Source: a virus. Taken from it: a stretch of DNA of 64,000 nucleotides. Every line of letters begins with the position of its first letter. Positions within the stretch are counted from its first letter, which is position 1. The stretch spans positions 64,001-128,000 of IMG/VR virus record IMGVR_UViG_3300043409_001318, one strand, 5' to 3'. Shown here one piece after another: positions 1 through 64,000 of the stretch. Made by a program: the position numbers and the translations under genes. The notes under the pieces were generated by a model. It worked only from the letters and a program-made list of their open reading frames with translations, searched no databases and was not told the DNA's origin.

Positions 1-147
1 AAGCTGCTTGAAGAGATTATGCACGCTCTTTCTGCTGCTGAAGCTGAAGATATTTTCGACCATATTGAGCGTATGCACGATATCGGGGAAGAAGAAGAAG
101 AAGAAGAAGAAGAAGAAGAAGATTGGATTTGTGAAGGAACGCCTTGA
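1..147 (+). CDS. 5'-truncated small acidic early protein with poly-Glu tract
   Basis: Frame 1 is open from base 1 to TGA 145-147 (KLLEEIMHAL...IGEEEEEEEEEEEDWICEGTP); (GAA)11 at 88-120. Confidence 0.6.
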   Translation, partial: KLLEEIMHALSAAEAEDIFDHIERMHDIGEEEEEEEEEEEDWICEGTP

Positions 148-175
148 CGCTCTCTCTAAACTGATTAAGTAGAAG
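142..175 (+). promoter_or_regulatory. Early promoter-like motif CCTTGACG-N13-GATTAAGTAG
   Basis: TTGACG at 144; one of about 11 copies of the same motif, directly upstream of ORF 192. Confidence 0.65.
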
Positions 176-191
176 AAGAAGGAGAAAGAAA

Positions 192-374
192 ATGACGGTC
201 GCTCAGCTTCGTGCGCTTCTCGCTAATCTTCCCGATGATATGCGGATCGCTCTTTCCTATGAGGGTTCGGTATCTACGTTCATTTCTGGTTATACCTGCT
301 TTGAAGATGAACGCGGCAACGAGATTAGCGAAAGTGAGGCTACGTCAAGCGATTTTCTCGTTTTTGTTGAATGA
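192..374 (+). CDS. Hypothetical early protein (60 aa)
   Basis: ORF track; GGAG Shine-Dalgarno at 181; promoter motif upstream. Confidence 0.7.
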   Translation: MTVAQLRALLANLPDDMRIALSYEGSVSTFISGYTCFEDERGNEISESEATSSDFLVFVE

Positions 375-393
375 AAGAAAGAGGAAAGAAAAT

Positions 394-610
394 GATTGAC
401 GGACTTAGAGGTAATGGTTAATTGAAAGGGGCTGGAGAGAAAACCAGCAAGAAGAAGAAAAGAGAAAAAGACCCTTGACGAAGTTTGAGGGTCGGTTAAG
501 AAGAAAAGGACAACGTGAGGATTGAAAGCCCCTCACCAAAGAAAAAAGGTCAAGGCGGAAAGTTGAGAAACTTCCTTGACGCTCAGCCAAGAAAGGTTAA
601 GTAGAAAGGG
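394..610 (+). promoter_or_regulatory. Three tandem early promoter-like motifs (TTGACG at 396, 475, 576)
   Basis: Each TTGACG is followed after 13-14 nt by GGTTAA; there is no credible ORF between them. Confidence 0.65.
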
Positions 611-665
611 CTGGAGGGAATGGTTCCCAAAGGCTCAGCAACTCAAAGTCGATACGAGGTTCACA

Positions 666-1088
666 ATGGCCCGCGCGAACACCCCCTCTACCTACGCTTG
701 TGGTTCCTGCAACGAGTTCGGCCACAACAAGCGCACCTGCCCTGCTCTTGGTCTTGTCGCAAAGGCTAAGCCTGTCAAGAAGCCCCGTGCGAAGAAGGTT
801 GTTGAGGAAACGGTGACCGCTCCCGCTATCCCGCTCGCAACCGTGGAAGAGATTGAGGCTCTTCACGCGATGGTTGAAGCTCTTGTTGCCGCCGATGCGG
901 AGCAGGACGAGGTTAGCGAGGTTGAGGAAGAGATTGAGCCTACCGACGAAGAGCTTAGCGAGATCGAAATTGCGGAGGTTGATGCTGCCTTTGAGGCTGA
1001 GACTGAGGAAGAGACTTTCGATGCCTCCGACGTTACCGACGAAGAGGCCGATGCTTTCCTCGATCAGTATGCTGCGCTCTTCGCCTAA
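666..1088 (+). CDS. CCHC zinc-knuckle protein with basic linker and long acidic C-terminal tail
   Basis: CGSCNEFGHNKRTC = C-x2-C-x4-H-x4-C; start reassigned to ATG 666 (GAGGT SD), because the ORF-track start at 576 is the -35 box of a promoter. Confidence 0.75.
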   Translation: MARANTPSTYACGSCNEFGHNKRTCPALGLVAKAKPVKKPRAKKVVEETVTAPAIPLATVEEIEALHAMVEALVAADAEQDEVSEVEEEIEPTDEELSEIEIAEVDAAFEAETEEETFDASDVTDEEADAFLDQYAALFA

Positions 1089-1201
1089 AAGTTGAGAGAT
1101 ATTAAGAGGTTGGAGGTTCAAAAGGCTTCCAGCCTCTTTTTCTTTTAGTGAGAGAGGAATTATCAAGTTCCCTCCAAGGTTTTTACAAATCTTCAAAGCC
1201 T

Positions 1202-1355
1202 CCTTGACGGTCTTTGAGGAGGGGTTAAGAAGAAAGGGTGAGGGTCGAAACCCCTCAGCAAGTTCCAAAGAGGGTCGAAAGGAAATCTTCAAAAGACCCT
1301 TGCGCCCCTTTGAGGAACGGTTAAGTAGAAAGTGTGGAGGGAATGGTTCCCAAAG
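1202..1355 (+). promoter_or_regulatory. Two tandem early promoter-like motifs (1204, 1300) plus leader hairpin GGGAA-TGG-TTCCC
   Basis: Same motif and spacing; the 21-nt leader is identical to 612-632. Confidence 0.65.
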
Positions 1356-1384
1356 CAAAACCCGCAATCAAGGTAATTCACCAA

Positions 1385-2470
1385 ATGGCTATCGACTTCA
1401 AGACCTTCCTTTCTATCGTTCCTTACGTTCTTGATGTGCGTAAGCCTGTTCTCATTCGCGGTCGCCACGGTATCGGCAAGAGCGAGGTTATCTATCAGAT
1501 CGCCCGTGAGCTTGGTCTGCCGGTGGTCGAACGTCGTGTTTCGCAAATGACTGAGGGTGACCTTCTTGGTATGCCTTCCGCTATCGGCGTGGAGATTGGC
1601 GGCAAGCGTGCGACTACTTGGGACGCTCCCGATTGGCTTCTTACCGCTTGTGCTCAGCCCGTCGTGATGTTCCTTGACGAAGTGGATCGCGGAACTACGG
1701 AGGTTCGACAGGGCATTTTTGAGCTTACTGATAGCCGCAAGATTGCCGGTGTCACGCTTCACCCCGGAACGCTGATTATTGCCGCTGTAAACGGAGGAAA
1801 TCACGGGTCGCAATACCAAGTTGGTGAAATGGACCCTGCTGAGCTTGACCGCTGGACTGCTTTTGACCTTGAGCCTACCGTAGAGGATTGGCTTACTTGG
1901 GCTAAGGACAACACCCACGGGCTTGTTTGGGACTTTATCAACCAAAATCGCAAGGATCTTGAGCACGGTGGCGATTTTGAGCCTAATAAGAAGTATCCTT
2001 CTCGTCGTTCGTGGAAGCGGTTGAATGATTGTCTCGTCGCTGGCAAGCTTACGACGGACGCGGCTACCAAGGCTTCAATCATTTACAACCTCGCTTGTGG
2101 ATTTGTGGGCTTTGAAGCGGCAGTTAAGCTCAAGTCTCACGTTGAAAACTACAAGGAGCAGGTTACCGTCGAAGATATCCTTGACGCTGGAAAGGTGAGC
2201 AAGACTAAGGACTTCACGGTTACCGATCACGCTGCGCTGGTCGAAAAGATCGCTCAGTCGGATCGTCTTAAGGTCGCTCTTGACGCTAAGATCCTGAAGA
2301 ACCTTGGTGCATATTGGCTTACCGTCCCCTCTGAGGTAAGCATGAAGCTCTACACGGAAGTTGGTCGTCAGTTCGTAAAGAACGCAGTTGCTATGCACGC
2401 AATTGAGATTGACGGCGTGAAGCTTGGTGGGCACCTTGCCGCGATGCTTGGAGCCAACCGCAACAAGTAG
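1385..2470 (+). CDS. MoxR-family AAA+ ATPase (AAA_5-like)
   Basis: Walker A GRHGIGKS, Walker B VMFLDE, sensor AAVN, Arg-finger region DPAELDRW, helix SRRSW; start set at ATG 1385 downstream of promoter and leader. Confidence 0.85.
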   Translation: MAIDFKTFLSIVPYVLDVRKPVLIRGRHGIGKSEVIYQIARELGLPVVERRVSQMTEGDLLGMPSAIGVEIGGKRATTWDAPDWLLTACAQPVVMFLDEVDRGTTEVRQGIFELTDSRKIAGVTLHPGTLIIAAVNGGNHGSQYQVGEMDPAELDRWTAFDLEPTVEDWLTWAKDNTHGLVWDFINQNRKDLEHGGDFEPNKKYPSRRSWKRLNDCLVAGKLTTDAATKASIIYNLACGFVGFEAAVKLKSHVENYKEQVTVEDILDAGKVSKTKDFTVTDHAALVEKIAQSDRLKVALDAKILKNLGAYWLTVPSEVSMKLYTEVGRQFVKNAVAMHAIEIDGVKLGGHLAAMLGANRNK

Positions 2471-2485
2471 TCGATAATCCCCATT

Positions 2486-2530
2486 AAACCCTCGCTTTTC
2501 CTTCGGGATTAGCGGGGGTTTTCTGCTTTT
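2486..2530 (+). terminator. Rho-independent terminator
   Basis: AAACCCTCGCT/AGCGGGGGTTT stem with inner c-TTCG-g hairpin and T-run, after the ATPase stop. Confidence 0.8.
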
Positions 2531-2611
2531 AATCCGCAAATTTCAAGGGCATTTCAGTTCTTGGAATGTGAAATGTGAAAGCCTTACGGGTGAGGTTCAA
2601 GGGGCACCAGC

Positions 2612-3025
2612 AAGACCCCCGTTAGACCCTCTTGGAACGCTTATGAGCCCCGAAGAGCACAAGGGGTAGGGGCGAGTAGGAGCGAGGAAGAAGAAGCCCC
2701 ATATCGCAATAGGTTTAGCAAGTAGTTTTGGACCAACGCGCAACCTCTTTTAGAAGAAAAAGATCAGATAAAGCCCTTGACAAACCAAACTAAACTTTTG
2801 GTTTAGGTTCGTTATTGTAAAAAGCTTGTGAAGCCTCTTGACTTTTAGAAGATACAAAATGTCGTTAGTTCTCCACAAGTAACGCAAGATCGGAACACCC
2901 TTCCAGCCTGCCCCGTGGAGGAACCTGTAAGACCTCCGCTAAGGGCTATGGGAACGCTTATGGGAGCGATGAAGGGCAAAGGGTAGGGTAAGGTGGCTCT
3001 CCAAGGTCCACGAGGCTCATAAGCG
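2612..3025. repeat. Degenerate direct repeat pair plus inverted copy in a non-coding region
   Basis: GGAACGCTTATG at 2634-2645 and 2951-2962 with similar flanks; GCTCATAAGCG (3015-3025) is the reverse complement of 2638-2648. Confidence 0.6.
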
Positions 3026-3148
3026 AAATGGTGATGTTGAGAGAAGTTGGTGGGCTGTCAAGGGTAAAGAAGAAGAAAGTTGAAGAAAGTTTCTCCTTGA
3101 CGATCAAGGTGGACCCGTTAAGAAGAGTGCGAAGGAGAAAGAAAGAAA

Positions 3149-3325
3149 ATGGCAAAGCTCATCGGCATCTACCTCATCGCGGTTTCTCACCTTTCCAACA
3201 TCGTGCCCCTTGCAGTTCCCGAAGGCGAGGTTAGTGGAGGTGGCGCGGAGATCGAAGCGGTTTACCTTCCTGCTGGTTTCACCGGTCCTATCGTCGCTGC
3301 TCCTTTTGATGTCAAGGTCTTTTAA
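3149..3325 (+). CDS. Small hypothetical early protein (58 aa)
   Basis: Own translation MAKLIGIYLIAV...FDVKVF; promoter at 3097 and GGAG SD; below the ORF-track cutoff. Confidence 0.65.
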   Translation: MAKLIGIYLIAVSHLSNIVPLAVPEGEVSGGGAEIEAVYLPAGFTGPIVAAPFDVKVF

Positions 3326-3384
3326 GAAATAAAAAGTCCTTGCTCTTATCCACCAACCTGTTAATAGGAAGAAGAGGAGGGAAG

Positions 3385-3981
3385 ATGAACGGTCAAGAAC
3401 GGATAGCAGCGATCAAAGCTTCTGCTGGATGGGCTACGCTTTCTGCAAGGCATCAAGATTTCGTCAATTCTGTTGAGGAATTCGTCAAAACCCGTCCTCT
3501 TTCGATTGGTCAAGAAAGCTGGGTTGAACGTGTTGAAAATATGGTAGCCAACCCCGTCGATCCTTCTTGGTTTGACCTCAATAACGAGGAAAATCAAAAG
3601 AAGCGCGCTTATACTATCCAGCACTACAAGGCTGCGGGTTTTTATCACGTTCAAACTACGCGAATGGAAGCCGATCCTGCTTTTATGCCTAATAAAGAAC
3701 TTTGGGATAGAATGTGGGGAAACAAGTATATCAACGCGGCTTTTACGAGGTGGACAAAAGGATCGCGCTTCAAAATCGGCGATATGGTAGTCAATAAGTA
3801 TTTTACTCATTACTACGGAAAGATCGCGGTTGTTGAAAGCGTCAAGTGGAATAATTCGTGCTGGATTTATGACGCTATTGCGCTTAGTCCGGGCGAAAGT
3901 TGTCCTAATCCAAAAATGCAGATGATTGATGAAAAGCACTTGCTTCCTGCTTCTAATCGCAATCTTAAAAATCGTATCTAA
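3385..3981 (+). CDS. Hypothetical early protein with C-terminal 'FKIGD' small beta-barrel-like domain
   Basis: ORF 3340-3981; start moved to ATG 3385 (GGAGG SD); RFKIGDMVV motif. Confidence 0.7.
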   Translation: MNGQERIAAIKASAGWATLSARHQDFVNSVEEFVKTRPLSIGQESWVERVENMVANPVDPSWFDLNNEENQKKRAYTIQHYKAAGFYHVQTTRMEADPAFMPNKELWDRMWGNKYINAAFTRWTKGSRFKIGDMVVNKYFTHYYGKIAVVESVKWNNSCWIYDAIALSPGESCPNPKMQMIDEKHLLPASNRNLKNRI

Positions 3982-4063
3982 TCCTTAGTCGTCAAGGTCT
4001 TTCTCTAAAAAAGATTGACCTTGACGGCTTTTCATAGCGGGTTAACTTCAAGGAGGAGGAAAG

Positions 4064-4231
4064 ATGCAAGAAAGCTTCAAGAGCGAAGACCACACGGCTT
4101 TTTGCGATATGGTGCTTGGCTCCGATAATGGTTTTAGCGAGGGAGATTGTCAAGTTCTTTATCTTCATGCTCTTATGGAGAAGTGGGGCACGCCCCTTGA
4201 CAATCCCCGCGATAACGATAAACTCTTTTAG
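4064..4231 (+). CDS. Small hypothetical early protein (55 aa)
   Basis: Own translation MQESFKSEDH...DNDKLF; promoter at 4021 and GGAGGAGG SD. Confidence 0.65.
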   Translation: MQESFKSEDHTAFCDMVLGSDNGFSEGDCQVLYLHALMEKWGTPLDNPRDNDKLF

Positions 4232-4239
4232 GAGGTTCT

Positions 4240-4449
4240 ATGGCTAAGGCAAAGCATCCAATCCGCGTTTATCCTCTTATCCATGAAGTTGTGGAGGAAG
4301 TCAAGACTAATCGTTCAGCAAAGGTCACTTTCCTTGATCCTCGTATTGTCAAGGTTAGGTGGACTGATACTGATATTGTTGAAGAGTTGAGCCGTGAGCT
4401 TTTCTTTGATACAAATTTCCGTATCATCCAGCGTGTGACTTTTGCTTAA
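4240..4449 (+). CDS. Small hypothetical protein
   Basis: ORF track; TTGACA-N16-TAAACT at 4197-4224 and GGAGG SD. Confidence 0.7.
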   Translation: MAKAKHPIRVYPLIHEVVEEVKTNRSAKVTFLDPRIVKVRWTDTDIVEELSRELFFDTNFRIIQRVTFA

Positions 4450-4651
4450 GCCTGCTCCCGAACTTGGAACACCTGTTATAGCCCAAAATATTGAGGGTAA
4501 AAAGGATTATGGATATGTAGCCAGATTTATGGGAAACCCAAAGGATAAAGAAGGTCGATATTCAATCCTAATTACTTTTTATCAAGATCAGAATTCACGT
4601 TATTTCACGAATGGGGAGGAAGGTTCACTATGGTCCAAAATCCACTTGTAA
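4442..4651 (+). CDS. Small beta-barrel-like protein, array member
   Basis: PELGTPV start and W-x-K end, like the other array members. Confidence 0.55.
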   Translation: MLKPAPELGTPVIAQNIEGKKDYGYVARFMGNPKDKEGRYSILITFYQDQNSRYFTNGEEGSLWSKIHL

Positions 4652-4863
4652 ATATTGGAGATTTGGTATGGGTTAAAATCCAACTTGGAAAAGATCATTA
4701 TACTTCCTTGACGGCTTTTATTCTTTCGGTTAACCCTATTAATGTTGGACTTGGTGAATATATATCATCCTATCATGTTGAATATTTTGAGATAAATACT
4801 CCCGAAGGAACTACCCTTTATGGTGTTGACTATGGTAATAGGTGGGGGAAACTTGATACATAA
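4630..4863 (+). CDS. Small 'NIGDLV' SH3/KOW-like protein, array member
   Basis: VNIGDLVWV motif. Confidence 0.6.
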   Translation: MVQNPLVNIGDLVWVKIQLGKDHYTSLTAFILSVNPINVGLGEYISSYHVEYFEINTPEGTTLYGVDYGNRWGKLDT

Positions 4864-5080
4864 TATTGATGTTGGAGATCTTGTAGAAGTTAAATATAGT
4901 ATCAGTAGCACAAATTATACTTATCGATATGCTTACGTTACTGAAATTGATGTTCAAGTTGGAGCGCACCGAGCTTCTAATTCACACGCAAGCGATGGAT
5001 TTGTTGCTAAATATTTTGATGTAGATGATATTTGTTATCTTCTTTATAATCAAAATGGAAGCTGGTGGCAAAAGATATGA
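4820..5080 (+). CDS. Small 'DVGDLV' SH3/KOW-like protein (true start may be 4832 or TTG 4853)
   Basis: IDVGDLVEV motif. Confidence 0.6.
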   Translation: MVLTMVIGGGNLIHNIDVGDLVEVKYSISSTNYTYRYAYVTEIDVQVGAHRASNSHASDGFVAKYFDVDDICYLLYNQNGSWWQKI

Positions 5081-5274
5081 ATATGAGCGAACCAAAGGTC
5101 GGAGATATTATTAGTTATAAATCTTCTTTGATAGAGAAACAATATGGAATAATTGCTAAATTGCCTTATGGGGAAATTATGCACGTTGAATGGTTTGATC
5201 CAGCCAACGCAGAATTGATTGGAAATAAAATCTCAATTTGGGGATATGGTGAGATATGGCATATAGCAAATTAA
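5065..5274 (+). CDS. Small 'KVGDII' SH3/KOW-like protein
   Basis: PKVGDIISY...YGII...VEWF. Confidence 0.6.
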   Translation: MAKDMNMSEPKVGDIISYKSSLIEKQYGIIAKLPYGEIMHVEWFDPANAELIGNKISIWGYGEIWHIAN

Positions 5275-5480
5275 ATATTGGTGACTTGGTTGAAGTTATT
5301 GATGCGTCCAAATATGTCTTGACAACCGAACTTGGAATATATACAATTATCGAAGAACAAATAGGAGAAACATATACAACCTATCTTGCCGTTTTAATGT
5401 TTGGCGAAGAACAAAATAGAATTTGGATATTTCCATCACAGGAGAATAAATCATGGATAAAAGTTTCATCCGTGAATTGA
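5256..5480 (+). CDS. Small 'NIGDLV' SH3/KOW-like protein
   Basis: LNIGDLVEV motif. Confidence 0.6.
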   Translation: MAYSKLNIGDLVEVIDASKYVLTTELGIYTIIEEQIGETYTTYLAVLMFGEEQNRIWIFPSQENKSWIKVSSVN

Positions 5481-5677
5481 ATGTCGGACAAGTTGTTATG
5501 TATAAGGCAAGCCACGAGTTCAACAACCCTCCTATTGCTGCCTATGGTGTTGTTAGCGAAGTAAGCGACAAAGTATTTATTAAATGGTTTGACACCGATA
5601 AAGAAACTACATATGCTTTCAACACAATCCATAGACTATTGAGGGAGAAAATGTTGGAAATCGTATCGAAGGATTAA
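5453..5677 (+). CDS. Small 'NVGQVV' SH3/KOW-like protein
   Basis: LNVGQVVMY...YGVV...IKWF, ends EIVSKD. Confidence 0.6.
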   Translation: MDKSFIRELNVGQVVMYKASHEFNNPPIAAYGVVSEVSDKVFIKWFDTDKETTYAFNTIHRLLREKMLEIVSKD

Positions 5678-5875
5678 ATGAATATATTTAATATTGGCGA
5701 TATCATCATTCCCATTGAAGGGATTAAAGGAAATATATGGATTGTATTAAATGTAATAACTCCAGCCGTCGATAGCACTTCTTATTATGTTCTTCAAAAT
5801 TTAGAGGAAGAAGATGAAATAGAAGTATTGTATTGTAATCATATAGAGAAGTATTATGAGAGAGCCAATGAATAA
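5678..5875 (+). CDS. Small 'NIGDII' SH3/KOW-like protein
   Basis: FNIGDIII motif. Confidence 0.6.
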   Translation: MNIFNIGDIIIPIEGIKGNIWIVLNVITPAVDSTSYYVLQNLEEEDEIEVLYCNHIEKYYERANE

Positions 5876-6086
5876 TCAATTCAATGTAGGCGATATAATC
5901 CAATCAACTTATAGTGATGCCCATGATAATCATATTTACTTTCTTGTAATTGAAGCAACCCATATATCAAATGATAATCAGCTTTATAAGTTTAAGAATA
6001 TTGCTTATGATCTTGAACTAACTTATAGTTTTAATGATATTACTTATAAGAACTATGAATTAGTATCAAAAGCTCAAAGGGATTAA
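5856..6086 (+). CDS. Small 'NVGDII' SH3/KOW-like protein
   Basis: FNVGDIIQ motif, ends ELVSKAQRD. Confidence 0.6.
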   Translation: MREPMNNQFNVGDIIQSTYSDAHDNHIYFLVIEATHISNDNQLYKFKNIAYDLELTYSFNDITYKNYELVSKAQRD

Positions 6087-6292
6087 AATGAAATGTTTAA
6101 GATAGGGGATATCATCCAGCATAAATCTATTAATGATGATTATTACTATATTGTTCTTAATACATTCCATAGAGATACATATGAATTTTACACTCTATTC
6201 TCTTTTATTGAAATGAAGGAAGTACCCGTAAGAGCAAATCATTCTATACATTATAAGATAGTCTCAAAAGCTCAAAGGGATTAAAATGAAAT
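6061..6292 (+). repeat. 34-bp direct repeat at two consecutive gene junctions
   Basis: TAGT(A/C)TCAAAAGCTCAAAGGGATTAAAATGAAAT at 6061-6094 and 6259-6292 (1 mismatch). Confidence 0.85.
6093..6284 (+). CDS. Small 'KIGDII' SH3/KOW-like protein
   Basis: FKIGDIIQ motif, ends KIVSKAQRD. Confidence 0.6.
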   Translation: MFKIGDIIQHKSINDDYYYIVLNTFHRDTYEFYTLFSFIEMKEVPVRANHSIHYKIVSKAQRD

Positions 6293-6456
6293 TCAATATA
6301 GGTGATGTTGTTAAGGGTATGACAGAGAACGATGTTTATTGGATTATTATTGATATGGATAACACCAATTACTCTATAAAGCCTATTAACAATATAGAGC
6401 ATGTAACTATAAGGATGGCTATTACAAGAATAGATAGATATTGGGAGTGTTGTTAG
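6286..6456 (+). CDS. Small 'NIGDVV' SH3/KOW-like protein (56 aa)
   Basis: Own translation MKFNIGDVVKGM...RYWECC; below the ORF-track cutoff. Confidence 0.6.
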   Translation: MKFNIGDVVKGMTENDVYWIIIDMDNTNYSIKPINNIEHVTIRMAITRIDRYWECC

Positions 6457-6551
6457 TTATTTAATAAAACTTAACGAATGATAGAACTTCCAATTAATTC
6501 AAGGGAATAACATATAGTTAAATTTGTGAATTTATGGGGATAATTTGGCAC

Positions 6552-6580
6552 ATAATAGCCAAAAATAAATAGTTTGTCAA
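6552..6580 (-). promoter_or_regulatory. Leftward sigma70-like promoter TTGACA-N17-TATTAT, with CTATTTA in its spacer
   Basis: Reverse complement of 6552-6580. Confidence 0.5.
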
Positions 6581-6592
6581 GTAATAAAAAGC

Positions 6593-6646
6593 ATGTATCA
6601 TTAAAAATAAATGTATCATGTATCAACACTTATGTATTATGTATCA
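6593..6646. repeat. Five closely spaced ATGTAT(C/T)A octamers
   Basis: Copies start at 6593, 6611, 6618, 6632, 6639; further copies at 8158 and 8250. Confidence 0.75.
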
Positions 6647-6893
6647 TCGCAATAGTTAGAATACTCTTTAAGATCTTGTCAAGCCCTATCATCATAATAA
6701 AGTTTAGCAAGAGGTAGAAGAACAAAAGAAGTTCCTTGCGCCTATAAGGGAAAGGGTTATGTTCTTTGTGGGGAGGGAAGAAATCCTCTCAGCTTCCTTG
6801 AAAACTCAATAAGATTAAACGATAGAGATCCCTTGCAGCTTCTAATGATGGAAGCTATAAGGAAAAGGTCAATGAACCACTAAGGAGGCAACA

Positions 6894-8063
6894 ATGGAAA
6901 CCGAAGAAACTTCCTACGATCTTAATAGGGATCTTTACTTTCTTTTGAAGGACGAGCCATTCTTCGCTACCTTCTCTCGCAATATCAACAAAACTTCTTC
7001 TACCGCTATTCCAACTGCGGGCGTGAGGATCAATAAGGAAACCCAGCAATTTGAAATGATTTACAATCCTTCTTTCTTTGGAAAGCTGGAAGATAAGGAA
7101 CGTATCGATGTTCTAAAGCATGAGTTCTATCATGTTATTTTTGAACACGTTACAGGTCGTCTTCCCCCCGAAGGAATGACGAAGATGTGGAATATTGCTA
7201 CGGACCTTGCGATTAATTCCCATCTTCCCAACATTCCAAAAATGGCTTGTATTCCGGGTGTAGGGAAGTTCGCTGATTATTCCCCTCGTCTTTCCTCCGA
7301 ACAATACTTTGATCTTCTTAAGGAAGATCCCGAAATGAATAAGGAACCTCAAGAGGGTGAAGGGGGCGAAGGGAATTTTGACGATCACGAAGGTTGGGGC
7401 GATGAAGCCATTGATAATACTATGCGAGAAATTGCTAAGGAGCATCTTAAGGAAGCTCTTGGCAAGGCAGCAAAGGAAGGCAACGCAAAGAATTGGGGTT
7501 CTGTTCCTTCCGATATTCGCAAGCAAATCATGGATAAGCTTGAAGCAACCGTAGATTGGCGTAATATGCTTCGATACTTTATCAAGACTTCTCAGCGTGC
7601 GGATAAGAACTCTACCGTTCGCAAGGTTAATAAGCGGTTTCCTCGTATCCACGCTGGCAAGAAAGTCAATCGTGTTGCGAAGATTGCGATTAGTATTGAC
7701 CAAAGCGGATCTGTATCAGATGAAATGCTTGCTCTATTCTTTACCGAATTGAATGAGCTTGCGAGCCTTGCGACATTCACGGTTATTCCCTTTGATACAC
7801 GGGTCGATCAAAAGCTTGTGTATGTATGGAAGAAGGGTAAGAGCCATGTATGGGAACGTGTGATGTGTGGTGGTACGGATTTCAATGCTCCTACCAAGTA
7901 TGTCAATGAAGAAGGTGATTGGGATGGTCACATTATTCTAACGGATATGTGTGCTCCTAAGCCTGTTAGTTCTCGTCCTTCTCGTATGTGGTTGACTGAT
8001 AAGTCCAACGCAGCCAACCCATACTTCAAGACTTCCGAGCTTGTGGTAGCGATTGGTAAGTAA
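6894..8063 (+). CDS. Metallopeptidase-like (HExxH) plus vWA domain protein (DUF2201-like), usual partner of MoxR ATPases
   Basis: LKHEFYHVIFEH, WNIATDLAIN, acidic linker DDHEGW, MIDAS IDQSGS, GGTDF. Confidence 0.85.
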   Translation: METEETSYDLNRDLYFLLKDEPFFATFSRNINKTSSTAIPTAGVRINKETQQFEMIYNPSFFGKLEDKERIDVLKHEFYHVIFEHVTGRLPPEGMTKMWNIATDLAINSHLPNIPKMACIPGVGKFADYSPRLSSEQYFDLLKEDPEMNKEPQEGEGGEGNFDDHEGWGDEAIDNTMREIAKEHLKEALGKAAKEGNAKNWGSVPSDIRKQIMDKLEATVDWRNMLRYFIKTSQRADKNSTVRKVNKRFPRIHAGKKVNRVAKIAISIDQSGSVSDEMLALFFTELNELASLATFTVIPFDTRVDQKLVYVWKKGKSHVWERVMCGGTDFNAPTKYVNEEGDWDGHIILTDMCAPKPVSSRPSRMWLTDKSNAANPYFKTSELVVAIGK

Positions 8064-8066
8064 TCT

Positions 8067-8105
8067 AAGCCCCCTTGACCTTTGTGGTTGAGGGGGTTTT
8101 CTTTT
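8067..8105 (+). terminator. Rho-independent terminator
   Basis: AAGCCCCCTTGACC-TTTGT-GGTTGAGGGGGTT followed by TTCTTTT. Confidence 0.8.
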
Positions 8106-8215
8106 GTCAACAATATATATATCTTTTATATATTTCTTTTAGCCCTTGACAATTAGAATGTATTACAATGTGTTGAATGTGTCATGATACAAACTAATGA
8201 TTACAGGGGGTTAGG

Positions 8216-8246
8216 CCCCCCCCTCCCCCCTCTCCCTCCCCCCCCC
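8216..8246. repeat. 31-nt C-rich low-complexity tract (G-rich on the minus strand)
   Basis: CCCCCCCCTCCCCCCTCTCCCTCCCCCCCCC in an otherwise AT-rich intergenic region. Confidence 0.9.
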
Positions 8247-8362
8247 GGAATGTATCACCCATACTTGACAGGCATGTTATATTACATTAGGTGCTCATTT
8301 GCGACACGGGGATAATTTTTGAGATTTTTTGACTATTTAAAACAGTTAAAAGGAACTATAAT

Positions 8363-9586
8363 ATGAAAAATTTATTTGAAAACTGGAAGGCTTACCTCAA
8401 GGAAGCAATCGTAGATACTCCTAGTGAGAGACTGTCTGATGTTTTTGATGATAATGGGGTTATGCAAGAAAAAGTTATCGCTGTTATCAAGGACGCAAAA
8501 GAAAAACTTGATAAGTTCTTAAGCTCTCAAAATTTAAAAATAACAGAAATGTTTGTTGTTGGTGCTGCTGTTACTTATCAGTTTTCTCCTTCTTCCGATA
8601 TCGATACAACCGTTGTTATTCCAAACATAACAGATGAACAGTCGAAACAAGTTGATAATTGGATGGAAGAAAACTTAAATTATTCAAATTGGTCTGTTGA
8701 TGGAAGTAGCCGTCCTTTTCAATTTAAACCAGCTTCATCAAATATTGGATACAAAAATGTAGACGCAGCTTATGATCCTTTTAATAAGAAATGGATTAAA
8801 GAACCAAACCTTGAAACAACAAAGAAAGAATATAATCAAGTTGTTTCGGACCCGCAATCAAAAGAAAGAAAGATGTATGCCTTTGTTGAGAAACACATTC
8901 AACCATCTTTACAACAGTTGCTTAACATATTAAGCAACACAAGTTTAAATGAAAACGTTTCTGATAATATTAAAAATGCAATTAAAAATGCTTTCAAACG
9001 TTATGAAGTATTAAAAAAGAAAAGAGGTACTGCATACGGAGAAGAACCTTCACAAACAGGACGTATAAGCCAAAATTGGGGATTAGGAAACGTTTTATAT
9101 AAATTTTTAGATAGAGAAGGCTATAGTGAAGTATATGGGTATTTGAAAAAAGCAATTAAATCTGACTTCAAGATTGTTGATCAAGATTTTATAAACAATC
9201 TTAAACAAAAATTAGAAAATGTTCTCAAAGGAGAGCATGGTTATTCAGTAAATGAAACAAAGGAAAAAAATAAAATGGCTAAATTAACAGAATCATATTT
9301 AAGAGGTATGATAAAACAAGTAATGAATGAAATGCATGATATGTATGATGATTCACCAGAAGCTATGGGTAATGCTGCTGACGAGTATAGTATGGGCGGC
9401 TTTGATTCTATTGAAGAAACTGCTAAAAGATTGGGCGTTAATCCTATGAAATTAAAAGCATTTATAGAGAAAGAACAAGCTGGTGCAAGTGCTATGTATG
9501 ACGAAATGGGAGATGATCCTAATGACTATTTAGCAGAAAGAAAAAGATTTCTATCTAATTCAAGAACTGCTCCAAAACGTAGATAA
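8363..9586 (+). CDS. Pol-beta-superfamily nucleotidyltransferase-like protein with MKxLxENW leader; possible second in-frame start at 9275
   Basis: VVGAAVTYQFSPSSDIDT (G[S/A]...DxD); CTATTTA at 8333; internal AAGGA-ATG at 9275. Confidence 0.6.
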   Translation: MKNLFENWKAYLKEAIVDTPSERLSDVFDDNGVMQEKVIAVIKDAKEKLDKFLSSQNLKITEMFVVGAAVTYQFSPSSDIDTTVVIPNITDEQSKQVDNWMEENLNYSNWSVDGSSRPFQFKPASSNIGYKNVDAAYDPFNKKWIKEPNLETTKKEYNQVVSDPQSKERKMYAFVEKHIQPSLQQLLNILSNTSLNENVSDNIKNAIKNAFKRYEVLKKKRGTAYGEEPSQTGRISQNWGLGNVLYKFLDREGYSEVYGYLKKAIKSDFKIVDQDFINNLKQKLENVLKGEHGYSVNETKEKNKMAKLTESYLRGMIKQVMNEMHDMYDDSPEAMGNAADEYSMGGFDSIEETAKRLGVNPMKLKAFIEKEQAGASAMYDEMGDDPNDYLAERKRFLSNSRTAPKRR

Positions 9587-9607
9587 TATTTAATATTCTT
9601 CGTTAAG

Positions 9608-9640
9608 AAAAAAATCCCTAGAAGAAATTCTGGGGATTTT
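9608..9640 (+). terminator. Hairpin terminator with GAAA loop (second copy at 10443-10475)
   Basis: AAAATCCCTAGAA-GAAA-TTCTGGGGATTTT; A-run and T-run flanks suggest it is bidirectional. Confidence 0.75.
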
Positions 9641-9654
9641 AACTATTTAATAAC

Positions 9655-10266
9655 ATGAAAACACTATTAGAAAATTGGAAAAAATTTATAAATGAGCAAT
9701 CCCACATAATGGGAAACTATGAAGGACAAACTACAGAAAAAAAAGATAAACTTATTTCTTTCTTTGATGATTTGAAAAATATGAACAAAGAAAATGCAAA
9801 TCAAATTGCTTCTGTTTTATTGGGAACAAAACCTTTATATTTTAGTGCTGTAACTGTAATTCCTAATAATAAGTTCTCTCAAAAGTTTTTAGATTATTTA
9901 AGGTCTAGAAATATGATGTTTGCATCAGCTCCAAATATAATGGGAACTGGTAGTAATATATTTTTTATTGGAAATAAAGATAAAGTTGCACAAGCTTTAG
10001 AATTACAAAAAAATCCTTATATTGGTATTGAAAAAATGGGATTTTCTTCTGAGTTTAACAGCTGGGCAAAAGAAAATGCAAAACGTGAGATAGCTGCAAC
10101 TCCCGAATATCATAAAAGAATGGGAATTTTATTGGGATATGGAGAAGCTAATTCCGAGAAATTTTCTCAAGATTATATTTCAAAATGGAAAGAAGTATAT
10201 TCTCATTGGCAACAACAATCTCAAGACACTAATTCTTCTAATAGTTCTAAAACAGAAGTATTATAA
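9655..10266 (+). CDS. Hypothetical protein with MKTLLENW leader
   Basis: CTATTTA at 9643; leader MKTLLENWKKFINE; YHKRMGILLGY motif of unknown family. Confidence 0.75.
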   Translation: MKTLLENWKKFINEQSHIMGNYEGQTTEKKDKLISFFDDLKNMNKENANQIASVLLGTKPLYFSAVTVIPNNKFSQKFLDYLRSRNMMFASAPNIMGTGSNIFFIGNKDKVAQALELQKNPYIGIEKMGFSSEFNSWAKENAKREIAATPEYHKRMGILLGYGEANSEKFSQDYISKWKEVYSHWQQQSQDTNSSNSSKTEVL

Positions 10267-10280
10267 ATTACTATTTAAAA

Positions 10281-10421
10281 ATGAATTAATCACAATATAA
10301 AGGAAGTATTGATTCTGCACTTAGAGAATTAATGACCGTTCAAGAAGCCCTTTCTAGTGTTGACGAGGATTATATGTTAAGCGAATCCCGTAAATCAAGA
10401 ACTGCTCCAAAACGTAGATAA
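10281..10421 (+). pseudogene. Remnant of a small gene ending SRTAPKRR
   Basis: CTATTTA at 10271, ATG 10281, in-frame TAA at 10287, then an open frame to TAA 10419 with the same C-terminus as 8363-9586. Confidence 0.45.
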
Positions 10422-10505
10422 TCTTTAATTTAGTTTGTTAGCAAAAAAATCCCTAGAAGAAATTCTGGGGATTTTCATTATGGGTTATATCTATCTATTT
10501 ATTAT

Positions 10506-10700
10506 ATGGGGCTTTCGCGCTTTCATGTTGGAGATCTTGTTAAGGAGTTAAACCTTGATAAGTGTGGTTTTGTTGAAAAAATTGAAGAACATTATGTAAT
10601 AAGTGAAAAAAATTTTGTATTTGTTTATTACATAAGAATGTTTCATGATGGTGCTATTGCAATCTGGTTTTATGATGAAAAACTAATTAAGATATCATAG
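10506..10700 (+). CDS. Small 'HVGDLV' SH3/KOW-like protein
   Basis: RFHVGDLVK; CTATTTA at 10495. Confidence 0.6.
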   Translation: MGLSRFHVGDLVKELNLDKCGFVEKIEEHYVISEKNFVFVYYIRMFHDGAIAIWFYDEKLIKIS

Positions 10701-10702
10701 AG

Positions 10703-10909
10703 GTGCAAATGGAAAAAAATTTCGTTCGGTATAAAACGGAAGGATTGTTTGGAGATATTATAACAATTACAATTTCAAAAGAAGAAGCAATTGAAAGACA
10801 AATTAAATCTGGCGAAATAAACAATTATATTTATAATTCCAGAGAAGAAGCACTTAAAGATTTTATGAATTGTAATTGGGCTTCTTTCATTGAAGAAACA
10901 CCTTATTAA
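10703..10909 (+). CDS. Small hypothetical protein
   Basis: ORF track; GAGGT SD. Confidence 0.6.
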   Translation: MQMEKNFVRYKTEGLFGDIITITISKEEAIERQIKSGEINNYIYNSREEALKDFMNCNWASFIEETPY

Positions 10910-10923
10910 TACTATTTAATAAC

Positions 10924-11778
10924 ATGAAACTCTTATTAGAAAATTGGAATCGTTATCTTAAAGAAAGTGAAATAGTTTCTTATCAACAACAAGTTGGAGA
11001 TATTGAAACAATCGCTCAAGATATCTCCGATAAAGTTCAAGAGTTTATGTCCGATCATGGATACGATTGGTTACGACAAAATGCCAGCATTGTTGAAAAA
11101 GAAATTCAAGATGAAATAAGAAAAAACTTTAATCGTGATATAACAGAAGCTGGTAGTGGTTCATTTAGAACAACATATATGGTTGATAATGATTATGTTA
11201 TTAAAGTTGATTCTTCTATAAATGGTTCTGGAAAACAAATGAATAAAGAAGATGGAGAAGTTGGAAGAAATCCAAAGTATTCTTCAATCTTTCCAAAAGC
11301 TTTAGGTGTTGCTCCAGATGGTTCTTGGGTTGTATTACAAAAAGTTCATGAGATACAAGATTTAAAAACTTTAATTACTCTTTTTCCAAATAAAATAATT
11401 CCATCTACATCGTTTGGAAAATTTTATACTCAATCATTATTATCTATTGCTTTAAGTTATCAAGTAGCTGCTTTACAATACGACCAAAATCAAATGGATT
11501 TTCACAAATATCAATATGAAAGTATGTTTAAAAATTCTTTAGTAAAAGATATTGGTAGAGACGTTACTTTTCAAGAATTTATAAAATCTTGGATATCTCC
11601 TACATTTATAACGGTAGCAAAAGCTGTTATAGAATATGGTTTAGACGCTGATGAAGCTGTGCGTCCTTATAATTCTGGATATGTTGTTGAAGAGAATGGA
11701 GAAAAAAGATTTGTTATTCTTGATTCATCCGTTCAAAAAACCGTGGAAGCTGGTCTTAATGCTTTTAACAACCCATAA
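10924..11778 (+). CDS. Protein-kinase-like fold protein (atypical catalytic loop) with MKLLLENW leader
   Basis: GSGSFRTTY..VIKV, WVVLQKV, VRPYNSG, VILDSS. Confidence 0.6.
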   Translation: MKLLLENWNRYLKESEIVSYQQQVGDIETIAQDISDKVQEFMSDHGYDWLRQNASIVEKEIQDEIRKNFNRDITEAGSGSFRTTYMVDNDYVIKVDSSINGSGKQMNKEDGEVGRNPKYSSIFPKALGVAPDGSWVVLQKVHEIQDLKTLITLFPNKIIPSTSFGKFYTQSLLSIALSYQVAALQYDQNQMDFHKYQYESMFKNSLVKDIGRDVTFQEFIKSWISPTFITVAKAVIEYGLDADEAVRPYNSGYVVEENGEKRFVILDSSVQKTVEAGLNAFNNP

Positions 11779-11790
11779 GGATTATTTATC

Positions 11791-12747
11791 ATGATGAAAT
11801 TATTATTAGAAAATTGGAAAAGATATATTAAAGAAGAATTAAGACCAGAAGATTATGAAGATTTCCCACAAAAAGAAAATGAAGAAGCAGAAGCTTATTT
11901 AGGAAATCCAAAAGAAATTGGTGAATTTATTTATAGAGCTTTTCGTGAAGAACTTGAAAAGCAACCAGATGATACTGAAGCTCAACTTTGGTCCGATAGA
12001 ATTGTAAGCGATGCTAATTCTAAAATTAGAAAACAATTTCCAAATGTAAAGTATCTTGGTCATGGTGTATTTAGAACTGCTTTTACGTTAAACAAAAATT
12101 TAATTATAAAAGTTAATACTTCTTTTACAACTGATAGCGGGCAGTTAATGAATAAAGACGATTTTACATTAAGTCGTGATTCTAAAACTTCTAAAATATT
12201 TCCAAGAGTTTATTCTCACGATCCAAACTTTAATTGGATTGTTATGGACTTGGTTTTTCCAATTGTAACACCAAAAGAATTTTGTTCTTTCTTTCCAAAC
12301 AAATTAATTCCTTCTTCTTTGATTAGCAGTAATACTATATTTTATAGATCAATATTACAAAATTCTATAAGATATAAAGTTGCTAAAGTTGCACAAGACG
12401 ACGAAACACTGAAAAAGGTTCAATACTTACATGATGCTACTATTAAAACTACATTAGAACCAATAGTAGGTAAACCTATAACTGTGGAAGAAATAGTTAG
12501 TGGATTTGACCAAACATTTTTTGAAGTTTGTAGTGCTATTGAAAAATATAATATAAAAATTATAGAAATAAGACCAAATAATACAGGCTTCACGATTGGT
12601 GAAAGTGGTAATAAACAATTTGTAATTTTAGATTCTTCAATTGACGCAAGTTTAAAAAAAGGACTTAATGAACCAGAACCTAAAGCTGCTCCTCCAAAAC
12701 CAGATAAACAAATATTAAATGCTGTAACTGCTCCCCCTAAAAAATGA
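11791..12747 (+). CDS. Protein-kinase-like fold protein, paralog of 10924, with MKLLLENW leader
   Basis: GHGVFRTAF..IIKV, WIVMDLV, EIRPNNTG, VILDSS. Confidence 0.6.
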   Translation: MMKLLLENWKRYIKEELRPEDYEDFPQKENEEAEAYLGNPKEIGEFIYRAFREELEKQPDDTEAQLWSDRIVSDANSKIRKQFPNVKYLGHGVFRTAFTLNKNLIIKVNTSFTTDSGQLMNKDDFTLSRDSKTSKIFPRVYSHDPNFNWIVMDLVFPIVTPKEFCSFFPNKLIPSSLISSNTIFYRSILQNSIRYKVAKVAQDDETLKKVQYLHDATIKTTLEPIVGKPITVEEIVSGFDQTFFEVCSAIEKYNIKIIEIRPNNTGFTIGESGNKQFVILDSSIDASLKKGLNEPEPKAAPPKPDKQILNAVTAPPKK

Positions 12748-12962
12748 AATATAAAATTGGAGATATTGTTGAAGTAACCTTATCTCCAAAAAAAGGTTAT
12801 TCTCAAAAAACTCCACCTGTTATGGCTTTAATAAAAGATATTGATGATACAAAAGTAAATTTTAGAAAAACTGCTTATTATGTTTGGTTAATGAGTTCTC
12901 TAAATGAAACTTGTTTATGGGTAGAATTAGAAAAGTATAAAGTAAAAAAACTAACAGATTAA
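12744..12962 (+). CDS. Small 'KIGDIV' SH3/KOW-like protein
   Basis: KYKIGDIVEV. Confidence 0.6.
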   Translation: MKYKIGDIVEVTLSPKKGYSQKTPPVMALIKDIDDTKVNFRKTAYYVWLMSSLNETCLWVELEKYKVKKLTD

Positions 12963-12999
12963 CTATTTAATTTGTTATATTATAAAAGGAAAATATTAT

Positions 13000-13293
13000 A
13001 TGAAAATTACAGAAGCTAAAATACGTCAAGTAATAAAAGAAGAAATACAAAACGTATTAAATGAAATGCACAATGAAGATCCAACATCATTAGGACTTAC
13101 TGGTCCAAAAGTTGCTGCTGGCGTTGCTGGGGCTGTTGGTGTCAACGGATTAATTAAATACTTAGAACAAGCTTTAATGGAACATCCAGAATGGAGAGAT
13201 AACGTAGAAAAATTTTTAATGGCAGGCAACGAAACAATTAATAGTGTTGGTAATGCTGTCAGCGGTATGTTTGAAAATAAAAAAAGAAAATAA
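13000..13293 (+). CDS. Small putative head-associated protein
   Basis: MKITEAKIRQVIKEEIQNVLNE leader; CTATTTA at 12963. Confidence 0.6.
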   Translation: MKITEAKIRQVIKEEIQNVLNEMHNEDPTSLGLTGPKVAAGVAGAVGVNGLIKYLEQALMEHPEWRDNVEKFLMAGNETINSVGNAVSGMFENKKRK

Positions 13294-13349
13294 TTCTTTC
13301 TTGACTTTCTAATTTGACCTGCATAAGATGTATACTCTTAGGAGATAGT

Positions 13350-13835
13350 ATGTCTGTGCAGGTTGATTATTTTTCTAGTTCAAAATTTATTGTAAAAGTG
13401 GATAAAGCTGAGCGTCTAAAAGACCTTATTGAACTTCTTAAAGAAGAAGGAAATACTGGATCTGGTTATTATAGTAGTGATCATTATATAAATCTTTATG
13501 ACTATGGTAATAATGCTTTTTCTCTTCATACAGGTGGGTATTGTGATGGGAGTCCAGAACTTAAGGACACCATTATAAATGAATATAATAGCGAAGAATA
13601 TGAAAGTGAAGAAGATCAAAATAGTTATTGTGGCTCTCATAACATTTTTGATTTAATCCAAAATATGCTACAAGAAGAATCTTGGTTTTTTGTTGACTCT
13701 ACTGGATTTGAGAAAGGTAGAATTTATAATAACACTTCTTTTTATCACGCAGATGGTAGGAATGGTTCTATAAATACATGGGAACTAAAACGTAAGATCC
13801 TTGAAGAACACGGAGTAGACAGCAAACAGTTATAA
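13350..13835 (+). CDS. Hypothetical protein
   Basis: ORF 13314-13835; start moved to ATG 13350 (GGAG SD); TTGACT-N17-TAAGAT promoter upstream. Confidence 0.65.
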   Translation: MSVQVDYFSSSKFIVKVDKAERLKDLIELLKEEGNTGSGYYSSDHYINLYDYGNNAFSLHTGGYCDGSPELKDTIINEYNSEEYESEEDQNSYCGSHNIFDLIQNMLQEESWFFVDSTGFEKGRIYNNTSFYHADGRNGSINTWELKRKILEEHGVDSKQL

Positions 13836-13837
13836 TA

Positions 13838-13870
13838 TAAGCCCTCGCAGAAATGCGGGGGTTTTCTTTT
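13838..13870 (+). terminator. Rho-independent terminator
   Basis: AAGCCCTCGCA-GAAA-TGCGGGGGTTTTCTTTT. Confidence 0.8.
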
Positions 13871-13898
13871 ATGAAAAACTATTTATTAAGAGGTAAAA

Positions 13899-14606
13899 AT
13901 GAATATAACTCCACAACAGAAACACGTTATTGATTGTGTTTTATCAATTTTTGAAACAGGAAGAATTCCAACTACTGCTTCTTATTCTACTTGTTCTATT
14001 TTAGAAGATGGAGCAGGTATATCATATGGAAAACATCAATGCACCGATAAAGCAGGTTCATTAGATTTGGTTTGTAAGAAGTATATTAAATTAGGTGGAC
14101 AACAAGCAGAACCATTAAAACAATATATGAATTATCTTGCTACAAATCAATCTTCGAAATTTGGTTCAAGAAGAGAAACTTACCCAACTTGGCTTGTATC
14201 CTTGATTAATCTTTTAAAATCTGCTGGTCCAGATCCTTTAATGCAGAAAGCACAAGATGAAATATTTGATGTAAATTATTGGCTTCCAGCAGTTAACCAT
14301 TGTAATAATATTGGATTGAAAACCCCTTTAGGTCATTTAATTGTTTATGATAGCACAATTCATTCTGGTCCTAATGGCGTAACAATAATTCGTAATCTAT
14401 TTCCTCAAAAATCTCCTGCTAATGGTGGCGATGAAAAAGAATGGTGTCTTGCTTATATTAACGCAAGAAGAATTTGGCTTTTAAATAATCCAAACGCATT
14501 AGTTAAAAAAACAATTTATAGAATGGATGCACTTAAAGCTATTGCTGATGCTAATAATTGGGAACTTAAAACTCCTCTTGTAGTAAGAAACGTAAAAATT
14601 ACCTAA
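13899..14606 (+). CDS. GH46 chitosanase-like (lysozyme-fold) glycosidase, candidate endolysin
   Basis: SIFETG, ILEDGAGISYG, YWLPA, YDSTIHSG pattern; CTATTTA at 13879. Confidence 0.7.
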   Translation: MNITPQQKHVIDCVLSIFETGRIPTTASYSTCSILEDGAGISYGKHQCTDKAGSLDLVCKKYIKLGGQQAEPLKQYMNYLATNQSSKFGSRRETYPTWLVSLINLLKSAGPDPLMQKAQDEIFDVNYWLPAVNHCNNIGLKTPLGHLIVYDSTIHSGPNGVTIIRNLFPQKSPANGGDEKEWCLAYINARRIWLLNNPNALVKKTIYRMDALKAIADANNWELKTPLVVRNVKIT

Positions 14607-14637
14607 TTAATAGGTAAGATTAAAGGATAAAAAAATA

Positions 14638-14919
14638 ATGTTAACAGAAAGAAGACTTAGACAAGTAATTCGCAAAATAATTATGGAAGTTACTGGTGCG
14701 GACGCAGAAAGATTTACGGCAATTGCCAATTCAGCCAGACAACAAATGGGTTCTGAACAAGAAAAATTTTTTAATAATAAATTAGGTAGTTCCGATAAAG
14801 AAAGAGCTAATAACATACAAAGGCTTCAACATTTAATTATGGGTGGAAAAGATATTGAACCTAAAGATAAGGGAGCAGTTTCTACTCTAATCCAGAAAGC
14901 ACTTGCTGAATTAAAATAA
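14638..14919 (+). CDS. Small putative head-associated protein
   Basis: MLTERRLRQVIRKIIME leader; CTAATTA at 14603. Confidence 0.6.
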   Translation: MLTERRLRQVIRKIIMEVTGADAERFTAIANSARQQMGSEQEKFFNNKLGSSDKERANNIQRLQHLIMGGKDIEPKDKGAVSTLIQKALAELK

Positions 14920-14950
14920 TCCAGTTAGAGATCCCACAGAGAGGTGTTTA

Positions 14951-15358
14951 ATGGAACGTCCTTCGTGGGATTTTATTTGGTCCTCATTTGCTTCTACAAT
15001 CGCTCAACGTTCTATGGACCCTAACTTCAAGGTGGGTGCCGTAATCGTTCCAGAAGACAATACAGGTGTGCTGGCGATTGGATATAACGGCGATGAGAAA
15101 GGTGGAGAGAATTGTAGGGATAGCGAAGAAACTGGTTCATCTGGTTTTATTCACGCTGAGATAAACGCACTTATTAAGATGGATTTTAATAACCCAAAAA
15201 GAAAGAAAATGTATGTAACTCTTTCTCCTTGTAAGATGTGCGCGAAAGCAATTATTAATGCAGATATAAAAGAAGTTTATTACATACAAGAATACCGTGA
15301 TGATGCAGGAATTAAATTACTACAAAATCACGGTATTAAGGTTTGTAAGATTATCTAA
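14951..15358 (+). CDS. dCMP deaminase
   Basis: KVGAVIV, GYNG, HAEINA, TLSPCKMCAKAI. Confidence 0.9.
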   Translation: MERPSWDFIWSSFASTIAQRSMDPNFKVGAVIVPEDNTGVLAIGYNGDEKGGENCRDSEETGSSGFIHAEINALIKMDFNNPKRKKMYVTLSPCKMCAKAIINADIKEVYYIQEYRDDAGIKLLQNHGIKVCKII

Positions 15359-16329
15359 ACAGGAATGTCGGAAGGCTTTGAAGTTCTTGTTGGTCTTTCG
15401 TTTGGATCGGCTGGTGTTAAAGCGGTTATATCTGATCTTGAATCAAGATAATTAATAACTGCTTTTAATACAAGCATAAGCATGTTTACGTCTGCTAATG
15501 CATCGTGCCAACCTTTATTTACAATGTCAAAGGCATCAATTAATTTACCAAGGGAAACGGTAAAGTATGGAGCACCAGCTTTATTTACTGCTGAGAGTTT
15601 AGTTAATAAACGCTTATCTTTCTCTGATAGATTTTTTCCTTGTTCTTCATCAGCTTTAAATTGTTTTAAGGCTGGTGTAATAAACATTTTGAATACTGGT
15701 ACTGTATCTAAAACAGCATCGTCAAGAACTGGAATTCCATATCTTTGGTGCATTTCATTAAGGTATCCAACATCGAACGGAGCATTTTGAGCTACCAATA
15801 TTCTATCTGGGTATTGTTGTACAAATTCATTAAATTTTGTTAGTGCTTCTTCCATAGATTCAAAACGAAATTCTGGTGCTATACCTTTTTTCATTCTTTT
15901 CTTTGGATCTTGTGAAACACCATAACCTGTCATAGAAAAGATTTGTGGAATAGTCATAAATGAGCTTTTCTCACCAGCAGCAGCTCTTTCTGCTTGCTTT
16001 TTCTTTTCCCAACCCATAAATCCTTTTGTTCTGTCGGATAAATTAATTTTAATATTAATTTGACCTATGATTTGTGGTTCTTGACCTTCTTCAAATCCTT
16101 TTGGATCAACAGCAATAGCAGCTAATTGTGTGATTTGATTGTAATCTTTTTCTGGTTTAAGACCTGTTGTTTCTGTATCAAAGAAAATCCAAGTTTTGTT
16201 TCTTGCACTTTCAACATTATTTCTAAATTCTGGAAAACTTCCACCAATTTCATCTCTGGTCATAGTTCTTTCATTAACGACTTTTTTAAACCCTCTCCAG
16301 CTTTCCATAATCAAACCAAAATTTTTCAT
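15355..16329 (-). CDS. DEDDh 3'-5' exonuclease (DnaQ/epsilon-like) with LIMESW leader
   Basis: FFDTETTG, AQNAPFD, HDALAD; the only credible minus-strand gene, preceded by CTAATTA on its own strand. Confidence 0.85.
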   Translation of the reverse strand: MKNFGLIMESWRGFKKVVNERTMTRDEIGGSFPEFRNNVESARNKTWIFFDTETTGLKPEKDYNQITQLAAIAVDPKGFEEGQEPQIIGQINIKINLSDRTKGFMGWEKKKQAERAAAGEKSSFMTIPQIFSMTGYGVSQDPKKRMKKGIAPEFRFESMEEALTKFNEFVQQYPDRILVAQNAPFDVGYLNEMHQRYGIPVLDDAVLDTVPVFKMFITPALKQFKADEEQGKNLSEKDKRLLTKLSAVNKAGAPYFTVSLGKLIDAFDIVNKGWHDALADVNMLMLVLKAVINYLDSRSDITALTPADPNERPTRTSKPSDIPV

Positions 16330-16351
16330 TTATAAACCCTCACTTTATTGG

Positions 16352-16375
16352 TAATTAGTATTTAAAAACTAATTA
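16352..16375. promoter_or_regulatory. Back-to-back divergent late-promoter-like motifs CTAATTA
   Basis: TAATTAG at 16352-16358 (minus strand) and CTAATTA at 16369-16375 (plus strand), between divergent genes. Confidence 0.65.
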
Positions 16376-16380
16376 GATAT

Positions 16381-16815
16381 ATGAACACAAAAAAATGGTA
16401 TAAATTTCTTCGCGAACAACAAGAAGAAGAAAAAGAAAATGGTATAGCATTAACAAAAAACGAAGAAGACATTAATGCTGACCCAATTGAAAAACATTCT
16501 GGATTAGATCCAATTGTTACAGATGATATTTCTGTATTTCAACTTGTTGTTAAAGCAGAATTTCGTAAAGGATCAAAAGTTCTTCTTACACAATTCAAAG
16601 ATATTATTAGAGGTATTGTTTCTGTTACTACAGTTGGAACGGAAGATCTTCCAGATGCCTCCGAAATGTATGATAGAAGGAATCTTAATGTTAAATTTGA
16701 ATTAGAACGTGGTGAGAATATCGATGAATATATGAGAGCCGTTCTTATTCCTCAATTAAGAAAGATTAGAGGTATGAGAGTTCTACATTACGGAAAAATA
16801 GAAAAAGTAAGATAG
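16381..16815 (+). CDS. Hypothetical protein with KKWYKFLRE leader
   Basis: ORF track; promoter motif at 16369. Confidence 0.7.
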   Translation: MNTKKWYKFLREQQEEEKENGIALTKNEEDINADPIEKHSGLDPIVTDDISVFQLVVKAEFRKGSKVLLTQFKDIIRGIVSVTTVGTEDLPDASEMYDRRNLNVKFELERGENIDEYMRAVLIPQLRKIRGMRVLHYGKIEKVR

Positions 16816-16844
16816 TTGACAGAATTGGTATTTATGTATATAAT
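16816..16844 (+). promoter_or_regulatory. Consensus sigma70 promoter
   Basis: TTGACA-N17-TATAAT. Confidence 0.8.
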
Positions 16845-16859
16845 ATCTTAGGTATCTAA

Positions 16860-17159
16860 ATGGCCGAGACAAAGAAATTAAAAATTCCTGCTGAAAAATT
16901 AGCTACTGCTGCTAATATTGATGCTTTATTAAAAACTCAAAAGAAAATAAAAGAATTATATTCTTATGAAATGATTATTGGCGAAGGTTATGGACATTAT
17001 TATAGTCCAGAAGAAAGAACTTTTGTAAAAATAAGAAAAGGAAGATTAGTTATTCGTTTGTCAGAGGACACCGATAAGAAAGGAAGATATCTTATCTACG
17101 CGGAGAACCAAAAAATATTGGTTCCAAAAGAAGAAATAATAGACATAGGATATCACTAA
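16860..17159 (+). CDS. Hypothetical protein
   Basis: ORF track, downstream of the sigma70 promoter. Confidence 0.7.
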   Translation: MAETKKLKIPAEKLATAANIDALLKTQKKIKELYSYEMIIGEGYGHYYSPEERTFVKIRKGRLVIRLSEDTDKKGRYLIYAENQKILVPKEEIIDIGYH

Positions 17160-17632
17160 TGAAAAAAGAACGTTGGTTTTCTGGCGATTACAAAGAAACA
17201 AATTTAGAAGAAATATTTGCTGATATTACAAATCACTCCAAGAATAAAGGAAAGATTTATATTGGATCTGACTCATACGTCCAAAAACAAAATTGTGTGT
17301 TTTGTTGTGCGATTGTTCTTCACGGAGCAGAAGGTCAAAGTGGTGGAAGATATTATTATCATAGGTTTTTAACTCATAAGAATAATTTTCCTTCTATGAC
17401 AGCAAGAATTACTCATGAAGTTCAAAAGTCAATTGAGATTGGAATGCAAGTTGGTCAAGAATGTCCTAATGTAAAAGTAGAACTTCATTTAGATATTAAT
17501 AATGATAAAAGAATGTCTAGTCAAAAAATGGCAGAATCTATGACAGGATGGGTTAAAGGACTTGGATTTGATTGTAAGATAAAACCAGAATCTTGGGCTT
17601 CATCAAAGATAGCAGATATACACACCAAATAA
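17159..17632 (+). CDS. RNase H-like protein, YkuK/DUF458 family
   Basis: IYIGSDS, EVQKSIE, ELHLDIN, IKPESWASSKIAD. Confidence 0.8.
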   Translation: MKKERWFSGDYKETNLEEIFADITNHSKNKGKIYIGSDSYVQKQNCVFCCAIVLHGAEGQSGGRYYYHRFLTHKNNFPSMTARITHEVQKSIEIGMQVGQECPNVKVELHLDINNDKRMSSQKMAESMTGWVKGLGFDCKIKPESWASSKIADIHTK

Positions 17633-17643
17633 AAAAAGATTTT

Positions 17644-17678
17644 CCCCTTAACTATTTAATGTAGTTAGGGGGTTTTTC
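17644..17678 (+). terminator. Terminator hairpin overlapping a CTATTTA promoter motif
   Basis: CCCCTTAACTA-TTTAATG-TAGTTAGGGG followed by TTTTTCTT. Confidence 0.6.
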
Positions 17679-17948
17679 TTGTTTGAAAAAGATAATATTT
17701 TTGGTGGTTCACTTGTTTCTAAATTTGATGTTGGTGATATAGTTTCTTGGCCTGTAATTAAAAATTATTATGACCAAGATGCAGACACTGTAATTAAAAT
17801 TGGTATATTAGCAGAACTAAAAAAAGTAATAAGATCTGAAAGACCTGTTATGCTTGCTAAGGTTCTTGATTTAGAAGCAGGAGTAGAAAAAGAAATATTA
17901 CTTGTTTCTATTAGTTTAGTATCAAAAGCAAAAGAAAATAGAGTTTAG
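17679..17948 (+). CDS. Small 'DVGDIV' SH3/KOW-like protein
   Basis: KFDVGDIVSW; TTG start is uncertain. Confidence 0.55.
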   Translation: MFEKDNIFGGSLVSKFDVGDIVSWPVIKNYYDQDADTVIKIGILAELKKVIRSERPVMLAKVLDLEAGVEKEILLVSISLVSKAKENRV

Positions 17949-17964
17949 AGGACTATTTAATATT

Positions 17965-19851
17965 ATGAAATTTATGCTAAATAAACAAACTGGTGTCTTT
18001 ATTTTAAGAGAAGATATATTTGATAGAATCTCTCGTCAAGCTAAGGCTGAGGTCGGATCAGAAATAGCTAGTGAAAATGCCGCTGCTTCTGATAGAGCTG
18101 CGGCATTTTTAAAATCAATTGATAGGGTTAGAGATAATTATATCAAACAACTTTATGAGAAAAAAGAAACTGATAAACCTTCTTATTTAACTATTATTCC
18201 TTTGTTGGTTGATAAAGCCACTTCTAATAATTTAATAAACGAAATTAAAAAAAGTATTGATAAAGTTAACGCTGAATGTACACCATTTTTTACTGATATA
18301 AGAGATAAAAAACAAGTTGATTATAATAAACTTATTAATGCGTTACAGATAAATCTTAAAGGTACAGTTGCAAGATTAGTATTAGAAGCCATATCTGGAC
18401 CACCATTACAAACAGAAGTAATATTTCAATCAATTATAAAAAATTATATTGCTTTTTTAATAAACGAAACTTTATTAAAAGATTTATCTGATGAAGATAA
18501 AAAAAATGTTTTTGGAAATGAGGAAAATTTTAAAAAATTTCAACAAATTTTTAGTAAAATGTTAATGGCAACAGATGAAGAAATTAAAGTTTATCAAGTT
18601 TCTCTTCAAAAATATAATATAGCAAAAGATAAATTAAAAACAAAAAGTCCAGAAGAAGCAAAAGAAGAAGAAGATACAAAAAGAGCAGAAAAAAAAGAAC
18701 AAGATGAACTTAGACTATATTTAACAGGAAAGAATAAAGAATTAGCCCGTTTTGTTCGTATATATGGTATTCTTTCAAGAACAGAGGGCATAGGTGATCA
18801 AGATAAACATCAACAGGTTATTGACGACTTTGAATCATATATTGATGAATTTTCTGATTTAATTGATAGTAATGAAAAACTTGATAAAGAAGGATCAAAA
18901 GATCGGATGGAACTGATATTAAATTCTATAGAGATGAAATATGGTTCTCTTAAAGATGAGCTTAAAGAATTAAATGCAGCAAAAGCAGTAAAAGAATCAA
19001 AAACTCTCAAAGAATATAGAGAAGAAATTAACAATCTTCTTATTCCTCACATGCAGAAACAACTTGGTTTTAATCATCCTCCAACAATTAATTTTGCTGA
19101 TGATCAAGGAAACGCACAAGATATGTTTGGAAAAACAGCATATTATAATCCAAGCACAAGCGAAATAACCGTTTATATAACCAATAGACACCCAAAAGAT
19201 ATCATGCGTTCTGTTGCTCACGAAGTAATACACCACGCACAGAACCAAAGAGGAGAGTTTGAGAACTCATTTAATCTTGGTGAAGAAGGTTACGCACAAA
19301 ACAATTCCCATTTAAGAAGTATGGAAGAAGAAGCTTATTTAAGCGGAAACATGATATTTAGAGATTGGGAAGATCAATTTAAAAAACAAAGGAACCAAAA
19401 AACTATGGTAAACGAAAATAATTTAAGAGCCAAGATAAGATCTATGATTGTTGAAGAAATCGCCAATCAAACCGAGAACAAGCCAGCCAAAGAACATGAT
19501 AGTAATTGCGAATGTGAAGATTGTAGTAAGAAAAGAACATTCTTAAAGAATAAGGGTGTTAAAAACATAGCTGAGAAAGTTGAAAAAGAAATTATGCCAC
19601 TTAAAGAATGGAGAAATATGGAATTAAACTCATTACTTCTTCATAGATTTGGTCTTGTTTCTCCACAAGTTTTAGGTGAGAAGAAAAAAATGCCTATGAA
19701 AAAAGATATAGAAGATGCCGATGGTGATGGGGATACAAATGAAAAAGTACCAGCTTTCTTGAAAAAAGGAAGTGCTAAAAAAACTCCAACCAAGAAAGGT
19801 AAAGTCCCACCACAATTTTTAAAAGGTAAGAAAAAAGATGAAAGCAAGTAA
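17965..19851 (+). CDS. Large putative virion protein with coiled region and zincin metallopeptidase motif
   Basis: HPKDIMRSVAHEVIHHAQ (HExxH), EEEAY; CTATTTA at 17953. Confidence 0.65.
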   Translation: MKFMLNKQTGVFILREDIFDRISRQAKAEVGSEIASENAAASDRAAAFLKSIDRVRDNYIKQLYEKKETDKPSYLTIIPLLVDKATSNNLINEIKKSIDKVNAECTPFFTDIRDKKQVDYNKLINALQINLKGTVARLVLEAISGPPLQTEVIFQSIIKNYIAFLINETLLKDLSDEDKKNVFGNEENFKKFQQIFSKMLMATDEEIKVYQVSLQKYNIAKDKLKTKSPEEAKEEEDTKRAEKKEQDELRLYLTGKNKELARFVRIYGILSRTEGIGDQDKHQQVIDDFESYIDEFSDLIDSNEKLDKEGSKDRMELILNSIEMKYGSLKDELKELNAAKAVKESKTLKEYREEINNLLIPHMQKQLGFNHPPTINFADDQGNAQDMFGKTAYYNPSTSEITVYITNRHPKDIMRSVAHEVIHHAQNQRGEFENSFNLGEEGYAQNNSHLRSMEEEAYLSGNMIFRDWEDQFKKQRNQKTMVNENNLRAKIRSMIVEEIANQTENKPAKEHDSNCECEDCSKKRTFLKNKGVKNIAEKVEKEIMPLKEWRNMELNSLLLHRFGLVSPQVLGEKKKMPMKKDIEDADGDGDTNEKVPAFLKKGSAKKTPTKKGKVPPQFLKGKKKDESK

Positions 19852-20068
19852 ATTTTTAAGATTAAGATCTAAATTAGAAAAAGCTTCTAATATAATTACA
19901 GAAGCTACAAAAGAAATAATTATTGTAGTAGAACAAGCAGTTAAAGAAGTAGAGAAAGTTGTAGAAGAAGAAATAAAAGAAGAAGTAGTAGAAGCAACAT
20001 CAATTATACAATCTGTAGTTGAAGAAGTCAAGCCAACAATAAAAAAGAAAGTGGGAAAAGATGCCTAA
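19838..20068 (+). CDS. Small Glu/Val-rich hypothetical protein
   Basis: ORF track; overlaps both neighbours. Confidence 0.55.
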   Translation: MKASKFLRLRSKLEKASNIITEATKEIIIVVEQAVKEVEKVVEEEIKEEVVEATSIIQSVVEEVKPTIKKKVGKDA

Positions 20069-20351
20069 CACTAATTTATTAGATAATATTACATGGAATT
20101 TTATTAAAGAAAGCGCACAACCAAGCGTTAGATCTTATATTCTTTCAATAGAAGAAAAATTAAAGTCTCTTAAACCATCTACTACTTCGGACGGTGATAG
20201 AGTTGCTACCGCTCTAAGAGACTTGAAAGAAGTAAAGAAGCATGTTAATAGAATAGAAGAAGAATTAGAACAAGAGAAGAACGATCATAAGGATCTTAAG
20301 TTTAGATATGAGAAGTTAAAGTCTAAAGCAAAAGCATCTAAGGAAGAATAA
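20061..20351 (+). CDS. Small coiled-coil hypothetical protein
   Basis: ORF track. Confidence 0.65.
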   Translation: MPNTNLLDNITWNFIKESAQPSVRSYILSIEEKLKSLKPSTTSDGDRVATALRDLKEVKKHVNRIEEELEQEKNDHKDLKFRYEKLKSKAKASKEE

Positions 20352-20352
20352 C

Positions 20353-22362
20353 ATGGGTCTAAGCAGCATACCACACGTTTATGATGATAAAGAATTAAAG
20401 TATGAAGAAGTAGTAGAAATACTTACAAAAGCTGCTAATGGTAGAATTCAAGGAACTGAAAAAACAGATGGTCTTAATTTGTTTCTTGGTTATAAAGATG
20501 GTCAACCAAAAGCAGCAAGAAACTTTACTGAAATAAGCCAAGGTGGTTTAGATGCTGAAGCTTTTGCTGATAGAGAATTTAAAGCTGATGATCACATAAA
20601 AGAAATATTTAGAGCAGCTTTTAATGCTTTCTCTAATGTTGTTAAACACTTAAATCAAGAACAAATTAATATTTTGTTTGGAACTAATGGAAATACATTT
20701 TTAAATTGTGAGATTATCTCTGGTAAAACAAATGTTATTACATATGATACACAAGTTATATTAATTCATCGTTCTGGTCACAAAGAATTTAATACTGCAA
20801 CTGGGAAAGTTGAGTCAGTTAGAGAAGATAAACAAAAAGCAATTTCTATTATGATAAGTAACTTTAATGAAGTTATGCAGCAAATGTTAAACGGAACAGA
20901 ATTTAAAGTTCAGCAAGATAGATTAGAAAGACTACCAGCATTAGAAGACCAATCAACATTAGCCAATACAATTCAAAAACTAAAACAAGCTGGTTTTAAA
21001 GAAGGTATGACTATTAATGATTACCTCTTACGAAAGTCTCTTGCATATGTTAAAGAGAAACTACCATCCTTAAATAATGAAATAACAATAGAAGTAGCAA
21101 AGAAGATAGTTGGAACAAAAGGAGCAGATAGTATTACTGTTCTTAAAAGTTATGTTAATCAAAATCCTAAATTTGTTGAAGAATTACAAAATTTAGTAAA
21201 AAGAAAAGAAGAAATAGTTGATGAAATTACTTTTCCTATTGAAGATGCTATACATGATTTTACTGTAGAAATATTAAGTAAGTTAAATTCACAATTCGTT
21301 CAAGATAAAGAAAAGTCAACAGAAGTAATAAAACAAGAATTAGCAAAGAAAGTAAAAGAATTACAAAACTATAATGGACCAGATAGAGAAAAGGTACATA
21401 ATAAATTAAAGAAACAATTATTAAAGTTAAAACATATAGATAAGATATCAAGTCCAACTGAAGGATTTGTTTTTAATTATAATAGTAAGATGTATAAGTT
21501 TACTGGTAATTTTGCTCCAGTAAATCAAATAAGAAATATGAAGATTAACCAAGAAACAGATACTTCTGGTGCTTCAAGTATGAACTTTAATCTTAAAGAG
21601 AATAAATCTAAAATTGGTATATTTCCGGGTTCTTTTAGACCACCACATAAAGGTCATTTAGATCTTATTAAAAAAGCCTTACCAAATTACTCTAAAATAA
21701 TTATATTAGTCTCTCAACCAGAAAAGAATATGAGATCAGATATTTCAGCAGAACAATCAAAACAAATATTTGATGAATATACAAGAGGTCTTCCAGTAGA
21801 AACAAGAACTTGTGGTAAAAGTTCTCCATATGTAGAAGCTGCTGATATGATTAAAAGTGGAGAAGGTAATGTTGTGTTAACTTCCGACAAAGAACCAACA
21901 AAATTTGATAAGTTTAATTTTCCAAAAGAAGTTATACATGCAGAACATAATATTAGCGCAAGTCAAATGAGAAACATTATTGGATCTGAAAAAACAAGAG
22001 AAGAAAAGAAAGCAGAATTATTAGGATATTTACCAGAGAAAATTGATAGTGAAATAATCTTCAATGTGTTATTAAATCAAGAAGATCCTATTTCGTTACA
22101 AGAGATATTTTCAATGATAGAAAACTTACCAATAAAAGAAAATAATTCTTCTTCAAATACATTGAAAATGGAAGATATATTTGGTATATTAGATGAAATG
22201 TCTGGTGCTGCTGTTGGTTCCAGTATGTCTGCTGGTGCGGTTGAAGGGGCATCTATGCTTACGTCTAAACCACAAAGAAAAAAGAAAAAAACAAGAACTT
22301 ATACACTTGAAGAGATAATTAATATGTCTAACAATTATCTAAAGGAATCTAAAAATGATTAA
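20353..22362 (+). CDS. Fusion protein: N-terminal ligase-type nucleotidyltransferase-like (EKxDG) domain plus C-terminal HxGH cytidylyltransferase-like domain
   Basis: TEKTDGLN and EGFVF...KFTG; PGSFRPPHKGH and ISASQMR. Confidence 0.65.
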   Translation: MGLSSIPHVYDDKELKYEEVVEILTKAANGRIQGTEKTDGLNLFLGYKDGQPKAARNFTEISQGGLDAEAFADREFKADDHIKEIFRAAFNAFSNVVKHLNQEQINILFGTNGNTFLNCEIISGKTNVITYDTQVILIHRSGHKEFNTATGKVESVREDKQKAISIMISNFNEVMQQMLNGTEFKVQQDRLERLPALEDQSTLANTIQKLKQAGFKEGMTINDYLLRKSLAYVKEKLPSLNNEITIEVAKKIVGTKGADSITVLKSYVNQNPKFVEELQNLVKRKEEIVDEITFPIEDAIHDFTVEILSKLNSQFVQDKEKSTEVIKQELAKKVKELQNYNGPDREKVHNKLKKQLLKLKHIDKISSPTEGFVFNYNSKMYKFTGNFAPVNQIRNMKINQETDTSGASSMNFNLKENKSKIGIFPGSFRPPHKGHLDLIKKALPNYSKIIILVSQPEKNMRSDISAEQSKQIFDEYTRGLPVETRTCGKSSPYVEAADMIKSGEGNVVLTSDKEPTKFDKFNFPKEVIHAEHNISASQMRNIIGSEKTREEKKAELLGYLPEKIDSEIIFNVLLNQEDPISLQEIFSMIENLPIKENNSSSNTLKMEDIFGILDEMSGAAVGSSMSAGAVEGASMLTSKPQRKKKKTRTYTLEEIINMSNNYLKESKND

Positions 22363-23107
22363 CGAGAAAGAAGCAGTAAGATTGTATATTAGAAAAGCAA
22401 TACAATTATATAAAGAAAGCAAAAAACAACAAGAAATTTTAGAAGAAACAAAATTAAGACAACTTGTTCGTGGTCTTATCTTAAGAGAAGTAGCAGAGGA
22501 CCAACCAAAGCACGCTTCAACTGGTATTAACGTTCTTGAAGATCTATTAAAAAAAATTATTCCAGTTCTTCAAGCAGACTTCAAAATGATTACAACCTCC
22601 GAACAACAAAGAAAATCATTTAGAGCACATTTAGTTAATGCTATTCAAAATTCATTATCACCAGAATTAATGTATGTTCTTTCCGACAAAGAAAAAGAAC
22701 AACTTAAAGAAGCAGCAACAATTAAGGTAGATGATCCAGATATGGAAAAATTTATTGATATTGAAGAACCAGTAGACGAACCAGAAGAAGAAGTTTCACC
22801 AGAAGAACAATTTTCAAAAGGACTTGAAGATCAAAACTTAGATACAACTGGTAGAAATATGGCTATGGATACTTTTAACAAGGTTGAAAAAGGTATTCTA
22901 AGTGCTTATGAACTTCTTGACGACGCAAAAGATAGAGAGTTGTTCTACGATTATCTTATTACAAATATGAAATTATACTTTGATAAATTTGAAGAAGAAA
23001 TGAACCCATCTGGTATTACTGAACCAACCACACCAGAATACGAAGCAGAGAAAGATCGTAAAGAAGCAGAAGATACAGGAACAGCACAAACTCCAGAAGG
23101 TCTTTGA
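22355..23107 (+). CDS. Acidic putative head/structural protein
   Basis: EETKLRQLVRGLILRE motif; ORF track. Confidence 0.6.
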   Translation: MINEKEAVRLYIRKAIQLYKESKKQQEILEETKLRQLVRGLILREVAEDQPKHASTGINVLEDLLKKIIPVLQADFKMITTSEQQRKSFRAHLVNAIQNSLSPELMYVLSDKEKEQLKEAATIKVDDPDMEKFIDIEEPVDEPEEEVSPEEQFSKGLEDQNLDTTGRNMAMDTFNKVEKGILSAYELLDDAKDRELFYDYLITNMKLYFDKFEEEMNPSGITEPTTPEYEAEKDRKEAEDTGTAQTPEGL

Positions 23108-23496
23108 TGCATTGGAAGAGAAAAAGTAAACAAAATTTAAATGGCGTTTATTCAAAACATTCTCTTTCAAAAAAGTTAAAAGAAGAAGGTAAGTCGTCCG
23201 ATGAATTTGAAGTATGGGTTGGACGGCTTACCATTGAAGAGTTAATAGCACTTAAGCTTGAAGTTTCAGCCAGAATATTAGGTGGTAAACTTTATGGTTT
23301 TAATTTATGGTCTGCTATGCCTAAAATCGCTAAGGACGCAGCATTAATGTTTGCTATTTCTTCTTCTAATACAATTGAAGAAGCAGCAACACTTTTAAAC
23401 ATGCATACTCTTCGTTATTTAAGCATTCTTGATATTTACAAAACCGATAAATATTTTGGTATTGTTAAAAGAAGCTTGACGAGCAAAAAAGAATAG
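23104..23496 (+). CDS. Hypothetical protein (possible C-terminal helix-turn-helix)
   Basis: ORF track; TIEEAATLLNM. Confidence 0.6.
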   Translation: MMHWKRKSKQNLNGVYSKHSLSKKLKEEGKSSDEFEVWVGRLTIEELIALKLEVSARILGGKLYGFNLWSAMPKIAKDAALMFAISSSNTIEEAATLLNMHTLRYLSILDIYKTDKYFGIVKRSLTSKKE

Positions 23497-23525
23497 ATTA
23501 CATTACTTCCATCGTTGGAGGTCGT

Positions 23526-23690
23526 ATGGCTAGTCAATTAGATAAAACAAAATACAAAAATAAGATTGCCGAAGTTGAAGCAGAAGCTCAATTAGAAGAT
23601 CTTGATTATCTTGAAGAAAAGAAAAAACGACTTAATAGAAAAGAACTTTACATGAAGGAAGGAAAAGATGAGTCACAAAGCACCACATAG
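23526..23690 (+). CDS. Small hypothetical protein (54 aa)
   Basis: Own translation MASQLDKTKY...ESQSTT; GGAGG SD; TTGACG-N17-TACATT promoter at 23476. Confidence 0.6.
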   Translation: MASQLDKTKYKNKIAEVEAEAQLEDLDYLEEKKKRLNRKELYMKEGKDESQSTT

Positions 23691-23751
23691 TCATGGTAGA
23701 CGTAGACGTAAGTTGGGTTCAAAAAAGCGTAGAGCAAGACGTAATAAATAA
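23668..23751 (+). CDS. 27-aa highly basic peptide
   Basis: MSHKAPHSHGRRRRKLGSKKRRARRNK; AAGGAAGG SD. Confidence 0.5.
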   Translation: MSHKAPHSHGRRRRKLGSKKRRARRNK

Positions 23752-23784
23752 CAATAACTTTACCTCTATTTATTATATGGAGGT

Positions 23785-24000
23785 ATGATAATGATTTTTG
23801 AAATTGAATTATTAAGAGTTGGAAGTAAAATATTATACAATGCTTATAAAAAAGATAGGCTTGGTGTAGAATATGCTTGTGCTGCTGATTTACAAAGTGA
23901 AGAAGCAGCAGTAAATATAATAAGAAATAAATGGAAGCATAATGGTCCTATAAGAGTAATTGGACCAGATAACGAAATTAAAACAATAGGTGGTTTATAA
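23785..24000 (+). CDS. Small hypothetical protein
   Basis: GGAGGT SD; CTATTTA at 23766. Confidence 0.65.
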   Translation: MIMIFEIELLRVGSKILYNAYKKDRLGVEYACAADLQSEEAAVNIIRNKWKHNGPIRVIGPDNEIKTIGGL

Positions 24001-24449
24001 TGAGTGATGCTTATTCAACTGTTTGTGTGTCTGGTGGGTTTGATCCAATTCATAAGGGTCATATTCGTATGATACGAGAAGCAGCACAATTTGGTGATGT
24101 TATCATAATTGCTAATTCAGACGAATGGATACTTAGAAAGAAAGGTAAATTTTTTATGACTTGGGAAGAAAGAGCAGAAATTTTAGAATCAATTAAAGGT
24201 GTAATTAAAGTAGTAAAAGCTAAAGATGATGATGGAACGGTTTGTGAAAGTTTAAGAGAATTAAAGCCCACTTATTTTGCTAATGGTGGAGATCGTAAAG
24301 ATTATAATACGCCAGAAGCAGAAGTTTGTAAAGAATTAGGAATTACCTTGCTTTGGGGAGTTGGTGGAGGAAAAATCCAATCTTCTTCTTGGTTACTTGC
24401 AGAAGCAGCAAAGGATGTTAATGTATTGGCTGATAGACAAACTATTTGA
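24000..24449 (+). CDS. HxGH cytidylyltransferase-like protein (RfaE domain II/TagD-like)
   Basis: SGGFDPIHKGH, NSDEW, FANGGDR, KIQSSS. Confidence 0.85.
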   Translation: MSDAYSTVCVSGGFDPIHKGHIRMIREAAQFGDVIIIANSDEWILRKKGKFFMTWEERAEILESIKGVIKVVKAKDDDGTVCESLRELKPTYFANGGDRKDYNTPEAEVCKELGITLLWGVGGGKIQSSSWLLAEAAKDVNVLADRQTI

Positions 24450-24562
24450 GTTGTTCATGACGATTATTCTTGATGATCGATACTTTTATGGTTTTCTATC
24501 TATTTATACAATCCTATTAACAGGATTAATTATATTATATTTTAATAAAATGGAGAAATAAA

Positions 24563-24637
24563 ATGCTTAGTGTTATTATGCTTTTCCTTTTCGGTTGTAC
24601 CGGAAAGAGTGACGACAGTTCCGATACTGCCGCTTGA
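24563..24637 (+). CDS. Mini-lipoprotein (24 aa)
   Basis: MLSVIMLFLFGC-TGKSDDSSDTAA; lipobox-like LFGC; GGAG SD. Confidence 0.45.
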   Translation: MLSVIMLFLFGCTGKSDDSSDTAA

Positions 24638-24665
24638 TTAAATAAAACAAAAGGAAATAAATAAA

Positions 24666-24863
24666 ATGATTTCAGTATTACTTTCAGCCCTTATAGCTTG
24701 CTCACCAGCAGAAACACCTGTTCAAGAAGTTCCAGCAACAACACCAGTTGTCGTAGAAGCTGCCCCAGCATTACCAGTTGTTGTAGAGACTATCGAAGTT
24801 AAGCAAGCAGAAACAACCGCTCCTGCTGCCACTACAACACCAGCAACTACTACTGGCGTATAA
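24666..24863 (+). CDS. Small Pro/Ala/Thr-rich lipoprotein
   Basis: MISVLLSALIAC lipobox; AAGGA SD. Confidence 0.65.
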   Translation: MISVLLSALIACSPAETPVQEVPATTPVVVEAAPALPVVVETIEVKQAETTAPAATTTPATTTGV

Positions 24864-24877
24864 GCAACAACCACATT

Positions 24878-24950
24878 AAACTATCTTCGTCGCTAAGGTT
24901 CCCATCCTTACAATCTGTGAAAGTCAGATCGAGAAGATAGTTTTTTTATT
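24878..24950 (+). ncRNA. Predicted three-way-junction RNA or complex terminator
   Basis: 11-bp outer stem 24878-24888/24933-24943, inner hairpins TAAGG/CCTTA and ATCTG/CAGAT, then a T-run. Confidence 0.4.
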
Positions 24951-24962
24951 TGGAGTAAATAA

Positions 24963-25499
24963 ATGCGTAAGACCCGTCGTGATCGTTATAACGAAAAGAT
25001 TTCTAATGGAGAAGTAAAGCATTATCCTTTCTCTCTTTGTTCGGTTAATTTTCAATGTGATGAAAATATTGCTTATCTTGTAAGAACAGCGGCTTGTTTT
25101 GGTCTTCGCGATATTCATGTTATTGGATCAATTCCAAATTATGAAGATATGCGCCGAAAGTCTGGAACTCTTCATGATTATGTGAATATCCATCAATATT
25201 CTACGCCTTCACAATTTATGGAATATGCCCGCAGAACAGGTATGAATGTAATATCTGTTGAACTTACTGATGGGGCTATTAATCTTCACGATCTAAACAT
25301 TCCAAAGATTATAGAAGAAACCAATAATATTTGTTTTGTTGTTGGAAACGAAACAAGTGGAGTTCCAGCAGAAATTCTACATACAACAGATAGTGTTTAT
25401 ATTCCTATGCCGGGAGCGGGTTTCTGTCTAAATACTAGTCAAGCGGCTAATATTGTAATTTATGAAGCAATCAAGCAGATGGAGCAGCAAAACGATTAA
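24963..25499 (+). CDS. SPOUT RNA 2'-O-methyltransferase, SpoU/TrmH family
   Basis: NIAYLVRTAACFG, VVGNETSGV, IPMPG..CLNTSQAANIVIYE. Confidence 0.9.
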   Translation: MRKTRRDRYNEKISNGEVKHYPFSLCSVNFQCDENIAYLVRTAACFGLRDIHVIGSIPNYEDMRRKSGTLHDYVNIHQYSTPSQFMEYARRTGMNVISVELTDGAINLHDLNIPKIIEETNNICFVVGNETSGVPAEILHTTDSVYIPMPGAGFCLNTSQAANIVIYEAIKQMEQQND

Positions 25500-25554
25500 C
25501 TTGACCTCTGGGTAAAAAGATACTATTTATTAGACTGACTAAGGAGGTCACAAA

Positions 25555-26061
25555 ATGTTATTATACTTACTTCTCGCTTGTAGGGAACAAGAACCAATCA
25601 ATATAGAGATTTGTGAAGAGCAAATTTCTGTAACAGATATGGCTAATGGTTTAACAGACAAACAAAAAGAAGTTTCTTACATTATTGAGGAACAATTTGG
25701 TGAAATGAATATTCCACCAAATATTACAGCAGCAGCAATCGTAAACGCTATTGCTGAAAGTAGACTAAACGCAAATGCTATTGGAGACGGTGGTAAAGCA
25801 GTAGGAGCTTTTCAACTACATAAAAGTGGTCTTGGTAATAATTTATCTGTAAAAGAAAGAACAAATGTTTATACAAGCGCAAATGTTATAGGAATTCAAA
25901 TTCTTAAAAATAATAATCTGTATGAATTAGAAAATAATAACGCATTTATACCAGAGATTACAAAAACAATCACAGAAGATATAATGCGACCAGATAAGTT
26001 AGAACAACAAAAAGAAAAACGAAGTAATTTAGCAAAAAAAATATTCCCTAACAGAATATAA
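25555..26061 (+). CDS. Lipoprotein-anchored lysozyme-like (tail-lysozyme-type) hydrolase
   Basis: MLLYLLLAC lipobox; AAAIVNAIAESRLN, GDGGKAVGAFQ, IMRP; CTATTTA at 25523. Confidence 0.65.
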   Translation: MLLYLLLACREQEPINIEICEEQISVTDMANGLTDKQKEVSYIIEEQFGEMNIPPNITAAAIVNAIAESRLNANAIGDGGKAVGAFQLHKSGLGNNLSVKERTNVYTSANVIGIQILKNNNLYELENNNAFIPEITKTITEDIMRPDKLEQQKEKRSNLAKKIFPNRI

Positions 26062-26066
26062 AACAT

Positions 26067-26101
26067 AAACCTCCAAGGATTAAAACACTTGGAGGTTTTT
26101 A
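26067..26101 (+). terminator. Rho-independent terminator
   Basis: AAACCTCCAAG...CTTGGAGGTTTTT. Confidence 0.8.
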
Positions 26102-26103
26102 AT

Positions 26104-26137
26104 TTGACAACTTACAAAAAGGGTCTTATACTATTTA
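26104..26137 (+). promoter_or_regulatory. Overlapping sigma70 and late-type promoters
   Basis: TTGACA-N17-TATACT (26104-26132) overlaps CTATTTA (26131-26137). Confidence 0.7.
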
Positions 26138-26158
26138 TATTAGTTCAACAGGAATTAA

Positions 26159-27472
26159 ATGGCTAAAAAAACTTACGTTCTAGATACAAGTGCTTTAATT
26201 ACAGATACCGAATGTGTAAATTCATATGGTAATAATGATATTCTTATTCCAATTAAAGTATTGGAAGAATTAGATAAACACAAAAAGCGTCAAGATTTAG
26301 TAGGAGCAAGTGCAAGAACCGTTATTCGTTTTCTTGACTCACTTCGTTCAAGTGGCTCTTTGTACGAAGGAGTAAAGTTAGGTAAAGGAAAGGGTGTTTT
26401 AAGAGTAAAGGGATATTCAACAACAATGGACTTCCCACCAGAGTTAGATTTATCTGTTGCAGATCATCAAATCTTAGCAGTTGCTTTAAGTGAGAAAACA
26501 GAAACTAAAAAAGTAATTGTTGTATCAAATGATATCAACATGAGAGTTGTTTGTGATTCAATTGGGATGGAATCCGAAGATTGCAACCCAGAAAAAGTTG
26601 TAGAATCAACTTCCAGCTTGTTTCACGGATTTACAGATGTTTTGGTAGATGATGAATTTATTGACAGGTTCTACGCTAATGAAAGCCTTGAACTTCCAGA
26701 AAAAAAGGATAAACTTTTTCCAAATCAATATCTAATGCTTACTTCTTCTTCTAACAACAAGAAAACAGCCTTAGCAAAATTTGTTGGACCAAATCAACCA
26801 TTAGCAAGACTAACAAACCTTGGTAAAAAAGGTGTATTCAATATTAAACCAAAAAATAAAGAACAAAATTTTGCTCTTGATTTATTAATGAACCCAGATA
26901 TTCCACTTGTTTCAATTGTAGGTAAAGCGGGTTGTGGTAAAACCATGCTTGCTATCGCTGCTGGATTGGAACAAACAATTGGATTAGATAGTAAATATAC
27001 TCGTTTAATTGTTTCTCGACCAGTTCAACCATTAGGTAAAGATATTGGTTTCTTGCCCGGAACCTTAGAAGAAAAAATGGCTCCTTGGCTTCGTCCAATT
27101 CAAGACAACTTACAATTCTTAATGGGCAACGATAAAGTAACACTTGAAATGTATATGCAGAAAGGTGTTATTGAAGTTGAAGCAATTACATATATTCGTG
27201 GTCGTTCAATAGCCAACGCCTATATCATTATAGACGAGGCACAGAACTTATCCATGCATGAGATTAAAACTATCATTACTCGCGCTGGTGAAGGCTCCAA
27301 GGTGGTTCTAACAGGCGACATAGAACAGATAGACAACGTATATGTAGATGAATTAACAAATGGTTTAACAATCGCCGCAGAGAAATTTAAAAACTCTAAT
27401 TTGGCAGGGCATGTAACACTATTAAGTGGTGAAAGATCTGCTTTGGCTTCATTAGCATCGAAAATATTATAA
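26159..27472 (+). CDS. phoH: PIN-PhoH protein (YlaK/PhoH2-like)
   Basis: N-terminal PIN YVLDTS...ADHQIL...SND; GKAGCGKT, IGFLPG, IIIDEAQN, VVLTGDIEQID. Confidence 0.92.
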   Translation: MAKKTYVLDTSALITDTECVNSYGNNDILIPIKVLEELDKHKKRQDLVGASARTVIRFLDSLRSSGSLYEGVKLGKGKGVLRVKGYSTTMDFPPELDLSVADHQILAVALSEKTETKKVIVVSNDINMRVVCDSIGMESEDCNPEKVVESTSSLFHGFTDVLVDDEFIDRFYANESLELPEKKDKLFPNQYLMLTSSSNNKKTALAKFVGPNQPLARLTNLGKKGVFNIKPKNKEQNFALDLLMNPDIPLVSIVGKAGCGKTMLAIAAGLEQTIGLDSKYTRLIVSRPVQPLGKDIGFLPGTLEEKMAPWLRPIQDNLQFLMGNDKVTLEMYMQKGVIEVEAITYIRGRSIANAYIIIDEAQNLSMHEIKTIITRAGEGSKVVLTGDIEQIDNVYVDELTNGLTIAAEKFKNSNLAGHVTLLSGERSALASLASKIL

Positions 27473-27481
27473 GAGGATAAA

Positions 27482-27736
27482 ATGGAAGAACAAAATACAG
27501 AAGTAGTGGCTGATAATCCTATGAAATCTTGGCTTGTAGATTATGTAGGTCAAAACTATAAGCCAGAGAATGGAGAAGTCACGGTAGAACTGATCGTAGA
27601 AGCTTTAGCACAAGAATTCCCAGACTTTGTATTGGTGTTAGCACAAGAAAACTTTATTAGAGGATATCAACAGGCTTTATATGATGTTGATTATGGTGAA
27701 TTAAGAAAAAATGAAGAACAACCAGAACCTGTTTAA
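27482..27736 (+). CDS. Small hypothetical protein
   Basis: GAGG SD; ORF track. Confidence 0.7.
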   Translation: MEEQNTEVVADNPMKSWLVDYVGQNYKPENGEVTVELIVEALAQEFPDFVLVLAQENFIRGYQQALYDVDYGELRKNEEQPEPV

Positions 27737-28439
27737 TTATATGAAGAAATCTTCGACTAATTCCAAGAAAAATCATAAAGAAAGAATATTTCTTGATGGT
27801 ATAAAAGTTTTAATCAAAGATCCCTTTACTACTAACGAAATAGATTTAGATAAAGTATTGAATAAAGTTAAAAATTCAATACCTCATTTTTTGTTCCAAA
27901 ATGTAGAAGCCATCTATATAGGTCAATTTAAAGAACTTAAAGAAAGAGATTTAAATGCTGCTTATATGGATGGTGCTTTATACATAACTAATGAACAAAA
28001 AAATGAAGTAAATATGTTAGAAGACATAATTCACGAAATAGCACATTCAATAGAAGAATTAGCAAGTTTTGATATGTATACTGACAATAAACTTAATAGA
28101 GAGTTAGAAGTAAAAAGAGCAAAGTTAAAACAAATTTTAAAAGACAATAAATTTGATGTTAGTAAACAAGAATTCTTAAATATTGAATATAGCAAGAAAT
28201 TTGATATCTATTTGTATGAAGAAATAGGATATCCAGTGTTAAACACACTTACGGTTGGATTATTTTGTTCTCCTTATGGTGCAACATCAATAAGAGAATA
28301 CTTTGCTAATGGATTTGAGTTTTTCTTTTTGAAAGATAGAGAAATAGTAAAACAAATATCCCCTCAATTATATAAGAAATTAATAGAAATTGAAAGAGGA
28401 GAGTTTTTCAATGAGTCAACAGAGGATTTATCCTATTGA
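27711..28439 (+). CDS. Zincin-like metallopeptidase domain protein
   Basis: IIHEIAHSIE (HExxH) with downstream REYFA. Confidence 0.6.
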   Translation: MKNNQNLFNYMKKSSTNSKKNHKERIFLDGIKVLIKDPFTTNEIDLDKVLNKVKNSIPHFLFQNVEAIYIGQFKELKERDLNAAYMDGALYITNEQKNEVNMLEDIIHEIAHSIEELASFDMYTDNKLNRELEVKRAKLKQILKDNKFDVSKQEFLNIEYSKKFDIYLYEEIGYPVLNTLTVGLFCSPYGATSIREYFANGFEFFFLKDREIVKQISPQLYKKLIEIERGEFFNESTEDLSY

Positions 28440-28489
28440 CCTATTGGCTTCTTGTTGTTATGATGGTGACATAGAAAAAAGGGCATATC

Positions 28490-29263
28490 TTGTCACACAT
28501 CTCATTCTCTGAGCTTAAAATTTGGAATAGTTGTCCGTATAAACATAAACTACAATACATTGATAAGAACAAAGTATTCACATCAACAGAATATACTTGT
28601 TTTGGTATTGCTATCCATGAAACTTGTGAGAAATCACTACTTAAAGTAATCAAGGAGGAGCAACATAGTGAATACTTTGAAGCAAAATTCAAGGAAGAAC
28701 TCAAAATCCTTGATGGTAAAACTCAAAATAACCAAGATCTTATTGATGATATGGTGGAGCAGGGTAAAGCAATCCTCTCTGAACTTTATAGAAGCCTTGA
28801 TAGTTACTTGGAAGGGTACGAAGTAGTAGCAACAGAACAACCTCTCTTTGAGCGTATCCAAAACCTTGACTTTGAGTATGACTTCAAGGGTTTCATCGAT
28901 CTTGTTCTTAAAACACCAGATGGTAAGTATCATATTATTGATTGGAAGTCTTGTTCATGGGGTTGGGGTGTTGATAAACGCTCTGACCCCATGATTAATT
29001 ACCAACTAACATATTACAAGATGTTTTATGCTCAAAAGTTTAATATTGATCCTAAAATGATTGAAACTCACTTTGCTCTTCTTAAAAGAACAGCCAAAAA
29101 AGAACGTGTTGAGTTCTTCCGCGTAACAAGTGGAACAAAAAAGATAGAAAACGCAAATTTACTATTGACAAAGGCAATTAAGGCGATTAAAAGTAATAAG
29201 TATATTAAAAATCGTTTATCTTGTAATGGATGCGAGTTTTATAAAACAGAATTATGCAAGTGA
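28490..29263 (+). CDS. PD-(D/E)xK exonuclease (RecB/Cas4-like) with Cys cluster
   Basis: SFSELKIWNSCP, GFIDLV, IIDWKS, QLTYY, CNGCEF...C. Confidence 0.85.
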   Translation: MSHISFSELKIWNSCPYKHKLQYIDKNKVFTSTEYTCFGIAIHETCEKSLLKVIKEEQHSEYFEAKFKEELKILDGKTQNNQDLIDDMVEQGKAILSELYRSLDSYLEGYEVVATEQPLFERIQNLDFEYDFKGFIDLVLKTPDGKYHIIDWKSCSWGWGVDKRSDPMINYQLTYYKMFYAQKFNIDPKMIETHFALLKRTAKKERVEFFRVTSGTKKIENANLLLTKAIKAIKSNKYIKNRLSCNGCEFYKTELCK

Positions 29264-29270
29264 GTAATAA

Positions 29271-30515
29271 ATGAAAAAAATTAAAGTGTTGACAATGAGT
29301 GACCATCCTTTTTCTCCCTCTGGTGTTGGTCACATGGCTAAGAATTTTATTGAGGGATTATTAAATACTGGAAAGTATCAATTTATCTCTCTTGGTGGTG
29401 CAGTTAAGCATCAAGATTATAGACCACAAAAGACAGAACAATGGGGAGACAATTGGATTGTATTTCCTGTTGATGGATATGGTAATAAAGATATGATCCG
29501 TTCAATTATGAGAACAGAAAAACCAGATGTTGTTTGGTTTATGACTGATCCACGTTTTTGGGGATGGTTATGGGAGATGGAAAATGAAATTAGACCAAAT
29601 ATTCCTTTGGTTTATTACCATGTTTGGGATAACTACCCATATCCAACCTTTAATCGTAAGTTCTATCTTTCAAATGATCATATTGCTACTATCTCTAAGC
29701 TTACAGATGATATTGTGGCTACCGTAGCACCAGAAGTTCCAAGAACTTATGTTCCACACGCAGTTGATACTAATATCTTCAAGAGACTACCAGCAGAAGA
29801 GATTGTTAAATTTAAGAAAGAGAACTTAAAGATTGAAGATGATAGATTGATCTTCTTCTGGAACAATAGAAACGCAAGACGTAAACAATCTGGTTCACTT
29901 CTATGGTGGTTTGCTGAATTCTTAAAGAAAGGAACAAAAGCAACCCTAATCATGCATACAGATCCAAGAGATATGCACGGACAAGACCTCCACGCTATTA
30001 TGAAGGAATTAAAACTTGTAAATAGAGAAGTTCTTATCTCCGAACAAAAAGTTCCATCACAAAATCTTGCTTATTTCTATAATGCTGCTGATGCTACTAT
30101 CAATATCTCCGATGCAGAGGGATTTGGTCTTGCTACACTTGAATCACTTGCTTGTGAAACACCAATTATAGTGACTAAGACAGGTGGACTTCAAGATCAA
30201 ATAAGAAATGGTAACCAATTGTTTGGTATTGAGATTATTCCAGCCTCACAAGCAATAATTGGTTCACAAGAAGTTCCATTTATCTATGAAGATAGAATTA
30301 GCCAAGAACAAATGGTTGGTGCTCTTCAAACATTTACAGAAATTCCAAAAGAAACAAGAAAGTTAATTGGACAAGCAGGTAGACAACACGTTATAGATAA
30401 TTTCAACTTTACAGATTTTATTAATCGTTGGGATACTATCTTAACTGACACTTATAACAAAGGTGTTTGGCCTAATAAATCTTACAAAGGTTGGGAGCTT
30501 AAAGAAATCGCATGA
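29271..30515 (+). CDS. GT-B (GT4-like) glycosyltransferase
   Basis: SPSGVG, NRNARRKQ, EGFGLATLESLACETP. Confidence 0.9.
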   Translation: MKKIKVLTMSDHPFSPSGVGHMAKNFIEGLLNTGKYQFISLGGAVKHQDYRPQKTEQWGDNWIVFPVDGYGNKDMIRSIMRTEKPDVVWFMTDPRFWGWLWEMENEIRPNIPLVYYHVWDNYPYPTFNRKFYLSNDHIATISKLTDDIVATVAPEVPRTYVPHAVDTNIFKRLPAEEIVKFKKENLKIEDDRLIFFWNNRNARRKQSGSLLWWFAEFLKKGTKATLIMHTDPRDMHGQDLHAIMKELKLVNREVLISEQKVPSQNLAYFYNAADATINISDAEGFGLATLESLACETPIIVTKTGGLQDQIRNGNQLFGIEIIPASQAIIGSQEVPFIYEDRISQEQMVGALQTFTEIPKETRKLIGQAGRQHVIDNFNFTDFINRWDTILTDTYNKGVWPNKSYKGWELKEIA

Positions 30516-31780
30516 AAAAGAAATTATTAGTTACAGGACCAGCTTTAACTGCTTCTGGTTATGGTGAGCAGTCCAGATTTGCCCTTAGAGCCCTTCGTTC
30601 AAGAGAAGACCTATTCGATATCTACCTTACTCCTACTTCTTGGGGACAATGTGGATGGATACATGAAGATAATGAAGAACGTGCTTGGATTGATAGTATA
30701 ATCATGAAAACGGTTCAATATACGCAAGTTTGCAACAATCAACCACAATATGATATGTCTTTACAAGTCACTATTCCAAATGAATGGAAGAAGATGGCTC
30801 CAATCAATATTGGTTATACAGCAGGAATTGAAACAAGCAAGATTTCTCCTCATTGGATTAATCCATCAAATCAAATGGATAAAATTATTGTTGTTTCAAG
30901 TTTTGCGAAGAAAGGATTTGAAAATGGCGTTTATACCGCAACAGATCAAGCAACAGGTCAACAAGTTCCTAACTATAAAGTAAATATACCAATTGAAGTA
31001 GTTAATTATGCTTCAAGAAAAATTGATGGTGTAGAACTTGATTTAAATCTTACAACAGATTTCAATTTTCTTGTAGTTGCTCAAGCAGGACCAAGAAAGA
31101 ACTTAGCAAATACTATCAAATGGTTTGTTGAAGAGTTTAAGAATGATAATGTAGGTTTGATTTGTAAAACCCATCTTGGTGGTTCTTCTCAAATTGATCG
31201 AGAAGCAATAACAAATAATCTAAAACAAATGGAACAACATAAAGATAGAAAATGTAAAGTTTATCTTCTTCATGGTGATATGAGTGAAGGAGAAATGACT
31301 TCTCTTTATACCCATCCAAAAGTTAAAGCATTAGTATCTCTATCTCATGGTGAAGGCTTTGGTTTGCCCTTGTTTGAAGCAGCAGGATTAGGACTTCCAG
31401 TAATCACAACTGAATGGTCTGGTCATACAGATTTTATGTATTGCCCAAACAAAGAAGGAAAAGTTAAACCACATTTTGCAAGAGTAGATTTCACACTTGG
31501 TCCTGTCCAGCCAGAAGCATTATGGGAAGGGGTAATAGAAAAAGATACTATGTGGTCATTCCCTGTTGGAAACTCTGCCAAAAGTGAAATGAGAGTGGTT
31601 TACAAGGATTGGGATAGATACCGTGGACAAGCAAAACGTCTTGCCCTTCATATCGAGAAAGAGTTTGCAGCAGAGAAGATTTATGAACATTTTATTAACT
31701 TTCTTACAAAAGAAGAAAAATATGATTTAAATAATTGGATTAAAAATTTTAATGAGCAACAAGTAATAACACATGGGTAA
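30512..31780 (+). CDS. GT-B (GT4-like) glycosyltransferase
   Basis: SGYGEQSR, PRKNL, GEGFGLPLFEAA. Confidence 0.9.
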   Translation: MKKKLLVTGPALTASGYGEQSRFALRALRSREDLFDIYLTPTSWGQCGWIHEDNEERAWIDSIIMKTVQYTQVCNNQPQYDMSLQVTIPNEWKKMAPINIGYTAGIETSKISPHWINPSNQMDKIIVVSSFAKKGFENGVYTATDQATGQQVPNYKVNIPIEVVNYASRKIDGVELDLNLTTDFNFLVVAQAGPRKNLANTIKWFVEEFKNDNVGLICKTHLGGSSQIDREAITNNLKQMEQHKDRKCKVYLLHGDMSEGEMTSLYTHPKVKALVSLSHGEGFGLPLFEAAGLGLPVITTEWSGHTDFMYCPNKEGKVKPHFARVDFTLGPVQPEALWEGVIEKDTMWSFPVGNSAKSEMRVVYKDWDRYRGQAKRLALHIEKEFAAEKIYEHFINFLTKEEKYDLNNWIKNFNEQQVITHG

Positions 31781-32285
31781 AATTGTTTATGTCTCAGACT
31801 ATTTTTCAAGTGAAATAAATGGTGGTGGTGAATTAAATGACAATGAATTAATAAATATCTTTTTATCAAAAGATATTGAAATTTTAAAGTTGAAATCTAG
31901 TAATGTAAAACTACCAATATTAAAACAAATAAACAATATACCAATTATTATTTCTAATTTTATAAATCTTGATTCTGAATGTATTGCATATTTGCAGGAG
32001 AATTGTAGGTATGTAATTTATGAGCATGATCACAAGTATATTATGGGCAGGAACCCAGCAGTTTATAGTAATTTGATTGCTCCTAAAGAACATATAGTTA
32101 ATTTTCAATTTTATAAAAATGCAAAACATATTTTTTGTCAGTCTTCTTTACATAAAAATATTATTTACAATAATTTAAAATTAGATAATATTATAAATTT
32201 AAGTGGTAATTTATGGTCAATTGACACTCTTAAATTTATAGAAAATATATGTATTAATAATAAAAATAACAAATATGCAATATAA
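31773..32285 (+). CDS. Putative glycosyltransferase, N-terminal part (split)
   Basis: GGGELND, YEHDHKY; context in the glycosylation island. Confidence 0.5.
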   Translation: MGKIVYVSDYFSSEINGGGELNDNELINIFLSKDIEILKLKSSNVKLPILKQINNIPIIISNFINLDSECIAYLQENCRYVIYEHDHKYIMGRNPAVYSNLIAPKEHIVNFQFYKNAKHIFCQSSLHKNIIYNNLKLDNIINLSGNLWSIDTLKFIENICINNKNNKYAI

Positions 32286-32586
32286 ACATGATTCAATTAT
32301 GTTTTGTAAATATAAAAATTATGATTATTCATTGATTAAAGATAATGATCATAATTCTTTTTTACAAAAACTTTCTTTAAATAAAGGGCTAGTGTTTTTT
32401 CCCAAAACACCAGAGACATTATCTAGACTTTGTGTTGAAGCTAAAATGTTAAAATTACAGCTAATAACTAATAATAATGTTGGTGCTACACATGAAGAAT
32501 GGTTTAATTTAAAAGGAAAAGAATTAATTGATTATTGTTTACAAATGAGATATAATATAAGTAATAAAGTTTTGGAAAATTTATGA
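32275..32586 (+). CDS. Putative glycosyltransferase, C-terminal part (split)
   Basis: VFFPKTPETLSRLCVEA resembles the GT-B Ex7E motif; overlaps the previous ORF in the +1 frame. Confidence 0.5.
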   Translation: MQYKHDSIMFCKYKNYDYSLIKDNDHNSFLQKLSLNKGLVFFPKTPETLSRLCVEAKMLKLQLITNNNVGATHEEWFNLKGKELIDYCLQMRYNISNKVLENL

Positions 32587-33296
32587 TATCTATAGTTATA
32601 CCAAATTATAATACTAAATACGAATATTTCGTTGAATGTATAGACAGTGTAGTTAAGCAAGATTTTAATAATTTTGAAATTATTGTTGTAGATAATGGAA
32701 GTGAAGAAATATTATTTAAAAAATATGAAGAATATACAAAAGATATTAAAAATTTAAAATTATTAAGATGTGATAGAATACCAAATAAAAAAAATCTTTC
32801 TGTTGCTTTAAACTATGGAATATTAAATTCTAAGTACGATGTTATCGCTAGAATGGACGCTGACGATATTATGTTAAAAGATAGACTTACAAAACAATAT
32901 AATTACTTAATAAATAATAAAATTGATATATTAGGTGGTCAATTAGAATATTTAAATAATAGTGGTAGAACAAATCATCCAACAATTATAACTAAAGAAA
33001 TTCCTATTAATTCTATTTGGTTTATTAATCACCCAACCATTATGTTTAGGAAAAACAAAATAATAGAAATAGGGTTATATAAAGAAGAACCAGAATTTAT
33101 TGCTGAAGATTATGAACTTTGGACTAGAAGCTTAAAAAATGATTTAGTAATTCACAATATAAGTGATGTAGTTATTAAATATAGAATTCACGAAGGTAAT
33201 CTAACTTTTAAAGATAAAGCTAATCCCTATTATGAATCACTATTAAATTATATTAGAAAAGGTTATAATCAATATTATATGGAGACAAAAAAATGA
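32583..33296 (+). CDS. GT2 glycosyltransferase
   Basis: SIVIPNYN, IVVDNGS, ARMDADD, AEDYELW. Confidence 0.9.
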   Translation: MISIVIPNYNTKYEYFVECIDSVVKQDFNNFEIIVVDNGSEEILFKKYEEYTKDIKNLKLLRCDRIPNKKNLSVALNYGILNSKYDVIARMDADDIMLKDRLTKQYNYLINNKIDILGGQLEYLNNSGRTNHPTIITKEIPINSIWFINHPTIMFRKNKIIEIGLYKEEPEFIAEDYELWTRSLKNDLVIHNISDVVIKYRIHEGNLTFKDKANPYYESLLNYIRKGYNQYYMETKK

Positions 33297-34210
33297 AAAT
33301 TCTTGTAACTGGAGGAGCTGGGTTTATAGGCGGCCATCTAGTAGAAACGCTTTTACAACAAGGACATAGTGTAGTTGTTGTTGACAACGAATCAGCTACT
33401 TCATCTGATAAATTTAATTGGTTTGATAATGCTGAAAATCATAAGGTTGATATATTAGATGATAAGGCTATGGAAGTTATCTTTTCTAAAGGTTTAGATT
33501 ATGTATTCCATCTAGCAGCAGAAACTAAGATACAATTAGCTGTTGAACAACCAGAAAAATGTTTTGATTCAAACATTAATGGAACTGTAAAATTATTAGA
33601 ATTATGCAAAAAATATAAAATAAAAAGAGTAGTTGTTGCTTCGTCTAGTTCAGTTTATGGTACGAATCCAATACCAAATCACGAATTACAGATCCCAGAT
33701 TGTCTAAACCCGTATGCAGCAAGTAAACTATGTGATGAAATTATTTGTAGCACTTATTCTAAAATTTATAATCTTGAAACAATAAGTTTCAGATTCTTTA
33801 ATGTGTTTGGCGAAAGAATGCCAAATCGTGGAGCATATGCACCAGTAATTGCTATTTTTGATAGACAAAAATTAAATAATGAAAGTATGACTATTACTGG
33901 CGATGGAGAGCAAAAAAGAGACTTTGTTTATGTAAAAGACGTAGTAGATGCTTTAATTTGTGGTATGAATACAACTAATAGGAATTGTATTGGACAAACA
34001 TATAATGTCGGAAATGGAACAAATATAAGTATTAATGAAATAGCAAAATTTATGAAAGGTAAATATATCTATATACCAGAAAGAAAAGGTGATGCAAAAG
34101 AAACTTTGGCAGAATTGAACAAAATTAAAAATCATTTAAATTGGACTCCTAAAGTAACTGTGTTATATTGGTTAAAGAAGTTTTGTGAGAATAGATATGA
34201 TAATAGATAA
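33293..34210 (+). CDS. NAD-dependent nucleotide-sugar epimerase/dehydratase (extended SDR)
   Basis: VTGGAGFIG, SSSSVYG, PYAASK (YxxxK), RFFNVFG, RDFVYV. Confidence 0.92.
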   Translation: MKILVTGGAGFIGGHLVETLLQQGHSVVVVDNESATSSDKFNWFDNAENHKVDILDDKAMEVIFSKGLDYVFHLAAETKIQLAVEQPEKCFDSNINGTVKLLELCKKYKIKRVVVASSSSVYGTNPIPNHELQIPDCLNPYAASKLCDEIICSTYSKIYNLETISFRFFNVFGERMPNRGAYAPVIAIFDRQKLNNESMTITGDGEQKRDFVYVKDVVDALICGMNTTNRNCIGQTYNVGNGTNISINEIAKFMKGKYIYIPERKGDAKETLAELNKIKNHLNWTPKVTVLYWLKKFCENRYDNR

Positions 34211-34751
34211 TAATACTGGTATATGGTTAAATAATTCACTAGAAGGTCACGGATATGACACTTCCTTATCTAATGCCTTGGTACAAATTTTAAAAAAAAA
34301 TAACATTACAGATGTATACGATTTTGGTTGTGGTCATGGATTATACACAAGAAATTTATTAATTAATAAAATTAATTGTGAAGGATATGACGGAAATCCA
34401 AACACAAAACAAATAACGGATAATATTTGTAATGTTTTAGATTTATCAAAACCATTTGAGTTACAAAAAAAAGAATATGTAATAACTTTAGAAGTTGGAG
34501 AACATATTCCTAAATCATATGAAGAAACTTTTATTAATAATATTCACAACCATAATACAAAAGGTATTATTTTATCTTGGGCTATTGTTGGACAGGGTGG
34601 AGACGGTCATATAAATTGTCAAAATAATGATTATATTAAACATATATTTCATGATTTAGGATATAAAAATAATTTAGAAGATGAAAATTATTTAAGATTT
34701 AATTCATCTTTTTCTTGGTTCAGAAATACTATTATGGTTTTTGAAAAATGA
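34197..34751 (+). CDS. Class I SAM-dependent methyltransferase
   Basis: YDFGCGHG, LEVGEHIP, GDGHIN; start moved to ATG 34197. Confidence 0.85.
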   Translation: MIIDNNTGIWLNNSLEGHGYDTSLSNALVQILKKNNITDVYDFGCGHGLYTRNLLINKINCEGYDGNPNTKQITDNICNVLDLSKPFELQKKEYVITLEVGEHIPKSYEETFINNIHNHNTKGIILSWAIVGQGGDGHINCQNNDYIKHIFHDLGYKNNLEDENYLRFNSSFSWFRNTIMVFEK

Positions 34752-35632
34752 TAACAAATATTACTATAGGCCATAACGGAAGACTTGGAAATCAAATTTT
34801 TCAATATGCCATGCTCAAGGTAATATCGTTAGAACATGGGTATAATATTATACTGCCAAAAGAAAATTCACAAAATATAACAAATGGTAGATTCAATCCA
34901 TCAATTAATACTATAGATAAATATAAGTTAGATTTATATGATTGCTTTAATATTAAAGATAATTTAGATATTAAAGAAAATATTATAAAAAATATAAAAT
35001 TTAAGTATAATGAAAATGCCACTATGAAGTTAGACGAACAGCTAATCAGTAAGGCCGTAGATAATACAAATTATAATGGGTTTTTTCAGTGTATTCAATA
35101 TTATGAAAAATATCAGAAAGAATTAAAAGATTGTTTAAAATTTAATTATAGTGTTGAACAATTTTCTAATTTATATATTGAAAAGATAAAAAAATATTAT
35201 AATATTGAAGAATTAGTAACAATACACATAAGAAGAGGAGATTTAGCAGGAGATCAAGGAAAATATCAAGTTTTATTATCTGTTGAATATTATAAAAAGT
35301 TAATAAACAAATTATCTAATGATAAAAATAAATTTTTAATTCTATCTGATGATTTAGAATGGTGTAAAAATAACTTTATTGAAAATAATATTATTTTTTG
35401 TGAATATAAAACTCCTGTAATACAGCCTCACATAATTGATTTTGCTATCTTATCTAAGGGAGATAAAATTATTATGTCTTCTAGTTCTTTTAGTTGGTGG
35501 GCTGCTTTTTTAAGTAAAGCAAGTGAAATTTACTGTCCAAATAGATGGTATGGAACTGAATATTCTAATTTTAGTGAAGAAAATGTTAGACATTCAAACT
35601 GGATAAAAATTCAATATGAAGGGTTACCATGA
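34748..35632 (+). CDS. GT11 alpha-1,2-fucosyltransferase-like protein
   Basis: GRLGNQIFQYA, GFFQ, IHIRRGD, SDDLEWC, SSFSWWAA. Confidence 0.9.
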   Translation: MITNITIGHNGRLGNQIFQYAMLKVISLEHGYNIILPKENSQNITNGRFNPSINTIDKYKLDLYDCFNIKDNLDIKENIIKNIKFKYNENATMKLDEQLISKAVDNTNYNGFFQCIQYYEKYQKELKDCLKFNYSVEQFSNLYIEKIKKYYNIEELVTIHIRRGDLAGDQGKYQVLLSVEYYKKLINKLSNDKNKFLILSDDLEWCKNNFIENNIIFCEYKTPVIQPHIIDFAILSKGDKIIMSSSSFSWWAAFLSKASEIYCPNRWYGTEYSNFSEENVRHSNWIKIQYEGLP

Positions 35633-36585
35633 TAATTGCTAAATGTCCGCTAAGGATATCGTTAGTTGGTGGCTCAACAGACACACAAGATTTTATAGAT
35701 AAATACGGCATAGGCTCAGTAGTAAGTTTTACACCAAATTTATACACATTTGTCACTATTCATAATAGTAATATTAAAAAATATATAATAAATTATTCAA
35801 AAAAAGAAGTAACAGATTCAATAGATGAAATACAAAACGATATAGTTAGAGAATGTTTAAAATATTTCAAAACAAATTTTTGTACAATAACCTTTAATAG
35901 TAGTATTTTGTCTAGTGGTTCTGGTCTTGCTTCTTCTAGTTCGTACACTATTAGTATGATTAAAGCATTAAGTATTTATCACAGTGTTGATATGACCGAT
36001 ATTGAAATTTGTAATCTAGCTTTTGAGATAGAAAAAATATTTAATCCTTTAACTGGTATGCAAGATATATATGGTTGTGGAATCGGAGGTTTTAAAAGAA
36101 TAGTTTTTGAGAAAAAAAGTCCACCTTCTTTTAAATTTTTAGATTCTTCTTTTATAACAAATAATTGTGAAATGTATTTGTTAAATACAAATGTTATAAG
36201 AAATTCTACTGATATTTTAAAAACTCTAGATGTAGATAAATCATATCCATTATTAGAGTTGGTTGAAAAGTTTGAAAATTATATTTGTGATAAAGATACT
36301 GATCAATTTTTTAACTTATTTAATGATGGTTGGAAAATTAAAAAAACAACATCAAAAGATATATTAAATAATGAAAACATATTTTTAATAGATAAAACAC
36401 TACAATATTTAAAATATGTAAAAGGATATAAACTTTGTGGCGCAGGAGGCGGCGGGTATTTTTTAATTTTTGTTAATAAACAAAATAAAAAAGAATTTGA
36501 AGAGAATATATCTTGCAAACTAGCAAACAATCAGTTAATTAACATAAACATAGATACACATGGTATTAAAGGATTTAAAGTATGA
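35629..36585 (+). CDS. hddA: GHMP sugar kinase, HddA-like (D-glycero-D-manno-heptose 7-phosphate kinase)
   Basis: PLRISLVGGSTD, GSGLASSS, GMQD, KLCGAGGGG. Confidence 0.8.
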   Translation: MIIAKCPLRISLVGGSTDTQDFIDKYGIGSVVSFTPNLYTFVTIHNSNIKKYIINYSKKEVTDSIDEIQNDIVRECLKYFKTNFCTITFNSSILSSGSGLASSSSYTISMIKALSIYHSVDMTDIEICNLAFEIEKIFNPLTGMQDIYGCGIGGFKRIVFEKKSPPSFKFLDSSFITNNCEMYLLNTNVIRNSTDILKTLDVDKSYPLLELVEKFENYICDKDTDQFFNLFNDGWKIKKTTSKDILNNENIFLIDKTLQYLKYVKGYKLCGAGGGGYFLIFVNKQNKKEFEENISCKLANNQLININIDTHGIKGFKV

Positions 36586-37088
36586 ATGAACAAACTATAA
36601 TAAATGAAGTCAATAAATGTTTTGAATATAAAAATGAGTTACAAAATTTAATAGATAAACATAACAATATTATCATTCTTGGTAATGGTGGAAGTAGTGC
36701 TATAGCAAGTCATATTTCCCAAGATTATACAAAGAAATTAAATAAAAAATCTTTTACATTCTCTGACTCGTCTAGATTAACTTGTTATTCAAATGATTAT
36801 GGATATGAAAATGCATATAGACAATTTTTAAAAGAATTTGTTGAAACAGATAGAGAAACATTAGTTATTTTAATTTCTTCATCTGGTAATTCACCAAATA
36901 TTATTAAATGTGCCGAATTTTGTAACGAAAATGATAAGATAGAAATTGTTACTCTGACTGGTTTTGATAAAAGCAATAAACTGAATAATCTAGATATTAA
37001 AAATAGAAAAATTAATTATTGGGTTGATTCTAATGATTATGGAATTGTAGAGTGTGTTCATATGATTTTTTTGCACATGGTTGCTTAA
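36582..37088 (+). CDS. gmhA: SIS-domain phosphoheptose isomerase (GmhA-like)
   Basis: GNGGSSAIASH, NDYGY, ISSSGNSPN, LTGF, E..H. Confidence 0.8.
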   Translation: MNEQTIINEVNKCFEYKNELQNLIDKHNNIIILGNGGSSAIASHISQDYTKKLNKKSFTFSDSSRLTCYSNDYGYENAYRQFLKEFVETDRETLVILISSSGNSPNIIKCAEFCNENDKIEIVTLTGFDKSNKLNNLDIKNRKINYWVDSNDYGIVECVHMIFLHMVA

Positions 37089-37523
37089 ATGATAAGAGGT
37101 GTAATAGCTGGCTCATTTGACATAATACATCCCGGTTATATTAATATGTTAAAACAAGCAAAATTGGTATGTGATCATTTGACTATTGCTTTACATGAAC
37201 AGCCAAATTTTGAAAGAAATAATAAAATGCTATGTATTCTAACTTTAGAAGAAAGAAAAGATATTTTATATAGTATTAAATACGTTGATAATATTGTTGA
37301 ATATAAAACTGAAACTGAGTTATTAACATTATTGAAAATAAATAATTTTGATGTTAGAATCTTAGGTGATGATTATCTTAATAAATATATAACAGGTAAA
37401 GATTTGTGCAACAAAACTACGTTTGTTGATAGAAGCCATAATTGGTCAACAACAAAATTTAAAAAATTGATATATGAAAACTATAAGGATTTTTATGAAA
37501 AAAATATTATTAACTCTGTGTGA
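37089..37523 (+). CDS. HxGH-type nucleotidyltransferase (TagD/HldC-like)
   Basis: AGSFDIIHPGY, GDDY, WSTT. Confidence 0.8.
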   Translation: MIRGVIAGSFDIIHPGYINMLKQAKLVCDHLTIALHEQPNFERNNKMLCILTLEERKDILYSIKYVDNIVEYKTETELLTLLKINNFDVRILGDDYLNKYITGKDLCNKTTFVDRSHNWSTTKFKKLIYENYKDFYEKNIINSV

Positions 37524-38160
37524 TGGCATTTATGAACAAAACAGACAAATTCTTAATTCTATTGGTAAAACAAATGGATGTGAAGAAATTTCATTAAAGT
37601 TTACTCATTTAGATACAAATTTTACTGATCAAGTAAAAAATATTTTAACTATAAAACGTGGATTAGGATTGTGTGTTTGGAAACCATACATTATTCTAAA
37701 CGCTCTTGACAACATAGATGAAAACGACTACGTTATTTATGTAGATTCTGCGGATATGGTTCATCCAGAAATCTTTAACTATATAAATAATAAAATTAAA
37801 GAAAACAATATTTTACTTGTTCCTTCTCCAAATAGAAACTTACAAAAACATTTTACTAAAAGAGACTGTTTTGTTATGATGAATTGTGACGATGAAAAAT
37901 ATTGGAATTCAACTCAAATTGAAGCTGGTTTAGTTGTGGCTAAAAAAACTGAAACTACTATAAAAATTTTAGAAGAATGGTTATATTTTTGTAAAAATGA
38001 AAACATAATTACTGATATTCCTAATATTTGTGGACTTGATAACCTACCAAATTTTGTTACGCATAGACACGATCAAAGTATTATGTCTAATTTAGCTACT
38101 AAATATAACTTATTAGTCGATCCAACTCTTCTTAATTATATAAGACATAATGTGGTGTAA
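37474..38160 (+). CDS. Putative glycosyltransferase-related protein
   Basis: WKPYIIL, YVDS, HRHDQSI motifs; island context. Confidence 0.55.
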   Translation: MKTIRIFMKKILLTLCDGIYEQNRQILNSIGKTNGCEEISLKFTHLDTNFTDQVKNILTIKRGLGLCVWKPYIILNALDNIDENDYVIYVDSADMVHPEIFNYINNKIKENNILLVPSPNRNLQKHFTKRDCFVMMNCDDEKYWNSTQIEAGLVVAKKTETTIKILEEWLYFCKNENIITDIPNICGLDNLPNFVTHRHDQSIMSNLATKYNLLVDPTLLNYIRHNVV

Positions 38161-38162
38161 TT

Positions 38163-38975
38163 ATGTTTAGTATTATTTTAACTGTACATAATAAAGATTA
38201 TTTAATAAATGAAGTATTAACAAGAATAAAAACAAATACTATTGGTGTTTATGAAATAAATGTTGTAGTTGATGGTTGCACAGATAATTCTGAACATTTA
38301 ATAGATAATTTTATAAAACAAAATAAAAATATTAAAATAAATAAGTTTATTACCGATGATGTATTTGAAACAAAAGCAAACAATGTTGGTCTTAAAAATA
38401 GTAGTGGTGATTATTGTATTATTGTTCAAGACGATATGTTAATAAACGAAATAGATTGGAATAATAGACTGTTAAAACCAATAAAAGAATATTCTGATAT
38501 TTATGCCGTAACGGGAAGACATTCACATAATTGGGTTTATAATAAGAATTCTGTGCATCAATACTTAAAAGAAGACTTAGATAACTGTTGGTGTGATATA
38601 TTATTAGCAACCGATGTTGCTGGTAAAGAAAACATAAACAGAGATACATTTGCTATTAGAGATACAGTTAATCGAGGACCATTACTTATTAGGCATGATA
38701 TACTACAAAAAGTAAATTATTTAGACGAATATTTTGCTCCACAAGATATGGATGATCATGATTTATCTTATCGTGTTTATAAACAAACAGGTTTAATGGC
38801 TGGTTGTTATTGGCTAGATATTATTAGCGAACATTCTTGGGGTGGAACGAGAGTAAACGGAGGACCAGCTCCTTGGTTATTAAAATCACAGCACAAAAAT
38901 ATGAAAATTGTTTGGGATAGACATAGAGATTTAATTGTTGGTACAAAGCATAATGAAAATAGGAGATTAATTTAA
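38163..38975 (+). CDS. GT2 glycosyltransferase
   Basis: VVDGCTDNS, IVQDD, QDMDDHDLSYR. Confidence 0.85.
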   Translation: MFSIILTVHNKDYLINEVLTRIKTNTIGVYEINVVVDGCTDNSEHLIDNFIKQNKNIKINKFITDDVFETKANNVGLKNSSGDYCIIVQDDMLINEIDWNNRLLKPIKEYSDIYAVTGRHSHNWVYNKNSVHQYLKEDLDNCWCDILLATDVAGKENINRDTFAIRDTVNRGPLLIRHDILQKVNYLDEYFAPQDMDDHDLSYRVYKQTGLMAGCYWLDIISEHSWGGTRVNGGPAPWLLKSQHKNMKIVWDRHRDLIVGTKHNENRRLI

Positions 38976-39004
38976 TGTCTAATAAGATAGAGGTAGGTGA
39001 ATAA

Positions 39005-39643
39005 ATGTTTTTTACTTTTAAAGATTGTAAAGATAATAATAATATAAATTTTAAAAATATACTTCATATAGGCGCACATTATGGAGAAGAAATAGAAGAA
39101 TATTCTTCTTGTGGTGTTGAATCTGTTTGTTGGTTTGAAGCTAATTCAAATTTTTCTGAAAAGTTAAAAGAAAATACAAAAAATTATACTCATATTGAAC
39201 AACAGTATTACTTTGATGCGTTATCAGATATTCACGGCGAAGAAGTACAGTTTAATGTTACAAACAACGGCCAATCTAGCTCTTTGTTAGAACTTGGAAC
39301 ACATCTTGAACATTGCCCAAACATACAAGTTGTAGATAAGATACAGCTAAAAACTAAAAGATTAGATTCGTTTATTGATGAAATAAATTTTAGTAAGTTT
39401 GATTTTTTGACTCTTGATGTACAAGGAGCAGAACTAAAAGTGCTAAAAGGTTTTGGAGATATATTAAACATATATAAAAATATAAAAGGAATATACACTG
39501 AAATTAATTTTGAGCAAGTTTATGTTGGAGCAGCACATTTTGATGAATTAGACAAATATTTAAAATCTTTTGGTTTTGAAAGAAATAGATATTATAAATT
39601 TGATGCTGCTCCTTGGGGTGATGCTTTTTACTATAGAAATTAA
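39005..39643 (+). CDS. FkbM-family methyltransferase
   Basis: HIGAHYGEE, FEAN, LDVQGAELKVLKG, YTE. Confidence 0.9.
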   Translation: MFFTFKDCKDNNNINFKNILHIGAHYGEEIEEYSSCGVESVCWFEANSNFSEKLKENTKNYTHIEQQYYFDALSDIHGEEVQFNVTNNGQSSSLLELGTHLEHCPNIQVVDKIQLKTKRLDSFIDEINFSKFDFLTLDVQGAELKVLKGFGDILNIYKNIKGIYTEINFEQVYVGAAHFDELDKYLKSFGFERNRYYKFDAAPWGDAFYYRN

Positions 39644-39653
39644 AGGAGATATT

Positions 39654-40286
39654 ATGATTGATTTATTAACTTTTAGAAAAAATATATATTCTGCTGAAGG
39701 TGAAGATGGAATTTTAGAAGAAATTTTTAATATTTTAAATATTAAAAATGGTTTTTTTTGTGAATTTGGAGCTTGGGATGGCATTGTTGGTAGTAATACA
39801 AGAGCATTTTTAGAAAAAAAATGGAAGGGCGTATATATTGAATCAGATTATTATAAATTTTTAGAATGTCAAAAAAATACAAAAAATTATAATGACAATG
39901 TTATTTGCATAAATAGTTCTGTAAGTCATGAAAAAGAAAGTTCTAAACTAGATTACTTACTAAAAGATACATATTTACCAGAAGATTTTGATTTATTATC
40001 AATTGATATTGATAGTAGTGATTATCAAGTTTGGGAATCTTTAGAAAATTATAAACCAAAATTAGTAATTATTGAAATTGACTCGGGACACGATGAAAAT
40101 GCAGAATCAATTTATAATTTTAATAATAAAACAACTAGCTTCAAATCCATGTTACAGTTAGCAACCAAAAAGGGTTATAAACTACTGTGTTCAACTGGAA
40201 ATATGTTTTTCATTAGAAATGATATTGACTTTCCAGAAGTTAAAGCGTATCATCAAGGTATGGATTATTATAAATGGAGATCATAA
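39654..40286 (+). CDS. FkbM-like methyltransferase
   Basis: YSAEGEDGIL, EFGAWDG, LSIDIDSSD; start moved to ATG 39654 (GGAG SD). Confidence 0.8.
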   Translation: MIDLLTFRKNIYSAEGEDGILEEIFNILNIKNGFFCEFGAWDGIVGSNTRAFLEKKWKGVYIESDYYKFLECQKNTKNYNDNVICINSSVSHEKESSKLDYLLKDTYLPEDFDLLSIDIDSSDYQVWESLENYKPKLVIIEIDSGHDENAESIYNFNNKTTSFKSMLQLATKKGYKLLCSTGNMFFIRNDIDFPEVKAYHQGMDYYKWRS

Positions 40287-40601
40287 ATGATATATGTTTT
40301 TGATTTAGATCATACTTTGTGTGATACTAAGAAAAAAGATGATGGAAATTGGGATTATTTGAACAGTACACCTTATCAAGACAGAATTCAGAAAGTGAAT
40401 AAATTATTTGATGATGGTAATAAAATTATAGTAGAAACAGCTAGAGGAAATAGCTCTAAAATTAATTGGTATATTAATACACATAACCAGTTAGTGTCTT
40501 GGGGTCTTAAGTTTCATGAACTTAGAACTGGTGTAAAATATGGAGCAGATTTTTACATAGATGATAAAGCAATAAATTCTGAACACTTTTTTAGAGGTTG
40601 A
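40287..40601 (+). CDS. Small HAD-family phosphatase (capsule-biosynthesis type)
   Basis: VFDLDHTL (DxDxT), TARG, K, YIDDK. Confidence 0.85.
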   Translation: MIYVFDLDHTLCDTKKKDDGNWDYLNSTPYQDRIQKVNKLFDDGNKIIVETARGNSSKINWYINTHNQLVSWGLKFHELRTGVKYGADFYIDDKAINSEHFFRG

Positions 40602-40602
40602 T

Positions 40603-41958
40603 GTGAGTAGTTATAATAACATAATTAAAAAAATGCCTAACCAAATTAAAAAATTATATTATGATTTGGTTCCTTTTGACAAAAGATATGGATATGAGTT
40701 TACAAAAGCATATAATTTCTTAATGCAATCTAAAGAATGGGACACCTCTAAATTATTAGAATATCAAAATAATGAATTAATGAAATTGTTAGAACATTCT
40801 TATAATAATGTTCCATATTATAAGAATCTTTTTGATTCTCATAACATTAAATTAAAATCAATACAAAATACAACTGATTTAAAAGCTATACCAATTTTGA
40901 CAAAAGATATTATAAGAAATAATTTAAAAAATTTAAAAGCAAAAAATTTACTAAATGAAAAAGTATATGAGTTTAAAACTAGTGGTTCAACTGGTAATAA
41001 ATTAATTTTTTATGGTATGGATGATATATACAAAAAAGAAGCAGCTTTTATTCTTAGGGCGTATAAGATGCATGGTGCTACACTATACGATAAACCAAGC
41101 GTATGGCTCAGAAGATTTGTTCCTAAAACAGAAAAAGATCAATTATGGTATTATGATTATGAATTAAAAAGATTATATATGTCTGCTTATCATATGAACC
41201 CAGATACTATTAAAAATTATATTGATGAAATAAATTCTAAAAATTATCATACTTTAGTTGCGTATCCCTCAAGTGCATATATTTTAGCTTGTCTTTGTGA
41301 AGAACAAAATTTAAAATTAACAACAATTAAAAAAATTCATGTAACTTCTGAAACTATGCTCGACCAGTGGAGAGAAAAAATAAAACAAGTATTTAATATA
41401 ACTCCTGTAGCGCATTATGGAGCAATAGAAAAAGTTTCATTTATGCATCAATTGGAAGATAGTACAAAATACTACAATAATTTAGAATATGGTGTTACTG
41501 AATTTATAGAAAACAATAATGAGCATGAGATTGTTGCAACTGGGTTCTTAAATTATTATATGCCATTTATAAGATATAAAACTGAAGATACTGTACAGAT
41601 CAATAAGAATCTTGAATCTTGCACTTTACCAGATAGTATTTTAAATGTTTATGGCAGAACAAGTGACATATTGATATCAAAAAACAATTCAAGACTTCCC
41701 GGCGTTAACTTTTATAGTTGGATTGATAAGTCTGTTAGTGGTGTAAAAATGTTTCAGATTATTCAAAAATCTAGAGAAAATATTGTATTTAATTTTGTTA
41801 CAAGTGATAAATATACTGATAATACAATTAATGATATTAAATCTGGTCTTACTGCAAGATTGGGTGATTTAAATTTTAAAATAAATAAAGTATCAGAAAT
41901 TAAAAGAAACGATAATAGTGGTAAAATAAGATGTATTATAAATTTAATACAAGATTAA
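40603..41958 (+). CDS. CapK/phenylacetate-CoA ligase-like ANL enzyme
   Basis: TSGSTG, YPS, HYG..E, RYKTED, GRTSD, SGKIR. Confidence 0.85.
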   Translation: MSSYNNIIKKMPNQIKKLYYDLVPFDKRYGYEFTKAYNFLMQSKEWDTSKLLEYQNNELMKLLEHSYNNVPYYKNLFDSHNIKLKSIQNTTDLKAIPILTKDIIRNNLKNLKAKNLLNEKVYEFKTSGSTGNKLIFYGMDDIYKKEAAFILRAYKMHGATLYDKPSVWLRRFVPKTEKDQLWYYDYELKRLYMSAYHMNPDTIKNYIDEINSKNYHTLVAYPSSAYILACLCEEQNLKLTTIKKIHVTSETMLDQWREKIKQVFNITPVAHYGAIEKVSFMHQLEDSTKYYNNLEYGVTEFIENNNEHEIVATGFLNYYMPFIRYKTEDTVQINKNLESCTLPDSILNVYGRTSDILISKNNSRLPGVNFYSWIDKSVSGVKMFQIIQKSRENIVFNFVTSDKYTDNTINDIKSGLTARLGDLNFKINKVSEIKRNDNSGKIRCIINLIQD

Positions 41959-41961
41959 ATC

Positions 41962-41990
41962 TTGACAAAAATAGTTTAATATTATAAATT
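41962..41990 (+). promoter_or_regulatory. Sigma70-like promoter
   Basis: TTGACA-N17-TAAATT upstream of 42007. Confidence 0.6.
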
Positions 41991-42006
41991 AACGTGGGAT
42001 TATAAA

Positions 42007-43305
42007 ATGAGTAAAATTTCATTTATTGGTTTAGGAAAATTAGGTCTTCCATTAGCGACTTGTATGGCTAAAAATGGCATTAACATAGTTGCACTAGATG
42101 TAAATAATAAAGTGGTAAAAAGTTTAAATAATGTTAAAGCTCCATTTTATGAAACAGATCTTCAAAAAAATATTGAGCTTGCAAAAGAAAATGCAGTTTA
42201 TAGCTTAGATTATGACTTGGCAAAAGATACAAATACAACAATAATCTTAGTTAATACACCATCTAACAAGAAAGATGGGTCGTTCTCAAATTTATATATT
42301 GAACAAGCTTTAACAGAAGTATGTAAAAGAATAAAAGATAAAGCAACATATCATCTTTTTGTAATTAGTAGTACGGTAATGCCACGTTCAATACAGGATA
42401 GTTTCGTACCTCTTATAGAATCTATTACAAATTGGAAATTGAATAAAGAATATGGACTTTGTTATATTCCAGATTTTGTTGCACTTGGAACAATTATCAA
42501 AGATTTTGAAAATCCAGAATTTGTTGTTTTAGGACAAAGTGATCAAAAAGCTGGTGATAAAGCTTTGGAAATATACTCTAAAGTATTTGTAAATAACCCA
42601 CCAGTAAAGAGAATGTCTTTAATAGAGGCAGAAATATCAAAAATTAGTTTAAATGCTTATGTCTGCCAAAAAATTAGTTTTTCTAATTTCTTAACAAGAG
42701 TTTGTGAAAAATTTGATAATGTAAATGTTGACAATATTACTGAGGCTATTGGAATTGATAAAAGAATATCACCACACTATTTTAAAGGTGGTTTATCTTT
42801 TGGTGGAACTTGCTTTCCAAGAGATACATGGGCTTTTATGAAAATGTCTGAAAAATTAGGTATGAAAGCACACCACATAGAAGCAGCAGAAAAACTAAAT
42901 CAAGAACAAGATAGACATTTACTTGATAAGGTTATAAAAGTAGTTCTTGATAACAACTTATCAAATGAGATTTCTATTTTAGGTTTAGGATTTAAAAATA
43001 ACACACCAGTTATTAACGAATCTGCTTCTATAAAATTAATAGAAAAGTTATTAAACATGAATTACATAATTCATGTTTATGATCCTGTGGAAGAAGCAGT
43101 TGAAAATACTAAACAAGTATTTGGTAATAAAATAAAGTATTATAGTACACCACATGAATGTGTTTATAAGTCAAAACTGTGTGTTGTAATTAATTTTAAT
43201 AAACAATATAAAGATTTGACAAATTGGTTAAAAGATGGGTATATAATAGATTGTTGGAGAAGTATATCTTCTAATTCAAACAACATATATTATTTAGGAA
43301 AATAA
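42007..43305 (+). CDS. UDP-glucose/GDP-mannose dehydrogenase family protein
   Basis: IGLGKLGLP, STV, N..K, FGGTCFPRD, GLGFK. Confidence 0.9.
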   Translation: MSKISFIGLGKLGLPLATCMAKNGINIVALDVNNKVVKSLNNVKAPFYETDLQKNIELAKENAVYSLDYDLAKDTNTTIILVNTPSNKKDGSFSNLYIEQALTEVCKRIKDKATYHLFVISSTVMPRSIQDSFVPLIESITNWKLNKEYGLCYIPDFVALGTIIKDFENPEFVVLGQSDQKAGDKALEIYSKVFVNNPPVKRMSLIEAEISKISLNAYVCQKISFSNFLTRVCEKFDNVNVDNITEAIGIDKRISPHYFKGGLSFGGTCFPRDTWAFMKMSEKLGMKAHHIEAAEKLNQEQDRHLLDKVIKVVLDNNLSNEISILGLGFKNNTPVINESASIKLIEKLLNMNYIIHVYDPVEEAVENTKQVFGNKIKYYSTPHECVYKSKLCVVINFNKQYKDLTNWLKDGYIIDCWRSISSNSNNIYYLGK

Positions 43306-43307
43306 AC

Positions 43308-44315
43308 ATGAAAAAAGTATTAGTGTTAGGTGCGGGAGGATTTATTGGTTCTCACCTTGTAAAGCGTCTTAAATCAGAAGGCTATTGGGTTCGTGGAGTA
43401 GATGTAAAATATCCAGAGTTCTCAAAATCTCAAGCAGATGAATTTATACTTGGAGATTTAAGAAACCCAATTATTTGTGATAATGTAGTTGATTACGAAG
43501 TTGATGAAATTTATCAATTAGCAGCAGATATGGGTGGTGCTGGTTATGTGTTTACTGGTGACCACGATGCGGATATTATGCATAATTCAGCTATAATCAA
43601 TCTCAATATTATGGAACAAGCTGTAAAAAAGAAAGTAAAGAAGATTTTTTATAGCTCCTCAGCTTGTATGTATCCAGCTTACAATCAAGAAGATGAAAAC
43701 AATCCAGTTTGTTCTGAGCCTTCTGCTTATCCAGCCGCACCAGATTCGGAATATGGTTGGGAAAAGTTGTTTAGTGAACGTATTTTCTTAGCTCTTATGA
43801 GAAACTATGGAATTCAAGTTCGTGTTGCCAGATACCACAATATATTTGGACCAGAAGGAACTTGGCATGGTGGCAGAGAGAAATCACCAGCAGCTTTGTG
43901 TCGTAAAGTGGCGGAAGCACAAACCACCGATGCAATAGAAGTGTGGGGTGATGGTAAACAAACTCGTTCTTTTATGTATATTGATGAATGTGTAGAAGCT
44001 ACTCGTAGATTAATGGATTCTGATTTCACTGGTCCTGTTAATATTGGTTCTGAAGAAATGATTGCTATTAACGATTTAGCACAAATGGTAATAGATATCT
44101 CTGGCAAATCAATTAATATTAAAAATATTTCTGGCCCTGTTGGCGTTAGAGGAAGAAATTCTGATAATAAACTTTATAAAGAAAAGATTGGTTGGGAAAC
44201 ACAAAAGAAATTAATAGATGGTATTCGTTCCACATATTCATGGATCGAAGAACAAGTAAAAAATAATAGATATTCAGATAACGATCTTAAAGTATTACTT
44301 AAATTAGGAGAATAA
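43308..44315 (+). CDS. GDP-mannose 3,5-epimerase-like NAD-dependent epimerase
   Basis: GAGGFIGSHL, YQLAADMGG, SSACMYP, YGWEK, REKSPAALCRK. Confidence 0.88.
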   Translation: MKKVLVLGAGGFIGSHLVKRLKSEGYWVRGVDVKYPEFSKSQADEFILGDLRNPIICDNVVDYEVDEIYQLAADMGGAGYVFTGDHDADIMHNSAIINLNIMEQAVKKKVKKIFYSSSACMYPAYNQEDENNPVCSEPSAYPAAPDSEYGWEKLFSERIFLALMRNYGIQVRVARYHNIFGPEGTWHGGREKSPAALCRKVAEAQTTDAIEVWGDGKQTRSFMYIDECVEATRRLMDSDFTGPVNIGSEEMIAINDLAQMVIDISGKSINIKNISGPVGVRGRNSDNKLYKEKIGWETQKKLIDGIRSTYSWIEEQVKNNRYSDNDLKVLLKLGE

Positions 44316-44316
44316 A

Positions 44317-44490
44317 ATGCAACTTTCAAATCAAGCAGTAGGAGCTTTAATGCTCGCACTTCAAAAATCACTTATGGAGCAATCCGATATTGTTCCAGTT
44401 ATTAGAGGTTTTCTTCTAATAGACTCAGATGATGGATTGGTCATTACAAACCCTCCAGTTGTCTCTATGGACGAAATAGAACCTAACTGA
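44317..44490 (+). CDS. Small hypothetical protein (57 aa)
   Basis: Own translation MQLSNQAVGALMLALQKSL...; AGGAG SD. Confidence 0.7.
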   Translation: MQLSNQAVGALMLALQKSLMEQSDIVPVIRGFLLIDSDDGLVITNPPVVSMDEIEPN

Positions 44491-44750
44491 TGCCAAGATA
44501 CTCTTACACTTGTACAAGCTGTGAGAGCACAATAGAAGCCTCTCATGGAATAAATGAGAGGCTTTCTTTTTGTGAAGCTTGTAAAACAGATACTCTTAAA
44601 AAAAATCTATCTATTCCAAATATAACTAAACAACCAAATATCAATAATTTGACTAATCGTAAAAATGGTGATATAGTTAAAGAGAAGATCGAAGAATATA
44701 GAAAAGATCTTAAAGAACAAAAGAAAGATCTAAAAGAAAGGAAAATATGA
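44490..44750 (+). CDS. FmdB-like zinc-ribbon protein
   Basis: MPRYSYTCTSC...CEAC. Confidence 0.75.
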   Translation: MPRYSYTCTSCESTIEASHGINERLSFCEACKTDTLKKNLSIPNITKQPNINNLTNRKNGDIVKEKIEEYRKDLKEQKKDLKERKI

Positions 44751-45061
44751 TTATATTAATTATTGCTCTTGTTATTTCTGTAGCGGTTAACATTCTTCTT
44801 GGGTGGTATATAAAAAAGCTACTTCAAAAGATTACAATTTTTACTGAAAGTATCTTTGATATAGTTGAAAAACTAAATCTATTAGGTGGTCATTTAGAAA
44901 CAATTCATCAATTAGAAATGTTTTATGGTGAACCAGTATTACAAAATATGATTAAACATTTAAAAGTTATGGTAGCTGATATTAAAATCTTTAGAGACTC
45001 ATTTATTATCTCCGAAGGACAAGAACAAGAGGAAGTAGTTAATGAAGAAAAACCAGAATAA
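44747..45061 (+). CDS. Small membrane protein (one N-terminal TM helix plus coiled coil)
   Basis: MIILIIALVISVAVNILLGWY. Confidence 0.7.
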   Translation: MIILIIALVISVAVNILLGWYIKKLLQKITIFTESIFDIVEKLNLLGGHLETIHQLEMFYGEPVLQNMIKHLKVMVADIKIFRDSFIISEGQEQEEVVNEEKPE

Positions 45062-45719
45062 TTACTTTAATCAATCACATGAAGATGCGATAGTTAGATA
45101 TGCTATTTCATTAGATCAAAGAGAGCGAACAGAATTATATATTAAGTTTATAGAACCTGCTTTTAATGAAATGGTTGATAAGATAGTATTTACATATAAA
45201 TTTACTACCCTTCCAAATATAGAAGACCTTAGAGACGAATGCAAGATTTGGCTTACTACAATATTAGATAAGTTCAATCCTGCATCTGGTTCTAAGGCTT
45301 TTTCGTATTTCTCTGTTATTACTAAAAATTGGTTTATTCATAAAGTAAAAAAGATAGCAGAACAAAATAAAAGAGAAGTTGCGATAGAAGAAATAACCGA
45401 TATTAAAAAACATGATATTTTAATTGTTCAACATGGTTATTTTGAGGGAAGAGAACAAGAAGAATTTTGGAGAGAGTTTTGGTATGAAATCAATAGTTGG
45501 CAACACATTGAAATGAAACCAAACGAAAGAAGAATAGTTGAAGCAATTAAAATCCTTATGCAAGACCCGGATAGTATTGAGATATTTAATAAAAAAGCTA
45601 TTTATCTTTATATAAGAGAAATAACAGGTCTTAATACAAAGCAAATCGTTACAAACTTACAAAAAATAAGAATGAGATACTTGGAATTTAAAGGAGATTG
45701 GGATTCTGGAAATATCTAG
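45042..45719 (+). CDS. Phage RNA polymerase sigma factor (gp55-like late sigma)
   Basis: NYF, EDLRDEC..WL...LDKFNP..GSKAFSYFS (sigma region-2 pattern); immediately precedes the structural operon. Confidence 0.7.
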   Translation: MKKNQNNYFNQSHEDAIVRYAISLDQRERTELYIKFIEPAFNEMVDKIVFTYKFTTLPNIEDLRDECKIWLTTILDKFNPASGSKAFSYFSVITKNWFIHKVKKIAEQNKREVAIEEITDIKKHDILIVQHGYFEGREQEEFWREFWYEINSWQHIEMKPNERRIVEAIKILMQDPDSIEIFNKKAIYLYIREITGLNTKQIVTNLQKIRMRYLEFKGDWDSGNI

Positions 45720-45737
45720 TTTCTCTCTAATTACAAT

Positions 45738-46040
45738 ATGGCTAGAAAAAAGAAATCAGTTGATGAATATGTTTTGGATGCCATAAACAATATTCAAAAA
45801 GACAGAGAAATAACTACTGAATTACTACAAGATGTAATGGGATATATTGGCAAAGATTCGTCTAACCATGCTTCTGTTGGTCATGTTGCAGCAAAGTATG
45901 TAGAATCATTACAACGTTCAAACGAACAACTTGTTAAATTAACTGCTATTATGCTTAAACGTGAAGGTGGGACGTATAGTGATTTAGATGATGATGAAAA
46001 GACAGATCTTTATGATACAATCAACAAGGAAACTAAATAG
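45738..46040 (+). CDS. Small hypothetical protein
   Basis: CTAATTA at 45727. Confidence 0.7.
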   Translation: MARKKKSVDEYVLDAINNIQKDREITTELLQDVMGYIGKDSSNHASVGHVAAKYVESLQRSNEQLVKLTAIMLKREGGTYSDLDDDEKTDLYDTINKETK

Positions 46041-47170
46041 TGGCTCGCGATCCAATAAATAATAAAGATTTAAACGATAAGTATACTTATGGTTCTTTGA
46101 ATAGAGCAGACGCACAAAGAAATAGAACAGTAAAGTCACCTGTTAAACTATCTAATCCATTGTCAAGTATATTATCCGTAGCAGAAAATCAATACGATCC
46201 AAATCTAACTGATTCTACTGGTCCTTACCGTGCGATTGTACTTAGAAATGAAAATCAATTAGATGATTTTACAGCGGCAGATAGTCAAGTTAGATTTAGT
46301 TTTTTTAAATTGTTTAAAACAGGAACTTCTGTTAGAGCTAGAATACTTGAATATCACCATGCAGCAATACCTATGCCTCCCTCCTTAAGCACAGACGATG
46401 GAGAACATAATTTTTTTATTGATATGCATGATATATTCACAAATAAAGAAGACATTAAAGGTTGTTGTAAAGCAGGAGATATTGTTTTAGTAGATTATAG
46501 AGATAGAAAAAATAAGAAAGACCCCATATTATTAAGTTTGATAAGCTCGGCAGAGCAAGAAATTAGTGACTCGCCTGTCTCTGCTACTGAGGCTGTAGAA
46601 GAATGGCACCCACCTATGCCACCACCAGAACCGATTGTTATTCCAAACGGCGCAGGATATAACCCAGACCCAAGAATATGTGGAGGGAATGTTCTTACTT
46701 ATGCTGAATGTAAAACTGGAAGAATAAATGGCCGTTATGCCAAACTACATCCACAAGTTTATGATAATTTTGAGAAACTAGTTAATGACGCTAAATCACA
46801 AGGTATTGAATTATACCCCGGTAGCACGTTTAGAAGTAATGATGAACAGTTAAACCTAAGAAGGGGAAATTGTAAATATACCAATGAACAAGAACTTAAA
46901 TTTGGAAATGCTACTTGTGATCCTTCTACTGCTCCTTTAGGTACTCCCGGTACAAAAGGCGGTTCAAGGCATTTGTACGGAGAAGCAATAGATGTAGCCA
47001 ACAGTGAAGGAACATTAGGATATAAAAAATCAACTAATACTGCTTTAGGAAGTTCTGCTGTTAGCGAAGCCCAAAAAAAGGCTATAAAATGGTTATTAGC
47101 AAACTGTTCAAAATATAGTTTAATTAATTATAGTGGCGAAGCTTGGCATTATAGCACGGATGGAAGATAA
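46040..47170 (+). CDS. Baseplate-associated protein with C-terminal M15 (VanY-like) zinc peptidase
   Basis: STFRSNDEQ, SRHLYGEAID, EAWHY; N-terminal part resembles a gp5-type OB fold. Confidence 0.7.
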   Translation: MARDPINNKDLNDKYTYGSLNRADAQRNRTVKSPVKLSNPLSSILSVAENQYDPNLTDSTGPYRAIVLRNENQLDDFTAADSQVRFSFFKLFKTGTSVRARILEYHHAAIPMPPSLSTDDGEHNFFIDMHDIFTNKEDIKGCCKAGDIVLVDYRDRKNKKDPILLSLISSAEQEISDSPVSATEAVEEWHPPMPPPEPIVIPNGAGYNPDPRICGGNVLTYAECKTGRINGRYAKLHPQVYDNFEKLVNDAKSQGIELYPGSTFRSNDEQLNLRRGNCKYTNEQELKFGNATCDPSTAPLGTPGTKGGSRHLYGEAIDVANSEGTLGYKKSTNTALGSSAVSEAQKKAIKWLLANCSKYSLINYSGEAWHYSTDGR

Positions 47171-48027
47171 TGAGTATAGTAAACACGGGTATAGCTGGTT
47201 CTTTTAAACCATTAAACAAAGTATCAAGAAAAATATCTGGTGTTGAAGACTTAATATCTTCAACATCTTCAAATTCATATATTATGTTAGGAAAAGATAG
47301 ACCATCTAGTATAGCATCTGGCGAAAGTGGTGCTGGTTCTGATAATTGTGACGCAATAGATATAGTGGCTGGTCCTATGGGTGACGCAGCAACACAATAT
47401 TTAAGTGATGGAACTGTTGTTTTAAACGTTAATCCTAATTTTGCTAAAGATGCTGCAAGAATTTATATAACCCAAAAAGGTAATATAGATAGTTACTTTG
47501 GGTTGGCAGATGGTATACAAGGCGAAAATAAAAGAGTTGGAACATCAATAGGTAAATCAGCCATAGCATTAAAAGCAGACCATTTAAGATTTATATCAAG
47601 AGAGTCAATAAAATTGGTTTCTTCTGGAACTGATGATGTTAATTTAAATGGTGGTGTTTACCTTATAGCTGGGAATGAAGAAGAAAAGTTGGAACCTATG
47701 GTATTAGGAACCAAATTGGTTAATTATATCGATAATAACCTAGTAAAAACTCTATCAGACACCTTACAAATAATTAATGATTTTATAGAATCACAAATGG
47801 AATTTAATGCTAATGTAATGAAACATCAACATATTAGTCCATTTTTTGGTATACCAGTTCCACCAAGCATAGACTTAGCTATTGGTGGAATTAGAGGATT
47901 ATCAAAACAGTTTGCTAATTATATAAACTTAATCAAAGCATCAGGTAATAACGAAATAGCAAATAAATTTCCATTATTACCTTTAAGCAAAAGTCATTTC
48001 TTAAGTACATACCACAAACTAAACTAA
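47170..48027 (+). CDS. Putative baseplate spike/hub protein (gp5 C-terminal-like)
   Basis: beta-rich DAARIYITQK, SAIALKADHLRFISRESIK; position in the tail operon. Confidence 0.55.
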   Translation: MSIVNTGIAGSFKPLNKVSRKISGVEDLISSTSSNSYIMLGKDRPSSIASGESGAGSDNCDAIDIVAGPMGDAATQYLSDGTVVLNVNPNFAKDAARIYITQKGNIDSYFGLADGIQGENKRVGTSIGKSAIALKADHLRFISRESIKLVSSGTDDVNLNGGVYLIAGNEEEKLEPMVLGTKLVNYIDNNLVKTLSDTLQIINDFIESQMEFNANVMKHQHISPFFGIPVPPSIDLAIGGIRGLSKQFANYINLIKASGNNEIANKFPLLPLSKSHFLSTYHKLN

Positions 48028-48041
48028 ACTAAATACAATAC

Positions 48042-49820
48042 ATGGCTACTCATTATCTATCAAGTTCAACAACTGAATCAACTACTCTGTATAGGGTAGC
48101 TTCGTCTAATACTGCCAACGAACAGGTCTTAAACCGAAGTAATCAAACAGTTACTCTTATAGAAGAATTTGAAGGTGTAAATTGTGAATTTAACTTGGTT
48201 CAGTTAAACAATCGTAATGTTTATGTAAAAACAGAAAATTTATTTAGACTTTCTGGAACTCCACCTTCTGCACCACATACTTGTTCGTTTTACTATAATT
48301 CAAATTACCTAAGTCCAGATTGGATTGCTTTACCTTTAAATACTCCATTTTATGATGCGAAACAAACAAAATATCAAATACCAATTTTAACAAATTATAA
48401 AACAATTTCAAATCAAGAAACATTTGAAAAAGAATCAATAAAGCAGGGAACAATAGGATTATTAAAATATTATAATAAAGATACATCAGATCGAAATGTT
48501 AGTAAATTATTATCATATTATAAATTTGCTGATTTTGAAGATTTTTATGTAAGACCAATCAGTAATACAAGAATAAAAGCATTGGTGTCTGTACCAGCAA
48601 AGTATTTTAATGCCGAGCCTTCTTTCCCTAATGTCTTGGATATTGAAAATGGAGTTCAAGTTTTCAATTTATCAACAAAAGATTTAAGAAAAAAATTACA
48701 ATACATTAAAACAATCTTTGAATTTTTCAATAAGTCATTAACCATAACTAACACTACAATAGAAAATTTTTCATTACTAAATGAATATGATAAAATAATA
48801 AATTTTTACGAACAATTGCTAAGGTTATTTGAATTAAATGATTTAGTTATAAAAGATAATGTTGATGAAACCTTAGAAATAGTTTTAGATAATTGTGGAA
48901 GATTTTTTGCTGCTTCCTTAAATAATGGTGAAAGTTGTAACTATGCTGTAGTTGGATTGTCTACTGTTAGGAATAATGAATATGCAAGAAACCCAAGAAC
49001 TTTAAATTTTATAAAAAATATAGATTCTATGTATTTGTTAGATCCTTGTAGAACATCAATAGCTGAATTCTTTACAAGGTATGTTTTATATGCGCCAAAC
49101 GTACAATCAATAGCTGGTATAAAGCCTTTGGCGGAACTTTATAATTTTAATGAATTATTATCATTTGTAACTAATATTGTTAATAAACTTAATAGTGTTA
49201 GTCTTAATACAAAAACTACTCAAGAATATGAAGATATGGAATTGGAAAAACTTAAAGAAGCTATATCCAATTTGAAAAAAACATTTAGTTGGTCCTCATT
49301 CTATGATAAAGAAAAAGATATATTTAATTTTAAGAGTTTTTCAAAAGATTTAGAAAAATTAGATAATATGAAAAAAGAAGGGAGTAAATTTGTAGCATCA
49401 ATGGTTCCAGAGGACACAAAACAAGAATCTGCAAATCGTAGAACTCTAATAAAAAATATTTATAACGTATTAACTTTAAATCAAATCTTATGTAAATTAA
49501 CTCCAAAAGCGTTTAAATGTTTATTTGCTATTTTAGCAACTACAATTGGAGAAGTAACTGGTATAGACGCAACATTAACTTTGGTTACTGTATCTAATTA
49601 CTCTATACAAGAAATAAGAACTAAGGTTTTTCCATATTTAAACGCAGAGGAAAAAAAGATTATTTTGAACGAACTTTTCAATAGATTTTGTTTAACAAAA
49701 CATGATTTAATTACAATACTAAAACAAACTAAAAATTTATCTATTAGAGAAAGTCAATTATTATATTCTAATTCTTTTGAACAAGTAAAACAAAAATTAT
49801 TAAGTGAGATAACCGTATAA
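48042..49820 (+). CDS. Putative tail/baseplate structural protein
   Basis: Operon context only. Confidence 0.5.
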   Translation: MATHYLSSSTTESTTLYRVASSNTANEQVLNRSNQTVTLIEEFEGVNCEFNLVQLNNRNVYVKTENLFRLSGTPPSAPHTCSFYYNSNYLSPDWIALPLNTPFYDAKQTKYQIPILTNYKTISNQETFEKESIKQGTIGLLKYYNKDTSDRNVSKLLSYYKFADFEDFYVRPISNTRIKALVSVPAKYFNAEPSFPNVLDIENGVQVFNLSTKDLRKKLQYIKTIFEFFNKSLTITNTTIENFSLLNEYDKIINFYEQLLRLFELNDLVIKDNVDETLEIVLDNCGRFFAASLNNGESCNYAVVGLSTVRNNEYARNPRTLNFIKNIDSMYLLDPCRTSIAEFFTRYVLYAPNVQSIAGIKPLAELYNFNELLSFVTNIVNKLNSVSLNTKTTQEYEDMELEKLKEAISNLKKTFSWSSFYDKEKDIFNFKSFSKDLEKLDNMKKEGSKFVASMVPEDTKQESANRRTLIKNIYNVLTLNQILCKLTPKAFKCLFAILATTIGEVTGIDATLTLVTVSNYSIQEIRTKVFPYLNAEEKKIILNELFNRFCLTKHDLITILKQTKNLSIRESQLLYSNSFEQVKQKLLSEITV

Positions 49821-52800
49821 TGGCTGAAAATCAAACATGCTTCCCAGAAGTAGAATTTAACGAAGTATTACAAGATAAGATTATCAAATCTGTATTCGAT
49901 AAGTTGTCTACCTGTACGGACGAGCAAACTTTAAAAAATAATATTAATTCAATACTTCAAGAAAAATCACAACAAGGATTGATAAGTTTAGAACCATTAA
50001 GAGAAAGTAATGACGTTCAAGCACAGATTAACCTGCTGATAGAATGTTCGCTGTCAGAGACTAGCAAATTAATCGATGAGAATATTGAAATAGATGCTGC
50101 TTATGTTATCTCTGGTATAGTTAAGTTTATTTGTAATCCTCCAAGTTTTGATTTTCCATCATTAGATCTTTCTTTTAAGTTTTCTTTAAAAGATTTTTTT
50201 ATAAAATTACTTTTTCAATTTATAGATTTACTTACACAAATTTTGTTACAAATAATACAACAAATAATAAATATTGTATTGAATATTTGTGAAACTAATT
50301 TTGAAAGTTTATTGCAGGGTTATGAGAACATTGTAAACATATTATCAAATAGTTTTCAAGAAGCAATCAACTTTAAAATAAACGACATAATTTCGTCTTT
50401 ACAACCATTATTTAGAACATTTGGTTTTAACTCTGATGGAACTTTAATTGAATCTCCAAATTTTATAAGTTGTGAAAGCAATATTGGTTCTATAAGACCA
50501 GTAAATCAATTTCTAAATGACTTGTCTATGATGGTTACACCTTTTGAAATTTGTTCTTTGTTTGAAGGTGTACCAAGTCAACAAACTCTTGAACTAGTTA
50601 GAGAATTATTACAATTTGAATATCCGCTGCTACAAACTAGGTTGTCGGACGATGTGATAGTTACTAACTTCTTTGTTTCAATAGGAAGATTTATTCCATC
50701 TTCTATCTGTAGGAAAATAAGAGAAACTTATACTGATGAATATGCGTATAGTTGTGGAGAAGAATATTCACAAAGAGAGCAAGCTAAATTAAGCATTCTA
50801 AATAGAAATGGTCACACTGAAGAACAATCAAGAGAAGCTATTAGAAGAGAAAGAGAAAGATATTCAAATAGATTAAAAGATTTGGGTTCTTTTGTTGCTA
50901 AATTAAGAGGTGATCCAGAAAAAGTATTTGATTCAGTATCTAATAATATATTCTGTAAAGGCGGCAAAGCTGGTATGGCTTCTTTGTCCGATATACCATC
51001 AGCAGTAGTAACAACAACAATCGTGGTTAATGGTTTTTACAATCCTCTTAAAAGTGCTCACTACAATGATTCATTAAATATACAAGATTTATATTTTAAG
51101 AAACAAACCCAAAGAAAAAAAGTTGCAAGGTTTGCATCGCCAGAAAGGCCCGTAACTATAGGTGGAATACGATATATTGGTGGAGAAACCGTAAAATTTA
51201 AACAAGTTCAAGCATTAGGAAACCCAATTTACTACACCAATAAAGAAGAATTTGCTTTAATGGTCGAAGAATACCAACCAGATGAAAGAATCACATATCA
51301 ATCTACAATTGAGAAAAAAATATATGATTATGTTAAAGGACATTTTGATGATATTGGTCGTATGATCTCCCTTGGAGAAAGTAGCGATGAATATGAATAC
51401 TATTTTGGTGATTCTGGAGGGAATACTTATAGCGTCTCTCAAATTACACAAGTTTATAATCCTATTGTAAACAATCTAGACGAAATAGCAAGAAGAATTT
51501 ATAATGATAAAGTTAAATATTATTCAGATGCTAACATATATGAACGTGCTGCTAATAACATAACAAAAGACGAATTAGTCGGTTATATAACTGAAAGTAT
51601 TGGAAATTCAACGGATGATGCAGAAAATATATGTGAGAAGTTTGTTAAAGCAGGCTTTATTTATACTGAAGAAAAAATTTTTGTTCCTTCTCCAAGCGAT
51701 ATACAAGTAAATTTATTAGATAGTTATTCTACTGATATTAATTTTTCTCTTGATAGAAATATAGAAAATACTTTAGAAGAATTTTTTGATGGGTTAAAAA
51801 TTGTTGTACCATCATTTTCATCTGATTCTTTTACTGTTGGTATAGACGATTATACTGTTACAGTAACTAGAACAGTTGAAACTCCACCTTTAAAAAATAT
51901 TTATACTTTAAGACAATTAAATGTAGAAGATGATGGATTTATTGATGATCGATGGTTAGCCGATATCAATAAAATAAATGCTGCGAATGAAAGTGAAAAA
52001 CAACCTCTTGGTATATTAGAAGAAGTACAACTTTCTAATTTAAATGAATATCAAGGTATGAATCTTGAATTTGACTCTAATAATAACTCATTTTCAAACA
52101 CACAATTAAAATTTCAATCAATTCAAAATATTATAGATCCAAACAAACCACAAGATAATTCAATAATAACAATAAATAAAGTTTATAGAAAACCGACTAC
52201 ATCTTTAAGTGATACCCAAAGAGAACAATATAATAGTTTTCTTACTAAAGAATATGGTATTTCTAATTTGTTTACTACAAACAATACTTTACTTTATGAT
52301 AATAGTGATATAACAACTGGTCCGTTTAGACAACCTACTGATTCTATAATACAGCAACTAAAACAAATTGTACCAAATCCTGTAAGTAACGAATCATTAC
52401 AAATACAAGCATTTAAAGCAATAACAGGTTTTTCATCAACGGCTTACTATAGTATATTTAGTAGTTTTGTTCAAGATGTGTCATTGAACACTAAAATAAC
52501 TCAAGCAAATCCAGAATATAAAAAAATAAAAGATACTATATTAATAATTCCTTTTGAAAGAATAATAGGAATAAACAAAGTAAAAAATACTACATTAACA
52601 GCTTTTTTAAGTGATCCATGCGCTATTTCACAAGATATACAGAAACAAGACGAAATATCATTATTTAATTCATATTTGGTTGAATCAACAATAAAACTAT
52701 TAGTTAGAACTTTTTGTTTAAAAAATGATCTTAAAGATTTATTATCATTAGTAAATATTAATCCATACACCTTTGTAAATAACGACGATACATATATAGA

Positions 52801-53719
52801 ATTTTTATTACAAACATTTAAACAAGATCTTAAAAGATTATCTGGTGGCGATTACTTTTATAATCAAGTCATATTATATATTGAAAAAAGTGTTGATAAA
52901 ATTTTAGAATTGGAAGGTGTATTAATTGATCCAATTTCTGGTCAACAAATAAGTCTCGATCAAGAACTAACAACAGATTTTAAAATTAGATTTTTTATTA
53001 AAAAAGAATACGCAGATATGTTGGTAAGATTAGAAAATATATTTGTAAGTAATAATACACAAAGACAAACAAATTTTGATAATATCAAACGTATTATGAG
53101 AAACAGAGCAGAAACAGCTGGTATTATTATACCAGCAGAATTTGATAATCTATTTTTTGAATATATCTTTCCTGTATCCAAGATTTGTTCCATAGTTAAA
53201 ATTAATAACATAATTTCTATGACTACAAATTATGATAATAGTAACGATACTTATAGTACAACCTTACAAACTTTAAAATCTATGATATTAAATTTTTTAA
53301 ATGATAATTCTGTAGATTGTAATTCTAATTTACCTTCATTCAATCTTGAGCTTCCAGAAATAGACTTAGAATTAATAAAGCAATTTTTAATAAGAGCACC
53401 AATTGAAATTATTAAAGGTATAGCCGAGACTTTCGATCCAAATATTAGAATAGCAAATCCAATAAGAAGATTAACAGAATTGTTTACTGGTAACAACTTA
53501 CCTTGTTTACCATTTTCCCTTGCTTTACTACCAATTGGAACTGTTCCGTTTGGTATTGGCCCTCCAATATTACCACCTTGGGGTTTTGCTTATTTAACTA
53601 TAGATACAGCAGAATACCTATTAACGCCAGCAGAAAAAAATAAAAGATTAAAATTTGCTTTAGGATTAGGTATATTTGATAAATTAGAAGACCTATTTGA
53701 AAAAGATGAAAATTGTTAA
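49820..53719 (+). CDS. Large putative tail/baseplate structural protein (1299 aa)
   Basis: Operon context, directly upstream of the gp25-like gene. Confidence 0.5.
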   Translation: MAENQTCFPEVEFNEVLQDKIIKSVFDKLSTCTDEQTLKNNINSILQEKSQQGLISLEPLRESNDVQAQINLLIECSLSETSKLIDENIEIDAAYVISGIVKFICNPPSFDFPSLDLSFKFSLKDFFIKLLFQFIDLLTQILLQIIQQIINIVLNICETNFESLLQGYENIVNILSNSFQEAINFKINDIISSLQPLFRTFGFNSDGTLIESPNFISCESNIGSIRPVNQFLNDLSMMVTPFEICSLFEGVPSQQTLELVRELLQFEYPLLQTRLSDDVIVTNFFVSIGRFIPSSICRKIRETYTDEYAYSCGEEYSQREQAKLSILNRNGHTEEQSREAIRRERERYSNRLKDLGSFVAKLRGDPEKVFDSVSNNIFCKGGKAGMASLSDIPSAVVTTTIVVNGFYNPLKSAHYNDSLNIQDLYFKKQTQRKKVARFASPERPVTIGGIRYIGGETVKFKQVQALGNPIYYTNKEEFALMVEEYQPDERITYQSTIEKKIYDYVKGHFDDIGRMISLGESSDEYEYYFGDSGGNTYSVSQITQVYNPIVNNLDEIARRIYNDKVKYYSDANIYERAANNITKDELVGYITESIGNSTDDAENICEKFVKAGFIYTEEKIFVPSPSDIQVNLLDSYSTDINFSLDRNIENTLEEFFDGLKIVVPSFSSDSFTVGIDDYTVTVTRTVETPPLKNIYTLRQLNVEDDGFIDDRWLADINKINAANESEKQPLGILEEVQLSNLNEYQGMNLEFDSNNNSFSNTQLKFQSIQNIIDPNKPQDNSIITINKVYRKPTTSLSDTQREQYNSFLTKEYGISNLFTTNNTLLYDNSDITTGPFRQPTDSIIQQLKQIVPNPVSNESLQIQAFKAITGFSSTAYYSIFSSFVQDVSLNTKITQANPEYKKIKDTILIIPFERIIGINKVKNTTLTAFLSDPCAISQDIQKQDEISLFNSYLVESTIKLLVRTFCLKNDLKDLLSLVNINPYTFVNNDDTYIEFLLQTFKQDLKRLSGGDYFYNQVILYIEKSVDKILELEGVLIDPISGQQISLDQELTTDFKIRFFIKKEYADMLVRLENIFVSNNTQRQTNFDNIKRIMRNRAETAGIIIPAEFDNLFFEYIFPVSKICSIVKINNIISMTTNYDNSNDTYSTTLQTLKSMILNFLNDNSVDCNSNLPSFNLELPEIDLELIKQFLIRAPIEIIKGIAETFDPNIRIANPIRRLTELFTGNNLPCLPFSLALLPIGTVPFGIGPPILPPWGFAYLTIDTAEYLLTPAEKNKRLKFALGLGIFDKLEDLFEKDENC

Positions 53720-53728
53720 GGAGACAAA

Positions 53729-54118
53729 ATGGCAGGATTAGCACCACGTTTACCATTAACCATAGACCAAATTGATGGTGCTTATGGACTTTTGAAGGAT
53801 ATTACAACATTAGCTCAACAAAACCTAAGAATGTTAGTTCTTACCGGAAAAGGTGAAAGAATAATGATACCAGAATATGGTGTTGGTTTAAAAAGAAAGT
53901 TATTTGAAAATAAAAGCCAATCTTTAGAAAGTTCTATTCAATCAGCAATAACTTCACAGGTTAATAAATATTTATCATATATCTCTATTAAAAAAATAGA
54001 AATAGGCGAATCACAAGATACTTTAACAAATCTATCAGTTGAGCAATCATACGAACTTAAAATAACTTATATAATAATACCCACAAATGAAACAGATATG
54101 CTAACTATTACTTTATAG
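53729..54118 (+). CDS. gp25: Baseplate wedge subunit, T4 gp25/GPW-like
   Basis: QNLRMLVLTGKGERIMIPEYGVGL..LFE. Confidence 0.88.
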   Translation: MAGLAPRLPLTIDQIDGAYGLLKDITTLAQQNLRMLVLTGKGERIMIPEYGVGLKRKLFENKSQSLESSIQSAITSQVNKYLSYISIKKIEIGESQDTLTNLSVEQSYELKITYIIIPTNETDMLTITL

Positions 54119-54130
54119 CACTATTTATTT

Positions 54131-55933
54131 GTGGAACCAATAAGAATGGCAAATAAGAAAGTACCAATCAAATATACATCAAGAGATTTTAATTCTATAA
54201 AAGCAGATTTAGTAGATCATGCTAAAAGATATTATCCAAATACAGTAAAAGATTTCAACGAATCATCGTTTGGTTCGTTGATGTTTGATTCTGTGTCCTA
54301 TGTTGGAGATATTCTTTCATTTTATCTTGATTATAATGTCAATGAATCTTTTTTAACTACAGCACTTGAAAGAAAGAATGTTTTAAAATTAGCTAGACAA
54401 ATGGGTTTTAAAATACCTGCAAAAGCTGTATCCTATGGGACAATACAATTATATGTGTTAATCCCAGTTAACTCATTAGGAACTGGACCAGATACTGCTT
54501 ACACCCCTATTATAGAAAAAGGAACTACTGTAAGATCTAATGCTGGTCAACAATATATCTTAACCGAAGATGTTGATTTTAGTAATCCAAATAATCCCAT
54601 AGTTGTCGCAAGAGTAAGTCCAACAACAGGTTTACCAACAAGTTATGCGATAAAATCTTCTGGTGTTGTAATGTCTGGTCGTTTTAGAGAACAGATATTT
54701 ACAATTGGAGAGTTTGAAAAGTTCAAAAAAATACCTTTAAATTCTACAAATATTACTGAGGTTTTATCTGCTGTCGATAATGAAGGTCACGAATACTACG
54801 AAGTAGATTATTTGTCACAAGATGTAATCTACAAAGAAGTAAAAAATTCAGATTCTACAACTGTAACAAGTTTATTAAAACCATTTCCTGTTCCAAGAAG
54901 ATTTATTCTTGAAAGAACGATAGATAATATTTATATACAATTTGGATTTGGATCAGAAGACCAAATAACGTCCGATACTGTTATTGACCCTTCACAAGTT
55001 GTTTTGTCATTACAAACAAAAAATTATGTTACTGATACTTCTTTTGACCCGACCAATATTGTTAAAACTGACAAACTTGGAGTTGGACCTTCTAATACAA
55101 CTTTAAGAGTTAGATATCTTGAAAATGATGATAGTACATCCAATTCACCAGCAGCAAATGTAAAAACAGTATCATCACTAAAAATAAGATTTAGAGATAG
55201 ATTATCGTTATCAAACAATTCTGTATCAGAAGTAGCTAATAGTGTTGAAGTAAACAACGAAGAACCAATTGTTGGAGAAGTTAGTGAGCTTGAAACCGAA
55301 GAAATTAAAATAAAAACATTGGATTTTTATGCTTCTCAAAATAGAGCAGTTTCTAAACAAGATTATATAGCTTTAACTTATGCTATGCCAAATAAATTTG
55401 GAGCAGTTAAACGTTGTAACATAATTCAAGATTCAAATTCTTTTAAAAGAAATTTGAATATGTATGTTATATCAGAGAATTCAGCAGGTAATTTAGTCCA
55501 AACAAACACAGTTATTAAACAAAATTTAAAGAATTGGCTTAACAACAATAGAATGGTAAACGACACAATAGATATAATGGATGCTAAAATAGTAAATATA
55601 GGAATTAATTTTTCTGTTATTTCTACAACTGACAGTGATAAATACGATGTTTTACAATCATGTTATTTAGCTTTAATTGCAAAATATAATATTAAATTTG
55701 AAATAAGCGAACCATTTAGCATATCAGATATTTATACAACATTAAATAAATTGGATGGTGTTTCAGACGTTGTTAATGTTGAGATAACTACCAAAACAGG
55801 TGCTCCTTATTCTACAACAAGATTAGATATTCAAGCTCAAACTTCACCAGATGGAAGGTATATAAATGTTCCTAGTAATGTAATACTAGAATTATTAAAT
55901 CCAGCATCAGATATTAAAGGAACCATAAGATAA
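54131..55933 (+). CDS. gp6: Baseplate wedge subunit, T4 gp6/baseplate J-like (start may be ATG 54147)
   Basis: YTSRDFNSIK, SFYLD...NESFL.TA, QNRAVSKQDY; CTATTTA at 54121. Confidence 0.88.
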   Translation: MEPIRMANKKVPIKYTSRDFNSIKADLVDHAKRYYPNTVKDFNESSFGSLMFDSVSYVGDILSFYLDYNVNESFLTTALERKNVLKLARQMGFKIPAKAVSYGTIQLYVLIPVNSLGTGPDTAYTPIIEKGTTVRSNAGQQYILTEDVDFSNPNNPIVVARVSPTTGLPTSYAIKSSGVVMSGRFREQIFTIGEFEKFKKIPLNSTNITEVLSAVDNEGHEYYEVDYLSQDVIYKEVKNSDSTTVTSLLKPFPVPRRFILERTIDNIYIQFGFGSEDQITSDTVIDPSQVVLSLQTKNYVTDTSFDPTNIVKTDKLGVGPSNTTLRVRYLENDDSTSNSPAANVKTVSSLKIRFRDRLSLSNNSVSEVANSVEVNNEEPIVGEVSELETEEIKIKTLDFYASQNRAVSKQDYIALTYAMPNKFGAVKRCNIIQDSNSFKRNLNMYVISENSAGNLVQTNTVIKQNLKNWLNNNRMVNDTIDIMDAKIVNIGINFSVISTTDSDKYDVLQSCYLALIAKYNIKFEISEPFSISDIYTTLNKLDGVSDVVNVEITTKTGAPYSTTRLDIQAQTSPDGRYINVPSNVILELLNPASDIKGTIR

Positions 55934-57369
55934 TGGCTATAAAACGTTATTCTTCAAATGCCGATACAACTATCACTAATGCTTTTAAAGCCAATTTGGT
56001 AAGCAGAGGGGTTAGTGGAAATATGGGTCAATCCGACATACTTGAAGTATTCAGTATTTATGGTCAATCAAGCCCTTCATCCTCCGAACTTTCTCGTGTT
56101 TTGGTTCAATTTCCAATTAATGATATAATAACCGACAGAGTAAATGCTTTAATTCCTGCTTCTGGTTCAATTTCTTGGTTCTTAAAACTTTATAACGCTA
56201 AACATGGTCAAACTCTTCCAAAAGATTATACCATGACAATATCAGCCGTTTCTTCCTCTTGGAATGAAGGATATGGTTTAGATATGGAAGAATATAGCGA
56301 TATAGGATATGCTAACTGGAATACTGCTACATCATCCTCTGCTGGAACGTCTAGTTGGACTTCTGCCGGTGGTGATTATCATACCTCTCCTACGGCTTCA
56401 TATTTCTTTAGCAAAGGCACAGAAGACCTTATAGTGGACGTAAGCCATATAGTAGAACAATGGATAACTGGTAGTAAAACAAACTACGGATTTGGTGTAA
56501 AACTTTCATCAAGTCACGAACAAGCTGCACAATCATTTTATACTAAAAAATTCTTTGCCAGAGGAACAGAATTCTTCTTTAAGAAACCAACATTAGAAGC
56601 TCGTTGGAATTCTGTTCGTCGCGACAATAGAGGTTATTTCTTTGCTTCTAGCTCACTAGCTTCAGCAGCAGATAATCTAAATACAATTTATCTTTATAAT
56701 GTAGTGAGAGGACAACTCAAAAATATCCCAGCAGTAGGAACAGGTAGCATATATGTGAAAGTATTTACTGACTCTTCTGGTAGCACTACAATTACAACAA
56801 CACCAAATACCCCTGTAACTGGTGGTTGGGTATCAACAGGGATTTATTCAGCTTCGTTTGCTTTGAACACAACATCAAGTGAAGCATTTGATAGATGGTT
56901 TAATTCTACACTAACAACTTGTTTCCACACAGGAGCAATAGATATTTATGATTTAGATTCACAAGATTATAGCCCATCAAATAGGTATGTTGTTTCTTGT
57001 ACAAATCTTAAAGCAATTTATTATCCAGAAGAACAAGCAAGGTTTCGTTTCTTTACTCGTAAAAAAGATTGGTCACCCACTATTTATACTGTAGCAACAA
57101 GTTTCATACCATCGGAGATAATCGAAAGCGCGTCATACAAATTGGTTAGAGTGTCAGATAACCTAGAAGTTATACCATACGGAACAGGTTCTTTATTACA
57201 CACAGGTCTTTCTTATGATGTTTCTGGAAGTTATTTTGACTTGGATATGAACTTATTAGAAACAGATTATTCTTACCAGATTAAATTAAATTTTTATGAT
57301 GGTGCTACAAATAGTTGGAAAGAGCAATCAGAAACCTTCAAATTCAGAGTAGAAAAGAATGAGCCTTAA
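55933..57369 (+). CDS. Virion structural protein (baseplate/tail, Ser/Thr-rich)
   Basis: ADTTI, SRVLVQF, WNEGYG, P.LEARW pattern; follows the gp6-like gene. Confidence 0.6.
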   Translation: MAIKRYSSNADTTITNAFKANLVSRGVSGNMGQSDILEVFSIYGQSSPSSSELSRVLVQFPINDIITDRVNALIPASGSISWFLKLYNAKHGQTLPKDYTMTISAVSSSWNEGYGLDMEEYSDIGYANWNTATSSSAGTSSWTSAGGDYHTSPTASYFFSKGTEDLIVDVSHIVEQWITGSKTNYGFGVKLSSSHEQAAQSFYTKKFFARGTEFFFKKPTLEARWNSVRRDNRGYFFASSSLASAADNLNTIYLYNVVRGQLKNIPAVGTGSIYVKVFTDSSGSTTITTTPNTPVTGGWVSTGIYSASFALNTTSSEAFDRWFNSTLTTCFHTGAIDIYDLDSQDYSPSNRYVVSCTNLKAIYYPEEQARFRFFTRKKDWSPTIYTVATSFIPSEIIESASYKLVRVSDNLEVIPYGTGSLLHTGLSYDVSGSYFDLDMNLLETDYSYQIKLNFYDGATNSWKEQSETFKFRVEKNEP

Positions 57370-60300
57370 AGATTACTTCTTAAAAAATACCACAATAATA
57401 AATCAAGCTAGTTCTCAAGATATTGAGCAAGAAGTAGATTCAAAAGGTTATTTAGAACAATTCAAAAAAGATAAAAATGAATTTGTTCCCTTGGTTGATT
57501 TTGAAGATCCAGCAAATTTTATATTCTTTGGTTCTGCTAGAAAACAATATTTAAGCACAATTTTTAGAATATACAACACTTATCCTTATGATGGTTCAAG
57601 AACAGAGAAACTTAAATGGCAAAATGAATCATCTTATTTTGATAAATGGTTTTTAACTAATAAGTATCCAAAAACTACTGGTTATGCAATTATCTCTGCT
57701 AATGGTTGGGGATCGAAAGTAGGAAGCACAGTTAGTGGTTATGGTGAACCATTATCAAAAGAATATATACAATTTAAAGGTGGCCCAAATACAGCATCTA
57801 TGGGTATGGCTGGTGTACCTATAAGCAATACCTTTGCTTATTCAAACATCTATGATCCAGACACAAATAGAGTTTCTAATTTAGAATTGGAGACAACAGG
57901 TGGTGTTACAGTTGAATTTTGGTTAAAAAAAGATTCATTCAATACATCAAACACACAAAAAGAAGTTGTATTTGACCTTTGGAATAGTCAACTATCTTCA
58001 AGCACTTCTTATGGTAGATTAACTGTTGAATTATCTGGTAACACCTCTTCACCATTTTATGTAACATTACAATCTGGTTCTGCTGGTTTTTATAACCAAC
58101 AAATTGGTTCATCAGTTACAACTTCTTCTTTATCTACTTGGCATCATTACACTTTAAGTTTTGTTAATAACTCTACAAGTGGAATAGATGTTAAATTTTA
58201 TGTAGATGGTAACCTAAATACTTCTACAACATTAGGAACTTCTATTAACGAAGTTGCTGGTGCTTTAATAGCAAATGTTGGTGCTTTAAGAACTGCTCCG
58301 TCTGGTGTATTAGGTGTCAGTGAAGGTTGGGGTAAATTATCTGGTTCGCTAGATGAATTTAGATATTGGAAAGTTAAAAGAACTTCGCAAGATATAGGAA
58401 GAAATTGGTGGTCCACTATTAACGGTGGTTCAAATACTGACGATTATAATACAGATATTGGAGTATACTATAAATTCAATGAAGGTATCACTACTAATAA
58501 TTCCAGAGACGCAGTAGTATTAGATTATTCTGGTCGTGTATCAAACGGTTATTGGACAGGGTATACAAGTAATTCAAGAAATACAAGCTCTGCTATCAAC
58601 GAATATAGCACAGATTATACAGAATTAGCAGAACCAATAATATATTCTAACCATCCAAGCGTATCAAACGCAATAGAAGAATATACCCAATCTGGTTCAT
58701 ATTATGATTATAACAACCCTTCTTCAGTTTATAACTCTTTGCCACAATGGATATTGGATGAAGATGCGGAAAATGGTGAACAATTACTAGAACTTATTTC
58801 TATAATGTCAAGTTATCTTGATAAATTATATTTACAAATTAAAGCTGTTCCTTCGTTAAAAAATCAATATGATTTTGTATCTGGTAGTTCGGCAAAGCCT
58901 CTTCCTTATTCAAGAGAGTTATTAAACTCAACAGGCTTAACTTCTCCAGATTTATTTCTTGATGCTACAGTTTTTGAATCAATTTTATCAAGAACCAATA
59001 CAGAACAATTTGAAGAAAATTTATACAATATAAAGAATTTAATTTATCAAAACATATATTCAAATTTAGTAAACCTTTATAAGTCTAAAGGAACAGAAAA
59101 AGCATACAAGAATCTTTTACATTGTTTTGGTATAGATGAATCATTAGTAAAAATTAATCTTTACACTTCTAATGTAACTTTTGAATTTAAAGACAGTTTT
59201 GAAACTCGCGCAATTAAAAAACGTATGTTGGACTTTAACAATCCAGATCGTAATGTTTCTACAGTTTACCAATTTAAAGATTCAACAAATACCAATAGCA
59301 CTTCTTATTTAACAGGTAATTTAGAATCTGTTTACGTTCCTGTTACAATTGAAGCAGAAGCATATTTTCCTGTAATACAATTAGATTTTGATGATTCATA
59401 TAATAGCTTGTTTATCAATTCTTCAATATTTGGTATGCACGCAGCAAAAGTTGATGCTGATGATTTAACATGGGCTTCAACTGATTACGCAAACTTTCAA
59501 GTTAAATCACACAAATTTTCATTAGATTCAAAAGATGCTTATTTCTCAATTTCATCATCAGCACCGTTTCCAATACCATATTTAACATCAAGTTTATTTA
59601 CAGACGTATATGATAATACTAAATGGAATTTTGCTGTATCAATACAACATAATAAGAATAATTTATCTAATTTTGTATCTGGAAGTACGGATGTTGATTA
59701 TACCTTAACGTTCTCTGGCTACAATTTAATGGGTGATACAACTATTAATGAGTTTTCAGTATCAGCTTCTATAGATAAAACAACAGCAACCAATTTTCTT
59801 TCATCTAATAAAAGATTATATGGTGGCGCAGAAAGAACTAATTTCAGTGGTTCTGTAATTACACAATCGGATATAAGATTAAGCGATCTTAAATATTGGA
59901 ATCTTTATTTAGACGAAACAGAAATATTAGCACATTCAAGAGATTTAGAAAATTACGGAACTTTAAATCCATTAAACAACACTTTAGCCTTTAATTTAAG
60001 CGCAAGTAACTTTGTTTTACCAGAATCAAAAGCTTTATTATTACACTTAAACTTTGAGAATGTTACAGGTTCTGATTCAAACGGAAGATTCACAGTAATA
60101 GATGCTTCATCTGGTAGTGTTGGAAACCCATATAGATATCCAACTTGGCTTTCTTCTCTTACAGATAAACATTATACTGCTAGAGGTGATTATTTTACTA
60201 CTAGTGATACAACAGTAATTGATACAAATTATATTGTTTCTGCCGTTCAAAAATTACCAGAGTTGATTAATAGCTCTGATATGATTAATATCCTCACACA

Positions 60301-63220
60301 AGATGATGATATTTTTACAAAGGAATCAAGACCAGTTAAATATCAAATTAATTTTGAAAAGAGTATGTACCAAACAATATCTAGCGAAATGCTTAAGATG
60401 TTTGCTACTATAACAGAATTCAATAATCTTATTGGTAGACCAGTAAATAAATATAGATCAGAATATAAAGATATTAAATATCTAAAACAATTATTCTTTG
60501 AGAAAGTAGGTAACGAACCAGATCTTGATAAATATTTGGATTTCTATAAATGGTTTGATTCAGCACTTGGCTCATTCTTAATACAATTTACACCAGCTTC
60601 AGCAGATACTTCTAATGGTCTTTTGAATGTAATTGAAAGCCATGTATTGGAAAGAAATAAATATCAACATAAGTTTCCTTCATTAGAGTTTAAACAAAGA
60701 GATTTAGAAGCTGGTGCTGAAACAATTAATCGCCACCTCTACAATTGGAGAGTTGGTCACCGCCCAATATCGAATAGAGAAGATGATAATTGTTTTTATT
60801 GGAACGAAAGAGCAGAACGTAATGTAGTCCCAATATCTTCATCAAATAGCGGTGTAAATGAATCAAGAAAACAAATATTAAATGTTTCTTTACAAGTTCT
60901 TAATCGCTCATTTACCACACCATATCACTTTAAACTTGATGAAAACAAAGCAATTCAAGGTGGAGTAAACTTTGATAATAATAAGAACCTTGAATTTGCT
61001 ACTATTGCTCTTGCTCCTCACGGTCCTATGGATGCAGATAGTATAATCAATGTTCCAGCTAACTATCTATTTGCTGGTGTTCCAAATACTTCATCACTAC
61101 TTCAAGATTGTAATGATGTTTTAGATCCAAATAAGAAAGTCAAATATCATTTCACAACTATTCACGGCAGAGATTATCTTTCATCTTCATTAAGTTATGG
61201 AGAAGTATTAAGTTCTAAAATTGCCTTACCAGCTAACTTTATAAGTGGAACGATAAATACTGGTTATCAATCACAAGTAGCAAGAGAATTTATGAATGGA
61301 GTTATAATAACTAACATTCACAACGATACTTATGGTTCAAGAAACGAAGTTCCAATTCAAGGTCCATTTACAAATCAATGGGTTGGTGGTCGTCAATCAA
61401 GACACGTTCCATTAAACCAAGGCACAGATACCTACACAACTCGTCCAGAAGCTTGGAAGATACTTATGGGTACTGGTAGCTTCTCTGGCTCATATCAAAC
61501 AGCCATAGGCTTTGTAGGGGCTGATTATCCATATCCAGAAGGTAACGAGGATGAACCATCATATCCAGTTCGTGCTCATTTAAGAGCCACATATTTAAGA
61601 GACGAAACAGTAAAAAGACCAGTAAATATAAGAAATATTCAATCTTCTACTGGTTCTTTAGCACTTGGTAATTACAGACACAGTTATGAGGTTCTTCACT
61701 CTGTTGGTACAACTACAAATAACAGAATGTTGGTTGATGCTATAAATCCAACAATCAACACAGAATTGTATGGAATCTTAAGAACGGATATAACTGATGG
61801 AAGAGTAGATTTTGAATTACCAGTTAGAGCAAGATCAACAACAATATTTAGAAATAAATTTTCTGCTCCCGGTGATTACAGAACAATGTCGAGAGGTTAT
61901 TTAACTCGTTATTCAGAAGAAACCTCACCTTACAACGCTTTACCGTTTAGAAATCGTCAAATTATTGGTGATGGAAGAAGAAATGCAGAATCTATAACAG
62001 TTGATACAACACAATATCCACAAATTGTTTCTGGTTCATCAAAAGATTTAAATACACTTCTTACAATTCCATCTGCATTTGGTGGTTATCAATCTGGTTC
62101 TACCACGATACCTTCATTACATAAGATTCAAAGAAATACTTATCCAATAGTTATTTCATCTTCAACTGGTTTTCAATTAACTGATGCAAAAGATAATGGA
62201 TTTGTAACTCACGCTATACCACAATCGGATGAAGGTTATAGTTGGATTACTGCTTCTATGGCCCCAAATACTTCAAGAAGGTCAACATACTTAGCTGGTT
62301 TAAGATTAGGACCAGCTAGATTATTTAGTAGATTTTCTACTGCATCTGGTAGCACTTCCGAGTATATTAAAAATACATTTATATCTTCAAGTGATATAGT
62401 AAGTTATTTCGATGGTTCTAATAGAAAATTTCCAGCAGATATTACACAACCAAGTATAAGTGGATTGGAACCAATATATGTAGACTTTGTTGGATTAAAT
62501 TCAAATATTTATGAAGTATCTTCTTATGAAAGTTTAGGAAATACTGGTTCTATATTAACAGAATATACTGGTGGACTAGTTCAACAAGTGGTTACAGCTA
62601 ATAACCAACAAAGTGGAATATTTAATGCTTTGTTACTTCACAGAAATGGTCCATATGGATATCCTATTTTTAAACAAATAAGAACTGGTGAACATAGAGT
62701 AGCAAGAAATCTTAGAGAAGATAATTATATTTCTATAGATAAAGGATTTAGGCTTGTAAGTGTTGTTTACCGTGGTTCTCCTAGAAGATTCTTTCCAATT
62801 ACAGAACAAATAGTTGGAACCGAACTTGGAACAGAAATTTACAGAGAACCATCAGTAGAATTAAATTCTTTGCCTTTAATAATAAAAATTAAAGATATGC
62901 TAACACCAGAGACACCAACTTATATAACTCTTAAAACATCATACGAAAATTTAATAAAGAATTTTTCAAATGATGATTTAAATTCAATATTAAACTTGCC
63001 TAAATTTAAAAATGAAGTTACTGTTTATGATACATTATTATCTTTACAAAATTTACGCAATACAAGATATATAATACAACAGATAGAATATGAAACAGTA
63101 GTATTTCCAAGTCCAAGAAATACTACACTTGAATCCAATAGAGAAAGAACAAACTTCTCATTTAATTGGAGAGATTCTAGAAGCAACAGAACAAGAACAA
63201 ACGTTACAAATATATTTTAG
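57359..63220 (+). CDS. Large baseplate/tail protein with LamG-like (ConA lectin) domain (1953 aa)
   Basis: TVEFWLK, WHHYTL, FYVDG, GSLDEFRYW; YKSKGTEKA..LLHCFG (P2 gpI/T4 gp7-like). Confidence 0.65.
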   Translation: MSLKDYFLKNTTIINQASSQDIEQEVDSKGYLEQFKKDKNEFVPLVDFEDPANFIFFGSARKQYLSTIFRIYNTYPYDGSRTEKLKWQNESSYFDKWFLTNKYPKTTGYAIISANGWGSKVGSTVSGYGEPLSKEYIQFKGGPNTASMGMAGVPISNTFAYSNIYDPDTNRVSNLELETTGGVTVEFWLKKDSFNTSNTQKEVVFDLWNSQLSSSTSYGRLTVELSGNTSSPFYVTLQSGSAGFYNQQIGSSVTTSSLSTWHHYTLSFVNNSTSGIDVKFYVDGNLNTSTTLGTSINEVAGALIANVGALRTAPSGVLGVSEGWGKLSGSLDEFRYWKVKRTSQDIGRNWWSTINGGSNTDDYNTDIGVYYKFNEGITTNNSRDAVVLDYSGRVSNGYWTGYTSNSRNTSSAINEYSTDYTELAEPIIYSNHPSVSNAIEEYTQSGSYYDYNNPSSVYNSLPQWILDEDAENGEQLLELISIMSSYLDKLYLQIKAVPSLKNQYDFVSGSSAKPLPYSRELLNSTGLTSPDLFLDATVFESILSRTNTEQFEENLYNIKNLIYQNIYSNLVNLYKSKGTEKAYKNLLHCFGIDESLVKINLYTSNVTFEFKDSFETRAIKKRMLDFNNPDRNVSTVYQFKDSTNTNSTSYLTGNLESVYVPVTIEAEAYFPVIQLDFDDSYNSLFINSSIFGMHAAKVDADDLTWASTDYANFQVKSHKFSLDSKDAYFSISSSAPFPIPYLTSSLFTDVYDNTKWNFAVSIQHNKNNLSNFVSGSTDVDYTLTFSGYNLMGDTTINEFSVSASIDKTTATNFLSSNKRLYGGAERTNFSGSVITQSDIRLSDLKYWNLYLDETEILAHSRDLENYGTLNPLNNTLAFNLSASNFVLPESKALLLHLNFENVTGSDSNGRFTVIDASSGSVGNPYRYPTWLSSLTDKHYTARGDYFTTSDTTVIDTNYIVSAVQKLPELINSSDMINILTQDDDIFTKESRPVKYQINFEKSMYQTISSEMLKMFATITEFNNLIGRPVNKYRSEYKDIKYLKQLFFEKVGNEPDLDKYLDFYKWFDSALGSFLIQFTPASADTSNGLLNVIESHVLERNKYQHKFPSLEFKQRDLEAGAETINRHLYNWRVGHRPISNREDDNCFYWNERAERNVVPISSSNSGVNESRKQILNVSLQVLNRSFTTPYHFKLDENKAIQGGVNFDNNKNLEFATIALAPHGPMDADSIINVPANYLFAGVPNTSSLLQDCNDVLDPNKKVKYHFTTIHGRDYLSSSLSYGEVLSSKIALPANFISGTINTGYQSQVAREFMNGVIITNIHNDTYGSRNEVPIQGPFTNQWVGGRQSRHVPLNQGTDTYTTRPEAWKILMGTGSFSGSYQTAIGFVGADYPYPEGNEDEPSYPVRAHLRATYLRDETVKRPVNIRNIQSSTGSLALGNYRHSYEVLHSVGTTTNNRMLVDAINPTINTELYGILRTDITDGRVDFELPVRARSTTIFRNKFSAPGDYRTMSRGYLTRYSEETSPYNALPFRNRQIIGDGRRNAESITVDTTQYPQIVSGSSKDLNTLLTIPSAFGGYQSGSTTIPSLHKIQRNTYPIVISSSTGFQLTDAKDNGFVTHAIPQSDEGYSWITASMAPNTSRRSTYLAGLRLGPARLFSRFSTASGSTSEYIKNTFISSSDIVSYFDGSNRKFPADITQPSISGLEPIYVDFVGLNSNIYEVSSYESLGNTGSILTEYTGGLVQQVVTANNQQSGIFNALLLHRNGPYGYPIFKQIRTGEHRVARNLREDNYISIDKGFRLVSVVYRGSPRRFFPITEQIVGTELGTEIYREPSVELNSLPLIIKIKDMLTPETPTYITLKTSYENLIKNFSNDDLNSILNLPKFKNEVTVYDTLLSLQNLRNTRYIIQQIEYETVVFPSPRNTTLESNRERTNFSFNWRDSRSNRTRTNVTNIF

Positions 63221-63228
63221 GGAGTAGC

Positions 63229-64000
63229 ATGAGCATAACAATACCAAGTCAAAGTATGTGGCCTTTAGATGGAAGATTAAACTATAACGCTCCTTCCACA
63301 ACTGGTTCTACTGGTGGCGAAGGTATACTCCAAAATAATTATTCTTTTCTTACTGGTTCTGTATTATCTAATTTTACTTCATCAATAAGTTATATTTATA
63401 AACATTCTATACAATCACAGGCAAGCGTTAAATCAAAATCTGGTATCTCACATATTATTACTAGTAGTACCTCTATACCAACTTCATCATTATATATAAA
63501 CACAGCAAATTGGGATGTAGCAAACCAAGCAGGAAAAGGTCCATATTACGATAATTATGAATCTTGGTTAGGTGTTTCAAAATATGCTACAAAAGAGTAT
63601 AGTATATTACCAGAATATAAGATTAGTGATGCCGGATTGAGAGTTTATAATGATAATACTTTAGATTTAACATCTGGTGATGATTACTTCTTAAGTTTGA
63701 CGGGAGCCTTATATTCTTCTTCAATTGAAACAAATTTTTATGAAACGTTCGCTCACTCAGACAATAATGAAAAATTATTAAAGATAGTAACTGATATTCC
63801 AAATAGCACAGGTAAAATTGATATTGATATTTCAGCACTAATAAAATTTAATCCATATGAAGGTTTTTATCCAGCAGAAAGAACAGTTCAATTAGCAACA
63901 TTATTTTCTTCTTCTTATGCTGATAAGTTTTTCTACTCTAAAAGCGGAACAAGAGTTACAAGTTCGGCAGATAAAAAAGCATTATTAGGTAAAGCAATAC
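63229..64000 (+). CDS. 3'-truncated virion structural protein
   Basis: GGAG SD, ATG 63229, reads MSITIPSQSMWPLDG...; no stop seen in the part translated; not in the ORF track, consistent with running off the window end. Confidence 0.7.
   Translation, partial: MSITIPSQSMWPLDGRLNYNAPSTTGSTGGEGILQNNYSFLTGSVLSNFTSSISYIYKHSIQSQASVKSKSGISHIITSSTSIPTSSLYINTANWDVANQAGKGPYYDNYESWLGVSKYATKEYSILPEYKISDAGLRVYNDNTLDLTSGDDYFLSLTGALYSSSIETNFYETFAHSDNNEKLLKIVTDIPNSTGKIDIDISALIKFNPYEGFYPAERTVQLATLFSSSYADKFFYSKSGTRVTSSADKKALLGKAI

Follow-up and report, generated by a model that had tools for sequence, protein, structure and literature searches.

Shared N-terminal leaders on unrelated proteins of a T4-type phage lineage: candidate capsid-targeting propeptides

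Leader-bearing genes and upstream motif in the window

The window, that is, the whole stretch of 64,000 nucleotides analysed, carries a run of genes with two kinds of N-terminal leader, referred to here as leader A and leader B, together with copies of a short upstream motif. The features are as follows.

8333-8339, + strand: CTATTTA, late-promoter-like motif upstream of 8363
8363-9586, + strand: gene 8363; leader A (8363-8404), Pol-beta-type nucleotidyltransferase (NTase) core (residues 15 to about 295), hinge, internal leader B, helical tail of about 85 residues
9281-9334, + strand: internal leader B of gene 8363, KLTESYLRGMIKQVMNEM, residues 307-324
9655-10266, + strand: gene 9655; leader A (9655-9696) and a 189-residue cargo
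10924-11778, + strand: gene 10924; leader A (10924-10965) and an APH/ePK-like kinase-fold cargo
11791-12747, + strand: gene 11791; leader A from the second Met (11794-11835) and a kinase-fold cargo paralogous to 10924
13000-13293, + strand: gene 13000; 97-residue leader-B protein, leader at 13000-13065, MKITEAKIRQVIKEEIQNVLNE, leader-B HMM 28.9 bits
14638-14919, + strand: gene 14638; 93-residue leader-B protein, MLTERRLRQVIRKIIMEV, leader-B HMM 26.5 bits
15355-16329, - strand: DEDDh (RNase_T) exonuclease gene; 45-residue N-terminal extension, …IMESWRGFKKVVNE
16381-16815, + strand: gene 16381; 144-residue protein, short-form leader A at 16381-16416, MNTKKWYKFLRE
9643-9649, 10912-10918, 12963-12969, 14603-14609 and 16369-16375, + strand, and 16352-16358, - strand: further CTA[TA]TTA copies

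Four genes of the window, 8363 (MKNLFENWKAYLKE), 9655 (MKTLLENWKKFINE), 10924 (MKLLLENWNRYLKE) and 11791, in which the leader starts at 11794 ((M)MKLLLENWKRYIKE), open with MK-x-L-[LF]-ENW-x-x-[YF]-[LI]-x-E, and each of these strong copies begins at the first Met behind an in-frame stop. The leader HMM scored them at 22.9 to 30.5 bits (22.9 to 29 for 8363, 24.7 to 30.5 for 9655 and 25 to 30 for 11791), and the back-translated pattern ENW-xx-[YF]-x-x-E was found at exactly these four sites of the window in comparison to 0.00 expected from 100 shuffles. The original prediction had grouped six N-termini into one leader set; all six were recovered at their coordinates, and the results showed that the four strong copies belong together and that 16381 has a short form, while the exonuclease is only a loose look-alike. 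The short form, KW-x-x-F-L-x-E, fits the core W-x-x-[FY]-[LIV]-x-E at residue 6 and is not significant by the leader HMM (2.5 bits), and many NUDIX and HAD homologues on related contigs begin with KW-x-x-[FY]-L-x-E. The exonuclease contains an RNase_T domain (PF00929, E 4.6e-13, residues 48 to 83), and its N-terminus gives no significant score with the leader HMM, which makes its membership doubtful.

Past the leader, 10924 and 11791 (32% identity over 295 residues, E 3e-45) are the sole related pair among the compared leader-bearing proteins of this genome, four of which lie in the window. The fold labels proposed earlier were borne out for 8363 as a Pol-beta-type NTase, by invariant residues (G67, S78, D79 and D81) and Foldseek matches to ANT, AadA and CD-NTases, and for 10924 as an APH-type kinase fold, by Foldseek matches to APH(2'') and PsiK (E 3e-5). 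All 14 homologues of 10924 carry the leader, as do all four close homologues of 9655, the only ones found, and the cargo of 9655 received no assignment in Pfam, PHROG or Atlas. The structure models (AF2) show the leader as a helix of low confidence that stands apart from a core of high confidence: for 8363 the core has pLDDT above 90 and residues 1-9 and 299-304 fall below 50, and for 10924 the overall pLDDT is 83, with 51 to 54 for the leader helix and below 50 for residues 10-16. A Glu before AIVD in the NTase family is part of the core, because leaderless homologues retain it as well.

A second leader family, leader B, absent from the original prediction, was observed on genes 13000 and 14638 and as an internal copy in gene 8363. 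The internal copy is identical at 14 of 18 positions to the N-terminus of the head-module protein g153401; homologues of the NTase mostly stop at about 300 residues, and MAKLTESYLRSMIKQV opens the free-standing protein P0062. The internal leader B thus marks the in-frame fusion of a once-separate leader-B gene.

The motif CTA[TA]TTA sits 5 to 23 nt 5' of 8363, 9655, 10924, 16381 (CTAATTA, 5 nt) and the exonuclease gene (CTAATTA at 22 nt, and again at 40 nt), and 11791 has the variant TTATTTA, the presence of the motif and of the variant being as first described; it also precedes 13000 (CTATTTA, 30 nt) and 14638 (CTAATTA, 28 nt). The 7-mer was found upstream of 28 genes in comparison to 2.6 expected, including genes for the baseplate wedge, the baseplate hub and two tail tube proteins, and it was present at 10 of 16 leader genes in comparison to 35 of 222 other genes (Fisher p 8e-5). 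Of 146 leader genes on other contigs, 16 are preceded by it at a distance of up to 40 nt. The motif is a putative late promoter.

Leader families across viruses and leader exchange

At least 119 IMG/VR stretches contain leader A, which is 14 residues long with the consensus M-K-L-L-[LMFI]-E-N-W-R-x-[YF]-[LI]-x-E and stands at the true N-terminus in every case. The original prediction of a portable leader on unrelated enzymes, for which an HMM scan of related genomes for cargo diversity had been proposed as a check, is strongly supported and proved to be far broader than first drawn: when the first 16 residues were removed and the 142 complete IMG/VR leader-A proteins were clustered by BLAST, 87 unrelated cargo clusters were obtained. 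The cargoes range from 60 to 900 residues, many of about 100 residues and without enzyme signature, and include P-loop and APH-like kinases, NTases, NUDIX, HAD, 2H phosphoesterase and amidase types, with Pfam families of unrelated folds (Zeta_toxin/AAA_33, NUDIX, HAD_SAK_1, tRNA_lig_CPD, 5'-nucleotidase, Amidase_2 and Pkinase). In the source genome, outside the window, further leader-A copies were seen at g9402 and, weaker, at g46105 and g10702, with an internal copy in g2218; none of these was in the original prediction.

M1, K2, E6, N7 and W8 of leader A were invariant. In an unbiased logo, for which the search fixed residues 1 to 8 only, R9 was conserved at 83%, [YF]11 at 88%, [LIVM]12 at 92% (L or I at 82%) and E14 at 79%, and conservation stopped exactly at Glu14, where the information fell from 2.9 to 0.7 and then to about 0.3 bits. 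The pattern W..[FY][LIV].E begins within the first 10 residues in 206 of its 250 occurrences. R9 is encoded by five codons and L12 by six, and we count leader A as probably under selection at the peptide level.

Leader A is virus-specific: among 185,579 prokaryotic genomes the only matches were seven short MAG contigs with typical full-length leader-A proteins and two chance 29-residue ORFs. Neither leader A nor leader B was found in any cultured phage searched, and the cultured relatives Mel-JY01 and immuto are without leader A. The 35 mid-size leader contigs are fragments of 12% to 59%, most of which imply genomes of about 180 to 200 kb, and the source genome has 184 kb. Leader A is a lineage-wide module of uncultured T4-type phages of about 180 to 200 kb.

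Leader B has the 22-residue consensus M-K-[IL]-T-K-x-Q-L-K-Q-I-I-K-E-E-L-x-x-[VL]-L-x-E and is carried by four genes around the prohead protease gene. In six families it stands in place of leader A on orthologous cargo (for example, L119 with leader B and L106 with leader A share 67% identity over 109 residues), and the exchange takes place at a precise protein-level junction. Some NTase homologues bear instead EEFLRMQQLAGI, the C-terminal motif of a scaffold-like protein whose gene lies immediately upstream of that for the capsid. A large family tagged with A or B in relatives has a core in common with Atu_ph07 gp394 (hhalign 96.6%, E 7e-10), a protein detected in purified virions by 18 peptides that cover 41% of it (PMC6102473); this would link the tagged family to a virion protein indirectly, through remote homology of one domain.

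Candidate role in head assembly and alternative explanations

The source genome encodes a Peptidase_S77 prohead protease at g154097-154690 (PF03420 at g154166-154612, E 8e-29), a gp23-type capsid protein (PF07068), portal and terminase, and Peptidase_S77 was found in seven of seven complete genomes checked, that is, this genome and all six complete leader-bearing records; this co-occurrence with leader A could reflect mere lineage restriction. At the position of the T4 maturation cut, the lineage and its relatives have ELLRE|S, QLLKE|A and QIVSE|A opposite FLTE|A of gp23 (E65|A66), and the capsid protein thus retains [LIV]-x-E; from this one aligned site, the lineage's S77 protease is predicted to have such a cleavage specificity.

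We consider it probable that leaders A and B act in one T4-type lineage as interchangeable capsid-targeting propeptides that are removed by cleavage, a broad variant of the T4 capsid-targeting sequence (CTS). Each tag would form a short amphipathic helix, borne on a flexible stalk, that late in infection docks its cargo onto the scaffold or core where the prohead shell assembles; the S77 (gp21-type) protease would then cut after the terminal [LI]-x-E, and the mature enzyme, freed within the head, would exit with the DNA at the next infection. The internal tags in the fused genes 8363 and g2218 may serve as cleavable linkers by which one polyprotein gives two enzymes. More tentatively, and with rather less confidence than in the targeting role itself, the lineage may pre-load its heads with about 8 to 15 enzymes per genome, drawn from at least 87 cargo families, through plug-in tags copied from the head's own assembly signals and tag-linked polyproteins split by the prohead protease, the cargo being an injected counter-defence and RNA-repair kit. 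If true, the tags would have their sources in the N-termini of core proteins, the C-terminus of the scaffold and perhaps the end of the capsid propeptide (LLENQAKELLRE), and 2H phosphoesterases, NUDIX proteins, phosphatases, kinases and NTases would act at the very start of infection.

It is also conceivable, if unlikely, that the tags dock enzymes onto another virus-encoded intracellular hub without packaging, such as a multi-enzyme nucleotide/RNA-repair complex, the replication/transcription machinery or a phage-encoded GroEL-like chaperonin, and that [LI]-x-E is merely part of the helix. Nucleotides or RNA ends are the substrates of many cargoes, which could cooperate, any virus-encoded partner would require a virus-specific tag, and five leader residues are invariant, a stricter conservation than the mutational tolerance described for the T4 CTS (PMC9026906) would demand and a hint that the partner is another one or that there is one more. 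However, a hub leaves unexplained why conservation ends at exactly [LI]-x-E, why leader B, known from proteins around the prohead protease, replaces leader A on the same cargo, why the scaffold C-terminal motif is a third alternative, and why leader genes have their upstream motif in common with tail and baseplate genes.

That the tag works in a zymogen-like way, as an inhibitory or chaperoning propeptide which holds potentially toxic enzymes inactive until a protease takes it off and which has no part in capsid targeting, seems very improbable. Zeta-toxin-like kinases, nucleases and an amidase are among the cargoes, the tag ends in a protease-type motif and its junction to the core is flexible, but it is unlikely that one helix of 14 residues could inhibit 87 unrelated folds, small proteins of about 100 residues without enzyme signature are numerous among the cargoes, and the only protease known with such specificity works inside proheads (PMC5694885). 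Likewise very improbable is selection of the 5' end mainly as DNA or RNA (a translation-initiation/expression cassette or recombination site) with a functionless peptide, for although 9655 and 10924 have near-identical 5' cassettes of motif plus leader (ACTATTTAATAAC-ATGAAA…), leader genes are grouped in islands of 8 to 10 genes, and the CTS DNA of T4 ipII and ipIII is likewise identical at 30 of 30 positions, the residues are fixed while synonymous sites vary freely, the leader is retained across loci of 33% to 60% GC, and one and the same cargo has different leaders, swapped precisely at the protein-level junction; cassette mobility fits capsid targeting and does not replace it.

Comparison with known targeting systems

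Sec/Tat signal peptides have a hydrophobic h-region of 7 to 15 residues and, behind it, a cleavage site of the A-x-A type, and were rejected as a candidate since leader A is amphipathic and charged (K2, E6, R9, K10 and E14) with no hydrophobic stretch. RiPP leaders precede a short modified core peptide with the modifying enzymes adjacent, and were rejected since the cargoes here are folded proteins and enzymes of 60 to 900 residues.

The T4 CTS, MKTYQEFIAE as confirmed in the T4 record, is found on IPI, IPII and IPIII and removed by gp21, and like leader A is a short N-terminal tag on otherwise unrelated proteins. Its residues 4 and 7 target and its residues 8 and 10 direct processing (PMC9026906), and it has been proposed to let T4-like phages load varied proteins (PMC9026906, PMC3012670). 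The analogy to T4 drawn in the original prediction held on the points that sequence can address: the S77 protease, the capsid [LIV]-x-E, the leader end at [LI]-x-E, the spacing and the motif in common with structural genes. Y-x-x-F-I-x-E of the CTS and W-x-x-[YF]-[LI]-x-E of leader A place aromatics 7 and 4 positions ahead of the cut (Y4 and F7 in T4; W8 and [YF]11 relative to E14), a pattern match only, Ar-x-x-Ar-[IL]-x-E, with no sequence homology detectable between the two. Both lineages have a gp21-type protease, a gp23-type capsid protein and tagged genes that vary between relatives, and the 97-residue product of 13000 is within the size range of T4 internal proteins. In comparison to the 10-residue CTS, the tags are longer (14 residues for A and 22 for B), and leader A is far more conserved and is found on at least 87 cargo clusters that include many sizeable enzymes of up to 900 residues, whereas the CTS is found on a few small basic proteins. 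Unlike T4, the lineage has at least two interchangeable tag families and internal copies in fused genes, and packaging here is predicted from sequence.

T4 Alt and the head and ejection proteins of phiKZ, 201phi2-1 and SPN3US are likewise loaded into heads, where a gp21-related protease trims them behind a Glu, through propeptides that hold multiple cleavage sites (PMC5694885); these N- and C-terminal propeptides are long and protein-specific, with no portable consensus tag as in leader A, and the giant-phage cleavage motifs are A/S-x-E, whereas leader A ends in [LI]-x-E. The P1 Dar proteins (DarB, Ulx, Hdf and DarA), for which the term capsid targeting has been used (PMC9024508), are large anti-restriction enzymes that enter the head in order and N-terminus-dependently and are delivered with the DNA, but they have no consensus tag common to the cargo and their head assembly lineage differs. 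Encapsulin cargo-loading peptides are, like leader A, short conserved peptides that load diverse enzymes in a modular way, in their case into an HK97-fold shell; they usually lie at the C-terminus, attach directly to the shell protein, whose encapsulin gene is adjacent, and stay uncleaved, with no DNA packaged and no injection, and were rejected as a candidate since here a gp23-type capsid, accompanied by portal, terminase and protease, forms the shell and the tag ends in a protease motif.

Leader A and the proteins behind it

The six N-termini on which the original prediction was built were all found, at window positions 8363, 9655, 10924, 11791, 16329 (minus strand) and 16381. The leader that they were said to have in common is strong in 8363, 9655, 10924 and 11794 (the last copy begins with the second Met found in ORF 11791); the exonuclease at 16329 carries a loose look-alike only, and 16381 the core motif in a short form. 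We refer to the 14-residue N-terminal tag M-K-L-L-[LMFI]-E-N-W-R-x-[YF]-[LI]-x-E as leader A. When ENW-xx-[YF]-x-x-E was back-translated, the four strong copies were the only matches in the window, and the expectation from 100 shuffles was 0.00. When all six frames of the genome were scanned, the leader HMM gave 26 to 30 bits for these four genes and for a fifth at genome 9402 (MNQKLILENWRKFLKEE), and all five matches lie directly after an in-frame stop. Weaker copies were found at the start of g46105 (MIMESILNNWKGFLKE) and g10702 (g denotes positions in the full record). Gene 16381 (MNTKKWYKFLRE) was not significant by the HMM, and it fits the core W-x-x-[FY]-[LIV]-x-E plus a short form common among relatives.

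The predicted folds were borne out for 8363, a nucleotidyltransferase (NTase), and for 10924, a kinase-like protein. The core of the 8363 product was modelled with confidence as a Pol-beta-type nucleotidyltransferase (pLDDT >90; G67, S78, D79 and D81 invariant), with Foldseek matches to ANT, AadA and CD-NTases, and the AlphaFold model and Foldseek gave an APH/PsiK-like kinase fold for the 10924 product. The cargo of 9655, i.e., the protein behind its leader, scored no better than chance in an Atlas search. In the AlphaFold models of the kinase-like protein and the NTase, the leader is a short low-confidence helix separate from the confident core, and the leader-core junction has very low confidence (residues 10-16 and 1-9, respectively), a profile which would fit an exposed tag. 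The 15 residues behind the leader are moderately richer in Asp and Glu (23% versus 16%). In the kinase-like protein, a T4_CASP (scaffold) match within the helical N-region was dropped, with 16 bits against a 27-bit cut-off.

Leader A was searched for in IMG/VR in two scans, each of which gave at least 119 stretches. Among the matches listed, the leader begins an ORF in every instance, and the 142 complete leader-A proteins, with their first 16 residues cut off, fell into 87 BLAST clusters, 58 of them singletons, in agreement with the proposal of a portable leader on unrelated enzymes. The families represented include Zeta-toxin/AAA_33 P-loop kinases, NUDIX, HAD_SAK_1, tRNA-ligase-type 2H phosphodiesterase, 5'-nucleotidase, Amidase_2, Pkinase, DUF192 and PGDYG; most of 82 representatives had no Pfam family, and the 13 families matched had one or two members each. 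Once the leader was disregarded, 10924 and 11791 were the only kin among the compared leader-bearing proteins of this genome. The reading that these genes are paralogues which kept a common N-terminus was rejected, as the cargoes are unrelated. Complete relatives carry 8 to 10 leader-A genes each, grouped in one island. When the motif strings were looked for in full texts, no phage paper came up.

An unbiased logo was obtained by fixing residues 1-8 only in the search, leaving positions 9 onward free. The free positions were conserved as R9 (83%), [YF]11 (88%), [LIVM]12 (92%) and E14 (79%), and the information content was 2.9 bits at position 14, immediately afterwards 0.7, and then a background of about 0.3. 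Since conservation drops straight after position 14, the module comprises 14 residues, the last three being [LI]-x-E. The codons vary, with five synonymous codons for R9 and six for L12, and the leader-bearing loci range from 33 to 60% GC, so it is the peptide that is under selection; a purely nucleotide-level element was rejected on account of the synonymous variation, and a secretion signal for lack of a hydrophobic core.

A second leader and the exchange of tags

Seven proteins in this genome are headed by another tag, MK[IL]TKxQLKQIIKEEL-xx-[VL]L-x-E, which we call leader B. Six of the genes concerned and the scaffold-like gene discussed with them are as follows.

Leader-B genes and the scaffold-like gene
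Genome 153401-157288 (L006:5401-9288): four leader-B proteins (g153401, g154705, g155128, g156293) around the prohead protease gene
Window 13000-13293: small protein headed by leader B
Window 14638-14919: small protein headed by leader B
Genome 165654-166682 (L006:17654-18682): scaffold-like gene directly upstream of the capsid gene; product C-terminus ERMRRLAGIK

At least 57 proteins in the sampled IMG/VR loci start with leader B; most of them are small, with a median length of 124 aa. Small head-module proteins at equivalent positions in Flavobacterium phage immuto and Microcystis phage Mel-JY01 have similar N-termini.

The core of the NTase family invariably starts E|AIVD-x-PS-xx-LSDIF. Upstream of it, leader A was found in about 20 of the homologues compared, leader B in 5 and EEFLRMQQLAGIITESEF in 4, with others having two further N-terminal types or almost nothing ahead of the core. 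A profile search of 1.84 billion proteins revealed a large NTase family (798 matches) with very varied N-termini and no further principle, and the genes around NTase homologues in IMG/VR were of little additional help. In homologues P0047-P0049 and P0056 the N-terminal extension holds a scaffold-like C-terminal motif (EEFLRMQQLAGI). The RMQQLAGI variant is the C-terminal motif (E/D)RM[RQ][RK]LAG[IL] of the protein of 340-400 aa whose gene lies immediately upstream of that for the capsid protein, a putative scaffold by its position, and this C-terminus is kept in this genome, two complete relatives, two further contigs, immuto and Mel-JY01. The alternation of leader A, leader B and the RMQQLAGI motif on one NTase core thus makes all three point to head-assembly components. 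Exchange of A and B on orthologous cargo was found in five further families in IMG/VR loci; for example, cargo identity between a leader-B and a leader-A protein was 67% over 109 aa for L119 and L106, and 30% over 501 aa for L099 and L026.

Tags were also found inside proteins. Over residues 307-324, the 8363 product is identical at 14 of 18 positions to the N-terminus of g153401, which bears leader B, NTase homologues mostly end at about 300 aa, the tail is a separate protein in a relative (P0062, start MAKLTESYLRSMIKQV), and the 8363 model has a low-confidence hinge at residues 299-304, all of which makes 8363 a leader A-NTase fused to a leader B-small protein. In g2218 an internal copy of leader A separates the 2H/LigT phosphoesterase domain from the dual-specificity phosphatase domain; this gene is likewise a 2H phosphoesterase fused to a leader A-phosphatase. 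If the tags are cut, both would be polyprotein genes.

A recurrent family in loci L015, L037, L088 and L136 has an internal leader-B-like motif, [LM][DE]LEQIIREEL..[VL]L.E, about 100 residues from an N-terminus starting MNDLYG, so leader B is not strictly N-terminal. A leader-B-like stretch (LRAKIRSMIVEEI) also lies within a 628-aa protein at window 17965-19851, which has a zincin-like HEVIHH motif, a Lys-rich tail and CTATTTA 5 nt upstream of its gene, and for which no Pfam family was found.

The phage and the viruses that carry the leader

The 184,352-bp IMG/VR record, of which the window is bases 64001-128000, is rated 100% complete by CheckV and is a T4-type phage. It encodes a Peptidase_S77 (gp21-type) prohead protease (genome 154166-154612), a Gp23-family major capsid protein (genome 166708-168465), and baseplate wedge, tail tube and baseplate hub proteins. 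Its large terminase is 43% identical to the Mel-JY01 and immuto counterparts, and blastn gave no nucleotide match for the region among 50,697 deposited phage genomes.

This genome encodes a Peptidase_S77, as do all six complete leader-bearing records and three of four further large fragments. All 35 leader-bearing contigs of 25-108 kb were fragments, 12-59% complete by CheckV, most implying genomes of about 180-200 kb, and no complete small phage bearing the leader was found among the contigs examined. The leader-A pattern was not found in the nearest relatives by terminase (41-43% identity), namely Mel-JY01, immuto and a 484-kb uncultured phage, and tblastn gave no usable match in cultured phages for a tagged HAD protein, a tagged 813-aa protein or a small leader-B protein. 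Among prokaryotes (185,579 species, one genome per species), leader A matched nine stretches. Of these, seven lie in taxonomically scattered MAGs on short contigs (1.5-16 kb) whose leader-A proteins are typical and full-length, as would be expected of viral DNA that was mis-binned; the other two, in Sphaerochaetaceae chromosomes, are chance ORFs of 29 codons.

CTATTTA was the top-enriched upstream 7-mer (28 genes versus 2.6 expected), and CTA[TA]TTA, which we infer to be a late promoter, precedes the baseplate wedge, two tail tube, baseplate hub and scaffold-like genes and many others of the structural region. Of the 16 leader genes, 10 have it within 67 nt, compared with 35 of the 222 others (odds ratio 8.9, p 8e-5). 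In other contigs, CTA[TA]TTA was found up to 40 nt upstream in only 16 of 146 leader genes, and a Shine-Dalgarno-like sequence up to 16 nt upstream in 88 of 146.

Several further features were observed in the window. Positions 1-4000 form a block of 47-50% GC within a 33% GC genome and contain an AAA_5/MoxR-like ATPase ORF (1343-2470), which is followed by a DUF2201 metallopeptidase with a VWA-like domain (6894-8063), resembling a MoxR-VWA pair. A glycosyl hydrolase family 46 (chitosanase-like) protein at 13899-14606 (E 4e-20), with CTATTTA ahead of its gene, may serve in lysis or as a wall hydrolase associated with the virion. A dCMP/cytidine deaminase (14951-15358; PF00383, E 3e-22) and an RNaseH_like protein (17159-17632; PF04308, E 2e-29) are untagged amid tagged genes.

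Capsid targeting in T4 and in this phage

In T4, the capsid targeting sequence (CTS) of internal proteins binds the scaffolding core, and gp21 cuts propeptides off after Glu (PMC5694885, PMC3012670). Packaging of IPIII needs no more than the first ten residues, and targeting relies on CTS residues 4 and 7 and processing on residues 8 and 10 (PMC9026906). We found the CTS, MKTYQEFIAE, at two genes in the T4 record, with identical DNA.

In the capsid alignment, the T4 cut FLTE|A aligns with ELLRE|S of this phage; two relatives have QLLKE|A and ELLRE|Y at that place, immuto has QIVSE|A and Mel-JY01 has QLISE|A. This one aligned site supports the view that the prohead protease may have T4-like specificity. 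The capsid propeptide (genome 166708-166880; L185:1-175) ends MARLLENQAKELLRE|S at the T4 gp23 cut position, and the residues ahead of the cut (LLENQAKELLRE) resemble leader A (LLENWRKYLNE). The propeptide end scored -2.5 bits against the leader HMM (rank 50, not significant), and the idea that leader A could be a copy of it is an unproven resemblance.

An indirect link to virions was provided by the three giant paralogues of this genome (g37546, g40704 and g43283), whose family members in related contigs are headed by leader A or B. The family profile matched AUZ95153 of phage Atu_ph07 (hhalign 96.6%, E 7e-10, 105 columns), which is gp394 by gene length agreement, and 18 unique peptides of gp394 (41% coverage) were recovered from purified virions (PMC6102473, Table S5). 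The N-terminus of gp394 (L188:748-771) reads MQYTDLIE|A, of which the first 8 residues are a possible propeptide ending in L-x-E.

Taken together, we consider it somewhat probable that the leaders form a cleavable capsid-targeting system with at least two interchangeable tags. The sequences show the anatomy, distribution and context of the tags, and we infer that tagged proteins dock, are cleaved, are packaged and are injected. The main rival, in which the leader docks its cargo to another virus-encoded partner, seems unlikely. If the capsid-targeting reading is true, this would be the biggest known natural repertoire of capsid-delivered proteins, and enzyme co-injection with DNA would be a strategy both general and modular among environmental T4-type phages, beyond T-even internal proteins. 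The virus-specific, sharply bounded 14-residue tag would serve as a sequence rule by which injected proteins could be predicted from metagenomes, a shortcut to candidate counter-defence enzymes, and foreign proteins could be loaded into large phage heads by means of the leaders, as short natural tags that remove themselves. The origin and spread of such tags would be made concrete by tag exchange on one cargo, reuse of the scaffold motif and internal tags in fusions.

The spacing of W8, [YF]11, [LI]12 and E14 in leader A is identical to that of Y4, F7, I8 and E10 in the T4 CTS. The CTS may serve T4-like phages generally for loading varied proteins (PMC9026906), and the leaders described here are probably a new and unusually broad variant of that principle.
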